Position numbers and translations under genes: made by a program. From IMG/VR virus record IMGVR_UViG_3300027763_000029: a stretch of DNA of 64,000 nt; one strand, written 5' to 3'. Origin of the DNA: a virus. Below are positions 1 through 64,000 of this stretch, piece after piece. Position 1 is the first letter of the stretch. Each line of letters opens with the position of its first letter. The notes under the pieces are model-generated. The model saw only the letters and a list, made by a program, of their open reading frames with translations. It had not been told where the DNA came from and ran no database searches.

Positions 1-561
1 ATTGGTTTACATTATGTTAATATTAACTTAATCAAAAACTTGATAGAAGAGAATAATCTACAAATATCTTCTCCAATAGATTATCCCTATGGTTTATTAG
101 ATTCAAAAAATAGGCTATTCGCTATCACTTCTGCCATCAAGGCAGGAGCAAAAACAATTGATATGGTTGTCCCAGCTAAGTTTATTACAAATAGGAAATA
201 TGACAAACTAAGAGATGATATCAAAAATAATTTAGCTTTATGTCAAGAGAGTGGTACTGATCTTAGATACATATTAGAATATAGAGTATTTAATCATGAG
301 ACATTGGCCAAAACTTGTCAAATCTTCAAAAGCCTTGGTATTGAATATGTTATGCCATCAACTGGGCATATGTTAGATGATATTAGCGATAATATCATAG
401 CTTGCAAGTATTTATCGGCTAAATCTCAAATACAAACTATTTGTAATGGTAATATTTGGACAGAAAAACAGTCTGAATCCTTAAGAGGATCAAATATTTA
501 TGGTGTGAGACTACACCACATACCTTCTATTGCTCTTTTTTTGAAAAATAATAGTCTTTGA
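1..561 (+). CDS. DeoC (deoxyribose-phosphate aldolase)-like TIM-barrel protein, 5'-truncated by the window, catalytic lysines substituted
   Basis: Frame 1 is open from position 1. IDYPYG matches GFPLG, GAKTIDMV matches GADEIDMV, LRYILEY matches LKVIIET and YVMPSTG matches FVKTSTG. Confidence 0.7.
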   Translation: MGLHYVNINLIKNLIEENNLQISSPIDYPYGLLDSKNRLFAITSAIKAGAKTIDMVVPAKFITNRKYDKLRDDIKNNLALCQESGTDLRYILEYRVFNHETLAKTCQIFKSLGIEYVMPSTGHMLDDISDNIIACKYLSAKSQIQTICNGNIWTEKQSESLRGSNIYGVRLHHIPSIALFLKNNSL

Positions 562-570
562 CTATGTTTT

Positions 571-580
571 GGGGTATATC
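571..580 (+). promoter_or_regulatory. Variant of the recurrent GGTGTAT motif (GGGGTATATC)
   Basis: Intergenic, 48 nt before ATG 619. The downstream leader resembles the one at 1571-1622. Confidence 0.4.
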
Positions 581-618
581 TTTTAGAACCCTAACCACTT
601 TCAATAATGGAGATTAAA

Positions 619-1164
619 ATGTCTCAAATTCAACAAAACGGCGATCCTAGTACTGGAAACTACTATCAGGGTACATCAACTAACAATAATAGTGGCTCAA
701 TCATAGCTGGTGGATCAAACCCAGTTAGAAATCTTGTTAAACAAAATCCAAAGGGTAGTGATGTTGGAGTATTTGCTTCAGTCGTTGTTAAAAGCGATTT
801 AGTTGGAAATACAAAATCTGTCACTGGTGGTACATTTGCTCATAATCATGTTAAGCCAATTAGTGCTAAAATCACAACTGAGCTAGCTGGTGTAGGCAAT
901 ACTGCTATTCTAAAAGGAGCTGATAAGGTAACAAGAAGTATTCATAAGATTGAATCGTTTACCACCAATAGAACAGCAACTGCTTTTAGAGCTGGTTTCA
1001 ATATGTATACTGGAGCATTCAGTGGGGCTATTACAACAGCTACAGATAGTTTAGGTAATGACGTAGCTGCTAATCCAACATCCGCTGTTCCAGGTAAGTT
1101 GACATATCAGACCGGTAGTAATGTAGCAACAGTAGATTCCTACCACGCCAAGACTTCTGCCTAA
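619..1164 (+). CDS. Hypothetical Gly/Ser/Thr/Ala-rich protein, probably virion-associated
   Basis: GGAG at 609-612 favours ATG 619 over 607. Composition is typical of structural proteins. Confidence 0.6.
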   Translation: MSQIQQNGDPSTGNYYQGTSTNNNSGSIIAGGSNPVRNLVKQNPKGSDVGVFASVVVKSDLVGNTKSVTGGTFAHNHVKPISAKITTELAGVGNTAILKGADKVTRSIHKIESFTTNRTATAFRAGFNMYTGAFSGAITTATDSLGNDVAANPTSAVPGKLTYQTGSNVATVDSYHAKTSA

Positions 1165-1188
1165 TAATTTAACGTAGTATAAACGACA

Positions 1189-1232
1189 TAAATAAGCCAA
1201 TGATGCGTAAGTGTCGTTGGCTTGTTTACTTT
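1189..1232 (+). terminator. Long G-U-rich hairpin with a GUAA (GNRA) tetraloop, terminator-like
   Basis: TAAATAAGCCAATGATGC-GTAA-GTGTCGTTGGCTTGTTTA forms an 18-bp stem with several G-U pairs, followed by CTTT. Confidence 0.55.
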
Positions 1233-1248
1233 AAAGAAAGATAAACAT

Positions 1249-1569
1249 ATGTCAGAAACCATTATCCACTTCTGGGAAAACATAGCAACAACAAGTATTG
1301 GTATAATTGTTACGATGGTTGGTTTTTGGGTGGCTATAGGAAGAAATATGACCACAAAAGCAGAAGTATTAGTCATGATTGAAACTCAATCTCCATATAA
1401 TCATGATCGTCAATTTATTATGGAAAGATTAAATACTAATAAAGAGACTCAAGCTGCTTTCGCTAATGCTTTACAGAGAAATACCGAAGTAATGAACGAA
1501 TTAAAAATTCAGATTGCTATGTTAAGTAAAACCTTGGAAGCTTTAGAAGATAGAATCGAAAGACCCTAA
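1249..1569 (+). CDS. Single-pass membrane protein with a C-terminal coiled coil
   Basis: ATG 1249. Hydrophobic segment IATTSIGIIVTMVGFWVAI and a heptad-like C-terminus. Confidence 0.65.
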   Translation: MSETIIHFWENIATTSIGIIVTMVGFWVAIGRNMTTKAEVLVMIETQSPYNHDRQFIMERLNTNKETQAAFANALQRNTEVMNELKIQIAMLSKTLEALEDRIERP

Positions 1570-1570
1570 A

Positions 1571-1582
1571 GGTGTATCTATA
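1571..1582 (+). promoter_or_regulatory. GGTGTAT motif (putative phage late promoter)
   Basis: GGTGTATCTATA immediately after a stop codon, 47 nt before ATG 1618. Confidence 0.55.
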
Positions 1583-1617
1583 ACTAGTCCAACCACCAAT
1601 TCAAATTGGAGATTAAA

Positions 1618-1839
1618 ATGTCAAGACCATTCACAGATATTACTACAGCAATTGATGAAAATCCAATCAAAAACGGTAGCATGATAGTATCTTCAACATT
1701 TAGAGGTCAATATGGCCTTAATGATACGTATGTTAAAAATACTCCCATTATTTCTGATATTCAAAACAAATATGGTAATAGATTTTATAATGGTATTTTT
1801 GTTAGTGTGATTGATGGAATTAATGGAGGTAATGCATAA
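1618..1839 (+). CDS. Small hypothetical protein
   Basis: GGAG then ATG 1618. TAATG overlap with the next gene. Confidence 0.6.
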   Translation: MSRPFTDITTAIDENPIKNGSMIVSSTFRGQYGLNDTYVKNTPIISDIQNKYGNRFYNGIFVSVIDGINGGNA

Positions 1840-2966
1840 TGAGTGTTACTATTCGTCTAAGAAGAGACTCGTCAACAAACTGGACTACTATTAATCCTAT
1901 ACTCTTATTGGGCGAACCAGGATTTGAAACTGATACAAATAAGTTAAAGATAGGAAATGGAACAGATACTTGGAATAATCTTCCTTATGTTGCTAATGAC
2001 TTTTTAGGCAATAGATATTATGCTGGTCCATCGGTAACTGTTTATAAACCCAATTATGGAGATGTTGTTGACCATATTGAGGATAATCTAATTTTAACCA
2101 GAGGTCTTTGGGGACCTTTATACAACACTTTTTCTGAAACAGAAGTTAATCCGTACACATCTCCGTCTGGAGCAGAATGGAATGTTGATGGATGGGATGA
2201 TTTTAGTGATATTACTGAAAGATCATATACGACATTAAATGATGTTTTGAATAATTGGCAAATTGGTGAAGAAATTACTAATGCCAAATTAGTTATGCAT
2301 GATATTCAAAATGATAAGTATCACAAATTCGATTTTAGTTTCTGGCAACCTGGAAATCAAGAGAATAGTTTAGGTGGCGGTTTTAAATATATCAGAACAC
2401 CACTATGGGTTGATCAGCCAGAAATTACATTCGAGCACACTAGTCATGGCTCAGAAGTTGATGAAATTGATACTGGATTAGTTATAACAAGATCAAATAA
2501 TAAAGGCATCTATAATATCTTTAGCGAAACAGTTTTCAATCCATCGATCAGCCCATCAGGTACAGAATGGAATAGTGAGGGTTGGGGAGACTTAGCCGAC
2601 TTAGAAGGAAGGGAATATCAGACCTTTTATGCCGCATCAAACGGCCATCTTGGTAATCATGTATTAGATAAAGAATATGTGATGCATGATACCATCAATG
2701 ATGAGTATTACAAGATTTATTTTACTAACTGGCAAGCAGATAGCAATGGTGGAGCCGTTACTTATATCCGTCAAAAACTAAATAAGTATTATAAAGGAGA
2801 AGGTATAACTTTCTCTGATGGAACATCTCAAAAAACTGCTGGTGTAGTTAGTGATACTAATTTAGTGCCAAACTCTACACGTATAGTTAATATGGTTAGT
2901 ATTTCTCAAAGTGATTATGACTCTTTAGGAACAAAAGATCCTAGTACATTATATGTCATCCAATAA
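1839..2966 (+). CDS. Tail fibre-like protein: Mtd_N/hyaluronidase-type N-terminus plus two tandem ~120-aa domains
   Basis: IRLRRD..NW...NPIL..GEPGFETDTNKLKIGNG...W..LPY at the N-terminus, a duplicated SPSGxEWNxxGW...VMHD motif, and C-terminal SQSDYDSLGTKDPSTLYVI. Confidence 0.75.
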   Translation: MSVTIRLRRDSSTNWTTINPILLLGEPGFETDTNKLKIGNGTDTWNNLPYVANDFLGNRYYAGPSVTVYKPNYGDVVDHIEDNLILTRGLWGPLYNTFSETEVNPYTSPSGAEWNVDGWDDFSDITERSYTTLNDVLNNWQIGEEITNAKLVMHDIQNDKYHKFDFSFWQPGNQENSLGGGFKYIRTPLWVDQPEITFEHTSHGSEVDEIDTGLVITRSNNKGIYNIFSETVFNPSISPSGTEWNSEGWGDLADLEGREYQTFYAASNGHLGNHVLDKEYVMHDTINDEYYKIYFTNWQADSNGGAVTYIRQKLNKYYKGEGITFSDGTSQKTAGVVSDTNLVPNSTRIVNMVSISQSDYDSLGTKDPSTLYVIQ

Positions 2967-2979
2967 TTAAGGATCTCTC

Positions 2980-5900
2980 ATGGTAGATTTTACAATAGAG
3001 TTCTGGACTAAAATCTCTGGATCGGCTCAAACTAGTTTTTTTGCTATAGGAAATGATACATCATTAACCTACACTTCTTCAATATTAACATTGAAACTAG
3101 CTGGAAGTACCAAGTCGGGAGTAAGCGCTAGTATACCGATCAATACTTGGACACATATTGCTATCACAAGATATAACAATACTGTCAAGTTATATGTTGC
3201 TGGAGTTGCCAAAAGAACATATGTATTTACATCAGATAATATAATAGATACTTCTGGATTATTGACTATTGGAAATGCAAATTCATCGTCTTCATCAAAA
3301 AATATTAGAGGATATATTTCTAATTTTCATATAGTAAAAGGACAAGCTCTATATACTGGAAATAGCTATACTCCATCAAGAGCAGTTCCAACCCCAATAC
3401 TAGGCAGTTCTGTTTTACTAATGGATTTTTATGATAATGATACAAGATATTTGGAAGATATAAGCTCTAATCCAATCTCTAAAACTATAATTAATAGCGG
3501 TTCAGTATTTTCTTCCGATAACCCAGCTGGCGCTGGAAATCCTGGAAGTGCTGATTTTACATCGAGTCCAGCTGATTATAAAATAACAGTATCAAATGAT
3601 GGAGATTTTGCTTTTGATGTTGCGGGAGTGGATCCATCTCCTACTCCAACAGCTACAATAACTCCAACAATAACAAAAAGTCCAACAGTAACACCTACAA
3701 TAACTCCTACTAATAGCCAACCATCTCATGGATATTGTACCTATGAATGGAACTCAAGTGAATCGGTATGGAATAATATTTTAACTAACTGTGATGTAGG
3801 ATATGAGTGCGGTGGTGTCCCAGGATTTAATGGAACATTTAATGGACAAAGAGTAAATGTGTCATGTGTTTATTCTGGCACTCCAGCAGTAACACCAACA
3901 CCAACGCATACTCCAGCAGTAACTACGAGTATAACTCCAACAATTACTAAAACAATAACACTAACTCCTACTATAAGTAGTCCAATAAGAGGATATTGTA
4001 CTTATGAGTGGAATTCCAGTGAATCAGTATGGAATAATATTTTAACTAATTGTGCTCAAGGATTTTATTGTGGTAATCAACCTGGCTTTAATGGAACATT
4101 CAATGGTCAAAGAGTTAATGTAGATTGCGTATCTGAACCAACCTCAACTCCTACTGTAACTCCAACCTCAACTCCAAGTAATTTTGCTCCATATCCATAT
4201 ACAATAAAATATAGAGAAGCTGATGGCTCAAATAATAAGTATGGTTGGGTTGATAATGAAACAGCTTGTACTTTAGAATCAGAGGGCTGGGGAGAAATAA
4301 CAATATATTCTCCAAGTTCAATATTTACTAATAGTATGAGTTTTTATTTGGATTCTTCAGGATCACAAATTGTTAATGTGGTTGCAAACCAATATTATTA
4401 TTATTCAAATGAAAATAAATCATTTATGTGGGTTTCGGGAAATACTATTTCAAATATAGCAGCTTGTAATACTTGTGACTCAGTTGCTTTGGTTGGTCTT
4501 AATGCTAATACGACTTCAAATTCTGCAATTAGTACCCACGGAGGAGGATGGACAGCATCAGCATATTCTACAGAAACTTATACTGGTCCAGTTTCAGTAA
4601 CATTTAAGACATCGGCAAGCGACAATTATTTAATGGGTGGATTCGCTTATACTCCAACTTCAAATTCAGAAACCTACATTAATACAACTTATGGTCTCTA
4701 TATACAGCCAGGATTTTTAGAGATATATGAATATGGTGGTCAAGTTAATGTTCCAGGATCTATTACTAGATCAGTAAATGATATCTGGAAAGTTGATTAT
4801 GATGGAACAAATGTTAAATATTACCAAAATAATACTTTAATTTATACTTCATCAAACCCAGTAAATCAACCACTCCATGTATTTTTTCCTCTTTTAACGG
4901 GTGGAGCGGGAGTTACAGATGTTTGTGTTGTTTCTCCACCATTGCCTAGTCCTACTCCTACTCCGACAGAAACAACCACGCCAACACCCACACCAACACC
5001 AGTCAATCCAAACGATCTAATATTTGATTCAAATTACTTGGGAGATTTTATCTTATTAAGTAATTATAACTGTACAGCCTCATTTACATCTGATGATAGT
5101 GAAAACGAAACATCCGTTTTAACAAACTATAGAATAAGTGATGGGCAAAAAGTAATTTTCAGCATGATAACAACTTATGGAAATTATGATGGTTATACCG
5201 GAGTTGGAATATCAAATCATGATTTTGACGTAAATGACTATATGGGAGTTGATACTAATTCTATAGGATTTTATGACAATGGAGATGTTTGGTATGATGA
5301 TAATGATATAATAAGTTTAGATTTAGAATTTAAAGGAAACAATAATATTGTAGACGTTGCTGTAGATAGACTTAATAATCTGATATGGATTAGGGTAGAT
5401 GGAGGATATTGGAATGGTGATGAAACACAAGACCCAGAGACAACATCGGGAGGAATAGATATCTCTGGTATTTCTGGAGATGTTTATCCTGGTGCTGGCC
5501 CATATGCTTACGATAATATCTTTGGTCAAATTTCTATTAATAATGTAATATCTAATCCCCCATCAGGATTTACTGTATTAAAAAGTTCACATGCTCCTAT
5601 TAATGAAACATTTTTTAGTCAAATATATTTAAGTAATTCTAATATAACTTCTATTAAGCTAGGAAATGATGACGTTTCTAAAATATTTTTAGGAGATGTT
5701 TTAGTATTCGGAGGTGGCCCTGACATCTGTCTCAATTCAACTTCTAGTGTTAAAATGACAGGGTGGGTTTCTGGTGATAGAATTCTTGCCCCTATTGGAT
5801 ATGCTCCTTGGGGACGCGAAACTTATACTTACGGAAATGAAACCGTTCGTTATGAAACTGGTTTATGGCTGTATACAAATACGACAAACGGAGAACTTGC

Positions 5901-6531
5901 TAGAGCATATAGTTACGCAAACTGGCCTTGGCTAGTAGATTGGCCTACCCCGTATGCTGCTGAAAAAATCTGTGTTTCTCCAACTCCAACCCCAACTCCA
6001 ACCCCAACTCCCACCCCAACGCCTGCGGGCTTTGGCAGTTCAGGATTCCAATGGATGAATATTAATTCTGTTACCTCAAGTACAGCATCAGGAATAGGAC
6101 AAAATAATATTACCATATCGATTACACAAAGTAATGGTGGAATGGCAACTCATCCCGGAATGGTTGGTGGATCAACTTTTCCTGAAACTTATGGTGTTCC
6201 ACTTACAGGAACTCAAATTTTAAATAGTCAATATGGTACATTTACAGCAGTTTTTAGTCAACCAGTTACAGATGCCTTAGTTGCATTTGCTAGTGTTGGT
6301 CAACCAGGATTATCAGTACCAGTACAAGTGTCTACTCCTTTTACTCCAGTTTGGAGCATTGATACTACATATCAAAATGCGGTAAATGGTACTCAATATT
6401 CTCAATTTACTGGAGAAGAAGGATATAATATAATCAGAATAGATGGTACAGTAACTACTGTTACTTTCAACTATACTGTTAGTGAATACTATTGCACAGT
6501 TTGCTTCGGATTTGTTGATCAAAATACATAA
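2980..6531 (+). CDS. Multidomain tail fibre/adhesin: LamG-like, Cys-rich repeats, SPRY-like, Pro/Thr linkers
   Basis: DFTIEFW...WTHIAITR...GYISNFHI (LamG-like), PT runs, and DVAVDRLNNLIWIRVDGGYW (SPRY-like). Confidence 0.75.
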   Translation: MVDFTIEFWTKISGSAQTSFFAIGNDTSLTYTSSILTLKLAGSTKSGVSASIPINTWTHIAITRYNNTVKLYVAGVAKRTYVFTSDNIIDTSGLLTIGNANSSSSSKNIRGYISNFHIVKGQALYTGNSYTPSRAVPTPILGSSVLLMDFYDNDTRYLEDISSNPISKTIINSGSVFSSDNPAGAGNPGSADFTSSPADYKITVSNDGDFAFDVAGVDPSPTPTATITPTITKSPTVTPTITPTNSQPSHGYCTYEWNSSESVWNNILTNCDVGYECGGVPGFNGTFNGQRVNVSCVYSGTPAVTPTPTHTPAVTTSITPTITKTITLTPTISSPIRGYCTYEWNSSESVWNNILTNCAQGFYCGNQPGFNGTFNGQRVNVDCVSEPTSTPTVTPTSTPSNFAPYPYTIKYREADGSNNKYGWVDNETACTLESEGWGEITIYSPSSIFTNSMSFYLDSSGSQIVNVVANQYYYYSNENKSFMWVSGNTISNIAACNTCDSVALVGLNANTTSNSAISTHGGGWTASAYSTETYTGPVSVTFKTSASDNYLMGGFAYTPTSNSETYINTTYGLYIQPGFLEIYEYGGQVNVPGSITRSVNDIWKVDYDGTNVKYYQNNTLIYTSSNPVNQPLHVFFPLLTGGAGVTDVCVVSPPLPSPTPTPTETTTPTPTPTPVNPNDLIFDSNYLGDFILLSNYNCTASFTSDDSENETSVLTNYRISDGQKVIFSMITTYGNYDGYTGVGISNHDFDVNDYMGVDTNSIGFYDNGDVWYDDNDIISLDLEFKGNNNIVDVAVDRLNNLIWIRVDGGYWNGDETQDPETTSGGIDISGISGDVYPGAGPYAYDNIFGQISINNVISNPPSGFTVLKSSHAPINETFFSQIYLSNSNITSIKLGNDDVSKIFLGDVLVFGGGPDICLNSTSSVKMTGWVSGDRILAPIGYAPWGRETYTYGNETVRYETGLWLYTNTTNGELARAYSYANWPWLVDWPTPYAAEKICVSPTPTPTPTPTPTPTPAGFGSSGFQWMNINSVTSSTASGIGQNNITISITQSNGGMATHPGMVGGSTFPETYGVPLTGTQILNSQYGTFTAVFSQPVTDALVAFASVGQPGLSVPVQVSTPFTPVWSIDTTYQNAVNGTQYSQFTGEEGYNIIRIDGTVTTVTFNYTVSEYYCTVCFGFVDQNT
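3730..4128 (+). repeat. Two copies of a 46-aa four-Cys module, 261-nt period
   Basis: GYCTYEWNSSESVWNNILTNC...C...PGFNGTFNGQRVNVxC at 3730-3867 and 3991-4128. Confidence 0.85.
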
Positions 6532-6539
6532 TAATAACC

Positions 6540-6550
6540 GGTGTATTATA
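6540..6550 (+). promoter_or_regulatory. GGTGTAT motif (putative late promoter)
   Basis: GGTGTATTATA, intergenic, 51 nt before ATG 6591. Confidence 0.6.
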
Positions 6551-6590
6551 TTCTGATACTGATATATTTATCTTTAATTGGAGTATTAAA

Positions 6591-6929
6591 ATGGTAAAAC
6601 CTGGCTATAAAACTAGTGAATTCTGGTTCACTATGGTAAGTTTTATTTTTAGTGGTTTGTATCTAATGGGTCTTATTGGAGAAAATTCTCAAAAGGAAGA
6701 CCTTATTCAAGAAACAAGCAGAGGTCTAGAAGCTACTATACTTATTATAGGACAATTAACAGTATTATTTAAGTATGTTAAGGGACGAACAGACCTTAAG
6801 AAAACTTGGTGGAGCACAGCAACTCCAGAAGAAAGAAAAATAGCTAATAGTCGCAACTCTAAAAGTAAAAAGAAAAAAACAACTAAAAAGAAACCAACTA
6901 CTGAAATTACAGATCAGGGATTGACCTAA
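6591..6929 (+). CDS. Holin-like membrane protein
   Basis: KPGYKTSEFW N-terminus, two hydrophobic segments and a highly basic C-terminus. Confidence 0.55.
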   Translation: MVKPGYKTSEFWFTMVSFIFSGLYLMGLIGENSQKEDLIQETSRGLEATILIIGQLTVLFKYVKGRTDLKKTWWSTATPEERKIANSRNSKSKKKKTTKKKPTTEITDQGLT

Positions 6930-6940
6930 TTTCTTTCTTT

Positions 6941-6951
6941 GGTGTATTATA
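6941..6951 (+). promoter_or_regulatory. GGTGTAT motif (putative late promoter)
   Basis: GGTGTATTATA, followed by TAAGGAG SD and ATG 6973. Confidence 0.6.
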
Positions 6952-6972
6952 TATTAACAATAAGGAGTTTTT

Positions 6973-7404
6973 ATGGATAGTACAATCTTGAGTATTGAGC
7001 TTTTTTCTAAATTAGAAGATCTCATTAATAAAGTCAAAAAGTCATTAAGTAGTAATAAGTCAGTAGCTGTAAATCAAGCATGGGGAATCTTACAACTTGC
7101 AGTAGCAGATACGGTACAAGTTATAGAAGATAACAATCCTTCTCTTAAAGGGTCAAATAAAAAAGAGATTGCTTTGAATATGATAAGCAATTTTTATGAT
7201 AAAGTTTTCTTAGTAGTGAACATCCCATATGTTCCATCTGCTTTACAGCCTATTATACAAAAGTACATCAAAGCTCTTTTGATGTTATTGGTAAGTTCAA
7301 CTATAGATTCTATGGTTGAAATTTTCAGACAAACCGGTGTGTTTTTGGATCCCAATACTGTTGATCCAAGTGTAGATAATGTACCAAAAATTTCAGATAA
7401 ATAA
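6973..7404 (+). CDS. Hypothetical helical protein, possibly membrane-associated
   Basis: Strong SD, LKGSNKKEIA motif and amphipathic helices. Confidence 0.6.
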   Translation: MDSTILSIELFSKLEDLINKVKKSLSSNKSVAVNQAWGILQLAVADTVQVIEDNNPSLKGSNKKEIALNMISNFYDKVFLVVNIPYVPSALQPIIQKYIKALLMLLVSSTIDSMVEIFRQTGVFLDPNTVDPSVDNVPKISDK

Positions 7405-7419
7405 AACGAGGAATATAAA

Positions 7420-7815
7420 ATGAATTTTACAGAGAGCTTCCAAGAGTTTAGTAGCAAATTGAGCACAACGGATTTGGCTCTTTACGCCGGTGTAGGTTTA
7501 GTTCTATGGGTATTGTTTAAGGATAAGTTAAGTCCAGTACAGCAACTATTGGGTTCATTAGCCGATAGGGTAAAGGGATTATTCTCTAATGGTGGTGTTA
7601 AACTTCCAACAGTAGATGTTCCAAAGGTTGATCCTGTTGTGTTGCCAAAAGTAATAGCTGATAGCAAAGAAGATACGTTCTTTAAGCTAGTAGTATCGTG
7701 GAAACAAACACGAGACTTAGCAGATAAGAGTGGTTGTGCTGAAGCAGTTAAGGTTGCTGATCAAATGTTTCCATTTTTAAGTCCTAATGTTTGTGCTAAG
7801 AAAGAGGAAAAGTGA
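7420..7815 (+). CDS. Membrane-anchored hypothetical protein
   Basis: GAGGA SD and TM segment LALYAGVGLVLWVLF. Confidence 0.65.
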   Translation: MNFTESFQEFSSKLSTTDLALYAGVGLVLWVLFKDKLSPVQQLLGSLADRVKGLFSNGGVKLPTVDVPKVDPVVLPKVIADSKEDTFFKLVVSWKQTRDLADKSGCAEAVKVADQMFPFLSPNVCAKKEEK

Positions 7816-7817
7816 TT

Positions 7818-8312
7818 ATGAAAAACAATAATCTATTACTTATAGTTGCTGGTTTATTGATTCTAGTTGGTCTGGCTAAGTTTGATCTTTCAGGATTTAA
7901 TTTTTTACCAAATAGACCAGTATCTGTTGATGTTCTGGAATTATCCGCACCAACTGATGAGACAGTTAAAAAAGAAGCCGAAGATGTTATTGCTGTTTTG
8001 AAAGAAGCAGGAGTTAAATCAGAAGCTAAAAGACTCAGAGATCTATATCTTGATTTAGCAAAGCTAGTTGAACTTGATGGTGAAGATCAGGTAATTAAAA
8101 GTACCGAAGAAATTCGTCAAGCTAATAGTCTAGCCGGTATCATGCTTAGACTAGATATTAAAGGTAAGTATCCCAATTTAGCAAAAGAAGCAAAAGAAGT
8201 GGTTGTTGCTTCAATTGGTGATGATCAAATTCTATTATCCAAAGAGCTAAGAGTTAAAGCTGTAGAAGGTCTTAATGCTTTAGCTTGGTCTTGTAACGAA
8301 GGTTCAAAATAA
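7818..8312 (+). CDS. Signal-anchored hypothetical protein
   Basis: MKNNNLLLIVAGLLILVGLA. TAATG overlap with the peptidase gene. Confidence 0.65.
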   Translation: MKNNNLLLIVAGLLILVGLAKFDLSGFNFLPNRPVSVDVLELSAPTDETVKKEAEDVIAVLKEAGVKSEAKRLRDLYLDLAKLVELDGEDQVIKSTEEIRQANSLAGIMLRLDIKGKYPNLAKEAKEVVVASIGDDQILLSKELRVKAVEGLNALAWSCNEGSK

Positions 8313-9238
8313 TGCCTAGACTATCTCCAAAAGAACTATACGATAATTATCGCAAGGGATTCAGCGGATGCATATGGGAGCAGCATGTCTATGATCATTT
8401 GATGGAAACTTCAAAGTATCCATTATTTGGTGATGCTAGTAAAAAAATTAGCGGTAGTGGTAAGGGTAAACTCTCAACACCATATAAGAGTGTATTAAAG
8501 TTTGATAAAAATCCTTATAATGAAAGACAAACTACTGGAGATTGTGTGAGCCATGGAACACGAAACGCTTGTGATGTTACGCGAGCAGTAGAAATAGATA
8601 TTGGTAATGAGAGAGAGGATTGGATAGCAAAAGGAGCAACAGAGGCTATCTATGGAGCAAGAGGATTTTCCGGTGAAGGTATGAGTTGCTCTAGAGCCGC
8701 AGAGTTTGTTAGTAAGATCGGTGGAATAGTAGTAAGAAAAAACTATCCAGGTGTTGCTGACTTTAGTAAATATAATGGTAGTCTAGGGGCTAGCTGGGGC
8801 GGTCGCGGATTACCTGATAAAGTAATAGACACAGCAAACGACCATCAAATAAAAACTGCTTCATTAATACGAACAGTAGAAGAAGCTAGAGATGCTCTTG
8901 CTAATGGTTATGGATTAGCAGTATGTTCTAATTATGGATTTAGTAATAGTAGAGATAAAAAGGGATTTGCCAGAACATCTGGTAGTTGGGGACATTGCAT
9001 GGCTTGGATAGCATGTGATGATACTGGTAGTGAGCCAGCCTTTTTAGTTCAAAATAGCTGGGGTAAATGGAATGATGGTGGACATCCAGAATGGGGTCCA
9101 ATTCCAGATGGTTCATTTTTAATTCATGCTGATGTGGCCGCTGGAATGTTGGCAATGAATGGATCATATGCATTTAGTGGTTTTGATGGTTTTCCTCTTC
9201 AAAAGTTACCAAGCTACGGATTTGAAGACTATCTATAA
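8312..9238 (+). CDS. Papain-like (C1 family) cysteine peptidase
   Basis: QTTGDCVSH (oxyanion Gln and catalytic Cys), WGHCM (His) and QNSWG (Asn). Confidence 0.85.
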   Translation: MPRLSPKELYDNYRKGFSGCIWEQHVYDHLMETSKYPLFGDASKKISGSGKGKLSTPYKSVLKFDKNPYNERQTTGDCVSHGTRNACDVTRAVEIDIGNEREDWIAKGATEAIYGARGFSGEGMSCSRAAEFVSKIGGIVVRKNYPGVADFSKYNGSLGASWGGRGLPDKVIDTANDHQIKTASLIRTVEEARDALANGYGLAVCSNYGFSNSRDKKGFARTSGSWGHCMAWIACDDTGSEPAFLVQNSWGKWNDGGHPEWGPIPDGSFLIHADVAAGMLAMNGSYAFSGFDGFPLQKLPSYGFEDYL

Positions 9239-9274
9239 ATCGTAAATTGCTGGTTAACTGATCATCTCTTATTA

Positions 9275-9287
9275 GGTGTATATAATA
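9275..9287 (+). promoter_or_regulatory. GGTGTAT motif (putative late promoter)
   Basis: GGTGTATATAATA, intergenic, 45 nt before ATG 9320. Confidence 0.55.
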
Positions 9288-9319
9288 ATATATCTAGATT
9301 CCTTCTGGGGAATAATTTT

Positions 9320-9544
9320 ATGAATTTAAGAGAAAGATTAGAGTTAAGAGCAGTTATCAATATGATAATTAATGTTATTGAAACCTTAGCTAGACTATTT
9401 ACTAAGGCTCAAGAAAAGTTTGGACCAAAACCCAAAGTAGATACTCCAGACTCTCCAGTTAAACCCAATAGACCACGACCACTTAAAACTGTGGTAGATA
9501 CTATTGACAATATCATTCCTCTTCCATGGAGAGATAAAAAATGA
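9320..9544 (+). CDS. Small hypothetical protein
   Basis: ORF with ATGA overlap into the next gene. Confidence 0.6.
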   Translation: MNLRERLELRAVINMIINVIETLARLFTKAQEKFGPKPKVDTPDSPVKPNRPRPLKTVVDTIDNIIPLPWRDKK

Positions 9545-9891
9545 ATAAATTATTTGTTGGCTTATTTTGCATTAGTCTATTGTTTACTCAGTCTAGTTAC
9601 TATGGCTCAACAATAGCACCAGTCACCCTTGCTGGCGGTATTATTAAAGCCAAGCATATGCAGGAAACAACACAAAAGTATAAAAGAAAAGACTGCCCAG
9701 TTTGCAAGGGTAAAGGTTGGTATATGAGTGGTGATGGTATCTTAAAAATTGATTGTACATACTGCGAAGCAGATAAGGGATCAATTTCAGTAGGCCCAAT
9801 TAAATCAATTAATCCAACAGCACCTAAGAATTATTCTGCTCCGATAAATTGTCCAGATGGCCAATGCCCAGTTAAAACACCAAGGAGATAA
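9541..9891 (+). CDS. Exported protein with a DnaJ-type Zn-finger-like motif
   Basis: Signal-peptide-like N-terminus, CPVCKGKG...CTYC, and C-terminal CPDGQCP. Confidence 0.6.
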   Translation: MNKLFVGLFCISLLFTQSSYYGSTIAPVTLAGGIIKAKHMQETTQKYKRKDCPVCKGKGWYMSGDGILKIDCTYCEADKGSISVGPIKSINPTAPKNYSAPINCPDGQCPVKTPRR

Positions 9892-9896
9892 ATACT

Positions 9897-10295
9897 ATGG
9901 CTGATAATGAAAAACTCAAGGCTATAGCTATTAAAATTCTAGAAAAATCTAATGTACCAAAAGATCAGATATATGGATTTGCTATTGTTACTATTTTAAT
10001 GATCATTAGCATAGTCTTAACTTGTGTAAGAATACTACAAGAGTGCAATAAAAATAAATTAACTGCTCAATCTACAGCAGAAGATAAATATGCGATGTAC
10101 AGTGAACAACTACATACTTTTAGTGAGCGTAGAGGCTGGTTTACTAAAATGAGAATTAAGAAAATCTTAAGAAGAGAAATGAAAAAAGAAGATTATGAAA
10201 AGTATTCTTTGGCAATATTGAATGCTTTATTAGAAACAGGAGAAGTTCTTACGGAGGAGGAAGTGGTAACCTTAGTGGAGGCAGCAAATGTTTAA
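9897..10295 (+). CDS. Single-pass membrane protein
   Basis: GGAG SD and TM segment FAIVTILMIISIVLTCV. Confidence 0.65.
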   Translation: MADNEKLKAIAIKILEKSNVPKDQIYGFAIVTILMIISIVLTCVRILQECNKNKLTAQSTAEDKYAMYSEQLHTFSERRGWFTKMRIKKILRREMKKEDYEKYSLAILNALLETGEVLTEEEVVTLVEAANV

Positions 10296-10533
10296 TATAA
10301 TGATCTGGTGTGTTTATGGTCTTTTTGTTGGTTCAATTGCAAAGAGTATAGTGCCAGGAGAGGAGAATTTTGGCTTCTGGAAAACTATAGCTTTAGGGGT
10401 TGCAGGATCCTACTGTGGCGGTATAATAACCTATCTACTGGGTATGACACCGCTACAACCCGCAGGGGTAGTCATGGGAGTTGCAGGAGCTATTTCTTCC
10501 TTGATTTTTTACAAAAAGCTATTAGAAAAATAA
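10288..10533 (+). CDS. GlsB/YeaQ/YmgE (transglycosylase-associated) family membrane protein
   Basis: GLFVGSIAKSIVPG....TIALGVAGSYCGG....GVAGA pattern with three TM segments. Confidence 0.8.
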   Translation: MFNIMIWCVYGLFVGSIAKSIVPGEENFGFWKTIALGVAGSYCGGIITYLLGMTPLQPAGVVMGVAGAISSLIFYKKLLEK

Positions 10534-10543
10534 TTCACCAAAA

Positions 10544-11011
10544 ATGAGACCTGTCTGGACCGATTACTTCTTGGGATTGGCTAAAGTTATTTCCCAAAGG
10601 AGTCATGATGTACACACTCAGCATGGTTGTGTTATCACGGATCAAAATAATAGGATATTAGGAGTAGGATATAATGGATATCCAAGGGGCTTAGATGATA
10701 GTAAGTTACCAAAGGATCGTCCAGATAAATATCCTTGGATGGTTCACTCTGAAAGAAACGCACTATCTAATTGTGTTGTTAGACCAGATAATGGTATAGC
10801 ATATGTTACTGGTCAATGCTGTAATGATTGTATTATGGCTTTATGGCAGGAAGGTGTTCAAACAGTTTATATGACAGATGATCATGGAACACATTTATTT
10901 GATGATAATGCTAAAAAAATATTCGATACTTTTGTAGAGATGAGTGGAATAAAAATTATGAAAGTAACACCAGACTTGTCTTGGCTAAAGAGTCTGTGCG
11001 GTGTAATATGA
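10544..11011 (+). CDS. dCMP deaminase
   Basis: RPxWxDYF, GYNG, HSERNA and CCNDC zinc motifs. Confidence 0.9.
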   Translation: MRPVWTDYFLGLAKVISQRSHDVHTQHGCVITDQNNRILGVGYNGYPRGLDDSKLPKDRPDKYPWMVHSERNALSNCVVRPDNGIAYVTGQCCNDCIMALWQEGVQTVYMTDDHGTHLFDDNAKKIFDTFVEMSGIKIMKVTPDLSWLKSLCGVI

Positions 11012-11145
11012 ATGTACAAAGTTTATTTTTTTATCTATCAGTATTTTATTTATCATATCTGGAATACGTCGGTGATCCTAATGTTAATAAACAGTTCCAT
11101 ATCACCGTTATTCTCGGCCTCATTGCATTACTAAATAGGAGATAA
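11008..11145 (+). CDS. 45-aa hydrophobic protein missing from the ORF track
   Basis: MNVQSLFFYLSVFYLSYLEYVGDPNVNKQFHITVILGLIALLNRR*. ATGA overlap with the deaminase stop, and its own stop ends 1 nt before the RNR ATG. Confidence 0.6.
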   Translation: MNVQSLFFYLSVFYLSYLEYVGDPNVNKQFHITVILGLIALLNRR

Positions 11146-11146
11146 T

Positions 11147-13339
11147 ATGTCCGCACTTCAAGAACTACAAAACTATACATTCGTCAGCAAATATGCTCGT
11201 TGGTTAGAGGACAAGAATCGTAGAGAAACCTGGAAAGAGGCTGTTGATAGAGTACGTGAAATGATGCATACTCAATATGATTCTTTCGGAATAGCAGAAG
11301 ATATCGACTGGGCATATGACATTATGTATAAGAAGAAAGTTCTTGGTAGTCAAAGAGCATTACAGTTCGGTGGAGATCCTATCTTAAAGCGTCATGCTAA
11401 AATCTATAATTGTACAGCAAGCTACTGTGATCGTCTAAGATTCTTTCAGGAATGCTTTTGGTTATTATTGTGTGGGTCTGGCACTGGATTCAGTGTTCAG
11501 AAGCACCATGTCGCAAAACTACCCTCATTAGAACATGAAATAGAAAGTGATCAAGCTACCAAATATGTCATCGATGATAGTATCGAGGGCTGGGCAAATG
11601 CTCTAGGTGTTTTACTAAGTTCTTATTTTAGTAAACCAGTTGAAGAATTCAAGCAATATAAAAATACTCACATTGTATTTGACTATTCCAATATTAGACC
11701 AAAAGGATCATCACTGGCATCTGGTGTTGGTAAGGCTCCCGGATATGAGCCATTGGCCAATGGTCTTGAAAAAATCAGAGCACTACTAGATAGATGTATT
11801 AGTAATGGACAAAAGAAGCTAAGACCAATTGATGCTTATGATATTGTTATGCATAGTAGTGACGCCGTTTTATCTGGTGGAGTTAGAAGAAGCGCATCTC
11901 TAGCACTATTTAGTCATGATGACGATGAGATGGCTAAAGCCAAGACAGGCAACTGGTATGTGGAAAATCCACAAAGAGCACGAAGTAATAACTCTGCTCT
12001 ACTACTAAAAAGCGAAACTACCTTTGAAGAATTTTCTGGCTTGATGCAATCAGTTAAGGAGTTTGGTGAGCCGGGCTTCATTTGGAGCGAATCAACAGAG
12101 ATGATTTTTAATCCTTGTGTTGAAATTGGAATGTGGCCTATTGATGAGAGCAGCGGTAAAAGCGGATGGCAGGGCTGTAATCTTTCCACAATTAATTGCT
12201 CTAGTGTTGACGATGAAGAAGATTTCTATGAAAGATGCAAGGCAGCAGCTATCATAGGAACACTACAAGCTGGCTTTACCAAGTTAGAGTATCTTGGACC
12301 AACTAGCGAAAAGATCTTTGAAAGAGAAGCTTTGCTTGGAGTCTCATTAACTGGAACCATGGAAAAACATGATCTTGTTCTTACAGAAAAGACATTAACT
12401 AAGGGTGCTAAAATTGCTGTTGAAACCAATAAGCAAATTGCTAAAAAGATCAATATAAACCAAGCGGCAAGAGTAACTTGCTTGAAGCCAGAGGGAACAT
12501 CGTCAAGCATGTTGGGTACTAGTTCCGGCATCCACCCTCACCATGCTAAACGATACATACGCCATGTACAGGCTAATATTTTAGAAGCACCATACCAACA
12601 CTTCAAGAAAGTAAACCCGCAAGCCTGCGAAAAATCATCGTGGTCTGCAAACAATACTGATGAAGTAGTTAAGTTTCCAATAGAGGTACCAGATGGTGCT
12701 AAGTTAAGAAATCAACTACCAGCAGTAGAAATGCTATCTGTTGTAAAAGATACCCAAAAGAACTGGGTTCACTCTGGCAAGAATAGATCATTATGTACAC
12801 AGGAATATTTGAGTCATAATGTTAGTAATACTGTCACAGTTAAACCAGACGAATGGGAATCTGTAACCAAATACATTTATGACAATAGGAAGTATTTTGC
12901 AGGGATATCTTTAATTCCACAAAGCGGAGATAAGGATTATCCTCAAGCTCCATTTACTACAGTATATACAAGTAGGGAAATTGTTAAAGAATACGGAGAT
13001 GCTGCTTTGTGGTGCTCTGGACTAATAGAGCTTGCTCTCAACTCTTTTAATAATAACCTGTGGGCCGCTTGTGACTATGTTGGTTTAAATCAAGGTAAAG
13101 ATAGTGATGATGAGAATAAACTTATGTTTACTACTAAGATGAAAAATTTTGCCAGTAAGTACTTTGATGGAGATATAAGAAGATTAACATATTGTATGAA
13201 AGATGTTTATAACTGGAAAATATACTGTGATCTATATAATAGTTTTGGTAAGGTAGACTATACTCAACTATTAGAAACAGAAGATAACACTGCTGGTATT
13301 GAGGAAATCAGTTGTGCTGGAGGAGCTTGCCTAATATAA
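11147..13339 (+). CDS. nrdJ: Class II (adenosylcobalamin-dependent) ribonucleotide reductase, monomeric RTPR type
   Basis: GSGTGFSV, NPCVEI, CNLSTIN, TCLKPEGTSS and C-terminal CAGGAC. No nrdB partner nearby. Confidence 0.9.
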   Translation: MSALQELQNYTFVSKYARWLEDKNRRETWKEAVDRVREMMHTQYDSFGIAEDIDWAYDIMYKKKVLGSQRALQFGGDPILKRHAKIYNCTASYCDRLRFFQECFWLLLCGSGTGFSVQKHHVAKLPSLEHEIESDQATKYVIDDSIEGWANALGVLLSSYFSKPVEEFKQYKNTHIVFDYSNIRPKGSSLASGVGKAPGYEPLANGLEKIRALLDRCISNGQKKLRPIDAYDIVMHSSDAVLSGGVRRSASLALFSHDDDEMAKAKTGNWYVENPQRARSNNSALLLKSETTFEEFSGLMQSVKEFGEPGFIWSESTEMIFNPCVEIGMWPIDESSGKSGWQGCNLSTINCSSVDDEEDFYERCKAAAIIGTLQAGFTKLEYLGPTSEKIFEREALLGVSLTGTMEKHDLVLTEKTLTKGAKIAVETNKQIAKKININQAARVTCLKPEGTSSSMLGTSSGIHPHHAKRYIRHVQANILEAPYQHFKKVNPQACEKSSWSANNTDEVVKFPIEVPDGAKLRNQLPAVEMLSVVKDTQKNWVHSGKNRSLCTQEYLSHNVSNTVTVKPDEWESVTKYIYDNRKYFAGISLIPQSGDKDYPQAPFTTVYTSREIVKEYGDAALWCSGLIELALNSFNNNLWAACDYVGLNQGKDSDDENKLMFTTKMKNFASKYFDGDIRRLTYCMKDVYNWKIYCDLYNSFGKVDYTQLLETEDNTAGIEEISCAGGACLI

Positions 13340-13767
13340 TGCCAGTATACTTTAAAAAACTAGATCCCAAAGCTAGCCTACCATCTAGAAATAATTTATC
13401 GGATGCTGGGGCTGATTTGAGATCAATAGAAAATATTACTATTCCTCCATTGTCTCGTGCTCTTATTAATACTGGATTGGCTTTAGAGATTCCTTATGGG
13501 TTCTACGGAAGAATAGCACCCAGATCAGGACTCGCTGTTAAATATGGTATTGATGTATTGGCTGGTGTTGTAGATAGCTCTTATCGTGGTCCTCTAGGTG
13601 TTGTTCTATATAATACGGATAGAGACAAAGAGTTTATTGTCAATGTTGGAGATAGGATTGCACAGATTATATTTGAAGAACATTGGAACTTTAAGATGGA
13701 AGAAGTGTCGGATCTTTCAGATACTAGTAGGTCAAATAATGGGTTTGGTTCTAGTGGGATAAAATAA
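13339..13767 (+). CDS. dut: Trimeric dUTPase
   Basis: AGADL, RIAPRSGLA, GVVDSSYRG, GDRIAQ and GFGSSG. TAATG overlap gives start 13339. Confidence 0.95.
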   Translation: MPVYFKKLDPKASLPSRNNLSDAGADLRSIENITIPPLSRALINTGLALEIPYGFYGRIAPRSGLAVKYGIDVLAGVVDSSYRGPLGVVLYNTDRDKEFIVNVGDRIAQIIFEEHWNFKMEEVSDLSDTSRSNNGFGSSGIK

Positions 13768-13783
13768 GACAACTCTTATTAAC

Positions 13784-13794
13784 GGTGTATTATA
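13784..13794 (+). promoter_or_regulatory. GGTGTAT motif
   Basis: GGTGTATTATA, intergenic, before phoH. Confidence 0.55.
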
Positions 13795-13839
13795 CTTATG
13801 ATTGGAAGGTCCTATCCTCTGTAGTTAAAAGGGCATAAT

Positions 13840-14565
13840 TTGAGAAAAAAAAATAGCTCTAAGAAAAGACCCAGGGTTATCGATGCTACAAATGAGATCC
13901 AAATCCCATCCGCTTATAGAAATAGGCTTAAACCAAGAACAGAAAATCAAAAAGAATATATTAGAACAGTAGCAGAAAATACTATAACTTTTTGTCAAGG
14001 TGTTGCTGGTAGTGGTAAGACTCATATCGCCATAGGCATGGCTTTAGAATACTTACTTGATGAAAAAGTTAAAAAGATTATCATCACAAGACCAGTTGTA
14101 GAATCTGGAGAAAAGATAGGATATCTACCCGGCACAGCAGAAGAAAAATTGCATCCATATCTTCTCCCTCTATTAGACGAAGTTAACCATTTCATCCCAT
14201 CGGCACAATACAATAGCTTAAAAACAAACAATAAGATTGAGATTGTACCGTTGGGTTTGATGAGAGGACGTAATTTCCATAATGCTTTTATAGTTGCTGA
14301 TGAATGTCAGAATGCTTCATATGATCAACTAAAAATGTTATTAACCAGAATAGGTAATAACAGTAAAATGGTATTAACAGGAGACGTTAGTCAGTCTGAC
14401 CTACATAGACATATGCAGGGAGGCTTTTATGATATGTTGTCAGCACTTGCTGATGTTGAAGGTATAGGTATTTCTAAGCTTGAATTTGCAGACATAGTTA
14501 GAAATCCTATCATAGGAAAAATTATAGGTCGTTTAGACTCATACGAAAATGAAAACAGAAAATAG
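13840..14565 (+). CDS. phoH: PhoH family ATPase
   Basis: GVAGSGKT, RPVVESGEKIGYLPG, MRGR, DECQN, LTRIG and GDVSQSD. Confidence 0.95.
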   Translation: MRKKNSSKKRPRVIDATNEIQIPSAYRNRLKPRTENQKEYIRTVAENTITFCQGVAGSGKTHIAIGMALEYLLDEKVKKIIITRPVVESGEKIGYLPGTAEEKLHPYLLPLLDEVNHFIPSAQYNSLKTNNKIEIVPLGLMRGRNFHNAFIVADECQNASYDQLKMLLTRIGNNSKMVLTGDVSQSDLHRHMQGGFYDMLSALADVEGIGISKLEFADIVRNPIIGKIIGRLDSYENENRK

Positions 14566-15133
14566 TAAATGCTTAGTACTAAATGGAGACTATTCCCCAT
14601 TAGGTATTATAGATTGGAAAAAAGCTATAACTTGGTGTGTAAAATATGAAAATAAAAGTAATCATGGTATAGAAATACTAGATTTTTATAAAGACGATTT
14701 TATTATTGGAGTTAACAATAAAAAGCATCCTATTCCAGCAGTAGTAAAAACTAATAGATATTTTCGTATCAATAATCAAAAAGTAACTTTTTCTCGTAAA
14801 AACTTATTTATTAGAGATAGTTATACATGTCAATATTGTGGAAATATAAAAGAGCTTAATAAGCTTACTTACGATCATGTTATTCCAAAATCAGCTTGGA
14901 AGTATAAAGAGGCAAGCCCAACTACATGGACAAACATAGTGACGGCTTGTGTAGAATGTAATAGGAGAAAAGGAAATAAAACTCCAAAACAAGCTAATAT
15001 GCCATTACTAAACTTGCCAATCATACCACAAAAAAATATCCGCTACTTGCCCATATCACACCACCTATCTACTATAAGAACAGATATTCCTCAAGAATGG
15101 CATCTATATTTGCCAGAATCATATATAGGATAA
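14549..15133 (+). CDS. HNH endonuclease (McrA-like)
   Basis: CLVLN, RDSYTCQYCG, TYDHVIP and WTNIVTACVECNRRKG. Confidence 0.9.
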   Translation: MKTENSKCLVLNGDYSPLGIIDWKKAITWCVKYENKSNHGIEILDFYKDDFIIGVNNKKHPIPAVVKTNRYFRINNQKVTFSRKNLFIRDSYTCQYCGNIKELNKLTYDHVIPKSAWKYKEASPTTWTNIVTACVECNRRKGNKTPKQANMPLLNLPIIPQKNIRYLPISHHLSTIRTDIPQEWHLYLPESYIG

Positions 15134-15137
15134 TTAA

Positions 15138-15545
15138 ATGCGAGTTGATACTGAAGATTTTAGGATTAAACAAAGCCAGGAGCAGAATAAGTTCTATACC
15201 CTACTAGGACATGAATCATTTTGCGATGATGAAGGATTTCCAAGATCAGAAACTGAAAGTGATCATACGTTTGCTAAAGCTGTAAAGAGTAAGGTGGCAA
15301 AAGCTTTTGGATCAAATAATCTATCATATAGATTTTATATCAAGACTGATCCTAATAAGAATATTATTAATCCAGTAGAGACGCATTCAATAAAAACTAA
15401 AGAAAAGTCTTCATTCATAAACAAAACCTGTAAGATAGAAGCCGTATTTTCTGAAGTAACAGAAAGTGTCTTTAATCAGTATATTAACTTTCTAAAGACA
15501 AATAATACTAAATGGTTAAATAGTGCACAGAGAGAACTGAAGTAA
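15138..15545 (+). CDS. Hypothetical protein, paralog of 16171-16557
   Basis: Shared C-terminus FxxYxxFLKTxNxxWLNxAxRE. Confidence 0.7.
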   Translation: MRVDTEDFRIKQSQEQNKFYTLLGHESFCDDEGFPRSETESDHTFAKAVKSKVAKAFGSNNLSYRFYIKTDPNKNIINPVETHSIKTKEKSSFINKTCKIEAVFSEVTESVFNQYINFLKTNNTKWLNSAQRELK

Positions 15546-15549
15546 TAGT

Positions 15550-15897
15550 ATGCCAGCATATACCTTCTATTGTGAAAAATGCAAATATAAATTTGAAATT
15601 ATATGTAGCATAAAAGATTATTCAGATAAACAAAGATGCGAAAAGTGTTCTAATTCTAGGAATGTTATTAGAGCATATACTGAAGATCTACTAACTATAA
15701 ACTCATCGGTTAAGAAATCTGATTCCGAACTTAAAACTATCGGCGATCTAGCTAATAGAAATAGAGATAAATTAACGGATGATCAAAAATTAAATCTATA
15801 TCAAAAGCACAACGACTATAAGGAAGGTCCAGCACCATCGGAATTACCAAAGGGAATGACCAGAATGAAGAAAACTCCAAAGACTAAATGGGTATAA
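15550..15897 (+). CDS. FmdB-family zinc ribbon protein
   Basis: MPAYTFYCEKCKYKFE...CEKC. Confidence 0.8.
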   Translation: MPAYTFYCEKCKYKFEIICSIKDYSDKQRCEKCSNSRNVIRAYTEDLLTINSSVKKSDSELKTIGDLANRNRDKLTDDQKLNLYQKHNDYKEGPAPSELPKGMTRMKKTPKTKWV

Positions 15898-15899
15898 AA

Positions 15900-16178
15900 A
15901 TGGAAAATCAATATAGTTCTCTATTTGAAGGACAGAACAAGAAGATTAGTTGTAAGCATGAAATTATTTTCAATATTACTGCTAGTGTAATAAGTGAAAA
16001 TGAAAAGGGAGAAGATGCTGGATATGAAGAAATTTGCACTAAGCATTACCATATCCCAGTAAAAGAAGATGCTGACTATAAAGAGTTTATGAATTCATTC
16101 TTTGGTTTTTTAGAAGGATGCTTGGCTAGTTCAGCACAAAAGACATACGAAAAAGATACAGGAACAAAAAATGAATAA
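15900..16178 (+). CDS. Hypothetical protein
   Basis: Tightly packed ORF with ATG 15900 just after the upstream stop. Confidence 0.6.
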   Translation: MENQYSSLFEGQNKKISCKHEIIFNITASVISENEKGEDAGYEEICTKHYHIPVKEDADYKEFMNSFFGFLEGCLASSAQKTYEKDTGTKNE

Positions 16179-16557
16179 TTTTATACATTCAGCAAAAAAT
16201 ACATCCTCAGACAATATTCAAAGCGGAGATGAGTTTTATTGTTTTAGAGGAAAAGAAGATTTTCTTGACTCAAATAATAATCCTAGATGCAATAGTGAGG
16301 ACAACAACAATGTACTTGCTAAAAAAATTGTAAGGGACGATGGGGCTGTTAAGTATACTATAAAACTAGATAACAACGGTAAAATTTTTAATCCAATGTC
16401 TATATATGGAGAGACAAAAATTAGTTCGTTTTTAGATAGAGTTTGTAGAGCTCAAAATAAATACAAAGAAGTAAACCTAAAAGCTTTTAATATGTATTTA
16501 AGCTTTTTGAAAACTAAGAATCTTGCATGGTTAAATAACGCAGAAAGAGAGATATGA
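16171..16557 (+). CDS. Hypothetical protein, paralog of 15138-15545
   Basis: Shared FY..G...F.D....PR and FLKT.N..WLN.A.RE motifs. Confidence 0.7.
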   Translation: MNNFIHSAKNTSSDNIQSGDEFYCFRGKEDFLDSNNNPRCNSEDNNNVLAKKIVRDDGAVKYTIKLDNNGKIFNPMSIYGETKISSFLDRVCRAQNKYKEVNLKAFNMYLSFLKTKNLAWLNNAEREI

Positions 16558-16560
16558 ATT

Positions 16561-16908
16561 ATGGCTAGAATTAATAAAACATTAGGGTATGCTATTAGCT
16601 GGTTAAACAGTCAGAATAAGTCACCAATAGAAATTGCTGACGAATTAAAAATAACAGAAAAGCAAGTATTGACAGTATTAGAAAAGATCAGTACAAGTAC
16701 ATCTGATAACAATTTAAAGACAGCTAAATCTTCGGTAAGTAAGTCTAAAAATTTAATGATAACTGAGACTGCTGGTAAGAAGACTAATAATGTAGCAATA
16801 ATGACAGGTGCGGCATCAGCACTTAATGATTCTCTAAAAGATAATATGGCAAATATCCCAAGAACAAGAAATGATAGTTTCATCTTTAAACCAAAAAATG
16901 GAAAATAA
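16561..16908 (+). CDS. Hypothetical protein with an N-terminal HTH-like motif
   Basis: KSPIEIADELKITEKQV. Confidence 0.6.
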   Translation: MARINKTLGYAISWLNSQNKSPIEIADELKITEKQVLTVLEKISTSTSDNNLKTAKSSVSKSKNLMITETAGKKTNNVAIMTGAASALNDSLKDNMANIPRTRNDSFIFKPKNGK

Positions 16909-17326
16909 TAACCAGTATCTGTCCAAGTATTCTAATGGCAAGACAGTTTCAGCAGCACAGTATATCACTGAATTAATATGTGAAAATAAAGCAAGAAAAG
17001 ATAAGCTTGATTTACATTATAGGTTTTGGGTTAGTAAGAAATGGGAAGCTTACTACAGGAACCAAATAGCTTCTGCCCATAAGCTTTTAAAAACATATGG
17101 CGCTAAAGCTATTATTAATGCTATCAGGGACAAGGAAGCAGAAAAAATTTACTCTTTGCGAGCACCACATTTGCCCGCTATTATACAAAAACATTCTGAA
17201 CTCCTAGAGTCTCAAAACACAGACCTTACTATTGATATTGATCGAAAGAACGATAAGTCATATAGAAAAGATCTGGTAAAGAAAAATGTTCTATCCAAAC
17301 TTAAGGAAATAGATGATGGCACTTAA
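16898..17326 (+). CDS. Hypothetical protein
   Basis: ORF packed between its neighbours, likely start ATG 16898. Confidence 0.6.
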   Translation: MENNNQYLSKYSNGKTVSAAQYITELICENKARKDKLDLHYRFWVSKKWEAYYRNQIASAHKLLKTYGAKAIINAIRDKEAEKIYSLRAPHLPAIIQKHSELLESQNTDLTIDIDRKNDKSYRKDLVKKNVLSKLKEIDDGT

Positions 17327-18335
17327 AGAAGACGTTAAGAAGAATTTTGGTGACAACGTAATGTTAACAGCAAATGCTGTTATTGATAAGTCTTTGATTA
17401 CTATTCCAGTTAGTCCAGCATTAGATGTCGTACTAAATGGTGGTATCCCAGAAGGAAGTTTTGTTATTTTTACCGGTCAACCAAAATGCGGTAAGACTAC
17501 AACCTCATTAGATTTCTGCGCCACTGCTCAAAGACCAGAATATGCACACGGATCATTTAAGGAAGGCAGAGAAGTATACTATCTGAATATAGAAGGACGA
17601 TTAAAGAAACGAGACCTAGAAGGTATCCCAGGATTAAATTTAGAAAAGTTTAATATTATAGGGTCTCAAGAAGGTAAGATTTTACACGCAGAAGAATATT
17701 TGCAAATTGGTGAAAGAATTATTAATGAAATTCCAGGATCGGTGGTCATCATTGACTCATATTCTGCTTTATGTACAGAAGCAGAAATCACTAGCGATAT
17801 GAATAAGATGCAAAGAGCAGATGGTGCCAAGCTATTAGCTAAGTTTTGCAGAAAGGTGGCTAATGTTATTCCTGTTAACAGAAACATTGTCATAGGTATT
17901 ACTCACCAAATGGGCAACCCCGGTATGGGACATAGTGAATGGAAAGAAAAGAGTGGTCAGGCTATTGCATATCAAACAGATATCAAAATCAAGGCTAATT
18001 ATTTTAGTCCATGGAATTTAAGTACTGATAGTCCTCAAATTGGTCAAGAAGTACATTGGCAAGTATTATGCTCTGCTCTAGGTGCTCCCGGAGGTAAGAT
18101 TACAAGCTATATTAGATATGGTCAGGGGATTGACAAACAGATGGAATTACTGACACTTGCTGTAGATTTAGGGCTTGTATCTAAGGGTGGGGCATGGTAT
18201 ACTATGTCATCTGTCGAGGACAAGCCTAAGTTCCAAGGTCTTGAAAAAACAAGACAATACTTAGTTGACCATCCAGAAGTTTATGACGATTTATGGACAA
18301 AAGTCAAGGATACTATGGGCATCAAATGCAAGTAA
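17316..18335 (+). CDS. recA: RecA/UvsX-like recombinase
   Basis: SPALDVVLNGGIPEG, Walker A GQPKCGKTT, Walker B VVIIDS and KGGAWY. Confidence 0.9.
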   Translation: MALKEDVKKNFGDNVMLTANAVIDKSLITIPVSPALDVVLNGGIPEGSFVIFTGQPKCGKTTTSLDFCATAQRPEYAHGSFKEGREVYYLNIEGRLKKRDLEGIPGLNLEKFNIIGSQEGKILHAEEYLQIGERIINEIPGSVVIIDSYSALCTEAEITSDMNKMQRADGAKLLAKFCRKVANVIPVNRNIVIGITHQMGNPGMGHSEWKEKSGQAIAYQTDIKIKANYFSPWNLSTDSPQIGQEVHWQVLCSALGAPGGKITSYIRYGQGIDKQMELLTLAVDLGLVSKGGAWYTMSSVEDKPKFQGLEKTRQYLVDHPEVYDDLWTKVKDTMGIKCK

Positions 18336-18745
18336 AAGATCTAGATGGTAATTCTTATAATTGGCAGTTAGTTGGCAATATCGCTCATGGATCAATTCAA
18401 AATAAATCTAGTCTACATTTACAGGCAAGAGATTTAATACATGAGTGCTTTCCAACTCTGCAGGTATTAGAAGAAGTACCGGTTAATATTAGAAGATCAG
18501 AAACTCTATATTTAGATTTTTACTTACCTCTTATAAAAAGATGTATTGAAGTTCATGGAGAACAGCATTATAAGTTTAGTAGATTTTTTCATAATAGTCC
18601 TCTAGGTTTTATAAGACACAAGAAACGAGATCAAGAAAAAAAAGATTGGTGTGAATTGAATGGTATTGAGTATATAGAACTTCCATTTGATCAAACGGAT
18701 CAATGGACATTAAGGATCAAAAATGAACACGAAAGAACAAGTTAA
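18326..18745 (+). CDS. PD-(D/E)XK (Vsr/DUF559-like) endonuclease
   Basis: LDFYLP...IEVHGEQHY...RDQEKKDWCELNGI. Confidence 0.75.
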   Translation: MQVKDLDGNSYNWQLVGNIAHGSIQNKSSLHLQARDLIHECFPTLQVLEEVPVNIRRSETLYLDFYLPLIKRCIEVHGEQHYKFSRFFHNSPLGFIRHKKRDQEKKDWCELNGIEYIELPFDQTDQWTLRIKNEHERTS

Positions 18746-19208
18746 TGAATGGGATAAGATTCTTGACGAATATGAAAAGAATATTGGTCTTGGATCTTAT
18801 AGAGCAGACTCTTTCCCAGAAGAGGAGCTTAATAACTATTTTCAAATGAGTAGGGATGAACTAGAAAAAACAACCCCAGAGGTTTGTGGGGAAATAGCAT
18901 ACAGATTAGGTCAGTTCGCATTTCATGTGCAGAGATCAATAAATAGAGAGCTTTCTAGATTAAACTGGGCCGATGAGACTATTAAAGAAACAATTGCTGA
19001 AGAGATTAATAATTATAAGGGATATGGATATATTGAAAAGTCTTTTCAGGCCATTAAGAATAATGAGAAAGCATCAGCATTAAATAAGATTAAAAAATAT
19101 GCTAAACAAAGAAGTGATAGACTTCAATATTTAGCAAATAGTATTAAACACTTATCTGATATTATGTTATCTATTCAAAGAGCAAAGGTGAAAAATGGAC
19201 CTCAGTGA
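18723..19208 (+). CDS. Helical hypothetical protein, possibly a recombination mediator
   Basis: All-alpha composition and position next to recA. The function is inferred only. Confidence 0.5.
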   Translation: MNTKEQVNEWDKILDEYEKNIGLGSYRADSFPEEELNNYFQMSRDELEKTTPEVCGEIAYRLGQFAFHVQRSINRELSRLNWADETIKETIAEEINNYKGYGYIEKSFQAIKNNEKASALNKIKKYAKQRSDRLQYLANSIKHLSDIMLSIQRAKVKNGPQ

Positions 19209-19572
19209 ACTAAGTAAAAATCCCGACCAGCTAAAACAGCTTATCTCCTTACTACAGAATATGCTACCGTCAGACGATTCTGATGAAAGCAGCGAGGAGA
19301 CTAGTCCCATTAAAACAAAGAGTTCGAGAAAGCCAAAAGGCCAAACACAAAACTCTAATAAGTTTTTAAATATGCCAGAAATGAATATGCATAAAGAGGA
19401 TACTGAGATAGATAAAAGACTATCGAAGCATCCTCCAGTTGCAAGAGCTAGAGAGTTTGAGCCAATAGTAGTTAGGTGTAGAATTTGCGGTAAAGAAGAA
19501 ACTCTAAGTCCTTCATTGGTCGAGTCTCCATCAAGATATAAATGTAATAAGTGTTCATCATCAGCAGGATAA
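19195..19572 (+). CDS. Hypothetical protein with a C-terminal Zn finger
   Basis: CRICG...CNKC. Confidence 0.65.
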   Translation: MDLSELSKNPDQLKQLISLLQNMLPSDDSDESSEETSPIKTKSSRKPKGQTQNSNKFLNMPEMNMHKEDTEIDKRLSKHPPVARAREFEPIVVRCRICGKEETLSPSLVESPSRYKCNKCSSSAG

Positions 19573-19575
19573 ATT

Positions 19576-21045
19576 ATGATTTTGTGTGATCCATCAGCCG
19601 AAAGAGCTGTATTGAGTGGTATGCTCCAATATGGAGAAGAAGTATTTCTTGATATAGGAGATATTGTTCAAGAGGAATCTTTTACTATTGACAGTAATCA
19701 GGTTCTATTCAAGTGCTGTAAGCATATCTTTGAAAAGGGACAATCAGTATCTACTATAGACATAGCTTCTATATATTCGTCCGCTCAAGAACTAGGAATG
19801 TCTCATATTCTTAGTCAGAAAGAAGAAGCCCAACATCTAAAGGCTATTAAAGATTTTCCGGTTAATAAGGAAAATATTAGAAAATTTGCAGCCAAGATCA
19901 GAAAGCTTGAGATAGCTAGACTACTACATAAGGAACTAGGCAATACTCAGGAAAAGCTGCTAGATATATCAGGATCAGAATCAATATCATCTATTATTGG
20001 TATCGCAGAAGATTCAATATTCAACTTCTCATCCTCACTGAATAACGATAACGATAATGCTCCAACATTCATGTCTGCTGGGTTAGATGAGTATATCGAA
20101 TATCTACAAAATAATAAGATCGATCAGGTTGGTATTTCCACAGGGTTCCCTGTTTATGATCAGTCAATAGGTGGAGGACTAAGAAAAGGAACAATCAATG
20201 TTATCGGAGCAAGACCAAAAGTTGGTAAAACCCTCTTATCTGATAACATAGGTTACCATATAGCAAAACAAAATATTCCAGTATTAAATATGGATACTGA
20301 AATGAATAAAGAAGATCATATCCATAGAATTTTAGCTATGAGTACAGAAATTGAGATCAACAAGATTGAGACTGGCAAATTTACAGAGTCTCCTATTAAT
20401 GCTAAGAAAATAGAACAAGCAGTTAAGGATCTTAAAGCCGCACCGCTTTATCATAAGTCTATCGCTGGAAAACCATTCGATGAACAATTAGCCATTATGA
20501 GAAGGTGGCTAGTTAAGGACGTTGGTTTAAATGATGATGGAACAGCTAAGGATTGTGTTATTATATATGACTATCTAAAGTTAATGGATTCTGGTGGAAT
20601 ATCTCAAGACCTAAAAGAATATCAGGTTCTAGGTTTTATGATGACTGCGCTACATAATTTTGCTGTTAAATATAAGGTTCCAATACTTTCTTTTATTCAG
20701 CTTAATCGTGATGGCATATCTAAAGAGAGTACCGATTCTGCAAGTGGTTCAGATAGAATTATCTGGCTATGCAGTAACTTTTCCATATTCAAAAGAAAGT
20801 CTGACGAAGAGATTGCCGAAGATGGAGGAAAATCTGGTAATCGTAAACTAGTACCAGTAATTAGTAGGCACGGTGGAGGATTGGATGACAACGACTACAT
20901 TAATTGTCATATGAAGGGTTGGTGTGCCAAGATTACCGAAGGTCAGACCAAGCTAGAGATAATGCATAATAACAAATCAAACTCAGACGGATTTTTAATC
21001 GATGCCAATAATAATGAACAAAATCAAGAAATCCCATTCGTATGA
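19576..21045 (+). CDS. dnaB: Replicative DNA helicase DnaB
   Basis: AERAVL, GISTGF, GARPKVGKT, IIYDYLKLM and IQLNR. Confidence 0.95.
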   Translation: MILCDPSAERAVLSGMLQYGEEVFLDIGDIVQEESFTIDSNQVLFKCCKHIFEKGQSVSTIDIASIYSSAQELGMSHILSQKEEAQHLKAIKDFPVNKENIRKFAAKIRKLEIARLLHKELGNTQEKLLDISGSESISSIIGIAEDSIFNFSSSLNNDNDNAPTFMSAGLDEYIEYLQNNKIDQVGISTGFPVYDQSIGGGLRKGTINVIGARPKVGKTLLSDNIGYHIAKQNIPVLNMDTEMNKEDHIHRILAMSTEIEINKIETGKFTESPINAKKIEQAVKDLKAAPLYHKSIAGKPFDEQLAIMRRWLVKDVGLNDDGTAKDCVIIYDYLKLMDSGGISQDLKEYQVLGFMMTALHNFAVKYKVPILSFIQLNRDGISKESTDSASGSDRIIWLCSNFSIFKRKSDEEIAEDGGKSGNRKLVPVISRHGGGLDDNDYINCHMKGWCAKITEGQTKLEIMHNNKSNSDGFLIDANNNEQNQEIPFV

Positions 21046-22168
21046 TCAAGCAAAACTGAAATACGTTTCAGATGCTTTATGTGAAAATATTGAAGAACTT
21101 CTAGACACTCTAGGAATAGAGGGGTATAAGAATCTTGGTAAGCTTATTGCTATGAGTTGTCCAATTCATGGTGGAGATAATGAGTCTGCACTTAATATTT
21201 ATCATCAAGGTGACTCATATAGAGGTAACTGGAAGTGTAGAACTCATCAGTGTGAAGAAACATTTAAAGGATCAATTATAGGATTCATTAGAGGATGTTT
21301 ATCTCACAATACTTATGGTTGGGTAAAGTCTGGAGATAAGCTATGCTCATTCAAAGAAGCGCTAGATTTTGCAACAGCTTTTATACGAGAAGATTTTTCT
21401 AGCATAAAGATATCGAGAAAAGCTAAAGAAAAAACGGCCTTTGTTAATACGGTTAAATACATTAGCAACAATAATCAAGACGATAGTCCAAAGATATCAA
21501 AAGATGTAATTAGGAGAAGTCTATCTATTCCTTCTGATTATTTTCTTAACAGAGGATTTTCCGCCCTAACTCTGAACAACTATGATGTAGGAGACTGTCG
21601 GGTTCAAGGTAAAGAGATGAATGGGAGGGCCGTGGTTCCGATATACGACCCTGATTTTAAATACATGGTCGGTTGTACCGGACGAAGTATATATGAGAAA
21701 TGCCCACAATGCAAAGCATACCACGACCCAAAAACAAGCTGTCCATCTGCTGATTCTTTATGGAAATACTCAAAATGGAGACATAATACTGGATTTAAAA
21801 CCCAAGAACATTTGTATAATTTTTGGATTGCACAGCATAGAATCAAAGAAACATCATGCGTTATTCTTGTTGAAAGCCCAGGAAATGTTTGGAGATTGTC
21901 TGAAGCGGGTATACTTAATGCTGTAGCAATATTTGGCTCATCATTGAGTGATCGTCAGAAAATGATTTTGGACACTTCTGGTGCCATGACCATTATTACT
22001 ATAATGGACAATGACGATGCTGGTCAAAAGGCGGCTATTCAAATAAAGCAGAAATGCGAAAAAACATATAATATCAAAAATATCTCTCCTAGTAAAGAAG
22101 ACATAGCTTCAATGAGTATTGAAGAAATTAATAACGAAATTAAACCTCTAATTAAAGACTTTATATGA
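21014..22168 (+). CDS. dnaG: DnaG-like DNA primase (CHC2 Zn finger plus TOPRIM)
   Basis: CPIHGGDN...WKCRTHQC, LVESPGN and MDNDDAG. The start could be 21002 or 21014. Confidence 0.85.
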   Translation: MNKIKKSHSYDQAKLKYVSDALCENIEELLDTLGIEGYKNLGKLIAMSCPIHGGDNESALNIYHQGDSYRGNWKCRTHQCEETFKGSIIGFIRGCLSHNTYGWVKSGDKLCSFKEALDFATAFIREDFSSIKISRKAKEKTAFVNTVKYISNNNQDDSPKISKDVIRRSLSIPSDYFLNRGFSALTLNNYDVGDCRVQGKEMNGRAVVPIYDPDFKYMVGCTGRSIYEKCPQCKAYHDPKTSCPSADSLWKYSKWRHNTGFKTQEHLYNFWIAQHRIKETSCVILVESPGNVWRLSEAGILNAVAIFGSSLSDRQKMILDTSGAMTIITIMDNDDAGQKAAIQIKQKCEKTYNIKNISPSKEDIASMSIEEINNEIKPLIKDFI

Positions 22169-22887
22169 TCATAGGATTTTCAGGAAAAAAGCAGTCGGGC
22201 AAGAGTACATCGAGCAATTTTATAATCTCCCTATTTATTGCTCAATTAGAAATAGCTCAAAAGGTATCAATAAATCCAAATGGACAAATAGTAGTTTCGG
22301 ATCTTTTAAATGATAGAAACTATGCTGGAATATTCGATCTATCTAATATTAATAGAAATGACTTTATACTAAATAAGGTAGTTGAAAAATTAGAGAAACA
22401 CATTAAAGTATATAGTTTTGCTGATCCACTAAAAAAAGATATTTGTATGAATATCCTGGGACTAACGTATGAACAATGTTATGGATCAGATGAAGAAAAA
22501 AATACCTTAACAGACTTAACATGGGATGATAAACAGCTTTCTGGAAGAGAGGCTATGGAAATTATTGGAACCAATATTTTTCGTACTCTTAAAAATAATG
22601 TTTGGGTAGAAGCAACCATAAAAAAGATCAAAGAAGAAAAACCTTCCATAGCTATTATCGCTGACTGTAGATTCCCAAACGAAGCTGATAGTATTAAGAC
22701 AGAGGGTGGTAAGGTACTTAGATTAACCAGAAATCCTTTTAATTCATCAGCCAAAGCTGAAGTAGCATTGGATAAAGAAAACTATGATTGGTCTAATTTT
22801 GATTATATTTGCGATAATGAAAATATGAACATATATGATCAATGCATGGATATACAAAAATTTTTACAGGAGATTCTACCATTATAG
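22165..22887 (+). CDS. Deoxynucleoside monophosphate kinase
   Basis: MIIGFSGKKQSGKST, SFADPLK and IADCRFPNE. Confidence 0.85.
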   Translation: MIIGFSGKKQSGKSTSSNFIISLFIAQLEIAQKVSINPNGQIVVSDLLNDRNYAGIFDLSNINRNDFILNKVVEKLEKHIKVYSFADPLKKDICMNILGLTYEQCYGSDEEKNTLTDLTWDDKQLSGREAMEIIGTNIFRTLKNNVWVEATIKKIKEEKPSIAIIADCRFPNEADSIKTEGGKVLRLTRNPFNSSAKAEVALDKENYDWSNFDYICDNENMNIYDQCMDIQKFLQEILPL

Positions 22888-23924
22888 TCACATACTTTAG
22901 AAGTAGTTCATATAACACACACTCAATGTGCGAGCAGCAATATTTTCTCGAATATGTTCTTGGCTATCGTGGTCCATCGGGCCAAAAAGCCGATAAAGGA
23001 ACCATAGTTCATAAAGTCTTAGAAATACTAGCAGTTATAAAAAAGGCACAGCAAGATGATGTTAAAGTTATCGATGATGATGTGGTAGGAAAAGTAAATA
23101 TCTCAAACTATAGCTTGAATGTTATTATAGAGGAAGTATATAAGCATTATTCAGAAGCTAATTCTCATCACAAGTGGGCATTGAAAGACTATAAAGATTG
23201 TCACGCATGGGTTTACAAAGCAATAGAATTTAATGATGGTATGTTCGATCCAAGGAATAGACATATACTATGTCCAGAGCAACATTTTGATATCGAGATT
23301 AAAAAACCTTGGGCAGCATATTCTTATGATACTCCAGAAGGTAAGCTAGAAGGTAATTTGGGTATTAAGGGTACTATAGACCTTATAACCTTAGTAAACG
23401 ACAATACTATTGAAATTATTGACTGGAAAACTGGTAGAAGATTAGATTGGGCGACTGGTAAGGAAAAGACCTTAGAAAAACTACAGACTGATCCACAGTT
23501 AAGAATATATCATTATGCTATTAGTCATTTGTATCCTCACATAGACCACATTATATTTTCTATCTATTTTATCAATGACGGTGGACCTTTTTCGATATGT
23601 TTTGATAAATCAGATCTTTCTAAGACAGAGGATATGTTACGTCAAAAATTTGAGGTGGTTAAGAATACAAGAAGGCCAAGACTTAATAAAACTTGGATGT
23701 GTACAAAATTATGCCATTTTGGTAAAACAACATTCGACAATACTCACATACAACCGCAAGTAGAATATAGAGAAAATCAAACTTGCAGTCTTGGTTCAAC
23801 AATGACAAAATGTGAACAAATTAAACATGATATTGATCTGAATGGTATGGATTCTGTTGTAAAAGAGTATAAGAATAAGAATCACTCATTTGCAAAGTAC
23901 AAAGCACCCGGAACCACAGAATGA
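22881..23924 (+). CDS. Cas4/RecB-like PD-(D/E)XK exonuclease
   Basis: SSSYN..SMCEQQY, GTIVHKVLE, GTIDL, IIDWKTG, QLRIY and C-terminal Cys. The start is uncertain: ATT 22881 after AGGAG, or ATG 22842. Confidence 0.8.
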   Translation: MIVTYFRSSSYNTHSMCEQQYFLEYVLGYRGPSGQKADKGTIVHKVLEILAVIKKAQQDDVKVIDDDVVGKVNISNYSLNVIIEEVYKHYSEANSHHKWALKDYKDCHAWVYKAIEFNDGMFDPRNRHILCPEQHFDIEIKKPWAAYSYDTPEGKLEGNLGIKGTIDLITLVNDNTIEIIDWKTGRRLDWATGKEKTLEKLQTDPQLRIYHYAISHLYPHIDHIIFSIYFINDGGPFSICFDKSDLSKTEDMLRQKFEVVKNTRRPRLNKTWMCTKLCHFGKTTFDNTHIQPQVEYRENQTCSLGSTMTKCEQIKHDIDLNGMDSVVKEYKNKNHSFAKYKAPGTTE

Positions 23925-23936
23925 TATTTCGGTCGC

Positions 23937-23964
23937 TTGACAACACCCGTTCGTATCGTACAAT
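23937..23964 (+). promoter_or_regulatory. Sigma70-type promoter for dnaE
   Basis: TTGACA (23937-42), 16-nt spacer, TACAAT (23959-64). Confidence 0.7.
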
Positions 23965-23984
23965 ACATCGAGTCAGTTTCTCAT

Positions 23985-24076
23985 TGACCCACCCCCAAAA
24001 TACCAAAAGAAGGAAAATAAAAGATGGACGTGAATAAGAGGTATATTCCTCTGCACGTCCATTCTTAAGTGGGTCA
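23985..24076 (+). other. Structured RNA element spanning the dnaE leader, first segment and 11-nt insert
   Basis: TGACCCAC (23985-92) pairs with GTGGGTCA (24069-76), ATGGACGTG (24024-32) with CACGTCCAT (24054-62), and AGAGG (24037-41) with CCTCT (24048-52). Confidence 0.7.
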
Positions 24077-25909
24077 CACTACTCACTTTTGGATGGACTA
24101 TCTAAGCCTGCACAAATTGCAAAAAGATGTAATACTCTTGGAGTAACTTCGTGTGCAATTACTGACCACGGAACAATATCTGGAACTGTGCAGTTTTACC
24201 AGTCAATGAAATCTAATGGTATCAAACCCATTTTAGGTTGTGAACTATATATCAGCGAAGATGATTCTCACATAAAGACTAAAGAAAATAGTAAGCTTGG
24301 ACATTTTATAGTTTTAGCTAAGAATAAAAAGGGATGGGCTAGTTTAATCAGAATAATATCTGAATCTAATAGTAAGCATAATTTTTATCATAAGCCAAGA
24401 TTGAGCTTTAATAGATTACAAGAATTCTTAGATGGTAATCTAATTGGTTTTTGTGGTCACTTAGGATCAGTATTAGCAAATAAGATACTAAGATCCAAAG
24501 ATGATTCCGAAAAAGAAGCTATTGAAATGATAGCTAAGATGAAGGATATGTTTGGTAAAGATAATTTCTTTCTAGAGTCTCAACTCATGGATAGAGAACA
24601 TATACCAGAACAGATTCAGTTAACAGATTTGATAAGAAAACTTGGATCAATAACTAAAACAAAAGTAATATGCACACCAGATGCTCATTATTGCGATAAA
24701 TCTGATGCTGTTGATCAAAGGATCCTTTTATGTAATAATCTAAAGACTACTCTTGTTGATATCAATAAAAAGATACTTAATAATGAAGATGTTCCTATGG
24801 GATGTTTTTTTAAGTCAGATAATTATTACATATTGTCTCCAGAAGAAATGGCTGATTTACACACTCAAGAAGAAATAGATAATACTAATCATGTAGATTC
24901 TATGATAGAGTCATATGATATTCTAAATAAACCTGCTCTTCCAAATTTTGAATGTCCAAAAGGATTTAATCCAGATGAATATCTAAGAGAATTATGCAGA
25001 AATGGTTGGAGAGATAAGATAGCCAATAATATTCCAAAGGATAAACAACAAATCTATGTTGATAGAATTAAGGAAGAATTGGATGTTTTGCAGGGCGCTG
25101 GGCTGTCCAGCTACTTTCTTATCATTCAAGACATACTTAACAATGTAAAGTCTAATAATTGGCTTCCGGGACCAGGAAGAGGATCTGCTGCTGGATGTTT
25201 AGTATCCTACTTAATAGGAATTACTGCTATAGATCCTATAAAGTATGATCTATTGTTCAGTAGATTTTATAATTCTGGTCGAAATACTGCTGACCGTATT
25301 TCCATGCCAGATATAGATGTTGATGTACCAATTAACAAAAGAGAAGAAATCATCTCATATATTAAAAATAAGTATGGAAGCAATAAGGTATCTCAAATGA
25401 TAACTTATAATACTATGAAAGGCCGTGGAGCCTTAAAGGAAGTATTAAGAGTATATGGCAACGTGGCATTTGAAGAGATGAATCGTATAACAAAATACAT
25501 CCCGGATGAAGCAAAAATTGCAGACGAATTGCAAGAAATGAAAGAAGATACTGGCGAAGCATCCATTATTCGTTGGGCATTAGAAAACAATGTTGACAAA
25601 CTCAAGGAGTGGTGCTATATTAATGAGGAAGGAGAATTAGCCGGTCCTCTGGCCAAGCGTTTTGAACAGGCTATTCGTTTGGAAGGAACTAAATCTAATC
25701 AATCAAAACACGCTGCTGGTATTGTAATTAGTATAGATGAATTGAGTAATGTTTGCCCCATGATTTATGATTCAAAAAATGATCAACTTATTGCGGGCAT
25801 GGAAATGCAGGACCTGGAATCTTTGGGTGTAATTAAATTTGATATTCTAGGCGTAGCTATGCTAGATAAGATTATGACTATTTCTGACCTATTAAAAAAT
25901 GGAGAATAA
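24024..25909 (+). CDS. dnaE: DNA polymerase III alpha, N-terminal part (PHP plus catalytic core), with the reading frame interrupted by an 11-nt insert near 24066-24076
   Basis: AAGGA SD, then ATG 24024 giving MDVNKRYIPLHVHS*. HYSLLDG resumes at 24077 in another frame. AITDHG, TPDAHY, GPGRGSAAG, SMPDIDVD and KFDILG follow. Confidence 0.9.
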
Positions 25910-25911
25910 CC

Positions 25912-26088
25912 ATGGAAAAGACTTTCGGTGAAGTAGCGGTAGGAGAAAATTTTAGCGTAAATGGTTCTGAGTATACCAAGGTAAATGCTGTAAAAGTTAG
26001 TTGTTGTCAGTCTATTAATGCTCATTTGGTAGATGACGCTAACTCAAGAGTATTTTTTACCGATAACCTAATGGTGGTGGTCAATTAA
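25912..26088 (+). CDS. 58-aa hypothetical protein missing from the ORF track
   Basis: GGAG SD, MEKTFGEVAVGENFSVNGSEYTKVNAVKVSCCQSINAH...VVVN*, and TAATG overlap with the exonuclease. Confidence 0.7.
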   Translation: MEKTFGEVAVGENFSVNGSEYTKVNAVKVSCCQSINAHLVDDANSRVFFTDNLMVVVN

Positions 26089-26783
26089 TGCCTAATTTTC
26101 AAAAAATTTGTGTTTTCGATCTGGAGACTGACGGTATTAATCCAGAGAAATGTAGTCCTGTTCAGATAGCTGCCATAATTATAGATCCTCTTAAACTACA
26201 AGTAGTGCCAGACTCCGAGTTTAATATTAGTATTAAGCCAGAAGCATTGATAGATAATCCAGAATATGACTATGCAGATAGTGATGTGTTGGATTTTCAT
26301 GCAAAGGTGAGAGGTTCTTCTAAAGAGGATATTCTAAAAGAATGGAAGTCTTATCAGAAGCAGGATCATGGATGGAAAATGTTTACATCATACCTGGATA
26401 TGTATCATACAAGATCCGAAAGAAAATCTTGTTTTAGTGCTCCCATTGCTGCGGGATATAACATAAATAGGTTTGATCTGAAAATTATTGAGAGACTTAG
26501 TACAAAATATGACAATCTCAATAAAGAGGGCAAGTCTAGTCTATTTTATCCTAGAGATGTTGTAGACTTGATGAATATGGTATTTTATTGGTTTGAAGGT
26601 AACAATGAGCTTAAAAATTATACTCTAGATAATCTTAGAGATTATTTAGGTATATCAAAAGAAGGTGCTCATGATGCTCTGAAAGACGTAAAAGATACTG
26701 CTGATATATTAATTAGGTTTTTAAAATTGCATAGGAATTTATCTAACAAGATAAAATTTAAGGGGTCATTTGCGAATGTCTGA
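26088..26783 (+). CDS. DEDDh 3'-5' exonuclease (DnaQ/epsilon-like)
   Basis: VFDLETDG, AGYNINRFD and HDALKD. Confidence 0.9.
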   Translation: MPNFQKICVFDLETDGINPEKCSPVQIAAIIIDPLKLQVVPDSEFNISIKPEALIDNPEYDYADSDVLDFHAKVRGSSKEDILKEWKSYQKQDHGWKMFTSYLDMYHTRSERKSCFSAPIAAGYNINRFDLKIIERLSTKYDNLNKEGKSSLFYPRDVVDLMNMVFYWFEGNNELKNYTLDNLRDYLGISKEGAHDALKDVKDTADILIRFLKLHRNLSNKIKFKGSFANV

Positions 26784-28398
26784 TTTTTTTGCGTTTGATT
26801 GCGGTTGTAAGTTTAAAGTAATAGACAATTCTGGCGATATTCCAAAAATAGATTTCTCTGCTAATATAGAGAATCTTAATTTGGAGTGTCACAGAACTTG
26901 GGACTTGATATCCGAAGGTAATACTAAAGGATGTTTTCAGTTGGAGTCTAGGCTCGGGCAAATGATGGCTAAAAAACTTAAGCCAGAAAATATTGAACAG
27001 TTATCTGGGTTGATAGCTATTCTTAGACCAGGATGCTTAGAGTCTGTAAGAGATGGCAAGAGTATTACCAATCATTATATAGATAAGAAAAATGGATTGG
27101 AAAGTATTGACTATTTTCATATGGCATTAGAACCAGCATTAAAGACAACATATGGAGAGATGATATACCAAGAAGAGAGTATGCAGATCGCCCATGATAT
27201 TGCAGGATTTGATCTGCAGGAAGCTGATATGTTAAGAAAGGCTATTGGAAAAAAGAAGCCAGAAGAAATGGCTAAATTGAAGAAAAAATTCTTAACAGGA
27301 TCCAAAGAAAAGAATATCGTAACAGAGGATCAGGCAGAAGAAATCTTTGGCTGGATTGAAAAATCACAAAGATACTCTTTCAATAAGTCACACAGTATAA
27401 GTTATGCTATGAACGCATATCTCTCAGCTTATACAAAAGCACACTTCTCCAGGATATTCTTTGCATCATATTTAAAGTTTGCTAAAGACAAGATAGATCC
27501 TCAGCAAGAGATAAAAGAATTGGCAAGAAATGCTAATGAGATGGGTATTGATGTTAGATTACCAGATCTACGCAATCTTAATAAGAATTTCTTCATTAAA
27601 GATAAGAATATATATTTTGGATTAACAGATATCAAAGGTGTTGGAGATTCTGTATTTAAAAAGTTGCTAGAACTTAATGAGCAAAAAGATATTAGTTCAT
27701 TAGGATATATTCAAAGCATCTGTCACATATTACTGAATATTAACTCAACAGCTGCAAAAGCTCTTGTTGGTAGTGGCGCTCTGGATTATTTTAGAAAAAA
27801 TAGAACTGAAATACTTTTTCATTACGAAATATTGTCATCTCTAACCAAGAAAGAGTTAGAACTATTTGCGGGCCTTATAAGTGATAAGCCTACATCAGAT
27901 ATAAAGGTCGTACTACAAGCATTGCTTAATGAAAAGATAACAAAAAAGAGAATAGAGCCAATTTCTAACTTAATAAGATCACTGGAGCATCCTCCTTATT
28001 CATTAACAGATAAGATAGAATGGTTATCTGATTCAGAAAACTCTTTTCTGGGTGTAGCCATATCTTGCTCTAAATTAGACTCTTATGATATTAGTATGAC
28101 CAATACTAATTGTAAAGAATTTAAAACTACGCTACTATCAGAAAAAATAATCTTAGCCGGTGAAGTTAGCAATGTAAATATTATTAAGACAAAAAAGGGA
28201 AAAAATCCAGGACAAGAAATGGCATTTGTTAGTGTTGAAGATGCTTATGGTCTATTGGATTCTGTTATCTTTTTCCCGGAACAATTAGAGACATATAAGC
28301 ACCATCTATTCCAAGGTAATGTGCTAATTTTTATTGGCAACAAAACAAAAACAAAGGATGGTTTGGTTGTCGATAAGTGTTTTACGCCGAGATCTTGA
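26776..28398 (+). CDS. dnaE: DNA polymerase III alpha, C-terminal part (fingers, HhH, OB fold)
   Basis: GCFQLES, ILRPG, IYQEE, ADMLRKAIGKK, YSFNKSHS, IKGVG and MAFVSVED. Confidence 0.9.
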   Translation: MSDFFAFDCGCKFKVIDNSGDIPKIDFSANIENLNLECHRTWDLISEGNTKGCFQLESRLGQMMAKKLKPENIEQLSGLIAILRPGCLESVRDGKSITNHYIDKKNGLESIDYFHMALEPALKTTYGEMIYQEESMQIAHDIAGFDLQEADMLRKAIGKKKPEEMAKLKKKFLTGSKEKNIVTEDQAEEIFGWIEKSQRYSFNKSHSISYAMNAYLSAYTKAHFSRIFFASYLKFAKDKIDPQQEIKELARNANEMGIDVRLPDLRNLNKNFFIKDKNIYFGLTDIKGVGDSVFKKLLELNEQKDISSLGYIQSICHILLNINSTAAKALVGSGALDYFRKNRTEILFHYEILSSLTKKELELFAGLISDKPTSDIKVVLQALLNEKITKKRIEPISNLIRSLEHPPYSLTDKIEWLSDSENSFLGVAISCSKLDSYDISMTNTNCKEFKTTLLSEKIILAGEVSNVNIIKTKKGKNPGQEMAFVSVEDAYGLLDSVIFFPEQLETYKHHLFQGNVLIFIGNKTKTKDGLVVDKCFTPRS

Positions 28399-28422
28399 CA
28401 ATCACATGCCATCGATTATCAT
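28395..28422 (+). promoter_or_regulatory. Sigma70-type promoter for ssb
   Basis: TTGACA (28395-400), 16-nt spacer, TATCAT (28417-22), with TAAGGAG SD downstream. Confidence 0.6.
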
Positions 28423-28473
28423 ATGTTATCGTGTTCGTTTGGTTTGGTTTAAATTTTTAATTAAGGAGATGAT

Positions 28474-28854
28474 ATGAATATCACGATTTTGAGAGGTAAT
28501 TTAGCAAGAGATCCTGAGCTAAGAGTCGTTAATACTGGCGGCAAGCAGACTTCTGTTGTTAATTTTACCGTAGCTGTCTCTAGGGAATATACTAAGGCTA
28601 GTGGTGAAAAGGATAAGGTAACTTCATTTATTAATTGCGAAGCATGGGACAGTGGTGCTGAGATCATAGGATCTTCATTTAAGAAGGGTGATCTGGTTCT
28701 AGTAGAAGGATCTCTACGCAATGATACGTGGGAAAAGGATGGCGTTAAGCATAGTAGTCTAAAGGTTAGAGTTAATAATTTCTCTAAGATTACTAAGTTG
28801 TCAAAGCAGGGCAAGGGCGAACAAGCGGAACCTGCTGAGTCCGTTGCTTTCTGA
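28474..28854 (+). CDS. ssb: Single-stranded DNA-binding protein
   Basis: GNLARDPELR, FINCEAW, KKGDLVLVEGSL and an acidic tail ending in Phe. Confidence 0.95.
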   Translation: MNITILRGNLARDPELRVVNTGGKQTSVVNFTVAVSREYTKASGEKDKVTSFINCEAWDSGAEIIGSSFKKGDLVLVEGSLRNDTWEKDGVKHSSLKVRVNNFSKITKLSKQGKGEQAEPAESVAF

Positions 28855-28880
28855 TTAGGATATTTAGAATATAATTTCAT

Positions 28881-28912
28881 AAAGATGGGGGCGGTAAAAC
28901 GCCCCTATTTTT
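28881..28912 (+). terminator. Rho-independent terminator after ssb
   Basis: GGGGCG-GTAAAA-CGCCCC followed by TATTTTT. Confidence 0.8.
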
Positions 28913-28931
28913 ATCTTCCCTCTTTATTATT

Positions 28932-30596
28932 ATGAATAAATCAAAACTTAAAATACTCATGGTTTCTGAAGCCAGCTTTCTTAGCTCTGGCTTTTCAATT
29001 TATACTAGAGAAATCCTATCTCGACTGTATAAGACTAACAAGTATGACATAGCAGAATTTGCTTCTTATGGCATGGTAAATGATGCAAGAGATAAGAATA
29101 TACCTTGGAGATACTATGCTAATGCAGTCAAGGAAGATGATCCAAGACACAAAGAGTATACTTCGAGGGGAGATAATCAATTTGGTAGATGGAGATTTGA
29201 AAAAGTCTTATTAGATTTTAAGCCAGATGTTGTGATAGATATTAGGGATTATTGGATGAGTTCGTACCAAGCACTATCGCCTTTAAGAAAATTCTTTCAT
29301 TGGATACTTATGCCAACAGTTGACTCCGCTCCACAGCAGGAAGAGTGGATAGACACATTTCTCTCTGCCGACAGTATTTTTACTTATTCTGATTGGGGTG
29401 CCAATGTTCTAAAAGATCAAAGCTCAGGCAAGATAAATTATATAGATACCGCATCCCCTGGGGTTGATCTCTTTACGTTTCATCCAGTAAAAGACAAAAA
29501 ATCTCTAAAAGAAGAGTATGACATACCTAATGACAGCATAGTCATAGGATCAGTTATGAGAAATCAAAAAAGAAAATTGATACCAGAACTTATGGTTTCT
29601 TTTAGAAAAGCTATGGATATCTTGAAAGAAGAAAATAATCCGCTGGGTAAAAAAATATATTTGTATATTCATACAAGTTATCCTGATGCTGGTTGGGATC
29701 TGCCAGAACTTTTAAAAGAACACAGACTAGCTAACAGAGTACTATTTACATATCTATGTAGACGTTGTGGTAATATGAGTTCAAGTGTCTTTGTAGGACC
29801 ACAAAAAGTATGTTCAAGATGTTTGGAAAAAAGCATGACATTCTCCTCTGTAACAAATGGAATATCAACTGAACAGCTAGCTAAGGTCTATAATCTATTC
29901 GATGCTTATGTACAATATTCCATATGCGAAGGTTTTGGATGCCCACAAACAGAAGCAGGAGCTTGCGGATTACCAATATTTACAGTTGATTATAGTGCAA
30001 TGTGCGATATTGTAAAAAAGCTAGATGCTGTTCCTATTAGTCCAAAATCATACTTTAAAGAACTTGAAACAAAAGCAATAAGAGTTTATCCAGATAATGA
30101 ACAATTAGCAAATGAAATAGTTAAATTATGCAATATGTCAGACTCAGAGAGATCGGCTATAGGCCAAAAGACTAGACAGCTTACAGAAAAATACTATAAT
30201 TGGGATGACATAGCAAAAAAATGGGAAAATCATTTGGATCATATAGACAGTACCTATAGATCAGACTGGCACAGTTCAGCAACATTTATGAATAAAATTG
30301 AAAAAGAAATAGACACAAATAGCAGTCAGCATTTTGATAATACAGCAAAATTATGCTTTAGTCATCTAAAAGATATAGACAAGATATCATCTATGAGCAT
30401 ACTAACTTTGTTACAATATGTAGATTATGGCTTTTCTATGCATGGGTCTAATATTACTAAGCATGAATATGATGATATAGTAACATATATAAATACATAC
30501 ATAGACAATATAAATCATTCAGATAAGGTTAGATCTGAAAATATTAAATTCAATGACGACTTCATACAATATGCATCAATCAAGGCAAACACATAA
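28932..30596 (+). CDS. GT-B (GT4-like) glycosyltransferase with a Zn-ribbon insertion
   Basis: KILMVSE, VMRNQKRK, YNLFDAYV and EGFGCPQTEAGACGLP, with CRRC...CSRC inserted. Confidence 0.85.
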   Translation: MNKSKLKILMVSEASFLSSGFSIYTREILSRLYKTNKYDIAEFASYGMVNDARDKNIPWRYYANAVKEDDPRHKEYTSRGDNQFGRWRFEKVLLDFKPDVVIDIRDYWMSSYQALSPLRKFFHWILMPTVDSAPQQEEWIDTFLSADSIFTYSDWGANVLKDQSSGKINYIDTASPGVDLFTFHPVKDKKSLKEEYDIPNDSIVIGSVMRNQKRKLIPELMVSFRKAMDILKEENNPLGKKIYLYIHTSYPDAGWDLPELLKEHRLANRVLFTYLCRRCGNMSSSVFVGPQKVCSRCLEKSMTFSSVTNGISTEQLAKVYNLFDAYVQYSICEGFGCPQTEAGACGLPIFTVDYSAMCDIVKKLDAVPISPKSYFKELETKAIRVYPDNEQLANEIVKLCNMSDSERSAIGQKTRQLTEKYYNWDDIAKKWENHLDHIDSTYRSDWHSSATFMNKIEKEIDTNSSQHFDNTAKLCFSHLKDIDKISSMSILTLLQYVDYGFSMHGSNITKHEYDDIVTYINTYIDNINHSDKVRSENIKFNDDFIQYASIKANT

Positions 30597-30604
30597 GAAC
30601 TATT

Positions 30605-31651
30605 ATGACAACAATATTCATTGGTCCATATAGACAATATGATTATATGGGGCAACTATCAAAAATTTATTTAGAGTCTATCCATAGAGCCTTTATCATA
30701 AAAAAAATGTCTATTATAGGTAGACCATTATATATAGATGATCTGTCTGTAACTCAAGATGATACTGGTATACTTAATTTTATAGAGAATATTCCAGAAA
30801 AATTTCAATTAAATTCACTAATACAACATGCACCAGTAGAATACCTCTCAATACAAAAATCTGTTAAAAATATAGCAATACCCATTATCGATAATAGAAT
30901 ATCAAAAGTCTCCTATAATCAAAATTATCAGAAGCTTAATTCATTCGACTACGTATTAGTTGACAACGATCATGATAAAACAATATTAATTAGATCAAAT
31001 ATAACATCTCCTATAGTTGTTTTTGATGAATCATTTTCAGATAAAGAAATATCGCAGCATTCTAATAAAAGATATAATCTTGGAGAAAAAATTGGAGACA
31101 ATTTTATTTTTGGTTTTATAGGAACCTATAAACAGAATATTTCGATTATTCAGAAAATCATTAATTCTTTTCTTATATCATTTCGTTCTTATGCTAATGT
31201 TAATCTTTTAATATGCTGTAAAGGTACAGAGCAAGATAAAAAAGATTTAGAAAATTATTATAAAGAAACAAAACAAAAACTTAAAATTATAGACTATGAT
31301 AATATTGTATTTATTTTTAATGGACTAGAGACAGAATCAGTTATAGCATCATTAAATACTTTTGATTGTTTCCTATCTCTGAACGATGATTATTCACAGT
31401 ATCTTTATGAGAAATATTTTGTTAAATCAGAAAAAAATATTATAAACAAACATAATACTACTAGTATACAAATACCGGCAATAAGTATAGATACATCAAA
31501 TGATCTTGAAGATTTAATGACCTCAATACCGACAGCGGACCTCTGTAAAAAAATGATAGATATAAAAAATCAACAAAATAATAAAAATAATAGAATGAAA
31601 AAAAATAATAATAAAAATTTAGGAGAAACAATATGTCATATTCTACAATAA
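30605..31651 (+). CDS. Divergent glycosyltransferase-like protein
   Basis: TIFIGPYRQ, FIFGFIG and NTFDCFLSL resemble GT-B, but the E-x7-E motif is not evident. Confidence 0.5.
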   Translation: MTTIFIGPYRQYDYMGQLSKIYLESIHRAFIIKKMSIIGRPLYIDDLSVTQDDTGILNFIENIPEKFQLNSLIQHAPVEYLSIQKSVKNIAIPIIDNRISKVSYNQNYQKLNSFDYVLVDNDHDKTILIRSNITSPIVVFDESFSDKEISQHSNKRYNLGEKIGDNFIFGFIGTYKQNISIIQKIINSFLISFRSYANVNLLICCKGTEQDKKDLENYYKETKQKLKIIDYDNIVFIFNGLETESVIASLNTFDCFLSLNDDYSQYLYEKYFVKSEKNIINKHNTTSIQIPAISIDTSNDLEDLMTSIPTADLCKKMIDIKNQQNNKNNRMKKNNNKNLGETICHILQ

Positions 31652-32514
31652 TGCAGAATATTTTGAGTCCTATACTCTACTTATCTGGTGATCCTAAAAG
31701 AAAAGATATAAAGATATTATATGATTATAGTAATAGTATTTTTGATAAATTTTTAATAAAACATTTAGATATGTCATTTATGTATGAATCTGAGTATATC
31801 CGTACTCGTGGAATGTTTTGTTATGACATATATTGGAACAACGATCCGGTACAGTATACGTCTAACGCTAGTTTTTATAAAAGCGAACACATCCTGGATA
31901 TGATATTTTTCCACGAATCACCAGACCCAGCACTTAAAAAAGAAGATAAATTCTTATTACAGAACAGATTGGGCGATTCATTTAAAATATATACTAATGA
32001 GTCATTAAAATCTGAATGGTCTATAGATAATGGTAAATATATACCGTATGGGATTCCAAAAGTAAAAATTGATTTTGATCAACCACGCAAGTCTGTGGTT
32101 TTACTGAATCCCAATAATGCAAAATCGGTGGATATACTATATTCTTATGTAAAGAAATATTTTCCAGATGCTGGCATTATAAATATTGATCAAAATATTT
32201 CTTATGAAAAAATTATTAGCACTTTAAAAGAATATAATATTTGTATATCTATAAAAAAAACTTTCGATTCTTTAATAGCTTTATCTTGCGGATGTGATGT
32301 TTTGTCTTCATCGGTACCAGAAGAAGAAGGAATCATAAATATAGATGATTTTAATAAAATTCATCTAATAATAGAATCAACTTTAAAAATACGTAATGTG
32401 GATAAAATTAAAGATCGTATTAGTTTTTTAGCTAAAAAGTATGATCTAGTAAAATTTCAAGATGAAATCTATGATACCATTATTAACAGAATAAAGGAAC
32501 CTCTTTTACTATGA
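31633..32514 (+). CDS. Divergent glycosyltransferase-like protein
   Basis: YIPYGI and LIALSCGCDVLS resemble the GT-B C-terminal EA..CG.PV motif. Confidence 0.45.
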   Translation: MSYSTIMQNILSPILYLSGDPKRKDIKILYDYSNSIFDKFLIKHLDMSFMYESEYIRTRGMFCYDIYWNNDPVQYTSNASFYKSEHILDMIFFHESPDPALKKEDKFLLQNRLGDSFKIYTNESLKSEWSIDNGKYIPYGIPKVKIDFDQPRKSVVLLNPNNAKSVDILYSYVKKYFPDAGIINIDQNISYEKIISTLKEYNICISIKKTFDSLIALSCGCDVLSSSVPEEEGIINIDDFNKIHLIIESTLKIRNVDKIKDRISFLAKKYDLVKFQDEIYDTIINRIKEPLLL

Positions 32515-32936
32515 ACAGATTAATAAATCTATATACGATCAAGAAACAAGATACAATACAGGGATTCGACAACATAGAAATCAATGATCTATCTAATCTT
32601 GTTAATTATTCAATAGACCATATATATTGTGGATGCTTAGAATATTTTGATTCATCAGTAGCAAATAATATCTTGGAAGAAATAAAAGAAAAAATTAGAC
32701 CAAATGGATTAGTAACTCTTACAATAAATAATTTCAAGCATATTTCTAGACAATATATTAATAATGCATTATCGGATAAGGAAATGCTTGGTTTTATAAA
32801 CGGAGTTAAGTCTATTTTTTCATTAAAGCAAATCACACTTATATTTGAATCAAACCAAGAATTCAAAGTCACAAAATTAGAAAACTCTACAGATTTTTTT
32901 AAGACATACATTACCATTCAAAGAGTAGGAATATGA
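32511..32936 (+). CDS. Truncated SAM-dependent methyltransferase-like protein
   Basis: NYSIDHIYCGCLEYF...KIRPNGLVTL matches the class I MTase C-half. No GxGxG motif. Confidence 0.5.
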   Translation: MNRLINLYTIKKQDTIQGFDNIEINDLSNLVNYSIDHIYCGCLEYFDSSVANNILEEIKEKIRPNGLVTLTINNFKHISRQYINNALSDKEMLGFINGVKSIFSLKQITLIFESNQEFKVTKLENSTDFFKTYITIQRVGI

Positions 32937-33673
32937 AAAATACAAATTGTGAGAAATGTATCTTCTCAGACTATGCAGATAGTCAAGATCCTTGTGTCAT
33001 GAATATTATTGATCAAATAAAAGACAGTAAACAATTAATAATAAATAGTGAAAAATTTTATTATATACATAACTATCTTTGTCCATACGCATTTAGTACG
33101 AAAGCATATGAAGAACATAAAGATAAAATAGGATCTATTGAAGATCTAAAAAAACATTTATATTTTAAAAATAGAGCAACCTATTATTTGATAGTTTTTC
33201 TCGGGGAGAACGACCACACAGATATTGCACAAAAGATAATCAATTTATCGATAAAGCCAGGATTTGTTTCTATAATAACTTATCAAAAGAATAATACAGA
33301 AAGTATAATTAATTCTTTCAAAAATCTTGAAAAGAATAATATAGATTGGAAACTACATAATATGTTGGAAGAATTTGACTATCAAGAAAGTCTTAGCATA
33401 GTATTAAATACTAATCCGAATAAAGATAAATATCAGTTTCTATGGATTAATCTTGCGTCTTCTTGTGATTCATGGGAGAAAGATATTTCTAGCATAAACT
33501 ATATAGTCACGATAAAACAACCAATAGCACATGCTTTATATAGAAATCAAGAAGAGACGGATGGTCTATTCATATCCTTAAAAACATATGAAGAGATTAA
33601 AGACACTGTTAACCCAGATATCACACTAGCTCTTAAAGAAATAGATAATCCTTTAATAAAATACTATGCTTGA
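32933..33673 (+). CDS. Hypothetical protein with an N-terminal Cys cluster
   Basis: CEKCIF...C...CP, with overlapping start and stop coupling. Confidence 0.55.
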   Translation: MKNTNCEKCIFSDYADSQDPCVMNIIDQIKDSKQLIINSEKFYYIHNYLCPYAFSTKAYEEHKDKIGSIEDLKKHLYFKNRATYYLIVFLGENDHTDIAQKIINLSIKPGFVSIITYQKNNTESIINSFKNLEKNNIDWKLHNMLEEFDYQESLSIVLNTNPNKDKYQFLWINLASSCDSWEKDISSINYIVTIKQPIAHALYRNQEETDGLFISLKTYEEIKDTVNPDITLALKEIDNPLIKYYA

Positions 33674-34334
33674 TATACTATTACTAGTACCAGAAATTAC
33701 CAAAGGAATGAAATCCTTGGGATCCAAAGCCTTATTGACAATCAAAAATTCAACAACAGTACTAGATTATCAGATACAGCAATTTAAAAAAATAGATAAT
33801 AACTGTAATATTTATGTTGGGGCAGGATTTGAGTGCGATAAGATTAGGAAAGTAATATCTAAATATAATCGTGTTCATGTCATCGAAAATACAAATTATA
33901 CAAATACCAATCAAGCAAAACTAATAAAACTGTTTATAGATAATCACACCTCATCAAATAATCTATTAATAGTTAGCAACGGTATTTTGTTTAAAAATTT
34001 ATGCATTAAAAATTCTATTAAATCAAAAATATTTTTAATCGACAAGCCAAAAACAAATTTTAATATAGGATGTGGTGAATCGGAAGAAATCAATTATTTA
34101 TTTTATGATCTACCAACACCCTGGTCCGAATGTGCCCTCTTAGATAATAACGCTGTTCAAAATATGAAAAAAATTTGTGATTCCGACAATATTGATCAAT
34201 TATTTCTTTTTGAATTAATCAATACTTTAATGGAAAAACATAATACTATATTTGATAAACATTTCATAAGCAAAAAAAATATAATGAAAATTAACACAGT
34301 AAAAGATATATCAAAGGCTAAGCTATTTATATGA
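33666..34334 (+). CDS. Nucleotidyltransferase-like protein (LicC/MobA fold), degenerate
   Basis: GMKSLGSKALL...VLDYQI, GAGFE, ENTNYTNTN and KINTVKDI. Lacks the LAAG signature. Confidence 0.65.
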   Translation: MLDILLLVPEITKGMKSLGSKALLTIKNSTTVLDYQIQQFKKIDNNCNIYVGAGFECDKIRKVISKYNRVHVIENTNYTNTNQAKLIKLFIDNHTSSNNLLIVSNGILFKNLCIKNSIKSKIFLIDKPKTNFNIGCGESEEINYLFYDLPTPWSECALLDNNAVQNMKKICDSDNIDQLFLFELINTLMEKHNTIFDKHFISKKNIMKINTVKDISKAKLFI

Positions 34335-35032
34335 AATTATTTGTACAAGAATTCGACGATAAATTTATTAATAATATTTCTATAATTGAATCTGATGATT
34401 TGACTATTATAAATGATCGAATTGATGGAAATCTGTATCATATACATTATAGATATGATTTTGATGCATATATTTTTGTTTCTTCATTAATGACTAATGA
34501 AATATATCAATATATAAATGAATTTAATAAAAGCAAAAAAATAATACTTTATCATGATATTATAGATAACAATGTTATAGACTCGCTAAGTAAGTACTGC
34601 TTAAATATCGGGAAAAAATCGGATAAAGGCTCTATGATAGAAATTCCACAATTAATAAATAAACATATATTCTTTAATACAAATAAACAGAGAGATAAAT
34701 ATATTCCATGTTTTATTGATAGGTCTTCAAATATTAATGATGATTTATTGAGTGTTTTATATCCAAATAAAAAATTTAATATAAGAATTTTTGGACCATC
34801 GTCGATGAAACATCAACAAAATATTGGCTTACTATCAGAACAAGATAGGGCGGAAGTTTTAAATAAAGCTAGTAGTTGTTTGTTGGTTGATAATCTATAT
34901 TTGCCAGAAGCATTAAGTTGTGGAACAAAAATCTTAAGACCAAAAGATGGACAATTGATAGAAGATAAAATTTCATTATCTCAAGACATAGAGACATATA
35001 ATAAATTTTTAGACAGGATATTAAAATCATGA
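34331..35032 (+). CDS. Divergent glycosyltransferase-like protein
   Basis: QQNIGLLSEQDRAEVLN...EALSCG. Confidence 0.45.
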   Translation: MKLFVQEFDDKFINNISIIESDDLTIINDRIDGNLYHIHYRYDFDAYIFVSSLMTNEIYQYINEFNKSKKIILYHDIIDNNVIDSLSKYCLNIGKKSDKGSMIEIPQLINKHIFFNTNKQRDKYIPCFIDRSSNINDDLLSVLYPNKKFNIRIFGPSSMKHQQNIGLLSEQDRAEVLNKASSCLLVDNLYLPEALSCGTKILRPKDGQLIEDKISLSQDIETYNKFLDRILKS

Positions 35033-35481
35033 TTGATCTGGGAATACTATGTATTAAACTAGAGAATACAACAACATCTGAACATATTTTAAAAACTGCA
35101 AAATCTCTTATTGATAATAATCCATATAGTCAAATATGTATTTTTAATAGTTATTCAGAAATTGTAGAAAATAACTCAGTACCAATATTACATATTAGCC
35201 AAGCCAAATTTTTCAAAGGCAATTTGGTAGTATTCGATATGCCGTCGTTAATATTGAGCAAAAATTTTATTAATCTATCAAAAAGATTTTATTATGCATA
35301 TGAGTTGCCTTGGACAAAACATATCCAAAATTTTAAATATTGGTCTGAAATATTCGATTCAAAAGACCTGAATATAATAACTAAGAATCAACAACTTTAT
35401 GATATATATGATATGTGCTGGAAAAAACCAATAGGTATATCGGAGGATTTTTCATATGAAACAATCAAAGATCTTGTATAG
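35029..35481 (+). CDS. Hypothetical protein
   Basis: Translationally coupled ORF in the glycosyltransferase cluster. Confidence 0.55.
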   Translation: MIDLGILCIKLENTTTSEHILKTAKSLIDNNPYSQICIFNSYSEIVENNSVPILHISQAKFFKGNLVVFDMPSLILSKNFINLSKRFYYAYELPWTKHIQNFKYWSEIFDSKDLNIITKNQQLYDIYDMCWKKPIGISEDFSYETIKDLV

Positions 35482-36262
35482 TAAATTATCTAAGTCAGAA
35501 AAAGAAAGTATTATAAGAAAGTCCTATCTGGATAATAAAAAGAGTTTTGCAGATATAGCTTCTGAGTATGGGACATACGCAAATAAGATAAGAAGAGACG
35601 CTGTATCTTTTAAAATACCAATAAGAGATAAGTCTGATGCTCAAAAGAATGCTCTTAAAAGTGGCAAGCATCAACATCCTACAAAAGGCAAAGAAAGATC
35701 TGTGGAAGAAAAAAATAAAATTGGTATTGGAGTTTTGAAATCTTGGGATGAATTAGATAGTAAAACTCTACAAGAAAGAAAAAATAAGAGCAAAGAAGCT
35801 TGGGAAAGAATGGACGAAGAAGCTAAAAAGAATATGATCAGATTGGCTAATGACGCTGTTCGTTTAACAAGCAAGGTTGGATCAAAACTAGAAAAGTTTA
35901 TTTTTGATAGTCTTTTGCAAGATGGGTACAGGGTGGAATTTCACAAAGAGCAAAGCCTACTAAATACCAAGTTGCAAATAGACCTGTTTCTTCCTACAAT
36001 GAATACGGCGATAGAAATAGACGGGCCGTCGCATTTTCTTCCTGTTTGGGGAGAAGATGCTTTAGCTAAAAATATATCGTATGATCAAAAAAAACAAGGA
36101 TTGATTTTGGGTAAAGGATTGGCTCTGATAAGAATAAAGCAGACTAAAGATTTTTCAAAAACAAGATCACAGATAATTTATGCTAAACTCAAAACAGTCA
36201 TAGAAGATATTAAACAATCTTTCCCACAACCAGACAACAGAACTTTTGTAATAGAGGATTAA
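35456..36262 (+). CDS. DUF559/Vsr-like endonuclease with N-terminal HTH and basic DNA-binding segments (homing-endonuclease-like)
   Basis: KSFADIASEYG, GKERSVEEKNKIG, SKLE and IDLFLP...IEIDGPSH...YDQKK. Confidence 0.7.
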   Translation: MKQSKILYSKLSKSEKESIIRKSYLDNKKSFADIASEYGTYANKIRRDAVSFKIPIRDKSDAQKNALKSGKHQHPTKGKERSVEEKNKIGIGVLKSWDELDSKTLQERKNKSKEAWERMDEEAKKNMIRLANDAVRLTSKVGSKLEKFIFDSLLQDGYRVEFHKEQSLLNTKLQIDLFLPTMNTAIEIDGPSHFLPVWGEDALAKNISYDQKKQGLILGKGLALIRIKQTKDFSKTRSQIIYAKLKTVIEDIKQSFPQPDNRTFVIED

Positions 36263-36263
36263 A

Positions 36264-37007
36264 ATGGTCAAAAATAAGAAGGATAACAAAGAGATGATTG
36301 AAGAGAAGACATTGGAAGCGGTTGAAGTAGTACAAACAAAAACTGTCACACCTAATGATCTCGAGTGGACTGATCATGTTCTAGGTTTATTAAGTGATGA
36401 TGAAAAGATTAGTGGTAATCCAACAACAGACGGTTTAAGGAGAATATTTGAGATAGCATTAAATTGTGATGTTATTGAGGCTATCACAGAAATAGTCCAA
36501 ACTCCAAGTCCAGATAACGAAAAAAGAGCCACCGCCACACACACCATACGCTATGTATTAAAAGGAGATGTGTCAGATGACATGAATGTTAAATATAGGG
36601 CCGTGAGCGGTGCAGCTGACGTTTATTGGGGCAACTGCGACAAGGCATATCGTAACCATCCTACTGCCGTAGCGGAAACCAGAGCAGAAGGTAGAGCTTT
36701 ACGACGAGCATTAAAGCTAAGAAAAGTTATTGCGGCTGAAGAAATGGTCAAAGATATGGAAGATCACCCAGATCAGGATACTGTATCAAAAATCACAAAT
36801 AATCAGATTAATTTCATTGACGTTATGGCAAAAAGACTTAATATAAATGTGAGCAAGCTTTTGGAAAGTAATGCTCTAGAATCTAAGAATATTTATGCTT
36901 TAAGCCACGAAGATGCCGTAACAATAATAAGGCTATTATCTAAGCATCAGCAGAATATTACTGAGATTCCTGATGACTTATTAGGCTTTAACAATGAATG
37001 GAAATAA
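36264..37007 (+). CDS. Putative Rad52/Sak-like ssDNA-annealing protein
   Basis: RATATHTI...VSGAAD...AVAETRAEGRALRRAL. Confidence 0.55.
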   Translation: MVKNKKDNKEMIEEKTLEAVEVVQTKTVTPNDLEWTDHVLGLLSDDEKISGNPTTDGLRRIFEIALNCDVIEAITEIVQTPSPDNEKRATATHTIRYVLKGDVSDDMNVKYRAVSGAADVYWGNCDKAYRNHPTAVAETRAEGRALRRALKLRKVIAAEEMVKDMEDHPDQDTVSKITNNQINFIDVMAKRLNINVSKLLESNALESKNIYALSHEDAVTIIRLLSKHQQNITEIPDDLLGFNNEWK

Positions 37008-37009
37008 TT

Positions 37010-37339
37010 ATGAAAGTTTTATACAGAGCTAACGATAAATTATCTTTTGAACTAGAGGCTTCTGGACAAAAGGAAGTATTTAAGGAACTAGCATTAATCC
37101 AAGAAATTTTCTCTGAGGAGAAGTGCGGGGTTTGTGGTTGTACTAATATCAAGTTTGTTGTTAGAAATGTTGACGCTAATGATTATTATGAATTAAGATG
37201 TACTGATTCCAAGTGCGGCGCAACACTATCCTTTGGTCAGCACAAAAAGGGTGGAACATTATTTCCAAAGCGTAAGGATGATGAAAATACCTATCTTCCT
37301 AATAAGGGATGGCATAAGTATTCGAAGAAAGATAATTAA
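37010..37339 (+). CDS. Zn-ribbon hypothetical protein
   Basis: CGVCG...CTDSKC. Confidence 0.65.
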   Translation: MKVLYRANDKLSFELEASGQKEVFKELALIQEIFSEEKCGVCGCTNIKFVVRNVDANDYYELRCTDSKCGATLSFGQHKKGGTLFPKRKDDENTYLPNKGWHKYSKKDN

Positions 37340-37399
37340 GATCTTTATATACAGTTCTTAGAGCTAACACATCTTGGTCATAATGTCCACCATATACTT

Positions 37400-40300
37400 C
37401 TATCTCCAGTACGGCTGCTGATTCTGGAATGATGGGCAGGATAAAATGTACTTCCAATTGGTGCCAAAACCCCCTCCATTTACATTTACTTTTACTTCGT
37501 CTATGCCAGAAGGCTTAAGAAAAGTATAGTATGCTATATTGCTGACATATTGAGAATTAAACTGTTCTGATCCGTTATACTCTATAGTGAATTTGTCTGG
37601 TTTAGTAGAAGCATCCCATGAAAGTGTCATCCATCCAGAATCTGCGGGTACTGGGTAGGTATGTGTAATTAATCCACTACCAATAATAGATTGGACATTA
37701 CCACAAGGAACTATGCCAGATTGTATATTTGGTCTAGTATCTATATAATACTCATATGGTATCCACTCCCACGCCTCCAGAGTATCCATATATCTAGTAT
37801 TTTTATGTTCTATACCATCTATACTACCAAAAAATCCTCTGTATAGCATCTCGTTTTGCAATACCATAAAATCACTAGGTATAACGTATTTTCCTGCTGG
37901 ATCTATACATTGCCAGCAAACAAAATTATTAGCCAACTGACCGACGGAACTATAAGTTGAGCCTGGAGGTTTTACCAGATTTCCTTTTTTATCAAAAGTA
38001 TACTTAGTATATCTTTCAGAATCGATACTCTTAATTTTTCTAGGCATGTTTCTAAATTTAATTTTCAGATTATTCGTTAAGTTTAAAACGTCCTTAATTT
38101 TTTTATTACCGATAGATTTTTCTCTACTACCTAAAGGTCTTATATACTCTTCTCTCATTTGAATAACATTATCTTTAACATTATCTCCCAAAGAAATAAT
38201 TAGTTTTTTACTAGCTCCTGTTTTAAGATTCAAATCTCCATAAACAAGATTCTCTGACTTATCCCATAAAAGAGCAGGGGAATTAGACCATATAATATTA
38301 GGATATAGTGTTTTATACTCAGCAATTTTCTCAGCAATTTTTGCGTCTGATGTTGTATAAGTTACTGTACTCCCAACTCTTTCAAAATTCTCATCTATAC
38401 CATTAGTTATGTTAGCATTAATTGGAGGTAATATCTGTGAATCATCACCAACTACATTACCAACTATTGATCCTATCTCATATGAAGTTTTATATGGTAT
38501 TTTTATAGATATCTCTTCGGCTAATCTACAAGGCTTTTCTGGATCAATATGAATCCAATATAAGTCTCTATTCTCTTTATATGAGACTGTAATAGTATTA
38601 GCTTCTGGTGGTAGATTTGGTCCAGTATTTACAACTATACTTCCAGATATGTAAGGCATAATCTCATCAGATGTTGTGCATAAAGATAGCGCCATCTGTA
38701 GATTAGTTTTTTCTCTTGTAAGATTGACGAGAGTTTGTTTTGCTTCCATCTTTAAACAAATACCCGTATCATATGTTTGTTTATTTAGACAGGAAGCTGG
38801 GTCATTAGATAGATTATTATAATACTTTAAACTGGAAGGAATTATACCAGTACAAAGCAGATCTAACCTATTACGTATGGTATCTTTATCTGTAGGGCTA
38901 AAATTTATTATACTGTTTCTAGTATAATCATTTTCTATATAGATTTCCCCGGAAAATGGAATGCCCGTAAACTGAATAGACTTAATACATACCATGACAG
39001 GCTCAGATTTATCGGCAAAAGACGTTGATCTTAAATTTTTAATCAACTGATTTTCTATCTTATCTTTACTAAAAACATCATCAGTACTTTCAAAAATATA
39101 ACGCAAGTCATTTTTTGTGTAAGACCAACCCCTTAATTGATCCTTATTAGGATCATTGGGATCCTCAGTAAAATCAAAAGGATAGACTGTTCCTATGTTA
39201 TCAATAATATCTATGTGATTAAATTTTAACCTATCATTAATTTGATTGTTAAAAATATCTTTTGTATTTTGTATTTTACTATAATCTGGACTTACTGTAT
39301 AGAGTTTATCTTGTATTAGAAGATCTGTTCCCCATCCTATGCTACCTTCACTATATGTAGTAATGTGAGATTCTGGATTGATTGGACCAAAAGATTCTGT
39401 TAAACTATTACTAAAAGCCCAGCTATTAATAGGGAATTTTTCTGATGACCTTGTAGTAGTATCGTCTCTATATAAGAATAAGGTATCAGCGACACCACTT
39501 GGCTTAGTAATATATCCATTTGTTCCTACTCCAGCGCTAAGTACAAATAGGGTTTTATATCCATTAACAGTAGATATAATATGCTTACTTTTGATATAGA
39601 CACTATTATCGTCTATGGTAGATACTTTTATATATTGAGAGACATCAAAAAAGTCAAATGCTCTCGTTCCATCTACTAAAATTTCTTTTTTATCATTAGT
39701 ATCAGATACTATATCTTGTTCAGACCATGAGGGATCATAATTATTCTGTAAGAATATTGGATTTATTGAGATAGGTATTTTATCCCAAGCCGTTTCTTTA
39801 ACAACGTAATATCCGTTTTGTGTAGGTTCTGTTTGATTTTTAACATACACTATATCGTTCTTATAGAAAGGAGCCATATCAGATAGTATAATGCCAGTAC
39901 CAGATAATTGTTCTATATTAAATGTTGTAGATTGAATAACTGATGATAGTTTCAGATCATTATAAGTATTTATTATAGTATAATTAAAATGTGATAATTG
40001 AGGTATATTTTTTTCTGCTAATTTAATAAATTTGTATTTATTTTTTGATAAAGGTGGAGTATTTATATATCTAAATATTGGTGTCTCAAAATAATACCAT
40101 TCAGCACCATTATTACTAGCACACACTATAGCTGTGTTAGCATCACCAAAAGATAGATTAGAGTATATTGGCTTATAATACTGAGCATCACTGGCTATAG
40201 TTTGATTAAAGAACCTAACATCAGTAAAATAATTAATAATAGGATCAGCGCGACCACCATTAGACATAAAAGAACTTACCATAGCCAATGCTTGAAGACC

Positions 40301-43300
40301 ACCAACTACGCCCGCAAGACCTAGTGACATTGCGGATAGTCCGATCATAGCGTATGGTAAAAGAGAAGGAAATGTTGGTATCTGACTAGATATTCCTCGA
40401 TACATATCCGGATCACAATTAAAACAAGTATTTATATTTGCAAAATATGGATAAGGAGCATTTATATTAACACTAGGTATCAAGTAATTTTTATTAGTAA
40501 AATCTCCAATAAAATTAACGCCACTGGAAGGATTATATGGATTTACAGGAGAAAATGCAGAATAATCTATATATCCTAAAATATCTTTAGCTATAGGTTG
40601 ATGTATATCGTCAGTATGAACAATGATCTCCCAACTACATAAACTATCAGATACAGAAGATGAATAATGCTTATTCTCTGTAGAAGATAATCCTGCTACG
40701 CTATCATTGATTAATAGGTTATCTAAAATAGTATTAGTATAGTCTATTGGATCAATAAAAGAAAAATTTATTGTAAATTCAGTACCAGTTAATGGTATGT
40801 TATAAAATTTAAGAAATGAATTTCCGGCAGTATTTATATTGTTAGTTTTAATTATACTACTATAAATTTGAGAATCTATATCATTATATCCGGTAGCAAC
40901 AACTGTCGGTTGTATGATTCCATAATTATTTAATTGTTCTTTTAGTGGAGATTTGATATAGTTATTATCTATACTTTTTGATGTACTAATATACTTATCA
41001 GCATGATCAGAGAACTTAAAACTAAAATTTGTATTATAGTTAGATATATTTTCTTGATTCAGTAAGTATAATCTTGCAGTACCATTGGAAGGTATGGCAT
41101 TACCCGTATTCATATTTCCTAATGCTGATAAATACATATTCGCTTGACTATTATTTGTGAATCCATTAAAATTTGATTTGATAAAAAACTTATTGTCATT
41201 TGGTAATGAGTCCCTTGAAAACCTGGGGTTTTTAACATCTAACCATACAACCAAGTTTTTAGGATTAACATAGTTCAAAAAATTCAATTTGACTTCTAAA
41301 TCTTTGATAACTAAGTGTGAAATACCTGTTGTGGGTATTCCATAAGTAATAGAAGATCTCAAACAGCCATCAGATATCAGATTATTTCTACTTTCATCTT
41401 GGATCGGAATATTTGGGCTACTATTTAAATTATCATAATCAAGATTATTCCACTTGATAGAATCAAAGCCATATTTATTCCCTATTGCGATATCGGATGT
41501 TAACAGATTTTCATTTATTATTATTGTAGATTGATGTACTAAATTTTGTCCATCCATTGATGGTTTTAAATACATCAGTCCTGGTCCACTGAAAGCAAAT
41601 GATTTCTGTCTATCAAGATTATTAGATATTACACACGATTGATTTAAATAGCCAAAGCTACCATTATCTTTTATCCATCCAGAGCTGGGGTGGAAATGCC
41701 CTCGTCTAAAATCAACATAATGTCCATCTCCTGTTGGTAAAACTTCTTTAAGATGACAATACTTTCCTGTCCCAGGAATTAAATAAAAATTGTTTCTAGA
41801 TAAAAGTATTGGCATTTCTAAAGATTCTGGCTGAGGATGTCCAGATATTTTAATACCAAGATTATCTACTACCTTAGTATCGTATCCGCCATAGGGTAAG
41901 ATTTGTGGAGATAAAGTTGTGGAGATCAGTGGGGTAGTGTACGATACTTTACTATTGGTTCTTCCATTTGTAGAAATAGAATCATGATAATAGAATGTTG
42001 TTGTATCTCGATATTTTCTAACATAACTAGAAGCTCCCAACTCAACATTGTCCGCCAACCTAATTTTTTTATCTGCTACTACTTGTTCTTTAAAAAATGA
42101 TTTACATTGAGAATACTTATTATCTCTATCTCTCATATTCTCTATCTGTATGCTCAATAATAATATTTTAGTATTATTTGGATAAAAAGATAGTTTTAAA
42201 TTTGCATCTTGATTCATCAATGTTACTTCTTGACCATCTATATTAAAATCTAATTGAACATCTCTAAGTTTTGTAACATTTAACCGATCAAAATTTACTT
42301 CGTTAGTTTCTCCATCATCATAATAGTTATCAGAATCTACTATCCATAAAAGACCTCTTTTATTAAAAGCTACCTGTTTAAAAACCCCATTTATTATCTT
42401 ATTATTAACAGAAGGTGCTGGTGGGGTTATTGAAGAATTTAGTGGTTCAGTATCTGATGTGGTGATCTTTAATATGTCAGATTGTGAAACTCCTCCAGTT
42501 GTTGTTCTTGTTGCTTTAATTTCATAAGTTCCAGTAGAAAAAATATGGATGTCTGGGGTAGGATCTGATGATGTAGGATATGCTGTTACTTGATAGGCTT
42601 TTATCCCGGCTTTATTTATGTCTTTAAATTTCAAACAATTGGGTCCACTTATTTTTTCCCATAGATATGAATAATCCTCACTTCCTGGACTTGGATTAAC
42701 ATCATATCCTTTGATTACAGACTGATTACTAAAGTTAGAAATTCTTATTCCACTACCCAAATAGAATGTGTCAGCTATTGGTGCTCGTAGAGATATATCA
42801 GCTAATGGAATATACCCAGTAGTTGCAAAATTATTTGCTCTAATATTTATAACTGATCCTGATGTAGTAATATCTGTTAAATATTTTATATTACCAATTT
42901 CTATGGAACTATTATTATATATTGAACTAGTTGCCGGTATATTTTTATCATACATTCCAATCGAAGACAAAGATAAAAAAGCATGAGGTCCATTACTTAT
43001 TGGTTTTTTCAAGCTTAAACCAATATCACTCACTATGGAAAGATATGGAGGATATTTACCTAATAGTTTTTTAACCAAATCTAATTTTGATTGTATATAA
43101 TTATTTCTATTATGTCTTTTATATATATGATATGATATTTTTTTGTATTTATTGAATATGATATTTAGTATTTTTTTGAGTTCTTTTATATCTGTATTAT
43201 CGCCAGTATCAGTAATATCTAGATTGATATACGTTGTTACCGCATTATAGATTTCATCATCATTTAAAATATTTATTGTAGTTCTATCTATGATAGGAGA

Positions 43301-44323
43301 ACTACTAAGGAAATAGCATAATTTTTGTAATGCTAAACTTTGTTTCTTATTATAAGAATACGCTGATCCACGAAGTCTGCGTAATGTTAGTGTATGATAT
43401 ATTTCTCTATATACTGGATATAATGAAGGAGATAGGTATGTGTTAGAATTTTCTAAATTAGTTTTACTCCTTATGGAAGCTATTTCAGTTTCATAATATG
43501 AAAAACATTCACCATCTGGAATCCATAAATCATAAAAAGATGGAGGGGTATTGCTATTTTCTGGTATATATTTTATTCCTTTAGTTAGTACATAATAATG
43601 AGAACCACTAGGTTGACTTCCAATATTTATTGTCTGTATTTCACTGTTAAAGCTAACATTCAAACCAGTAGAATATGGATCATTACTATTTTGTATTAGT
43701 GCAGATTTTTTATTCAATAAACTAATAGTTTTATCATTGATTTTAACCCCATAATCACCACTGCTTAAATTCATTCCTTTGTATGTATATGTTCCTGTCC
43801 AGGATATTATAGTACTGATTGGTATGTCTTGATAGTCTAGAGTACCTCTACTACTATATGGAGCACTATTTTTTTTATACCAAAATAATAAACCATATTC
43901 TGGTTTAATAGTTGTACTCATAGTCGATACGAACCAATTAGAGCTCATATCTATACTTTTGAATCCTGTACCTGATGGAGAAGGTAGTTCTGTATTCCAG
44001 TTTTTAAATTTTGATTCAAAGCTTACAGCATTTTCTACCCCTAAAATATTATTGTGTATTTGCTGTTTACCAAAAAATGGCTTATTAGCTAAGAATTTTT
44101 CACCAGTTATAAGTACTGGAGTCCAAACTTCAGGATCGACACTATTATCTATAAGTCCAGTAATCGCTTCCATTCTCACGGATACTGGTTTCACTCCAGT
44201 TTCCGATTCATATTTTATATAGGTATCTCCATTAATATCGTCTATTAATCTATATTGTTCTAAATCTTGAAAAAAAGAATTATTAAAAATATTGCAGTGC
44301 TTAATATTATTTATCTTGTACAT
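37400..44323 (-). CDS. Giant (2307 aa) putative virion/tail protein
   Basis: Long ORF with a PKD-like YLWEKISGP, a P-domain-like IKDLEVKLNF, and the tail-fibre motif DIVYVKNQTEPTQNGYYVV. Confidence 0.65.
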   Translation of the reverse strand: MYKINNIKHCNIFNNSFFQDLEQYRLIDDINGDTYIKYESETGVKPVSVRMEAITGLIDNSVDPEVWTPVLITGEKFLANKPFFGKQQIHNNILGVENAVSFESKFKNWNTELPSPSGTGFKSIDMSSNWFVSTMSTTIKPEYGLLFWYKKNSAPYSSRGTLDYQDIPISTIISWTGTYTYKGMNLSSGDYGVKINDKTISLLNKKSALIQNSNDPYSTGLNVSFNSEIQTINIGSQPSGSHYYVLTKGIKYIPENSNTPPSFYDLWIPDGECFSYYETEIASIRSKTNLENSNTYLSPSLYPVYREIYHTLTLRRLRGSAYSYNKKQSLALQKLCYFLSSSPIIDRTTINILNDDEIYNAVTTYINLDITDTGDNTDIKELKKILNIIFNKYKKISYHIYKRHNRNNYIQSKLDLVKKLLGKYPPYLSIVSDIGLSLKKPISNGPHAFLSLSSIGMYDKNIPATSSIYNNSSIEIGNIKYLTDITTSGSVINIRANNFATTGYIPLADISLRAPIADTFYLGSGIRISNFSNQSVIKGYDVNPSPGSEDYSYLWEKISGPNCLKFKDINKAGIKAYQVTAYPTSSDPTPDIHIFSTGTYEIKATRTTTGGVSQSDILKITTSDTEPLNSSITPPAPSVNNKIINGVFKQVAFNKRGLLWIVDSDNYYDDGETNEVNFDRLNVTKLRDVQLDFNIDGQEVTLMNQDANLKLSFYPNNTKILLLSIQIENMRDRDNKYSQCKSFFKEQVVADKKIRLADNVELGASSYVRKYRDTTTFYYHDSISTNGRTNSKVSYTTPLISTTLSPQILPYGGYDTKVVDNLGIKISGHPQPESLEMPILLSRNNFYLIPGTGKYCHLKEVLPTGDGHYVDFRRGHFHPSSGWIKDNGSFGYLNQSCVISNNLDRQKSFAFSGPGLMYLKPSMDGQNLVHQSTIIINENLLTSDIAIGNKYGFDSIKWNNLDYDNLNSSPNIPIQDESRNNLISDGCLRSSITYGIPTTGISHLVIKDLEVKLNFLNYVNPKNLVVWLDVKNPRFSRDSLPNDNKFFIKSNFNGFTNNSQANMYLSALGNMNTGNAIPSNGTARLYLLNQENISNYNTNFSFKFSDHADKYISTSKSIDNNYIKSPLKEQLNNYGIIQPTVVATGYNDIDSQIYSSIIKTNNINTAGNSFLKFYNIPLTGTEFTINFSFIDPIDYTNTILDNLLINDSVAGLSSTENKHYSSSVSDSLCSWEIIVHTDDIHQPIAKDILGYIDYSAFSPVNPYNPSSGVNFIGDFTNKNYLIPSVNINAPYPYFANINTCFNCDPDMYRGISSQIPTFPSLLPYAMIGLSAMSLGLAGVVGGLQALAMVSSFMSNGGRADPIINYFTDVRFFNQTIASDAQYYKPIYSNLSFGDANTAIVCASNNGAEWYYFETPIFRYINTPPLSKNKYKFIKLAEKNIPQLSHFNYTIINTYNDLKLSSVIQSTTFNIEQLSGTGIILSDMAPFYKNDIVYVKNQTEPTQNGYYVVKETAWDKIPISINPIFLQNNYDPSWSEQDIVSDTNDKKEILVDGTRAFDFFDVSQYIKVSTIDDNSVYIKSKHIISTVNGYKTLFVLSAGVGTNGYITKPSGVADTLFLYRDDTTTRSSEKFPINSWAFSNSLTESFGPINPESHITTYSEGSIGWGTDLLIQDKLYTVSPDYSKIQNTKDIFNNQINDRLKFNHIDIIDNIGTVYPFDFTEDPNDPNKDQLRGWSYTKNDLRYIFESTDDVFSKDKIENQLIKNLRSTSFADKSEPVMVCIKSIQFTGIPFSGEIYIENDYTRNSIINFSPTDKDTIRNRLDLLCTGIIPSSLKYYNNLSNDPASCLNKQTYDTGICLKMEAKQTLVNLTREKTNLQMALSLCTTSDEIMPYISGSIVVNTGPNLPPEANTITVSYKENRDLYWIHIDPEKPCRLAEEISIKIPYKTSYEIGSIVGNVVGDDSQILPPINANITNGIDENFERVGSTVTYTTSDAKIAEKIAEYKTLYPNIIWSNSPALLWDKSENLVYGDLNLKTGASKKLIISLGDNVKDNVIQMREEYIRPLGSREKSIGNKKIKDVLNLTNNLKIKFRNMPRKIKSIDSERYTKYTFDKKGNLVKPPGSTYSSVGQLANNFVCWQCIDPAGKYVIPSDFMVLQNEMLYRGFFGSIDGIEHKNTRYMDTLEAWEWIPYEYYIDTRPNIQSGIVPCGNVQSIIGSGLITHTYPVPADSGWMTLSWDASTKPDKFTIEYNGSEQFNSQYVSNIAYYTFLKPSGIDEVKVNVNGGGFGTNWKYILSCPSFQNQQPYWR

Positions 44324-44324
44324 A

Positions 44325-47300
44325 TTAGGAGCTTGTTGTTAATGTCCATTTTCCATTAATATATGTAAATAAGCCATTACCACCAGATGTTGATAAATTA
44401 AATGGATTTTCAAAAAGAACCAACATAGTAGGATATGCTTCACCTCTTTTCTTTCCTGGGGCATAAGACATCTCTAATGTTGCTTGGTTTGAACCCGGAG
44501 CAATAGCTCCCTTAGCAATAAATGATGGTTTACTAACAGCTTCATAAAATCCGCTATCTTTATCATATCTACACAATAGTTTTGCTCCTCTTGGAGCACT
44601 AAATCCAGCTTTATCCTTTACAAAAACCAATCTTCTCAATCCAGCAGCCAACGGTTCTGTTGAATATTCAAGATCATCTAAGAAACCTCTTGCTGGGTAT
44701 GTTTCATCCATGCCGTCGTCTCTTACTAGATCTTCTTCTAAGGTTACATAAACCATTTTATATAGTGATGCAGCATCTGAGGATTTGGTTGTCCATACCC
44801 TTCTGCTTTCATCCCATCTAAAATCTATTGGTCCAACAGGCCACAGGTCAGTACGCTCTGCCCAATTCAAGTAAAATTGTTTTAACTTTTGTTTATCTGT
44901 CCATTTTCCAGGGGTTGTTGCCGGTGGATCCTCATAAGATTTGCTCGCTGTCACTTGCCATCGTTGTGTTTTACTTACTATGGGTCCTTGAAATCCTGCA
45001 GTTTTATCATTTGGATAAGCAACAGTATCATCCATGAATCCACCAATATTTTCCATATTTGTTTCGTATATTACCTCATAAGTAATAAAATGGAAATTAT
45101 CTATCTGACTAGCACTAAAACCTCCACCAACACGACGCATCAAGTTTTTTACATAGTCTAGTTGATCTATACAAAAAGCATCCAATTCAAAATTTTTAAC
45201 CCAGTCAAGATTATTTTGAATTAGGAATTTACATTTTTCAATAATAATAATTTCTTCATCACTTAGATCTGGTGGCGTTCTTGTCGGCCGACCATTTGTA
45301 TCGAGTGGGGGCTCGGCCCAATCTACTATAGCTGTCAGAATGTTAATTGTAGTATTTGTAAATCTAAATACAAATTTAGTATCTGATATATCGTCATATT
45401 TTTTATTGACTGTTGTATTTTCTGCTTTTAATAATAATTTAAATCTTCTTGGTCTACCATATTGATCAACCTGATAAGGCTCATCTGCAGCATTAGGAAC
45501 AGGATAACCCTCAAGATCATAACCCCAACCATGCATTACTAGAGGACCTCTAAGGCCAAGAAATCTTTCGTTCATCTGATAGTCTACATTAATTCCTTCT
45601 TTTTCTTTTATTTTTTTAGCCAATAATATATCTTTGTTATAAAAATCTGGTTGAAATTGTGGTTTATTTAAAAATTTACGACTCATATAATAATCAATAT
45701 TATTATGAATATCAATATTTTTTGGTTTGACCGCGCCTCTTCCAACTATTTCTATACTGTGTCTGCATCTATCATGAAACATTCTAGGGCTATATGACGA
45801 ATATATACCTATCGATAAGTCTCCATGAATACCGCTACCATCAGGATGAATCCCACTATACAATTGAACATTAGTATTTGCTAAGTTACCATGAGGAACA
45901 ACTATCGGATTTAATGTTACCAAATTAATAGGTATAGTTACACCTACAGTAGATGTCGATGAAGTAGATGTCGATGAAGTAGATGTTATTGTTGAAGATG
46001 AGACTGAAGCACCAGCTTTTTTAATAAAATCTAAGGCAGTTATATCAGTTCCACTAGTTATGATGTATGGTGGTAAAGTTTCTATTGATTGTGTCGATGA
46101 TGATGTTGTTTGAGTACTTTTAAGCATCTCAACAGGATTTTCACTACCTCTACAGCACTTGTCACAATAAATCTTTATACCAGTGAAATTAGTTGATTTT
46201 CCCTCTTTGGTTTTAAAAACATAGTCAGCAAGTATTTTTTTTGTACCTTTACAAAATGGACAGGTATAAGTATCATACAACGTATAACTATAGGTACTAT
46301 TTTTAAATGTTGGATAAAAAGATACTGGAGAAAAAATACCATCAATACTCATCATAGATTGCAATCCATGATCTTTTTTTATCTGAGCATCAACTTCTTT
46401 TAATTGGTATAATCCAACACTTGTTTTATATCTGATAGTAGAACCTAAAGCAACAGAAGATAGCATATCAGTTAAATATCCACTATTCATAACTCCACTA
46501 TAAGTTCCTGGATCTTTTCCTGGAACTAGAATAAATCCCGAAGGCTTAGACGAATGATCAGTATTTAATCCTGTTACTTGACTATACAATCCATTCGGTT
46601 CGAGATATGGTGTTTCTCTGTCCGGACATCTTATATAGGGGTTAGCCTGACCAATCAATACTGTGCTTGGACTCCATCCAAAAAGTTTACTACTTAAATC
46701 CTTACCACTAAAAGAAGCACCCTCTATACGTTTTTCCTGTAAAAATTTATTTTGAACATTTAATATATTAGTTGCTTGCTGTTGTATACCTGCAATTTTC
46801 TTATTCCTCTTAAATCCATCCGTACCTAATTTTTTTAGTCTATCATTAGCCTGTTTATTAAATAACCCTAATTTTTGTGTATAGGTTCTAAAATGATAGG
46901 TAGTTGTAATTCCTCCTTGACCAATTGACGTTTGTATATTTGTTATTATTGGACCATCAGTATATACAGATATTCCAGTGACAACAAATACTTTATAGTC
47001 TAAATTTTTGGTTGTAATTGTTGGAACTTGTGGTATAATAGCCCCGCTATTAATTGGTAATGTCTGTAAAATTCTAGCAAAAGAATCATTGTCTTTATAA
47101 TCTATATATGAAATAGATAATTCTCCAGTCATTGGAAATATAGGATCCAACATACCGGTTACAAAAGCCCCTCCCAAACTAAATAGTGGCAATTTAGGAA
47201 TATCTATTTGTGCGGTTTCAATTACTGATTGATAATTAAGCTTTTTTTCTATCTCATTATGAGCAGCGCTATCCAAAAATGTCATCCCTCCATAATTCCA

Positions 47301-50300
47301 AGGCACAAAATCCTCTATTATCTCAACATTGGTCGGTAGCATCCAATTATCAACAGCTTTTCTTGCTTGACTCTCATCAAATGTAACCCCTGTTATAGTA
47401 CAAGATGGAGGTATGGAACTACTTGTTGTAATATTATTGCCACTTACAAATATCCTCTCTCTTTGTCTAAATGGATAGTTTGTCCATGGACCATAACTAA
47501 ACTGATTAGATTTTATTGGTATTCCAACAAAAAATGGATGGGCTACTTTTGGGGCAATTTCTACAAAATTTGCTGACTGATTAGCTGATGCAGCATAATT
47601 ACCTATCATAAAAGACTGTGTACCAGCTATCGGACTAGTATAGAATAGCATAAATCTTATCCATTCATTGTCCCAGTTGTTTGGGTCTACAGAATGCAAA
47701 TAAATAGATAGATCTTCTACAGCAATATTTGATAATACTGTTCTATTAGGATCTTTGGAATATTCATTACTAGAAAATCCAAGAGCTAAACCCGGAGCAT
47801 CTACTAAAATTCTTGGACCATATAATTTTGACGGTTCTAGATATATAAATTTTTCTTCCAAGCTTGTTGTAGCATATAGTTTTTTCATTGGTATTGGACT
47901 ACCGTCCGCAGCCAATAAGCCTGAACCAAATGGGTCTTTTGCTGTTGTCTTACTAAAATTATAATTTAATGGATTAAATGGCGTTCTAGTATTTCCAGTA
48001 ATTTTCCATTGATTATATATTCTTGGTAAACTGGTTAAGTCTGTTACTCCTTCAACATCGACAGTAACATAATCAGTAGTTCCTAGAGAGGATATGTCAA
48101 CTGAAGGAACTAAAAATTTATTAAGACTACAAGACCCATCTCTAACTCTCATCATGTATTCATAATTATCAAAACTCCAAAATGGATCATTTTTAGCATA
48201 CTTGTAATCATTTACTTGAGCAATAGTCATTCTACATATATTGTGTCTTATATAGTCAAAACTTTCGCTGATATTATATCCGACTAAAGGCTTAATTTTA
48301 CCCACATCATCGGTAATATTATACCAATATTTTGATCCAACAGCAATTGTATCATCAATTATATTTCCATATTCTTCCCAAGCTCCATCGTTAGTGGGTT
48401 CATAATTATAGTGCAGCTCTCCACCACCACCAAAGACATATGCATCGCCAACCTGAGTAGATAATACTATATCGGCAAATTGATCATCTCTGTATGATCT
48501 CAGGGACGGAGCATGTACCATATATTTTTTTCCATAATATTTATTAGCTATTTCACTAATAAAATTATGAATAATCTGTAAATCTTTTAAGGCTTCTGGA
48601 TCAATAGTTGCAGATCCATCGCCCTTATCTCCAGCCATTTCTACTGTTTGCCCAAAAGGACCAGCAATATTGCTATTGGTTAATTTCCAATACCAATCAG
48701 TAGCTTCCTGAGCCATTTCCAAAGCTGTAGCGGCATCAACATGCAAGTCTGCAATATATTCATTATATATCTTATTTTGAAATGCTATTCTGACCATTTC
48801 GATAAGATCATTTTTATAGGTTTTAGATAATGAATATACTAAAAAGTTTTCAAAACCGGCAATAGCGGCTCGCATTTCATTTTCTGTTAATGTAAAATAT
48901 TTTTGTGCTCTAGAGGAGTAAAATCCTTCCAGATCAACAGAAGTTGTTGGTAGCTCGAATAGTCCTAAAAGAAGAACCAACTGTCCAGTCCAAGTATCAA
49001 AAAATACTGGTCTTATTCTTCTAAAATCATTATTATTATTCGTACCTATATCAACATTTATTTCGCTTTCCATAGCAAAACCAAAAAATGGAGATATAAC
49101 ATCCATATAAATAGGGAAAAATCTTTCATTAGGATTAGTTCCAAATGGACCCGCAGCCCCAACAGGAAAATTAGCATTGGCTGTCATTGGGTCCAAGCCG
49201 CTTTGTTTAACAATATTAGAAGCCCCATAATTCCCTTGTAGTGGACTAAATTGATTGCTTGCTAAATTTTTTGAATCTGACCATTTGTTATCTAGAGTAT
49301 TAAATGTTCCACTTATTGTAGTAATTTTATTTTGAATTTTATTTTGATATTCATAGAATCCACTATAAGCAGGATTAATTATAGCAGATAAGTCAATGTT
49401 TCTTGTTGATAGAAATGATGGAAATTTAATTTTACCATGATGATACCAGTCTCTAACACCAGGACCTGGTTCTCTTGTTCTAGCATTATCGGGTTTCCAA
49501 CTACCCATTCTCATAAAATCAACGAATTGATATGTTATCGGGTTAAAAATATATGTGTTTTGAGAATAGGCTAATCTTAAACTTTTAGCTTGGTAAAGTC
49601 TTTGTTGTTTTCCTCCTAAAATCATTTGTCTGGCATGAGTTTCGTTTTTTTCTTTACCAACCTGTAAAGAGCTTATAGGATATCCTTGACATTGCAATAG
49701 TTTGATGGTATTTTCTATGCTATTTGTCTTCGGTTGAGATAGTCTGGATATGGTATGAACTTTAATAACATTATACAGGGTATTTTGATGAGAAACGGGA
49801 TAGTACGAGATATGATAGTCATACCCGGACTCTTCAGTTATCTGATTAATAAGATCCATTATGGTTATAACTGGACCAGCTATTCTATAATCATTAGGAG
49901 TTCTTGGTAATTCGGACAAATCTAATACGAACTGACAGTAATTATCTGTTATTTGAGTGCTGCCTGATCTTGCTGATCTTCCGGTATCTACATATGTTAA
50001 TGTGGGAGGTATCACCCCGAATCTAGCAAAAGTTGTCTTTATTGGCTCGTAACTATCAAACTCTTGCATTGTTTTTACTAAAATTCTTCCAAAAGGAGAA
50101 AAAGCACTTTTTGAACCAAAATCTCTATAATAATCTTGTTGGTTTCCTTGGTCCATATCAGTAAAAAAGTTTGGGCTACTATTACTTGTACTAGAAGTTA
50201 GTACAGATAAAGCATCTACAATCTTATTTGCAGATATACCTTCTTGATTAATATTTGCTCCTCCAAATCCACCTTGTCCTAATGACTCCAAAAATCCATA

Positions 50301-51227
50301 AACATTAAAAATATTTGGCATATTTCCACTAGATATTGGTCCATAATAATCAACGCCCTCTCTTCCAACATAATTTCTTGGACCAGCTAAACTATTATCT
50401 ATAGTTGTATCAGAGTTTGTGGTAGGATCGTCAGCTCTGCTATAAATAGCACCAGCAAAATTATTCAATATTATATAACAATTTGATAAAACGCTTTCAA
50501 ATCCAGCAATATTAACAGTATAGTTTTCTCCTCCTGAATTCAAACTATTGCTCCAAGACTGAACAATTCCACCAAAAGCAAAATCTCCCATCTTAAAATA
50601 AACAGGAGTATTGATTATATCGTATCCTTTGTTAAGATTTAAATTGTCGGATTGATACTTAAGGATCAAATTACCGGTTGTATCAATTCTATTTGGTTTT
50701 CCAAAAAATCCAGGATCACTATTAAACCAATATTTAGAAAATAATGCTTGTGGTGGAGCATATGTTGGCATAAATTCATAAAAAACCTTACCAGGAACCA
50801 TAAGATCTTCTAGTTTTGTTCCTGGAGTAGGTGGATTTCCTGGTGCTCCTGTTGTAGCAGCACATCCTGTGGTATCAACATAACATTGATGTCCACTACA
50901 AGTATAATAATGATCAGGTAACTCGAATGTCGATAAAGAAACACCCTGTGCTGGAAGACCAATATATGTATCAATAGCTGGTTTAAGATCGCGGCCATCG
51001 GTGGGTGTTGTTCCATCTACTGGTTGTGGAAATTGTTTCGATATTCTTAGTTCTTGTCCAGTATTATAGAGACATGATGGCGAATTTTTGTCTTCAATTA
51101 AATTAACCGTTAATTGAGATGCTTGTCCTGCCCATCCCTTACTAACATTAAAGTTAGATACGCTTGCTCCTAAAAACAAGGTTTGAGCAATAATTTTATC
51201 GTAGCTATTACATCTTTGTGTTGCCAT
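44325..51227 (-). CDS. Giant (2300 aa) putative tail/baseplate protein
   Basis: Long ORF. QTLFLGASV...SQLTVNLIED, FAFGGIVQSW and IMDLINQITEESGYDY suggest hub-like architecture (inference). Confidence 0.6.
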   Translation of the reverse strand: MATQRCNSYDKIIAQTLFLGASVSNFNVSKGWAGQASQLTVNLIEDKNSPSCLYNTGQELRISKQFPQPVDGTTPTDGRDLKPAIDTYIGLPAQGVSLSTFELPDHYYTCSGHQCYVDTTGCAATTGAPGNPPTPGTKLEDLMVPGKVFYEFMPTYAPPQALFSKYWFNSDPGFFGKPNRIDTTGNLILKYQSDNLNLNKGYDIINTPVYFKMGDFAFGGIVQSWSNSLNSGGENYTVNIAGFESVLSNCYIILNNFAGAIYSRADDPTTNSDTTIDNSLAGPRNYVGREGVDYYGPISSGNMPNIFNVYGFLESLGQGGFGGANINQEGISANKIVDALSVLTSSTSNSSPNFFTDMDQGNQQDYYRDFGSKSAFSPFGRILVKTMQEFDSYEPIKTTFARFGVIPPTLTYVDTGRSARSGSTQITDNYCQFVLDLSELPRTPNDYRIAGPVITIMDLINQITEESGYDYHISYYPVSHQNTLYNVIKVHTISRLSQPKTNSIENTIKLLQCQGYPISSLQVGKEKNETHARQMILGGKQQRLYQAKSLRLAYSQNTYIFNPITYQFVDFMRMGSWKPDNARTREPGPGVRDWYHHGKIKFPSFLSTRNIDLSAIINPAYSGFYEYQNKIQNKITTISGTFNTLDNKWSDSKNLASNQFSPLQGNYGASNIVKQSGLDPMTANANFPVGAAGPFGTNPNERFFPIYMDVISPFFGFAMESEINVDIGTNNNNDFRRIRPVFFDTWTGQLVLLLGLFELPTTSVDLEGFYSSRAQKYFTLTENEMRAAIAGFENFLVYSLSKTYKNDLIEMVRIAFQNKIYNEYIADLHVDAATALEMAQEATDWYWKLTNSNIAGPFGQTVEMAGDKGDGSATIDPEALKDLQIIHNFISEIANKYYGKKYMVHAPSLRSYRDDQFADIVLSTQVGDAYVFGGGGELHYNYEPTNDGAWEEYGNIIDDTIAVGSKYWYNITDDVGKIKPLVGYNISESFDYIRHNICRMTIAQVNDYKYAKNDPFWSFDNYEYMMRVRDGSCSLNKFLVPSVDISSLGTTDYVTVDVEGVTDLTSLPRIYNQWKITGNTRTPFNPLNYNFSKTTAKDPFGSGLLAADGSPIPMKKLYATTSLEEKFIYLEPSKLYGPRILVDAPGLALGFSSNEYSKDPNRTVLSNIAVEDLSIYLHSVDPNNWDNEWIRFMLFYTSPIAGTQSFMIGNYAASANQSANFVEIAPKVAHPFFVGIPIKSNQFSYGPWTNYPFRQRERIFVSGNNITTSSSIPPSCTITGVTFDESQARKAVDNWMLPTNVEIIEDFVPWNYGGMTFLDSAAHNEIEKKLNYQSVIETAQIDIPKLPLFSLGGAFVTGMLDPIFPMTGELSISYIDYKDNDSFARILQTLPINSGAIIPQVPTITTKNLDYKVFVVTGISVYTDGPIITNIQTSIGQGGITTTYHFRTYTQKLGLFNKQANDRLKKLGTDGFKRNKKIAGIQQQATNILNVQNKFLQEKRIEGASFSGKDLSSKLFGWSPSTVLIGQANPYIRCPDRETPYLEPNGLYSQVTGLNTDHSSKPSGFILVPGKDPGTYSGVMNSGYLTDMLSSVALGSTIRYKTSVGLYQLKEVDAQIKKDHGLQSMMSIDGIFSPVSFYPTFKNSTYSYTLYDTYTCPFCKGTKKILADYVFKTKEGKSTNFTGIKIYCDKCCRGSENPVEMLKSTQTTSSSTQSIETLPPYIITSGTDITALDFIKKAGASVSSSTITSTSSTSTSSTSTVGVTIPINLVTLNPIVVPHGNLANTNVQLYSGIHPDGSGIHGDLSIGIYSSYSPRMFHDRCRHSIEIVGRGAVKPKNIDIHNNIDYYMSRKFLNKPQFQPDFYNKDILLAKKIKEKEGINVDYQMNERFLGLRGPLVMHGWGYDLEGYPVPNAADEPYQVDQYGRPRRFKLLLKAENTTVNKKYDDISDTKFVFRFTNTTINILTAIVDWAEPPLDTNGRPTRTPPDLSDEEIIIIEKCKFLIQNNLDWVKNFELDAFCIDQLDYVKNLMRRVGGGFSASQIDNFHFITYEVIYETNMENIGGFMDDTVAYPNDKTAGFQGPIVSKTQRWQVTASKSYEDPPATTPGKWTDKQKLKQFYLNWAERTDLWPVGPIDFRWDESRRVWTTKSSDAASLYKMVYVTLEEDLVRDDGMDETYPARGFLDDLEYSTEPLAAGLRRLVFVKDKAGFSAPRGAKLLCRYDKDSGFYEAVSKPSFIAKGAIAPGSNQATLEMSYAPGKKRGEAYPTMLVLFENPFNLSTSGGNGLFTYINGKWTLTTSS

Positions 51228-51229
51228 AT

Positions 51230-53254
51230 TTAATCATCTAAATAAGATCTTGATAAATTACAGGTTTGATATACCCATCCTATTGTTCTAGTATATCTTC
51301 CTTCCGTCGGATTCCAATTAGAATTATCCTGAGAGACGAAAACTTGTCCAGTATCATTGGTGCGAGTAGCGAAAGTACCAAAAACAGAAGACTGTCTATC
51401 ACCAAATGGCTTGAATCCTTCTATAATAGCTTGAATAGTTTTATATGTGGTACCACCAGTATATAGTGGACACTCACTATTACTCAACATAAATCCATTA
51501 AAACTACTGGGAGGTACAACAACAATTTCAAAAGTTAAATCTTTTCTGGAACTTGTTTTTGCTCCTAAAGATTGTAATACTGGACCTAATCGACGACCAA
51601 GAACAAAAGCCTCATTAATAACGTCGATAGGTCCTGTCTGATTAATGGTAATATTTTCAGCTAAAACCCCACTTATAAATCTAAACTTATCGTTGAATTC
51701 ATAAGAATAGCTAATACTTCCTTTTCTTGGATCATGACCTTCATTTGTAGATACTGGAATGATATTTAATAATTTTTGTTTGCAATATGTCGGATTTCTT
51801 GGTGGTGGCTGAGGATTAGCTGTTAAAGATACATAATCATCTGTACTTTTTTCAAAATTTATAGGATAACTAGCTCTTCTATATAAATATGGTTTAATGT
51901 CATTTATCCACCCACTAAGAGCATTCTCGTATTTTGTACCATAAAAATTTTGATCATAAGAATTGGTAGATCCTGATACATTGAGGATGCCTTGAGATAG
52001 ATTAGTAGCTGATGCTCCATTATTCTTAGAAAAAGACAAATCTATATAACCGCTGGTTGGAATTAAACCAGAAACTCCACTCATGATTGGTAATTGTGCT
52101 ATCATTAATCCTTTAATACTTCCTTGAACTCTTACAGTTCTAACAAATCTCTCATCTGTTGAAGCTTCTACAGTATAGTCCTCTACATACTTTATTCCGG
52201 TTGGCATAGCTAACCAGGTTTCGTTAACTTCATATGATCCTGCTGTTTCACTAAAATTTATTGTTCTTAGATGATTGTATAAAAATATTTTATCGAAATT
52301 TGATATAGTACTTATTGATGATGAAGCGAAGTGTACCCCACTATTATTATTGTTACCAGCACTATAAGGTTGGGCTAATCTTTCTGATACCCAATTTTTA
52401 GCATTTAAGTAAGCTGATACATTACCTTGCACGCACCCTGTTCCACTCGGGCCAGTTATTCCTTCAGCTGAAATTTTGCGAGATAATTTAAATTGTGGTA
52501 TATTAGTAAAATTTAATTGACTAATTCCATATGGATTTGGTTCACCTTGATTTGTTGGAGATGGTATCAAAGTGGTTGTTGATGTGTTATTGCTTCCATT
52601 AGATGCTCCTGGTGCAGATAATCTTGTTGGGGCCAGATTAGGATTATGATATTCTGATTTTTGAGTAACATCTCTAGCAAATGAAGCATAAACGTATTCT
52701 TCCATGGGTTCTAACGACCAAGAATCAGATCCGGCTCTGATAAGATATCCACTAGAAGCTGGTTTACTATATTCTAAATCAATAGTGTAGTCTGCGGAAA
52801 AAATCCAGTTATCATTAGTTTTATTTATGTTGAAAGAATTAACTTTAACCCCGCATCCTTCGACAATAGGATTGCTGCCGCATTTTATTTGGAAAGTACC
52901 AAAACCATTATCTTTAGAAAATAAATCAGTCATTTTTTGGGAGGCATCTAAGATAACGGCAGTTCCAGTTCCATCAGGATTAGTTCCTACCGTATTGGAA
53001 GTTCTTAATATCTTACCATTAAGTGTTACTTTAGTTGTTGTACTAAATAATGTTCCTGCTTCTGATCTATTAAAAACTGTTGATAAATCAACTAATGGTA
53101 CTGGTCCAGCTATATCATCTAGTCCGCTACCGTTATAATATACTCTAACAGGTTTGGTACTAGTAGTAGAACCATTTGAATATGGACCCCCTGCTTGAGC
53201 AGAAAACAGAGGATTATAATCATCTTCATGATTAGATGGGCTACTATATACCAT
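51230..53254 (-). CDS. Putative virion structural protein
   Basis: 674-aa ORF with AAGGA SD, coupled to the giant genes. Recurrent beta-strand motifs. Confidence 0.6.
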   Translation of the reverse strand: MVYSSPSNHEDDYNPLFSAQAGGPYSNGSTTSTKPVRVYYNGSGLDDIAGPVPLVDLSTVFNRSEAGTLFSTTTKVTLNGKILRTSNTVGTNPDGTGTAVILDASQKMTDLFSKDNGFGTFQIKCGSNPIVEGCGVKVNSFNINKTNDNWIFSADYTIDLEYSKPASSGYLIRAGSDSWSLEPMEEYVYASFARDVTQKSEYHNPNLAPTRLSAPGASNGSNNTSTTTLIPSPTNQGEPNPYGISQLNFTNIPQFKLSRKISAEGITGPSGTGCVQGNVSAYLNAKNWVSERLAQPYSAGNNNNSGVHFASSSISTISNFDKIFLYNHLRTINFSETAGSYEVNETWLAMPTGIKYVEDYTVEASTDERFVRTVRVQGSIKGLMIAQLPIMSGVSGLIPTSGYIDLSFSKNNGASATNLSQGILNVSGSTNSYDQNFYGTKYENALSGWINDIKPYLYRRASYPINFEKSTDDYVSLTANPQPPPRNPTYCKQKLLNIIPVSTNEGHDPRKGSISYSYEFNDKFRFISGVLAENITINQTGPIDVINEAFVLGRRLGPVLQSLGAKTSSRKDLTFEIVVVPPSSFNGFMLSNSECPLYTGGTTYKTIQAIIEGFKPFGDRQSSVFGTFATRTNDTGQVFVSQDNSNWNPTEGRYTRTIGWVYQTCNLSRSYLDD

Positions 53255-53287
53255 ATTTTTCCTTTAGAAGTTCCCTTTATTCTGTCT

Positions 53288-53524
53288 TTATGCAAATTGG
53301 TAGTAGAAAGATAGTCTTTTTGTGGTTTCCTTAGCTACAAAACTAAAGCTTTCTGGGAAAATTATTGATTGTGTATTATTCATATTTTTAATGAATACTG
53401 TATATTTACGACCAGGAATCAAATCTTCAACATCAACCATAAGCGAACTTGGAATATGACAAGAATCACTTGATTGATTGATTATATTTCCATCTGGGAA
53501 TGATATTGTTAAGTCTTTGACCAT
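53288..53524 (-). CDS. Small hypothetical protein
   Basis: AAGGAG SD. EDLIPGRKYTV resembles an FN3 strand. Confidence 0.6.
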   Translation of the reverse strand: MVKDLTISFPDGNIINQSSDSCHIPSSLMVDVEDLIPGRKYTVFIKNMNNTQSIIFPESFSFVAKETTKRLSFYYQFA

Positions 53525-53541
53525 ATTCTGATACTCCTTAA

Positions 53542-53554
53542 GAATAAATACACC
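53542..53554 (-). promoter_or_regulatory. GGTGTAT motif (putative late promoter)
   Basis: GGTGTATTTATTC on the - strand, 30 nt before ATG 53524. Confidence 0.55.
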
Positions 53555-53613
53555 AAATCGGATTCGTAATTTAAAGGCTATTTTATATTCGCTACTATAT
53601 CTATAGTATCTTA

Positions 53614-56274
53614 TTAGCTTGGAACTGTCAATTGGACAATATTACTATTTATACCATATTCACGAGTTCCACCGCCTGCCTCTACAACTACATCTGTTTT
53701 AACTATGCAACGATAGTATTTACCATTATCATTAGCGTAGGTGAGCCCAGTAAGATTTAATGTGCTAGAGGTTGCACCAGGAATATAAGTTAATTGCGCA
53801 TTTCCGTTTTGTTGTGGGGTGAGGGACGAACCCCTATACCATTGATATGTTGGAGTTTCTGTTCCTACAACGGTTACAGGATAAGAAAATGTTGCATTTC
53901 CTCCTACTGCCGTTTGTGGTTGTAGGATAGGTTGTGTCGAGTAAGGATAGTTACTAGACGTATCATTAGCAATAGCCCAAACCTTTAATCCTACTAAGGA
54001 ACCATTGTTACCATCGATATTAAATGTAAAATAGTCACCAGCAACAACATCTCCAACATATAATCCACTGCCAGTAGTATTATTTAAATTAATCAAATAA
54101 GTACTTTCTCTAATCCTACTATAATAATCAATAGGATCGTTTTTCCTGATATATGTTTCAGTATAGGTATTTTCGTCTTGTGAATAACTAGAAGAATTCC
54201 ATTTAATATGAATTTTACCAGGAGCACCTATTGATAAACATAAACTAGTATTAACTGGAAATGATGCTTTTCTAAATGCAGTAGCTTCAGAAACTCCAGC
54301 ATATCCACTATCCCATCCACCACACGCAGATGCTCCGATAGCAGAAAGAGACGCTATAATAGTTGGTATAGCATATATTTCGACATTAGAGAAAAGTTGA
54401 GATCCATCTTTTTCGCTACTTTCAATTGTTATTATATCATTAGCAACAACTGAGAATGTGGTAGTCCTGTTTGTGCCGGTCGATACGCTATACATTGAAG
54501 TTTTAGATCCTCCAGTAGTCTTGTATACTATAGCAGAACCGTCAGCGCCATCTTGATCTAAAAAGTCAAATTCCACAGTAATAGCAGCGGCGGCATTAAC
54601 TGTCCAAGAATAGCGGGTCAATCCATTAACATCAATATCCACAACAGAGTCTGCTCTAAAATAATGACTAGATTCTGTTCCGATTCCTGAGAAAGACGAT
54701 GTATTTCCACCGCCATTAGAACGAGAAATTGTTAAAAGTCTAGGAGGTGGAGATGAAGTTGGTGTTAATGTTTGTGTAGCTGTTAATGTTGGTGTTGAAG
54801 TTACTGCTGGAGTTATGGTTTGTGTTAATGTTGGAGTAACTGTTGTTGTAGCTGTAATGGTTTGAGTAATCGTTGCTGTTATTGTTGGGGTAGCTGTAAC
54901 TGTTGGAGTAATTGTTCCTGTTACTGTTTTTGTTACCGTTACTGTTGGAGTAATTGTCGAAGTAATAGTTGGAGTAACTGTTGAAGTAGTTGTTGGGGTT
55001 GGACTAACAGGGGTAGCTGTTACTGTTGGAGTAGCTGTAGCTGTTACCGTTTCTGTCACTGTTGCCGTTGGGGTTGCTGTTTGAGTGGCTGTTGGTGTTG
55101 GACTAAGAGGAGTAGCTGTTACTGTTGGAGTAGGTGTTACTGTTGGGGTGGTAACAGCAGTTTTTGTTGGGGTTGGCGTAACCGTCGAAGTTCGTGTTGG
55201 GGTTGGTGAAACAACAATAGATCCGTTTCCTATACCGTCAGCACTAATGATTGATGGAGGACTATCGCTTTGGGTAGGATAAGTCCAATAGCCAGCATTT
55301 AGACCTCCGCTCTTATAATATGCTGCCTTATACCATTCATCTTCTGTTGGAATATGATATTTTGCACCACTATTCTTATCAACTGTTCCACCACTAGTTT
55401 TTCCATTTAAAGTATATGCTCCATCTTCTGTGGTAGTATTATCTTGCAATCCGCTAGGCTTGTTATTATGTATCCAGTTTGCGTATCTTGCAGCATCAAA
55501 CCAGCTTACATATGCTACTGGTTTATTACCATAATTTGCTTTAACACTATATAAATAGCTACCATTATTCCCGCTACGAATTATGCCTCCTCTTGATATT
55601 CCCATTTCAGCTTTATATAGACCATACTCATCTGTTGAAGCAATAGAATTTAAAAAATCTTTATATTCGTTATTTGTCACAAGATATTTTTGTATGAAAT
55701 AATCATACCTAACTCGCCCCTTTTCTCCACCAAAAAAAACAGCATTGTCTTCAAGAGTATTTAGAAATCTAGTATCAGCAATATTGTTGCTGTCTTCAAC
55801 ACTAACAAAATTAGGTAAAGAATAAATATTAGAGATACTAGCTAAACGAAAGCCATTATTTGGAGCCGATGAGTTTGGATTACCAATATTATTATGCAAA
55901 GGACTTAAAACACTGTATCCTACCCCCAACCAAGATCCTCCCCTAACATAACCTGAAGGACTAGCAAGCCCATCCAAGCTATTCCATTCATTTAGCTGTC
56001 CACCCATATCATAAGTGCCATATGCTCCTGGCCCCCCATTAGTTCCAACACTTGTTAAATTACCTTCGAATCCATCTGAAGGATTATCCCATGTGGCACC
56101 CCTCCAGAAATTAGCAGTATTTGCACCAATAATAAGTTTTGGGGTATTGACTACATAATTGGTAAAAGCTCCTTGACCCATAGAATTAACTGCTGCTACC
56201 CTTACTCTATAGGATGCTCCATTTTTTAACTTGCTTAGTGTATAGGCCGTATTTGAAGTATTAACTATGGTCAT
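53614..56274 (-). CDS. Adhesin-like virion protein: partial FN3, permuted FGE-sulfatase (CLec) domain, Pro/Thr stalk, Ig-like C-terminus
   Basis: LKNGASYRVRVAAVN, YGTYDMGGQLNEW...GFR...KPVAYVSWFDAARYANW...[13 protein letters not shown], and TYQWY...GKYYRCIV. Confidence 0.8.
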   Translation of the reverse strand: MTIVNTSNTAYTLSKLKNGASYRVRVAAVNSMGQGAFTNYVVNTPKLIIGANTANFWRGATWDNPSDGFEGNLTSVGTNGGPGAYGTYDMGGQLNEWNSLDGLASPSGYVRGGSWLGVGYSVLSPLHNNIGNPNSSAPNNGFRLASISNIYSLPNFVSVEDSNNIADTRFLNTLEDNAVFFGGEKGRVRYDYFIQKYLVTNNEYKDFLNSIASTDEYGLYKAEMGISRGGIIRSGNNGSYLYSVKANYGNKPVAYVSWFDAARYANWIHNNKPSGLQDNTTTEDGAYTLNGKTSGGTVDKNSGAKYHIPTEDEWYKAAYYKSGGLNAGYWTYPTQSDSPPSIISADGIGNGSIVVSPTPTRTSTVTPTPTKTAVTTPTVTPTPTVTATPLSPTPTATQTATPTATVTETVTATATPTVTATPVSPTPTTTSTVTPTITSTITPTVTVTKTVTGTITPTVTATPTITATITQTITATTTVTPTLTQTITPAVTSTPTLTATQTLTPTSSPPPRLLTISRSNGGGNTSSFSGIGTESSHYFRADSVVDIDVNGLTRYSWTVNAAAAITVEFDFLDQDGADGSAIVYKTTGGSKTSMYSVSTGTNRTTTFSVVANDIITIESSEKDGSQLFSNVEIYAIPTIIASLSAIGASACGGWDSGYAGVSEATAFRKASFPVNTSLCLSIGAPGKIHIKWNSSSYSQDENTYTETYIRKNDPIDYYSRIRESTYLINLNNTTGSGLYVGDVVAGDYFTFNIDGNNGSLVGLKVWAIANDTSSNYPYSTQPILQPQTAVGGNATFSYPVTVVGTETPTYQWYRGSSLTPQQNGNAQLTYIPGATSSTLNLTGLTYANDNGKYYRCIVKTDVVVEAGGGTREYGINSNIVQLTVPS

Positions 56275-56303
56275 TTAAATTTCCTAATAAATCATATTGA
56301 TAA

Positions 56304-56316
56304 TAAATAATACACC
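56304..56316 (-). promoter_or_regulatory. GGTGTAT motif (putative late promoter)
   Basis: GGTGTATTATTTA on the - strand, 42 nt before ATG 56274. Confidence 0.55.
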
Positions 56317-56325
56317 TATCAAAAA

Positions 56326-58305
56326 TTAACTAATAAACGTGAAACCTGACGGAATAGAACCTACTGACATATTAATACTAATTTCTGCAAGAGTATTGCC
56401 AACCCTATAAGGACAAGCTGCTGGAAATAGATCTCCAATTAGTGTGGAAATATCTATGCCACCAGATGCCGATGACGGATTAGCACCAGCATCGTTATTC
56501 CAATAGCCGGCAGTAACTCTAAACCAGATTAAATTATTAACTCTATCAACCGCAACGTCTATAGTATTATTTGAGAATCTAGCTATTGTATTTATGACCC
56601 TATTGTTTAAATAAACTGATCCATCATCATAGTAGCCTATAGAAGCATTTCCATCCGATGAACCCAAATAAGAAGATAAATTAGAATTTATATTACCAAC
56701 TCCAACACCAGCATATCCAGAAATACTATTGCTTACAAACATACTAAATATAACTTTTTGACCAGATAAGATAGCTCTATTTGTTAGAGTAGTAGTTTCT
56801 GTAGCAGCATCAATACTAATATTTGTATATGTATATGTAGCTGTTTTATTGTTAGGATTAATAGAGATATATGGTCCTGTATGATTAATATCAAAAATAA
56901 ATGGTATTATTGATTTACTAGGTGTTACTGTTGGTGTTGCGGTGAGCGTGGTGGTTGGAGTTGGGGTAAATCCTCTAGTTGATGTGATAGTATTAGTAGG
57001 AGTGGTAGTAGGAGTTATTGATTTAGTAGGGGTGACTGTTTGTGTTATTGTTGGTGTTGGTGTTGGAGTAGGTGGTCCAATAACTGATGCTCCAACGGTA
57101 TTTTTAATCATAATGTAGTATTGGTCTTTTTCTAGACTTACTAAACTATTATAATTTCCGTCTATAGCATTTTGATTAGTAATCCAAGTGGAAAATCCAT
57201 TCTTATTTTTATTAAGACCATGAATACATGAAACGCTATTAATCCAATCTGCCGGATTTAAATCAATATTCGGTCCAGTATATTTGATAATACTAATTGG
57301 TTTATTTAAAATTACTGACGAATTATTAGAGTATGGAGCTGTTTGCTGTAATAAGACATAATCTGGTCTTTCGCTTTTGCTAATAACAAGATAGTTTTTG
57401 TGGGGTTCTAAAATCTCTAATGAATTAGATTGAATATCTGGATCATACTCGACATATCCTTTTCCATCTTCTGATATTCCAATTATTTTTTCTATTTGAG
57501 ATAATACATTACCTCCTAAACTATCAATATTTATAGACTCTATGCTTGATGATGATGGATATGCTTCTGTCGGAATGTCGATAGTTGAATTAGTATACCC
57601 TCTACTAAATCCATTAGTTATTCTAAAATCATCGATATAACCTTTAAAATAAGCATTAGCACCAAAATAATAAGTCATAAAACCCATCGATTGATCAAAA
57701 GAATATTCAGTATTATCAATTATTGTATTGCTTCTTTTTATACCATCAATATAAAGTCTATTTGATGATCCTGATCTGGAAATAGCAAAGTGCTGCCACT
57801 TATTATTTAATAAATAGCTGTTTAGATTTGTAAAACTTAATTGATAATTTACTATTCCAGCACCTAGTTTCAATTCTCCTGATGAACAATTTAAATAAAT
57901 ACCATTATCAGATCCTGATATTGGCTTTAGAATATATCCACTATCTGTAAAGTCCGCCTTCTTCATCCACCATTCGATAGCAAAATCTCCAGTTAAAGAT
58001 ACTGATTGTGTTCCATTTAATGTAAAGTATCCATTTGAATAAGGTCCAAGATTAGGATTATAAAAACTTCCAGAACCAAATACCTTATCAGATGAAGATA
58101 TACCTGCTGTAGAATTAGCCGTAACAGAACGATTATATATTGATGAATCAGTAAGCGAATTTCCACTTAATAATAAAGCAACTTGAGAATAATATGGATC
58201 AGTATTACCAGTATAAGTAAAAAAACAATATTTGCTATTAATTAGTAATGGTTTTGGATAAAAGCAATTATTCATAATATTTATGTCTCTAGTATATTGG
58301 CTCAA
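56326..58305 (-). CDS. LamG plus Pro/Thr linker plus SPRY-like virion protein
   Basis: [36 protein letters not shown] and [15 protein letters not shown]. Confidence 0.8.
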
Positions 58306-61300
58306 ACTGTATCATTGAGAAGGTATTTGCAAATAGACCTATTCCAGGAGAATTTGATCCATAAAGAGATATTCTATTTATCATAGTAGGATAACGATTT
58401 AATGTGTCAAAATAGAACTCCCTTGATGTTGTACTAATTGTTAGTTGAGATTGTGATATATAAAAACCTCCACTAAAAGTATTTACATATATTGACTGGC
58501 CACCATTTACTGCATCTTGCCATCCTGTGGTAAGAGGACCAAAAGCATACTTAAAGCCTCTTATAGGAGTCCAAACAGGGAAAACAACAGATATCTTAAA
58601 ACCGTCTCTTTCTGTGTGAGTATTTATATATGTATTATAATCTTGAGTAGATAAATATCTGTATCTAGTATTGTCATTTAAGAAACTCAATAATGGAGGA
58701 TATGTTGTTTGGTTGACAACAGATGCTCTAGACATATCTGGATAGTTCGATTCAACACTGCTCCAACCATATCCGTCTATTATTGGTTGTCCAAAATTAT
58801 CTAAATAATAGGGGGTGGGGTAGTAGGGCGGGGCTACTCTGTAGATAGGAACACGAACACCAAAACTAAAACTCTTCTGATAAAAATATTCATTAACAAT
58901 ATAAGGTCTTGGAGTGCGTGTTGGGGTTGATGTTATTGCTGGCGTTGGCGTGAATGGTGGTGTTGGAGAAACAGATGGTGTTGGATATGGTGTTTGAGAT
59001 AGAGATGGGGTTGGTGTTGGTACATTTAGATAGTCTACAACTAACTCAACAGGCATTGTATTTGATATGTCGTCAAATATTTGTAAAACAACTATACCTC
59101 CATTATTACCCACCGAATCATAGTAACCAACAAATAGATTATCTTCCAAATTACAAGTATTACAATTCTTCTCAGACGCTATTGCTATAGACGTTACTAT
59201 TTTACCTGGAATATTTAGATTTATGATATTAACTATTTGATCAGAATCTGTATTGATGCATGCTACTTTATTGGTGTCTAATAAAACATATAGTATATTT
59301 TTATGGTATTCCATAGCAACTGGTTTTGCATTATCTGCGAAAGGTACACGATATAAGCTATTAGCAACCCAGTTCTCTACAAAAACTTCTTGAGTATTAT
59401 TTTGATTGGCGGTCTCTGATAGTACATGAACGCCTGGATTATCTCCTATATCAGATATATATACTTTTCCGTTAGTTCTCATATACGAAGAATTATTACC
59501 ATAGAAATATTTTGCATTATTATTCGGACAAAGAACTTGGCCTGGTTCACTACCTTCTGGCAACATGCAATACCTATTAGATATAGCATTTGTTCCATAT
59601 ATAAAAATAACTGGTACAAGTTTCCATATTTTTGTAAGATCTGGTTGAGCAAAAAATGCTCTTACAAGAGCAGCAACATAAACACATCCCGCGGTTGAAC
59701 TATAGTCCAAACCCCTAGCATAAGTACCACCAATAGTATTTCTTATATTAGTTTTGAAAAACTCACTATTAGTAAATGGTCTTTCTGGATCGTTAGAGTA
59801 GAAAAAAGATCCATAGTCTATTCTGCAGTCATTACTGGTATTATTGCTGGAACAGAAAGCAGATTCTCCTGGTAGCCAATATTGTCGATCCAAACTTAGT
59901 CCTACAGTTTTATTATTTGTTCCCATCATTGTTTGTTGAAGAGCAATTCCTACGTAGCCTGCATTATGATATTGCCCGGTTGGGAATCTGGAGTCTTCTA
60001 GATTACTAATATCGAAAGAATTAGAACCGTATGGTGCACTTATTCCAATGAAATTTGTTCCTTTGTTTTTAGTGTATCCACCAGTTGAAGAAAAAAATGT
60101 TGGGTCAGTAGTACCATAAAGTAATCCATATGATGTCGAACCAGTTTCGTCAAAAAATTTAGCAGAGGTCAATCTGTGTATTTTCTTTTCCGTTAGTCCA
60201 TAATAAGAACCTATATATAGACTATTATTTATTCTATATGCATTATTAAATTTTATTACATCTTTAATTTCACACCTTAATAATCCTCGACCATATTTAG
60301 GACTAAAGTTTAAAAGATGATTATCCGGTACACCAACATAGCTTGAAAGGTGTTTATCGGAAGCTATCGCTTGAACACCACCACTAACATTTATAATTCC
60401 TCTTAATGAAAATTGAGTAATATTTATTGGGGTTGGAGAAGGACTTGGTGTTGGATATGGCGTTGGTGTTTTGGTTGGTGGTAAGGTTGCTACTATTCTG
60501 GACGTACCATCTCCTACCGCATTAGCACTTACGCAATATGGAATATCATCGGTCTGAGTGGCATAAGACCAATAGCCAGCGTCGGTACCTATTGCTTTAT
60601 AATATGCTGCTTTATACCATTCATTCCAGGTAGGAATATAATATTTTGCTGTGGTATTTCTGGATCTATTACCAGATGTTGCACCACTTATACTGTATGC
60701 TCCAGTCTCAGTGGTACTATTATTCTGAGGTCCTATTGGTTTGCTATTATGCAACCAGTTTGCGTATCTTGCAGCACTAAGCCAGCTAACAAAATTAACA
60801 GGTTTATTACCATAGTTTGTTTTAGTCGAATATGAGTAGCTTCCATCGCCTCCTGATCGGTTTATACCTCCTAATGATCCAGACATATTGGTATCGTATA
60901 CTCCATATAAGTCTGTGATTGCAATAGCATTCAAGAATTGAACATATTCGCTATTAGTAATCTCATATTTTTGTATCATATATGAATATGGAACGCTTCC
61001 TTTTCTGAATCCTGTAGTATCAGGAGCATTATTTGGATCTCCAACGGACATAAAATTAGAATAATTATTAGGATTAGTTAAAGTTGCTAAACGAAAGCCT
61101 ATATAAGAACGTCTATCATTAGATCCGGTGCCAGATATTAAGTTTTTATTATTAATTGAAGTGTCTGAATAATTACCCCCAGTATAACAATATGAGCCAA
61201 TACTAGGCGATTCATCGATCCATTCATCTATATTACCATCCATATCGTAAACGCCATAAGCACTTGGTCCGCCGTTAGTTCCAACAGTAGTTAGATTTCC

Positions 61301-64000
61301 GCTTGTGCCATTCCAAATAGCACAGCGACTCCAGTTTATACTATTAGCTCCAATTATACGCGGAGTTAGTGTTGGAGTTATTGTTGGCGTTGATGCTGGC
61401 GTTCGTGTCGGTGTTGAAGTTACGGTAGGCGTAGATGTTATAGCTGAAGTTTGTGTCTGAGTTACTGTTGTTGTTGACGTTACTGTTGGTGTTTTTGTTG
61501 GAGTTTGAGTTGCTGTTGATGTTCTGGTTGGAGTTGGTGTTGGCGTTGCAAATGAACCATCTCCAATACTATTAGATATTATCCGATCTGGCTGACTATT
61601 GCTCTGTGTAGCATAAGTCCAATATCCCGCATTGGTACTGCCTCCTTTATAATACGCGGCCTTGTACCATTCATTTTCGGTTGGAATATAATATTTTGCT
61701 CCAATTTTTCTTGATACAGTGTCTGTTCGTGCTGTTTTACCATTTAAAGCGTATGCTCCATCTTCAGTGGTACTACTATTTTGAAGTCCAGATGGTTTAC
61801 CATTATGCAACCAATTGCAGTAACGAGCAGCATCAAACCAATTCACATAGTTTACCGGCTTGTTGCCGTAATTATTTTTTACAGTATAAGAAAAGCTTCC
61901 ACTAGCTCCTGATTGGATTATCCCTCCTGGAGTACTAGCATAACCCATCAGATAAAAATACAATTGATATGTATCAGTTGCAGCAATAGCATTTAAAAAT
62001 TCAGCATACTCACTATTAGTAATTTCATATTTACCTATATGATACTCATATGCTACTGCTCCCCTACCAATACTTCCATACGTATTCAAAGTATCAGCAA
62101 GATTATTAGCGTCTCCAACGACTACAAAATTAGAATAATTATAAGGATTATTAGAGCTTGAGATACGAAAACCATACTGACTGGTCTTTGAAACTGGATT
62201 ATCGAATCCTCCTCCGTAAGATGATGTGAAAGGAATAGTAATATTAAATGCTCCACCCCTTATCTGCTTATCGGCATATGTATTGGTGCCGTCATAATCG
62301 TTCCATTCTTGAACATTGCCGTCCATATCATAAGTGCCATAAGCGCTTGGTCCACCATTGCTTCCAACCGAAGATACATTTCCATTTTTATTATCCCAAA
62401 CTACATAATTGTTGTAGTTAGCAGTATTAGCACCAAAAATACGCGATGTTGGTGTTGGCGTAGGTGTTTTTGTTTGACTAATTGTTGGCGTTATAGTGGG
62501 TGTTATAGCAGGTGTCTGAGTCGTTGTTGGAGTTACTGTATTGGTTGGTGTTAATGTCACTGTTGGGGTGATCGTTGATGTTTTTGTAGCTGTTATAGTA
62601 GCTGTTTGTGTGGCTGTGACTGTTGGGGTTATTGTTGATGTTACTGTTGAAGTAAGGGTTGGAGTAACCGTTAATGTTCGAGTAATGGTTTTTGTTATTG
62701 TCTGAGTGTTTGTGGGAGTTGTCGTAGAGGTAATTGTTGGCGTTATCGTTGAAGTAAGAGTGGGAGTAGAGGTTAATGTTGGAGTAGTAGTTTTTGTTAT
62801 CGTAGGAGTGGTTGTTGGTGTTATTGTTTGGGTTCTTGTTGGACTAATAGTATTAGTTTGGGTTATGGTTGTAGTAACTGTGGATGTAATGGTTGGAGTA
62901 ACAGTTTGAGTGAGAGTTGGAGTTGGACTAATTGGAGTAGCTGTGATAGTTGACGTAACGGTTGGAGTAACTGTCTGAGTGGACGTTGGTGTTGGGCTAA
63001 TTGGAGTAGCTGTAACAGTTGGAGTAACAGTTGGAGTGAGGGTTCTAGTTGCTGTTGATGTTACTGTGTTAGTTGGAGTTACGGTTGTTGTTGCTGTTCT
63101 TGTTACTGTTGGAGTAAATGTTGGACTCACAGTATTGGTGGGCGTTATTGTTGATGTTATAGACGGAGTAACAGTTGAAGTAGGCGTTAGTGATTGAGTA
63201 ACAGTTTGAGTTACCGTTGAGGTTGTTGTAACAGTTGGAGTTGCTGTTGATGTTACTGTGTTAGTTGGAGTTACGGTTGATGTTGCTGTTATTGTTACTG
63301 TTGGAGTAAATGTTGGACTCACAGTATTGGTGGGCGTTATTGTTGATGTTATAGATGGAGTAACAGTTGAGGTAGCGGTTAGTGATTGAGTAACCGTTTG
63401 GGTTACTGTTGATGTTACTGTAGTAGTTGGAGTTACGGTTGATGTTACTGTGTTAGTTGGGGTTACTGTTAATGTTGGCGTTATTGTTGATGTTACTGTA
63501 TTGGTTGGAGTTAATGTCGGAGTTACTGTGTTAGTCGGAGTTAATGTGGGAGTTTCTTTGTTAGTTGGTGTTATTGTTGTAGTTGCCGTAACTGTTGGCG
63601 TTATTGTGGAAGTTGCTGTATTAGTTGGTGTTATTGAGTTTGTTGGCGTAAAAGTTGGAGTTATCGTTGGAGTAACCGTTGAACTGACCGTTACTGTTGG
63701 CGTAATTGTTGGAGTTACTGTCGGAGTTTTAGTAGCCGCAGGAGTTGATGTTGAAGTTGGTGTTCTTGTTGGAGTTGTTGTATTGGTTGGTGTGGGGGTT
63801 GGACTTGCTAATGGACCATAACCTATATTATTTACATTTATCCCATATGGAGCACTATTACTCTGAGTAGCATACTGCCAATAGCCAGCGTCGGTACCTC
63901 CTCCTTTATAGTAAGCTGCTTTAAACCATTCATTTTTAGTTGGTATACAGTATTTTGCTCCAACTTTTCTCGTTGTACTAGTTCCACTACCTATTCCATT
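58289..64000 (-). CDS. Giant mucin-like adhesin with at least three permuted FGE-sulfatase domains, 5' end outside the window
   Basis: The frame of the 58289-63322 ORF continues to 64000 (678 nt, 226 codons), where it reads [20 protein letters not shown]. The listed start at 63322 is internal. Confidence 0.8.
62450..63800 (-). repeat. Thr/Pro low-complexity tract including a ~192-nt tandem duplication
   Basis: TPT(V/I)T repeats. Blocks 63102-63178 and 63294-63370 are near-identical. Confidence 0.85.

Follow-up and report, generated by a model that had tools for sequence, protein, structure and literature searches.

The predicted RNA structures at the start of dnaE, the sole replicative DNA polymerase gene of an uncultured phage, are probably the signals of a programmed ribosome hop from one serine codon to another, making up a compact bypass cassette; a probability of about 0.7 is assigned to this reading, which is built on comparative sequence analysis and modelled folds. 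The window, i.e., the whole 64,000-nt stretch of DNA that was analysed, carries the cassette described here, whose features are collected in Table 1.

Table 1. Features of the dnaE cassette and its surroundings in the window.
Feature	Coordinates	Strand	Remarks
Source record			Uncultured phage, 151,782 bp; the 64,000-nt window is part of IMGVR_UViG_3300027763_000029
PD-(D/E)XK nuclease gene	ends 23924		Upstream of dnaE
Sigma-70-like promoter	23937..23964	+	TTGACA, 16 nt, TACAAT; 11/12 consensus matches; consensus match only
Leader hairpin	23972..23988	+	6 bp, at the 5´ end of the predicted leader; in the minimum free energy (MFE) fold of 23971-24110
Outer helix PX, leader strand	23985..23992	+	Exact complement of 24069-76; specific to this genome
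Shine–Dalgarno (SD) sequence	24009..24014	+	GAAGGA; 9 nt before the start codon; outside all conserved helices
ORF1	24024..24065	+	14 codons (MDVNKRYIPLHVHS); take-off codon TCT 24063-65 at its end
P1, start-codon hairpin	24024..24062	+	Lower stem 24024-32/24054-62; upper stem 24037-41/24048-52; loop 24042-47; −18.9 kcal/mol
P2 + P3, extended take-off stem-loop	24057..24098	+	P2 24057-64/24091-98; −22.7 kcal/mol
Untranslated gap	24066..24076	+	11 nt; TAA 24066-68 first, landing codon TCA 24074-76 last
P3, upper take-off stem	24067..24088	+	Gap 24067-74 with Tyr-Ser-Leu codons 24081-88; loop 24075-80; −7.7 kcal/mol
ORF2	24077..25909	+	Remainder of the N-half, with PHP and polymerase core; read in the −1 frame with respect to ORF1
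dnaE C-half	26770 to 28398		After the DnaQ-like exonuclease gene

A Stop-Containing Gap within the PHP Motif of dnaE

The dnaE gene of this phage is split into an N-half and a C-half. Translation from the ATG at 24024 yields 14 residues, the last of which are the HVHS of the PHP motif, followed by TAA. The motif is picked up as HYSLLDG from 24077 (resume codon CAC, 24077-79) in the −1 frame, so the 11 bases 24066-76 must be skipped for the motif to be made whole. ORF2 alone matches the PHP profile (E 5e-33) from profile position 6 only, without the first five profile positions, and DNA_pol3_alpha (E 4e-72). Between the two halves (24024-28398) lie a 58-codon ORF (phrog_2183, unknown function) and then a DnaQ-like RNase_T-family exonuclease gene; Pfam gave no intein domain.

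A protein similarity search gave 58 relatives, around 36 of them with a contiguous HVHS-HYSLLDG and 22 with a stop-containing gap at the identical codon. Taken together, ORF1 and ORF2 correspond to the contiguous N-terminus of the gap-free relatives, in all of which the spacing from HVHS to HYS is exact. The protein-search loci, combined with pattern scans of viral and metagenome contigs, provided 42 distinct cassettes. They retain the flanking codons Leu-His-Val/Cys-His-Ser and His-Tyr-Ser-Leu-Leu-Asp-Gly through synonymous changes, part of this conservation being imposed by the search pattern, which all 22 protein-search loci fit. On a FastTree tree of DnaE, the presence of the gap requires at least 7–12 changes.

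The gap measures 8 nt (4 cassettes), 9 nt (10), 10 nt (10), 11 nt (17) or 12 nt (1), covering all three frame relations, and 11 of the 42 gaps are in frame yet contain a stop codon. Frameshifting cannot be the common mechanism because a quarter of the gaps, stop included, are in frame. The stop that opens the gap is TAA in 17 cassettes and TAG in 25, with no instance of TGA. As a side observation, TGA never opens the gap though it ends the neighbouring gene, and a stop read by RF1, or one that is read slowly, could be needed.

The take-off codon is TCT or TCC in every cassette, with six different codons at the same position in gap-free genes. The restriction of the Ser codon to TCY (43/43 versus 15/29 in gap-free genes) is suggestive, though not significant in independent contrasts. 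The landing triplet is TCN in 32 of the 42 cassettes (TCT to TCA in the window), always the first TCN triplet after take-off in any frame. The other ten land on ACT, which matches the take-off codon at two of three bases, and a full TCA overlaps it 2 nt downstream in the wrong frame. Landing on ACT is a weakness of a pure re-pairing model, which leaves it unaccounted for.

A genome-wide screen for a hairpin combined with a stop and a matched codon retrieved dnaE alone. The search of cultured-phage DNA gave zero matches, and the protein search of cultured phages gave relatives of at most 34% identity and no annotated example. No tRNA or tmRNA gene, and hence no phage tRNA-Ser, was found in the 152-kb genome, so a hop would rely on the tRNA-Ser of the host.

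Conventional recoding would dispense with a hop altogether: a −1 frameshift would serve the 8- and 11-nt gaps, a +1 frameshift the 10-nt gaps and stop readthrough the 9- and 12-nt gaps, with the hairpins as stimulators and three to four residues added to the PHP motif. The ORF2 frame is indeed open across the 8-, 10- and 11-nt gaps, and structures beside a stop codon are typical recoding stimulators. However, close relatives would need three different mechanisms for a single site, no slippery sequence is present, and the in-frame, stop-containing gaps speak against it as well. Variation within the gap tracks base pairing rather than codons, the middle base of the landing triplet, which is unpaired, is a C in every cassette, and the exact HVHS-HYS spacing of the gap-free homologs argues against added residues. 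Such recoding is regarded as quite unlikely.

A Hairpin That Encloses the Start Codon

In every cassette, the CAT just ahead of the take-off codon is paired with an ATG, closing a hairpin of 33–39 nt (P1). An earlier note on this DNA had observed that a hairpin ends right at the take-off codon; this is correct, and it is so in all 42 cassettes. The predicted energy of P1 ranges from −12.1 to −20.1 kcal/mol (mean −17.4), whereas the corresponding stretch of 26 distinct gap-free genes, in which P1 is absent, gives 0 to −8.7 kcal/mol (mean −1.4).

The lower stem of P1 is 98.9% paired, with three doubly changed pairs, in an ungapped alignment of 29 hairpins; none of 500 shuffles matched this value and slid registers were 23–47% paired. 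The upper stem shifts in register, yet it is found in all 42 cassettes. The lower stem involves a short N-terminal extension (Met-Asp-Val in the window) that is restricted to cassette genes and whose codons are the complement of the His-Val-His codons. Where the Val codon has changed to Cys in the strand shared by the P1 and P2 helices, both its partner in the extension and its partner in P2 change to match. The hairpin accompanies the gap in seven of seven independent contrasts on the FastTree tree (p 0.016). As for a nascent-peptide signal, ORF1 of the window has only 14 residues; a basic-x-Tyr stretch recurs among the cassettes, but its Tyr belongs to the protein proper.

The Take-Off Stem-Loop and Its Competition with P1

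The gap forms a second conserved stem, P3, with the Tyr-Ser-Leu codons downstream; its loop holds the last two bases of the landing codon, all of the resume codon and the base with which the Tyr codon begins. All 42 cassettes have P3, which covaries at synonymous codon positions: the pair at the Ser third base is U–A (23), C–G (4), A–U (4) or a wobble (3), that at the Tyr wobble base G–C (14) or A–U (8), and that at the Leu third base A–U (22) or U–A (12). Swapping gaps among downstream arms cost about 3 kcal/mol, and none of 500 permutations equalled the native P3 pairing. This covariation was obtained from alignments made within each gap-length class and from a codon-anchored count, the MAFFT alignment being unusable across classes owing to a register shift.

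Stacked under P3, the P2 helix joins the Val-His-Ser codons to the Leu-Asp-Gly-Leu codons and extends over bases one and two of the take-off codon. Pairing in P2 amounts to 99.2%, and one of its pairs has changed on both sides. Each of the 42 cassettes has the extended stem-loop P2 + P3, with energies between −14 and −23 kcal/mol, and gap-free genes, which use varied Asp-Gly-Leu codons, reach a mean of −3.6 kcal/mol over the same codons.

The folds P1 and P2 + P3 are mutually exclusive because the strand 24057-62 is common to both. Without the leader, the two differ by −0.5 ± 1.6 kcal/mol and lie within 3 kcal/mol of each other in 40 of the 42 cassettes. On the full predicted transcript of the window, extra leader pairs favour P1, with a pair probability of 0.985 for P1 versus 0.014 for P2; the modelled bistability of this particular genome thus rests on the leaderless comparison. 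The earlier note had also proposed an autoregulatory switch. There is one among the predicted folds, although its conserved form opposes the start-codon hairpin to the take-off stem-loop and does not involve the leader helices.

That the gap is bracketed by two helices would also suit a micro-intron, in which the 11 bases would be removed from the RNA and the flanking helices would define the cut sites, an idea likewise raised in the earlier note. No known splicing system removes 8–12 nt, however, and an intron has no need to open with a stop codon or to have its last three bases mimic the take-off codon, as this gap does. A search of Rfam at a permissive E-value returned only a chance match to U7, and no RtcB or Rnl ligase encoded by the phage was found. 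Splicing is considered extremely improbable.

On a further reading, DnaE would lack its first strand. ORF1 would then be a free 14-residue peptide, DnaE would restart at TTG 24089, and the hairpins would either tune initiation or be scars left by the insertion of an endonuclease cassette. The ORF listing does begin the long ORF at this TTG, and the separate DnaQ-like exonuclease gene could make the PHP metal site dispensable. Yet the amino acids encoded by the His-Tyr-Ser-Leu codons between the landing site and the TTG are kept, with compensated synonymous changes, the exact PHP motif is retained in ORF1, the TTG is CTG in two relatives (L003 and L063), and the SD-like bases in the gap stand 16 nt from the TTG. 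A restart of this kind is very improbable, and the programmed hop remains the preferred reading.

Two further candidates were set aside. An SD-like motif in the gap was considered as a general landing aid, but it is missing in the 8- and 9-nt gaps with CGA, and gap variation follows pairing. Reinitiation at a GTG inside the gap was rejected since only some of the 8- and 9-nt variants have this codon in frame. More generally, no in-frame start codon common to the cassettes lies between the stop and the His codon.

The Leader of the Window Genome

A spacer of about 100 nt, common only to the window and its relatives L001 and L003, separates the PD-(D/E)XK nuclease gene from dnaE. Transcription is predicted to start near 23971, and the resulting leader is present only in the clade of the window. 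An AAGGAG-like box occupies the place of the SD sequence in the other cassettes.

The complementarities on which the earlier note was built are all in the sequence: 23985-92 and 24069-76 are exact reverse complements of each other, as are 24024-32 and 24054-62, and an inner helix of 5 bp joins 24037-41 to 24048-52. The weak hairpin that it described in the leader is real as well, with 6 bp (23972-77/23983-88). As the note had advised, the segment 23965-24100 was folded with RNAfold, which gave −39.7 kcal/mol, whereas shuffles averaged −26.2 (z −3.97; 0/200 shuffles as good), the MFE fold holding the inner hairpin and the outer helix together. The comparison among homologs, also advised, divided the two helices. 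P1 is conserved well beyond chance and carries compensatory changes, and the outer helix between leader and insert (PX) is confined to this genome.

The PX duplex reaches −14.7 kcal/mol (p 0.017 versus shuffled leaders) in this genome alone; in 40 other cassettes tested, no duplex between leader and insert exceeded the shuffles (z near 0). In L001 and L003, which share 98% and 95% protein identity with the window, the leader differs at two of the eight positions, producing one mismatch and one G–U pair. On the transcript expected from the predicted promoter, PX has a pair probability of 0.31, compared with 0.61 for the competing P3. The leader/insert helix is therefore treated as a peculiarity of one genome, probably due to chance or at most a local modifier.

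If PX were functional in this phage, enclosing P1, it would act as a lock that regulates both the gap and the start codon. Its eight perfect, GC-rich base pairs, its place in the MFE fold of 23965-24100, the lower energy of P1 + PX (−29.6 kcal/mol) versus P1 + P3 (−27.3 kcal/mol), and the fact that both leader differences from L001 and L003 improve pairing in the window are consistent with such a lock. On the other side, PX is missing from the other cassettes and weakened in the closest relatives, one match at this p-value in 41 tests is what chance would provide, and PX competes with the conserved P3, over which it is the less probable on the predicted transcript. The lock is accordingly unlikely. 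The earlier suggestion that the insert is co-adapted with the leader survives in part: that the insert is no random lesion is supported, as is the co-adaptation of the start-codon hairpin with it (seven of seven contrasts), but the leader is not supported as its partner, that pairing belonging to this genome only; the covarying partner is the downstream Tyr-Ser-Leu codons.

Proposed Mechanism of the Ser-to-Ser Hop

In the proposed hop, the take-off fold would leave the start codon free and ribosomes would initiate. When the P site holds Ser-tRNA on TCT and the A site a stop that is read slowly (TAA/TAG), the 3´ strand of P1 would lie in the E site and exit channel, as the nine bases directly 5´ of the P-site codon. 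P1 would then zip up behind the ribosome, and since its 3´ strand fills those nine bases, zipping must pull about that much mRNA from the exit channel; some 9–12 nt would be drawn out as the ribosome slides forward. The peptidyl-tRNA would re-pair at the first TCN triplet and His would be decoded next. A slide of 11 nt would put 12 nt between the base of P1 and the P-site codon now 3´ of it, at which point the pull would end. Refolding of a hairpin behind the ribosome had been named in the earlier note as a possible force for the hop, and it is rated here as the most plausible driver.

Once formed, P1 would also hide the start codon and, more speculatively, may keep a second ribosome from interfering or from melting P1. 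P2 and P3 may hold the start codon accessible until ribosomes initiate, delay their arrival at the take-off codon or, as in gene 60 of phage T4, fold within the A site.

Several points count against the hop as modelled. By the time of take-off the ribosome should already contain the 5´ strands of P2 and P3, which blurs their part in the hop; a hairpin of −17 kcal/mol over the start codon should lower initiation; and a second 30S subunit could bind during the stay of the first ribosome at take-off.

A more ambitious version is put forward tentatively, as a possibility that is rather doubtful. The cassette would be a self-contained bistable mRNA machine, one fold of which exposes the start codon while the other zips up behind the first ribosome, pulling it 8–12 nt over the stop and keeping the start closed until that ribosome leaves. 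If this were true, helix geometry rather than scanning would set the length of the hop, and one ribosome would be admitted at a time.

Comparison with Known Bypass Systems

Detailed knowledge of programmed bypassing comes essentially from a single system, gene 60 of phage T4, which has a 50-nt gap and is associated with the HNH element MobA; a 20-nt gap is found in an Aeromonas clade (bioRxiv 10.1101/2022.08.31.505936, 10.1101/2024.12.09.627546; PMC5009743). In gene 60, a 5´ stem-loop that takes shape while mRNA exits the ribosome is considered to push the ribosome forward (bioRxiv 10.1101/2022.08.31.505936, 10.1101/2024.12.09.627546; PMC5009743).

The dnaE cassette resembles gene 60 in many respects. 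Both have a slow stop after the take-off codon, a take-off codon on the 5´ side of a stem-loop, a second stem-loop 5´ of take-off that can form behind the ribosome and, in 32 of the 42 dnaE cassettes, a landing codon that matches the take-off codon. In both cases the gap lies within a conserved motif of a replication gene and is patchy among related phages, and, much as MobA overlaps the gene 60 cassette, an HNH gene runs into the 5´ flank of the dnaE cassette in some relatives.

The differences are also clear. The gap is 8–12 nt in the dnaE cassette versus 50 nt in gene 60, the codons are Ser versus Gly, and the landing codon is inside the take-off stem-loop rather than beyond it. An ORF1 of only 12–14 codons would leave no room for a long nascent-peptide signal of the gene 60 type. 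In dnaE the 5´ hairpin takes in the start codon, reaches right up to the take-off codon (0 nt versus 9 in gene 60) and cannot coexist with the take-off stem-loop. Sequence homology with gene 60/MobA is lacking, the host gene is dnaE instead of a topoisomerase gene, and the linked HNH enzyme looks unrelated. The cassette most likely works like gene 60, judging by these analogies, without being homologous to it.

Two other systems are described in the review PMC5009743. The stop-hops of E. coli (Weiss et al. 1987 and O'Connor et al. 1989, in PMC5009743) are, in that account, unprogrammed, low-level events in synthetic contexts without stimulatory RNA. They share with the event proposed for dnaE a short peptidyl-tRNA hop over a stop between matched codons, with at least 9 nt for one residue, whereas the dnaE site is natural, lies in an essential gene, is conserved and is flanked by covarying helices. 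No natural in-frame stop-hop is known according to the same review. The byp elements of Magnusiomyces mitochondria (Lang 2014 and Nosek 2015, in PMC5009743) are presented there as inserts of 27–55 nt, many per genome. Like the dnaE gap, they are short, stop-containing inserts in essential genes, with matched codons and a hairpin in the gap; unlike these numerous mitochondrial elements, the dnaE cassette is a single phage site with a start-codon hairpin.

Shorter natural counterparts of the gene 60 bypass have long been expected, or presumed, but were not known (PMC5009743). Full-text literature searches returned the work on gene 60, a candidate in a Streptomyces phage and reviews, with nothing on dnaE or on natural hops of 8–12 nt. 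The dnaE family would offer 42 natural variants of a minimal bypass comprising 14 codons, an 8–12-nt gap and three helices, in which covariation pinpoints the pairings that matter and the analysis tells conserved helices from a tempting but genome-specific one (PX). The proposed driver, mRNA pairing behind the ribosome, is testable in a construct of about 130 nt. For annotation, there is also a warning that gap-bearing dnaE genes of this kind are not pseudogenes.

HNH Endonuclease Link and Origin of the Cassette

Upstream of dnaE, gap-free relatives are arranged differently: the nuclease stop and the dnaE start share an ATGA. At the end of its nuclease gene (23922-23926) the window retains this ATGA, followed by the spacer with its own promoter. 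As the ATGA is kept but spacer and promoter now follow it, the cassette has replaced a translationally coupled dnaE start.

In four relatives of the window (L013:2248-2988, L082:1307-2050, L130 and L138), a gene for a 247-residue HNH-type endonuclease ends inside the SD and start region of the cassette. The encoded enzyme matches phrog_3322 (E 1e-21) and phrog_374 (E 2e-17), and a 34-residue HNH remnant is left in L113 (L113:7122-7223) and L116. No homolog of this cassette-linked gene was found in the window genome.

A more distant HNH homolog, with 28–32% identity to the L013 enzyme, precedes the PD-(D/E)XK nuclease gene in the relatives closest to the window (L001:1264-1833, L003:1341-1847) and in a phage without the gap (L050:1428-1928). 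It is missing from the genome of the window.

The gap-free L048 (about 2960-3010) is the sister of L036, which has a 9-nt gap. It possesses its own SD sequence, a 13-codon N-terminus and a decaying hairpin of −8.7 kcal/mol, and it looks like a cassette after precise loss of the gap. Together with the HNH link, which is seen in relatives of the window genome, and the patchy distribution on the tree, L048 suggests that the cassette has a mobile origin, as for gene 60.

Follow-up and report, generated by a model that had tools for sequence, protein, structure and literature searches.

A short stop-led gap in the PHP motif of phage dnaE as a likely case of programmed translational bypass

How could a phage produce its replicative polymerase from a dnaE gene that is interrupted by a stop codon within the PHP motif? 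The question arises from the window, a 64,000-nucleotide stretch (one strand) of the IMG/VR virus record IMGVR_UViG_3300027763_000029, which comes from an uncultured phage and has a length of 151,782 bp. The genome has a G+C content of 33.6% and uses the standard genetic code; a blastn search of positions 23000-29000 against GenBank phages gave no match, hence no cultured relative is available. Within the window, a short reading frame (ORF1) carries the beginning of the PHP domain and ends at a stop codon, and after a gap of only 11 nt the remainder of the N-terminal protein continues in another frame as ORF2, starting with CAC TAC TCA CTT TTG GAT GGA (HYSLLDG). The coordinates are collected in Table 1. 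We consider it likely, with a probability of roughly 0.78, that the gap is crossed by programmed translational bypass, a short ribosomal hop; the hop itself is inferred and is not supported by protein, transcript or read data.

Table 1. Features of the interrupted dnaE locus, given in positions of the window.
Feature	Position	Strand	Details
Sigma-70-like promoter	23937..23964	+	TTGACA-16 nt-TACAAT; 11/12 consensus matches
Shine-Dalgarno (SD) AAGGA	24010..24014	+	9 nt upstream of ATG 24024
ORF1, 14 codons	24024..24065	+	MDVNKRYIPLHVHS; ATG 24024 to last codon TCT 24063-65
H1, 5' stem-loop	24024..24062	+	outer 9 bp: 24024-32 (AUGGACGUG) with 24054-62 (CACGUCCAU)
H2, outer helix	24057..24098	+	24057-64 (GUCCAUUC) with 24091-98 (GGAUGGAC); encloses H3
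Take-off codon UCU (Ser)	24063..24065	+	UCU in 32/45, UCC in 13/45 alleles
Coding gap, 11 nt	24066..24076	+	stop UAA 24066-68, GUGGG 24069-73, landing codon UCA 24074-76
H3, hairpin	24067..24088	+	24067-74 (AAGUGGGU) with 24081-88 (ACUCACUU)
ORF2, remainder of DnaE N-terminal protein (PHP, palm/NTPase domains)	24077..25909	+	resumes at CAC

The dnaE frame stands at +2/-1 relative to the frame of the ORF1 start codon, is open upstream only as far as 24038 and contains no ATG, GTG or TTG before TTG 24089. This long frame encodes the PHP domain and the palm of Pol III alpha, the polymerase of the window being split into separate N and C genes, and after the gap it remains intact for more than 600 codons that are 70-98% identical to relatives. 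Excision of the 11 nt joins PLHVHS to HYSLLDG and restores an ungapped PHP motif. The sequence-only reading had proposed this arrangement of AAGGA, ATG, TAA, GTGGG, TCA and HYSLLDG, which held exactly. Its claims that removal of the 11 nt restores the DnaE PHP signature, that a plain -1 shift would add four residues to the motif (L-S-G-S), and that TTG 24089 has no good SD and would lose two PHP histidines held as well, the first of them on comparison with 30 uninterrupted relatives and Taq Pol III alpha.

Relatives were collected by a protein-guided scan of IMG/VR, which gave 58 loci whose 5' ends fall into two classes, and by DNA pattern scans of IMG/VR and JGI metagenomes, which increased the number of distinct interrupted alleles to 45, drawn from dozens of samples. 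The DNA patterns preset H-x-H-S, the stop, HYS and part of LLDG, so that conservation at these positions is partly built in; alleles from the protein search, and positions that the patterns left unfixed, are free of this bias. The uninterrupted class comprises 30 distinct alleles, in which the ATG overlaps the stop codon of the upstream gene, and 30/30 carry the motif M..Y.PLH.HSH[YF]SLLDG with no gap. This motif aligns without gaps to Taq Pol III alpha 2hpi, and in neither the uninterrupted relatives nor the solved structure does a gap separate the H-x-H and Asp metal ligands. The PHP domain truly begins with Y-x-P-L-H-x-H-S, and the first three residues of ORF1 form an extension that is not found in uninterrupted relatives.

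A gap led by a stop codon recurs at the same dnaE codon in all 45 interrupted alleles, which derive from independent assemblies and dozens of metagenomes, a recurrence far in excess of what chance could give. Counted from the stop through the landing codon, the gap is 11 nt long in 19 alleles, 10 nt and 9 nt in ten each, 8 nt in three, 12 nt in two and 6 nt in one, and when gaps of 12-42 nt were sought between the same flanks, the two 12-nt alleles were the only result. Frames 0, +1 and +2 are all represented, and no mechanism tied to one frame can serve them all. In 45/45 alleles a UCY codon is followed by UAA (19) or UAG (26) with nothing between, and UGA is never used. The codon preceding the resume His codon is UCU in 21 alleles, UCA in 11, UCC in three, ACU in nine and GCU in one. 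The earlier proposal of a matched Ser landing codon is thus only partly upheld: the codon is UCN in 35/45 alleles and is mismatched at the first position in 10/45. Some take-off/landing pairs are UCC-to-UCA, and at least two of the three positions can always pair. The ACU (9/45) and GCU (1/45) alleles show that codon matching alone is insufficient to define landing, and in about a quarter of the alleles re-pairing would have to rely on only two base pairs.

An assembly or sequencing artefact, or a decaying dnaE pseudogene, would be the simplest objection. In its favour, the genome is a single metagenome-assembled contig whose raw reads were not inspected. Against it, relatives that were assembled independently (L002, L003 and L004) and metagenome contigs carry the same 11 nt, and the sequence-only reading had itself named an insert unique to this genome, with a decayed dnaE, as a refuting outcome, to be sought by aligning dnaE 5' ends from related phages. 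The recurrence of stop-led gaps in 45 alleles and the intact frame of more than 600 codons do not meet it, and we regard this objection as all but excluded. Reassignment of the stop codon was also considered and is ruled out: TAA, TGA and TAG terminate 56, 33 and 13 long ORFs of the genome, respectively, and ORFs of up to 2307 codons stay open under table 11. A tRNA search found no tRNA genes in the window or in the whole 151.8-kb genome, and therefore a phage-encoded suppressor or special tRNA-Ser is excluded.

Selection on ORF1 can be judged from the positions that were not fixed by the search patterns. All 45 alleles have Tyr, 43/45 have Pro and 45/45 have Leu, which is written with five different codons; these are the same residues as in the uninterrupted proteins. 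ORF1 is thus under selection at the protein level, and the two sides of the gap encode parts of a single domain; that ORF1 is translated as part of it is inferred from sequence alone.

A rival view is that ORF1 is merely a leader peptide or a start switch governed by two competing helices (H1 and H2, below), with the polymerase starting at TTG 24089 without its first PHP strand, or with the 14-mer complementing it in trans. Several observations speak for it: the AUG is buried by H1 and H2 competes, as in a typical translational switch; gene callers yield proteins of 606 residues; and the polymerase is already divided into N and C genes. Against it, HYSL upstream of the TTG matches the uninterrupted proteins in the alleles from the protein search (the DNA patterns fixed those codons in the others), the TTG lacks an SD and is CTG in L004, L126 and L134, and synonymous changes in ORF1 leave exactly the PHP-start residues in place, the two metal-binding His among them, which would be pointless for a mere leader. 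We therefore hold this view to be very improbable and reject TTG 24089 as the true start. No start codon is present between the gap and HYSL, so that translation of the part behind the gap has nowhere to begin on its own. Many relatives are deposited in databases as 606-residue proteins without the first PHP strand, intact ones having 621-622 residues. A GUG following the stop was also considered as a re-initiation codon and rejected: the frame fits in no more than some of the 9- and 12-nt alleles, the GUG is out of frame in the 10- and 11-nt alleles that have it, and several alleles lack it.

The RNA around the gap is predicted to form three helices that uninterrupted alleles lack. In the 5' stem-loop, H1 (minimum free energy (MFE) -18.9 kcal/mol, z -6.0), the first 9 nt of ORF1 pair with the 9 nt just before the take-off codon, and an inner stem of 5 bp is formed by 24037-41 with 24048-52. 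An anchored count finds 9/9 outer pairs in 41/45 alleles, and 98% of alignment cells are paired, compared with 24-46% when the partner is slid. MAFFT gapped the 5' arm in four divergent alleles; their cells were left out of the 98% figure but the alleles are included in the anchored count. Compensatory changes on both sides of the helix (GUG:CAC to AUG:CAU; GAC:GUC to GCA:UGC or ACG:UGU) preserve the pairing. The 30 uninterrupted alleles do not have H1 (4.5/9 pairs, with a mean MFE of -1.3 kcal/mol against -17.5 kcal/mol in interrupted alleles), and no gap-less allele bearing the H1 arms was found in IMG/VR. The three-residue N-terminal extension (MDV, MGV, MDM and others) is restricted to interrupted alleles and constitutes the adaptable arm of H1. 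The structure of H1 and its strict link to the gap are thus shown.

The second helix, H3, begins at the second base of the stop codon, and its loop, CACACU (24075-80), contains the resume codon and, ahead of it, the final two bases of the landing codon. Bases of the gap covary with the Tyr-Ser-Leu codons (GUGGG/ACUCAC, GAGAA/AUUCUC, GCGAA/AUUCGC and CGA/UCG), and in the 11-nt class 97.8% of cells are paired against 32-53% when slid. Among the 9-nt alleles compared, an ACU landing codon gives H3 one extra pair relative to UCU or UCA. The outer helix H2 is the consensus structure predicted by RNAalifold; together H2 and H3 (24053-24105) reach -22.7 kcal/mol with a z of -7.65, and both fold alike in every interrupted allele. 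H1 and H2 share GUCCAU, and because of this the two predicted helices are mutually exclusive. Some gaps resemble an SD (AGGUGAUC in L085), a resemblance that pairing in H3 explains equally well.

Bypass would proceed as follows. Ribosomes would start at the AUG, synthesize the 14 residues of ORF1 and halt with peptidyl-tRNA-Ser on UCU and UAA in the A site, where H3, starting at the second base of the stop, would occupy the place in which the release factor must act. The peptidyl-tRNA would then release UCU, the mRNA would slide by 11 nt, and the tRNA would re-pair at UCA, with decoding resuming at CAC; the product would be a single polypeptide with the normal motif PLHVHS-HYSLLDG. The likely driver would be H1, whose 3' arm abuts the take-off codon and whose partner, the start region, would already be outside the ribosome. 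Zipping of H1 is inferred to pull some 9-10 nt out of the ribosome, which is near the gap length. In free mRNA, the alternative helix H2 would sequester GUCCAU and the AUG would stay open. The roles given here to H1 and H3 are inferences only. The sequence-only reading had arrived at the same take-off codon, A-site stop, landing codon and resume codon, and the comparative evidence supports it on these points, with the hop remaining inferred. Four of the features expected of bypassing are present, namely a non-coding gap whose removal restores the protein, a sense codon followed by a stop, a stem-loop at the position of the stop and a 5' stem-loop.

Could conventional recoding account for the same data? 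The different gap lengths would require a -1 (or +2) frameshift for 8 and 11 nt, a +1 frameshift for 10 nt and stop-codon readthrough for 6, 9 and 12 nt, with DnaE gaining 2-4 residues in its PHP motif. This mixed reading is favoured by the dnaE frame being open across the gap in the window (LSGS) and in most alleles, and a stop codon in the A site stimulates +1 shifts. Against it, one site would have to support three separate mechanisms. Neither a slippery heptamer nor a CUU-U type site is present, and tRNA-Ser on UCU cannot re-pair at UUC or CUU. L085 and L108 have a TGA in the dnaE frame within the gap, that is, in the frame to be entered, and for this reason a +1 shift at the stop is impossible in them. 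The bases of the gap covary as RNA pairs and not as codons, and the motif has no gap in 30/30 uninterrupted relatives or in the solved Pol III alpha. We judge conventional recoding to be very unlikely.

Removal of the gap at the RNA level, either as a micro-intron or by cutting and ligating the H2/H3 hairpin, would give a continuous message for translation. Such a process would likewise be frame-independent, and the gap lies within a conserved two-tier hairpin that an enzyme could recognise. Against it, the gap ends share no common splice-site rule across the length classes, a search of 23800-24300 against Rfam returned no family (only a chance U7 match below threshold), and to our knowledge no self-splicing or bulge-helix-bulge intron is as short as 6-12 nt. 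The micro-intron that the sequence-only reading had put forward as its alternative fails on these grounds. RNA removal would also leave unexplained the invariable stop after a sense codon, the near-matched landing codon and the 5' stem-loop that ends at the take-off site, all three of which bypassing expects. This rival, too, has very little in its favour, although without transcript data it cannot be directly excluded.

Other points weigh against bypass. The nascent chain at take-off would have only 14 residues, which makes it prone to drop-off and leaves it far shorter than the peptide signal of T4 gene 60; H3 has to melt before its 5' arm can pass the P site; and for the in-frame classes (6, 9 and 12 nt) stop-codon readthrough could serve as well. 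No rival explains at once the full set of gap lengths, the stop, the landing codon that nearly matches and H1.

The distribution of the gap bears on its origin. On a tree of 65 DnaE N-terminal proteins, the cassette must have been gained or lost no fewer than 11 times, and placing the interrupted alleles in a single clade is rejected (delta lnL 453, AU p = 2.4e-6); the group for this test was chosen only once the tree was known. Directly upstream of dnaE, L015 (11-nt gap) and L087 (9-nt gap) encode a protein of 240-245 residues. It has an HNH/endonuclease VII-like domain (PHROGs 3322, 374 and 1035) and an N-terminal HTH, with weak Pfam matches in L015 only; in both alleles its stop codon overlaps dnaE codons 4-5 and the SD lies within its last codons. 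C-terminal remnants of the endonuclease, of 63 and 34 residues, are left in L115 and L102, so that among the 42 alleles with enough flank two have the full gene beside the cassette and two have remnants. In L112 the former start survives as a relic (MNKYFPLHV) upstream of the cassette, and no homologue of the endonuclease was found in the genome of the window. The promoter in Table 1 lies between dnaE and the upstream PD-(D/E)XK nuclease gene, in a spacer of ~100 nt; it is seen only in the subclade of the window, other alleles having spacers of 10-110 nt without it, and because of this it is not a constant component of the cassette.

The patchy distribution and the adjacent endonuclease of some alleles are observed directly. 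It is likely, as inferred from sequence alone, that the cassette (SD, new start with its three-residue extension, H1, gap and H3) moves between related phages and did so originally with an HNH homing endonuclease. By analogy, distribution and remnants probably reflect a homing cassette that later lost its endonuclease. The gap probably splits the target of the endonuclease in the conserved PHP-coding sequence and would thereby give protection, again by analogy with T4 MobA/gene 60; both cleavage and immunity are inferred.

A bolder reading, which we think slightly less likely than not, is that the locus represents a second, independently evolved phage bypass cassette, that H1 acts as an RNA 'spring' and sets the slide distance in place of codon-anticodon scanning, and that a homing endonuclease created the cassette to split its own target within a catalytic motif that cannot be changed. 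If true, the spring would explain both the tolerance of ACU and GCU at landing and the clustering of gaps at 8-12 nt, and 'endonuclease plus bypass' would be a general evolutionary solution rather than a T4 oddity.

Natural programmed bypassing is known for certain only for T4 gene 60 with its homologues and for one yeast mitochondrion, phiHau3 being a candidate, and the literature that we searched contains no report of bypass in dnaE. If bypass is confirmed, a non-homologous family would exist in the replicative polymerase of abundant environmental phages, offering 45 natural variants and a minimal gap of 6-12 nt, and its compact system of ~75 nt would suit tests of ribosome release, slide distance and landing pairing. 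The family would also support homing endonucleases as drivers of the origin of bypass elements. For annotation, the consequence is that gene callers cut these polymerases to 606 residues, with loss of two metal-binding histidines.

The best known system, T4 gene 60, combines a stop after the take-off codon with a stem-loop in the A site, a 5' stem-loop of the exiting mRNA and the MobA cassette (10.1101/2022.08.31.505936; 10.1101/2024.12.09.627546; PMC5462505). Its hairpin can occupy the A site (Agirrezabala 2017, PMC5462505), pairing of the mRNA that exits the ribosome drives forward sliding (Wills et al., bioRxiv 10.1101/2024.12.09.627546), and MobA/gene 60 has been described as a homing cassette from which the endonuclease disappears at a later stage (Manning and Atkins, bioRxiv 10.1101/2022.08.31.505936); the bypass and the MobA cassette are reportedly also covered by Huang 1988 and Bonocora 2011. 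The dnaE locus resembles it in several ways: the interruption falls in an essential replication gene, again of a large phage, the take-off codon is a sense codon with a stop (mostly UAG) right behind it, one stem-loop begins at the take-off/stop site and another is inferred to form 5' from mRNA leaving the ribosome, and the landing codon is in most alleles of a kind that the same tRNA could read. As with MobA, an HNH endonuclease accompanies the cassette in some alleles and is inferred to have been lost from others, and the cassette is patchy among relatives. There is, however, no sequence homology, and the interrupted product is the DnaE PHP motif instead of a topoisomerase subunit. Unlike gene 60, with its gap of 50 nt, dnaE has gaps of 6-12 nt, places the site at codon 14 with no long nascent-peptide signal, holds the landing codon in the loop of the take-off hairpin, tolerates a first-position mismatch at landing in 10/45 alleles, and gains with the cassette a new start codon, which serves as one arm of the 5' stem-loop. 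Descent from a gene 60/MobA element is ruled out, given that the host gene is DNA polymerase III alpha and the gaps are 6-12 nt.

The mitochondrial 'byp' elements of Magnusiomyces capitatus (Lang 2014, Nosek 2015; cited in PMC10732093) are likewise short mobile coding inserts that the ribosome skips, with matched take-off and landing codons and a hairpin. They differ in being eukaryotic and organellar, 27-55 nt long and present in many copies per genome with a GC-cluster-like spread, and they have neither an endonuclease cassette nor a 5' start-codon hairpin. The closest short-gap precedent is the terminase of the Streptomyces phage phiHau3, a candidate for bypass with 7-10-nt inserts after UUA (Antonov et al. 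2023, PMC10732093). Bypass in phiHau3 has partial mass-spectrometry support in E. coli, which the dnaE case lacks, whereas only three genes are known, compared with 45 dnaE alleles, and no endonuclease link has been reported. Its trigger is a rare 'hungry' UUA codon tied to the host bldA tRNA, in contrast to the stop codon of dnaE. In both systems, a very short gap shifts the frame in a conserved phage protein, bypass is argued from conservation of the junction, and a 5' stem-loop is combined with local structure that brings the landing codon near.

The L112 locus, from a related phage, retains upstream of the cassette's own start (the cassette comprising Shine-Dalgarno (SD) sequence, start, helix H1, gap and hairpin H3) a remnant of the ancestral dnaE start, MNKYFPLHV, that lies ~90 nt before the cassette ATG and overlaps the stop of the upstream gene. 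Judged from sequence alone, this relic shows where, within the H-x-H codons, the insertion has its left boundary. The distance from the upstream gene to the SD is just 10-40 nt in most interrupted alleles; a spacer with a near-consensus promoter is limited to the window's subclade, including L002, with a similar one in the related locus L095. A second HNH endonuclease gene sits 1.1-1.7 kb upstream of dnaE in L002 and L004, the window's nearest relatives (DnaE 95-98% identical), and in L051, an uninterrupted phage; it is missing from the window, which carries a dNMP-kinase-like gene (22165-22887).

The polymerase in the window is encoded by several separate genes (24024-28398), the adjacent ones overlapping or abutting, and no intein signs were found at them. 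Neither giant ORF of the window had a PHROG match.

Features of the window and of related dnaE loci
Feature	Location	Details
dNMP-kinase-like gene	22165-22887	window
Spacer, ~100 nt	23925-24009	
Promoter in spacer	23937-64	TTGACA-16-TACAAT
DnaE-N	24024-25909	PHP + palm
58-residue ORF	25912-26088	phrog_2183
Proofreading exonuclease	26088-26783	RNase_T/DEDDh
DnaE-C	26770-28398	fingers, HhH, OB
Two neighbouring giant ORFs	37400-51227	- strand; 2307 and 2300 residues
Second HNH endonuclease gene	L002:1249-1797; L004:1305-1811; L051:1428-1928	29-32% identical

In two related loci, L085 and L108, the 10-nt gap UAGGUGAUCU includes AGGUGAUC, a stretch that can pair over its whole length with the 16S rRNA 3' end (extended anti-SD), and AGGUGA or AAGUGA is found in many other gaps. 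These SD-like stretches could act as an internal SD that aids landing; it is equally possible that they are merely an arm of H3, the hairpin pairing the gap with downstream codons.

The gap stop codon is UAG in 26 and UAA in 19 of the 45 interrupted alleles. UGA is never used, although it terminates one third of long ORFs in the window's genome, which hints that RF1-read stops are favoured in the gap. If this hint is right, the preference is shared with the bypass gene 60 of T4, where RF1-read stops are likewise preferred.
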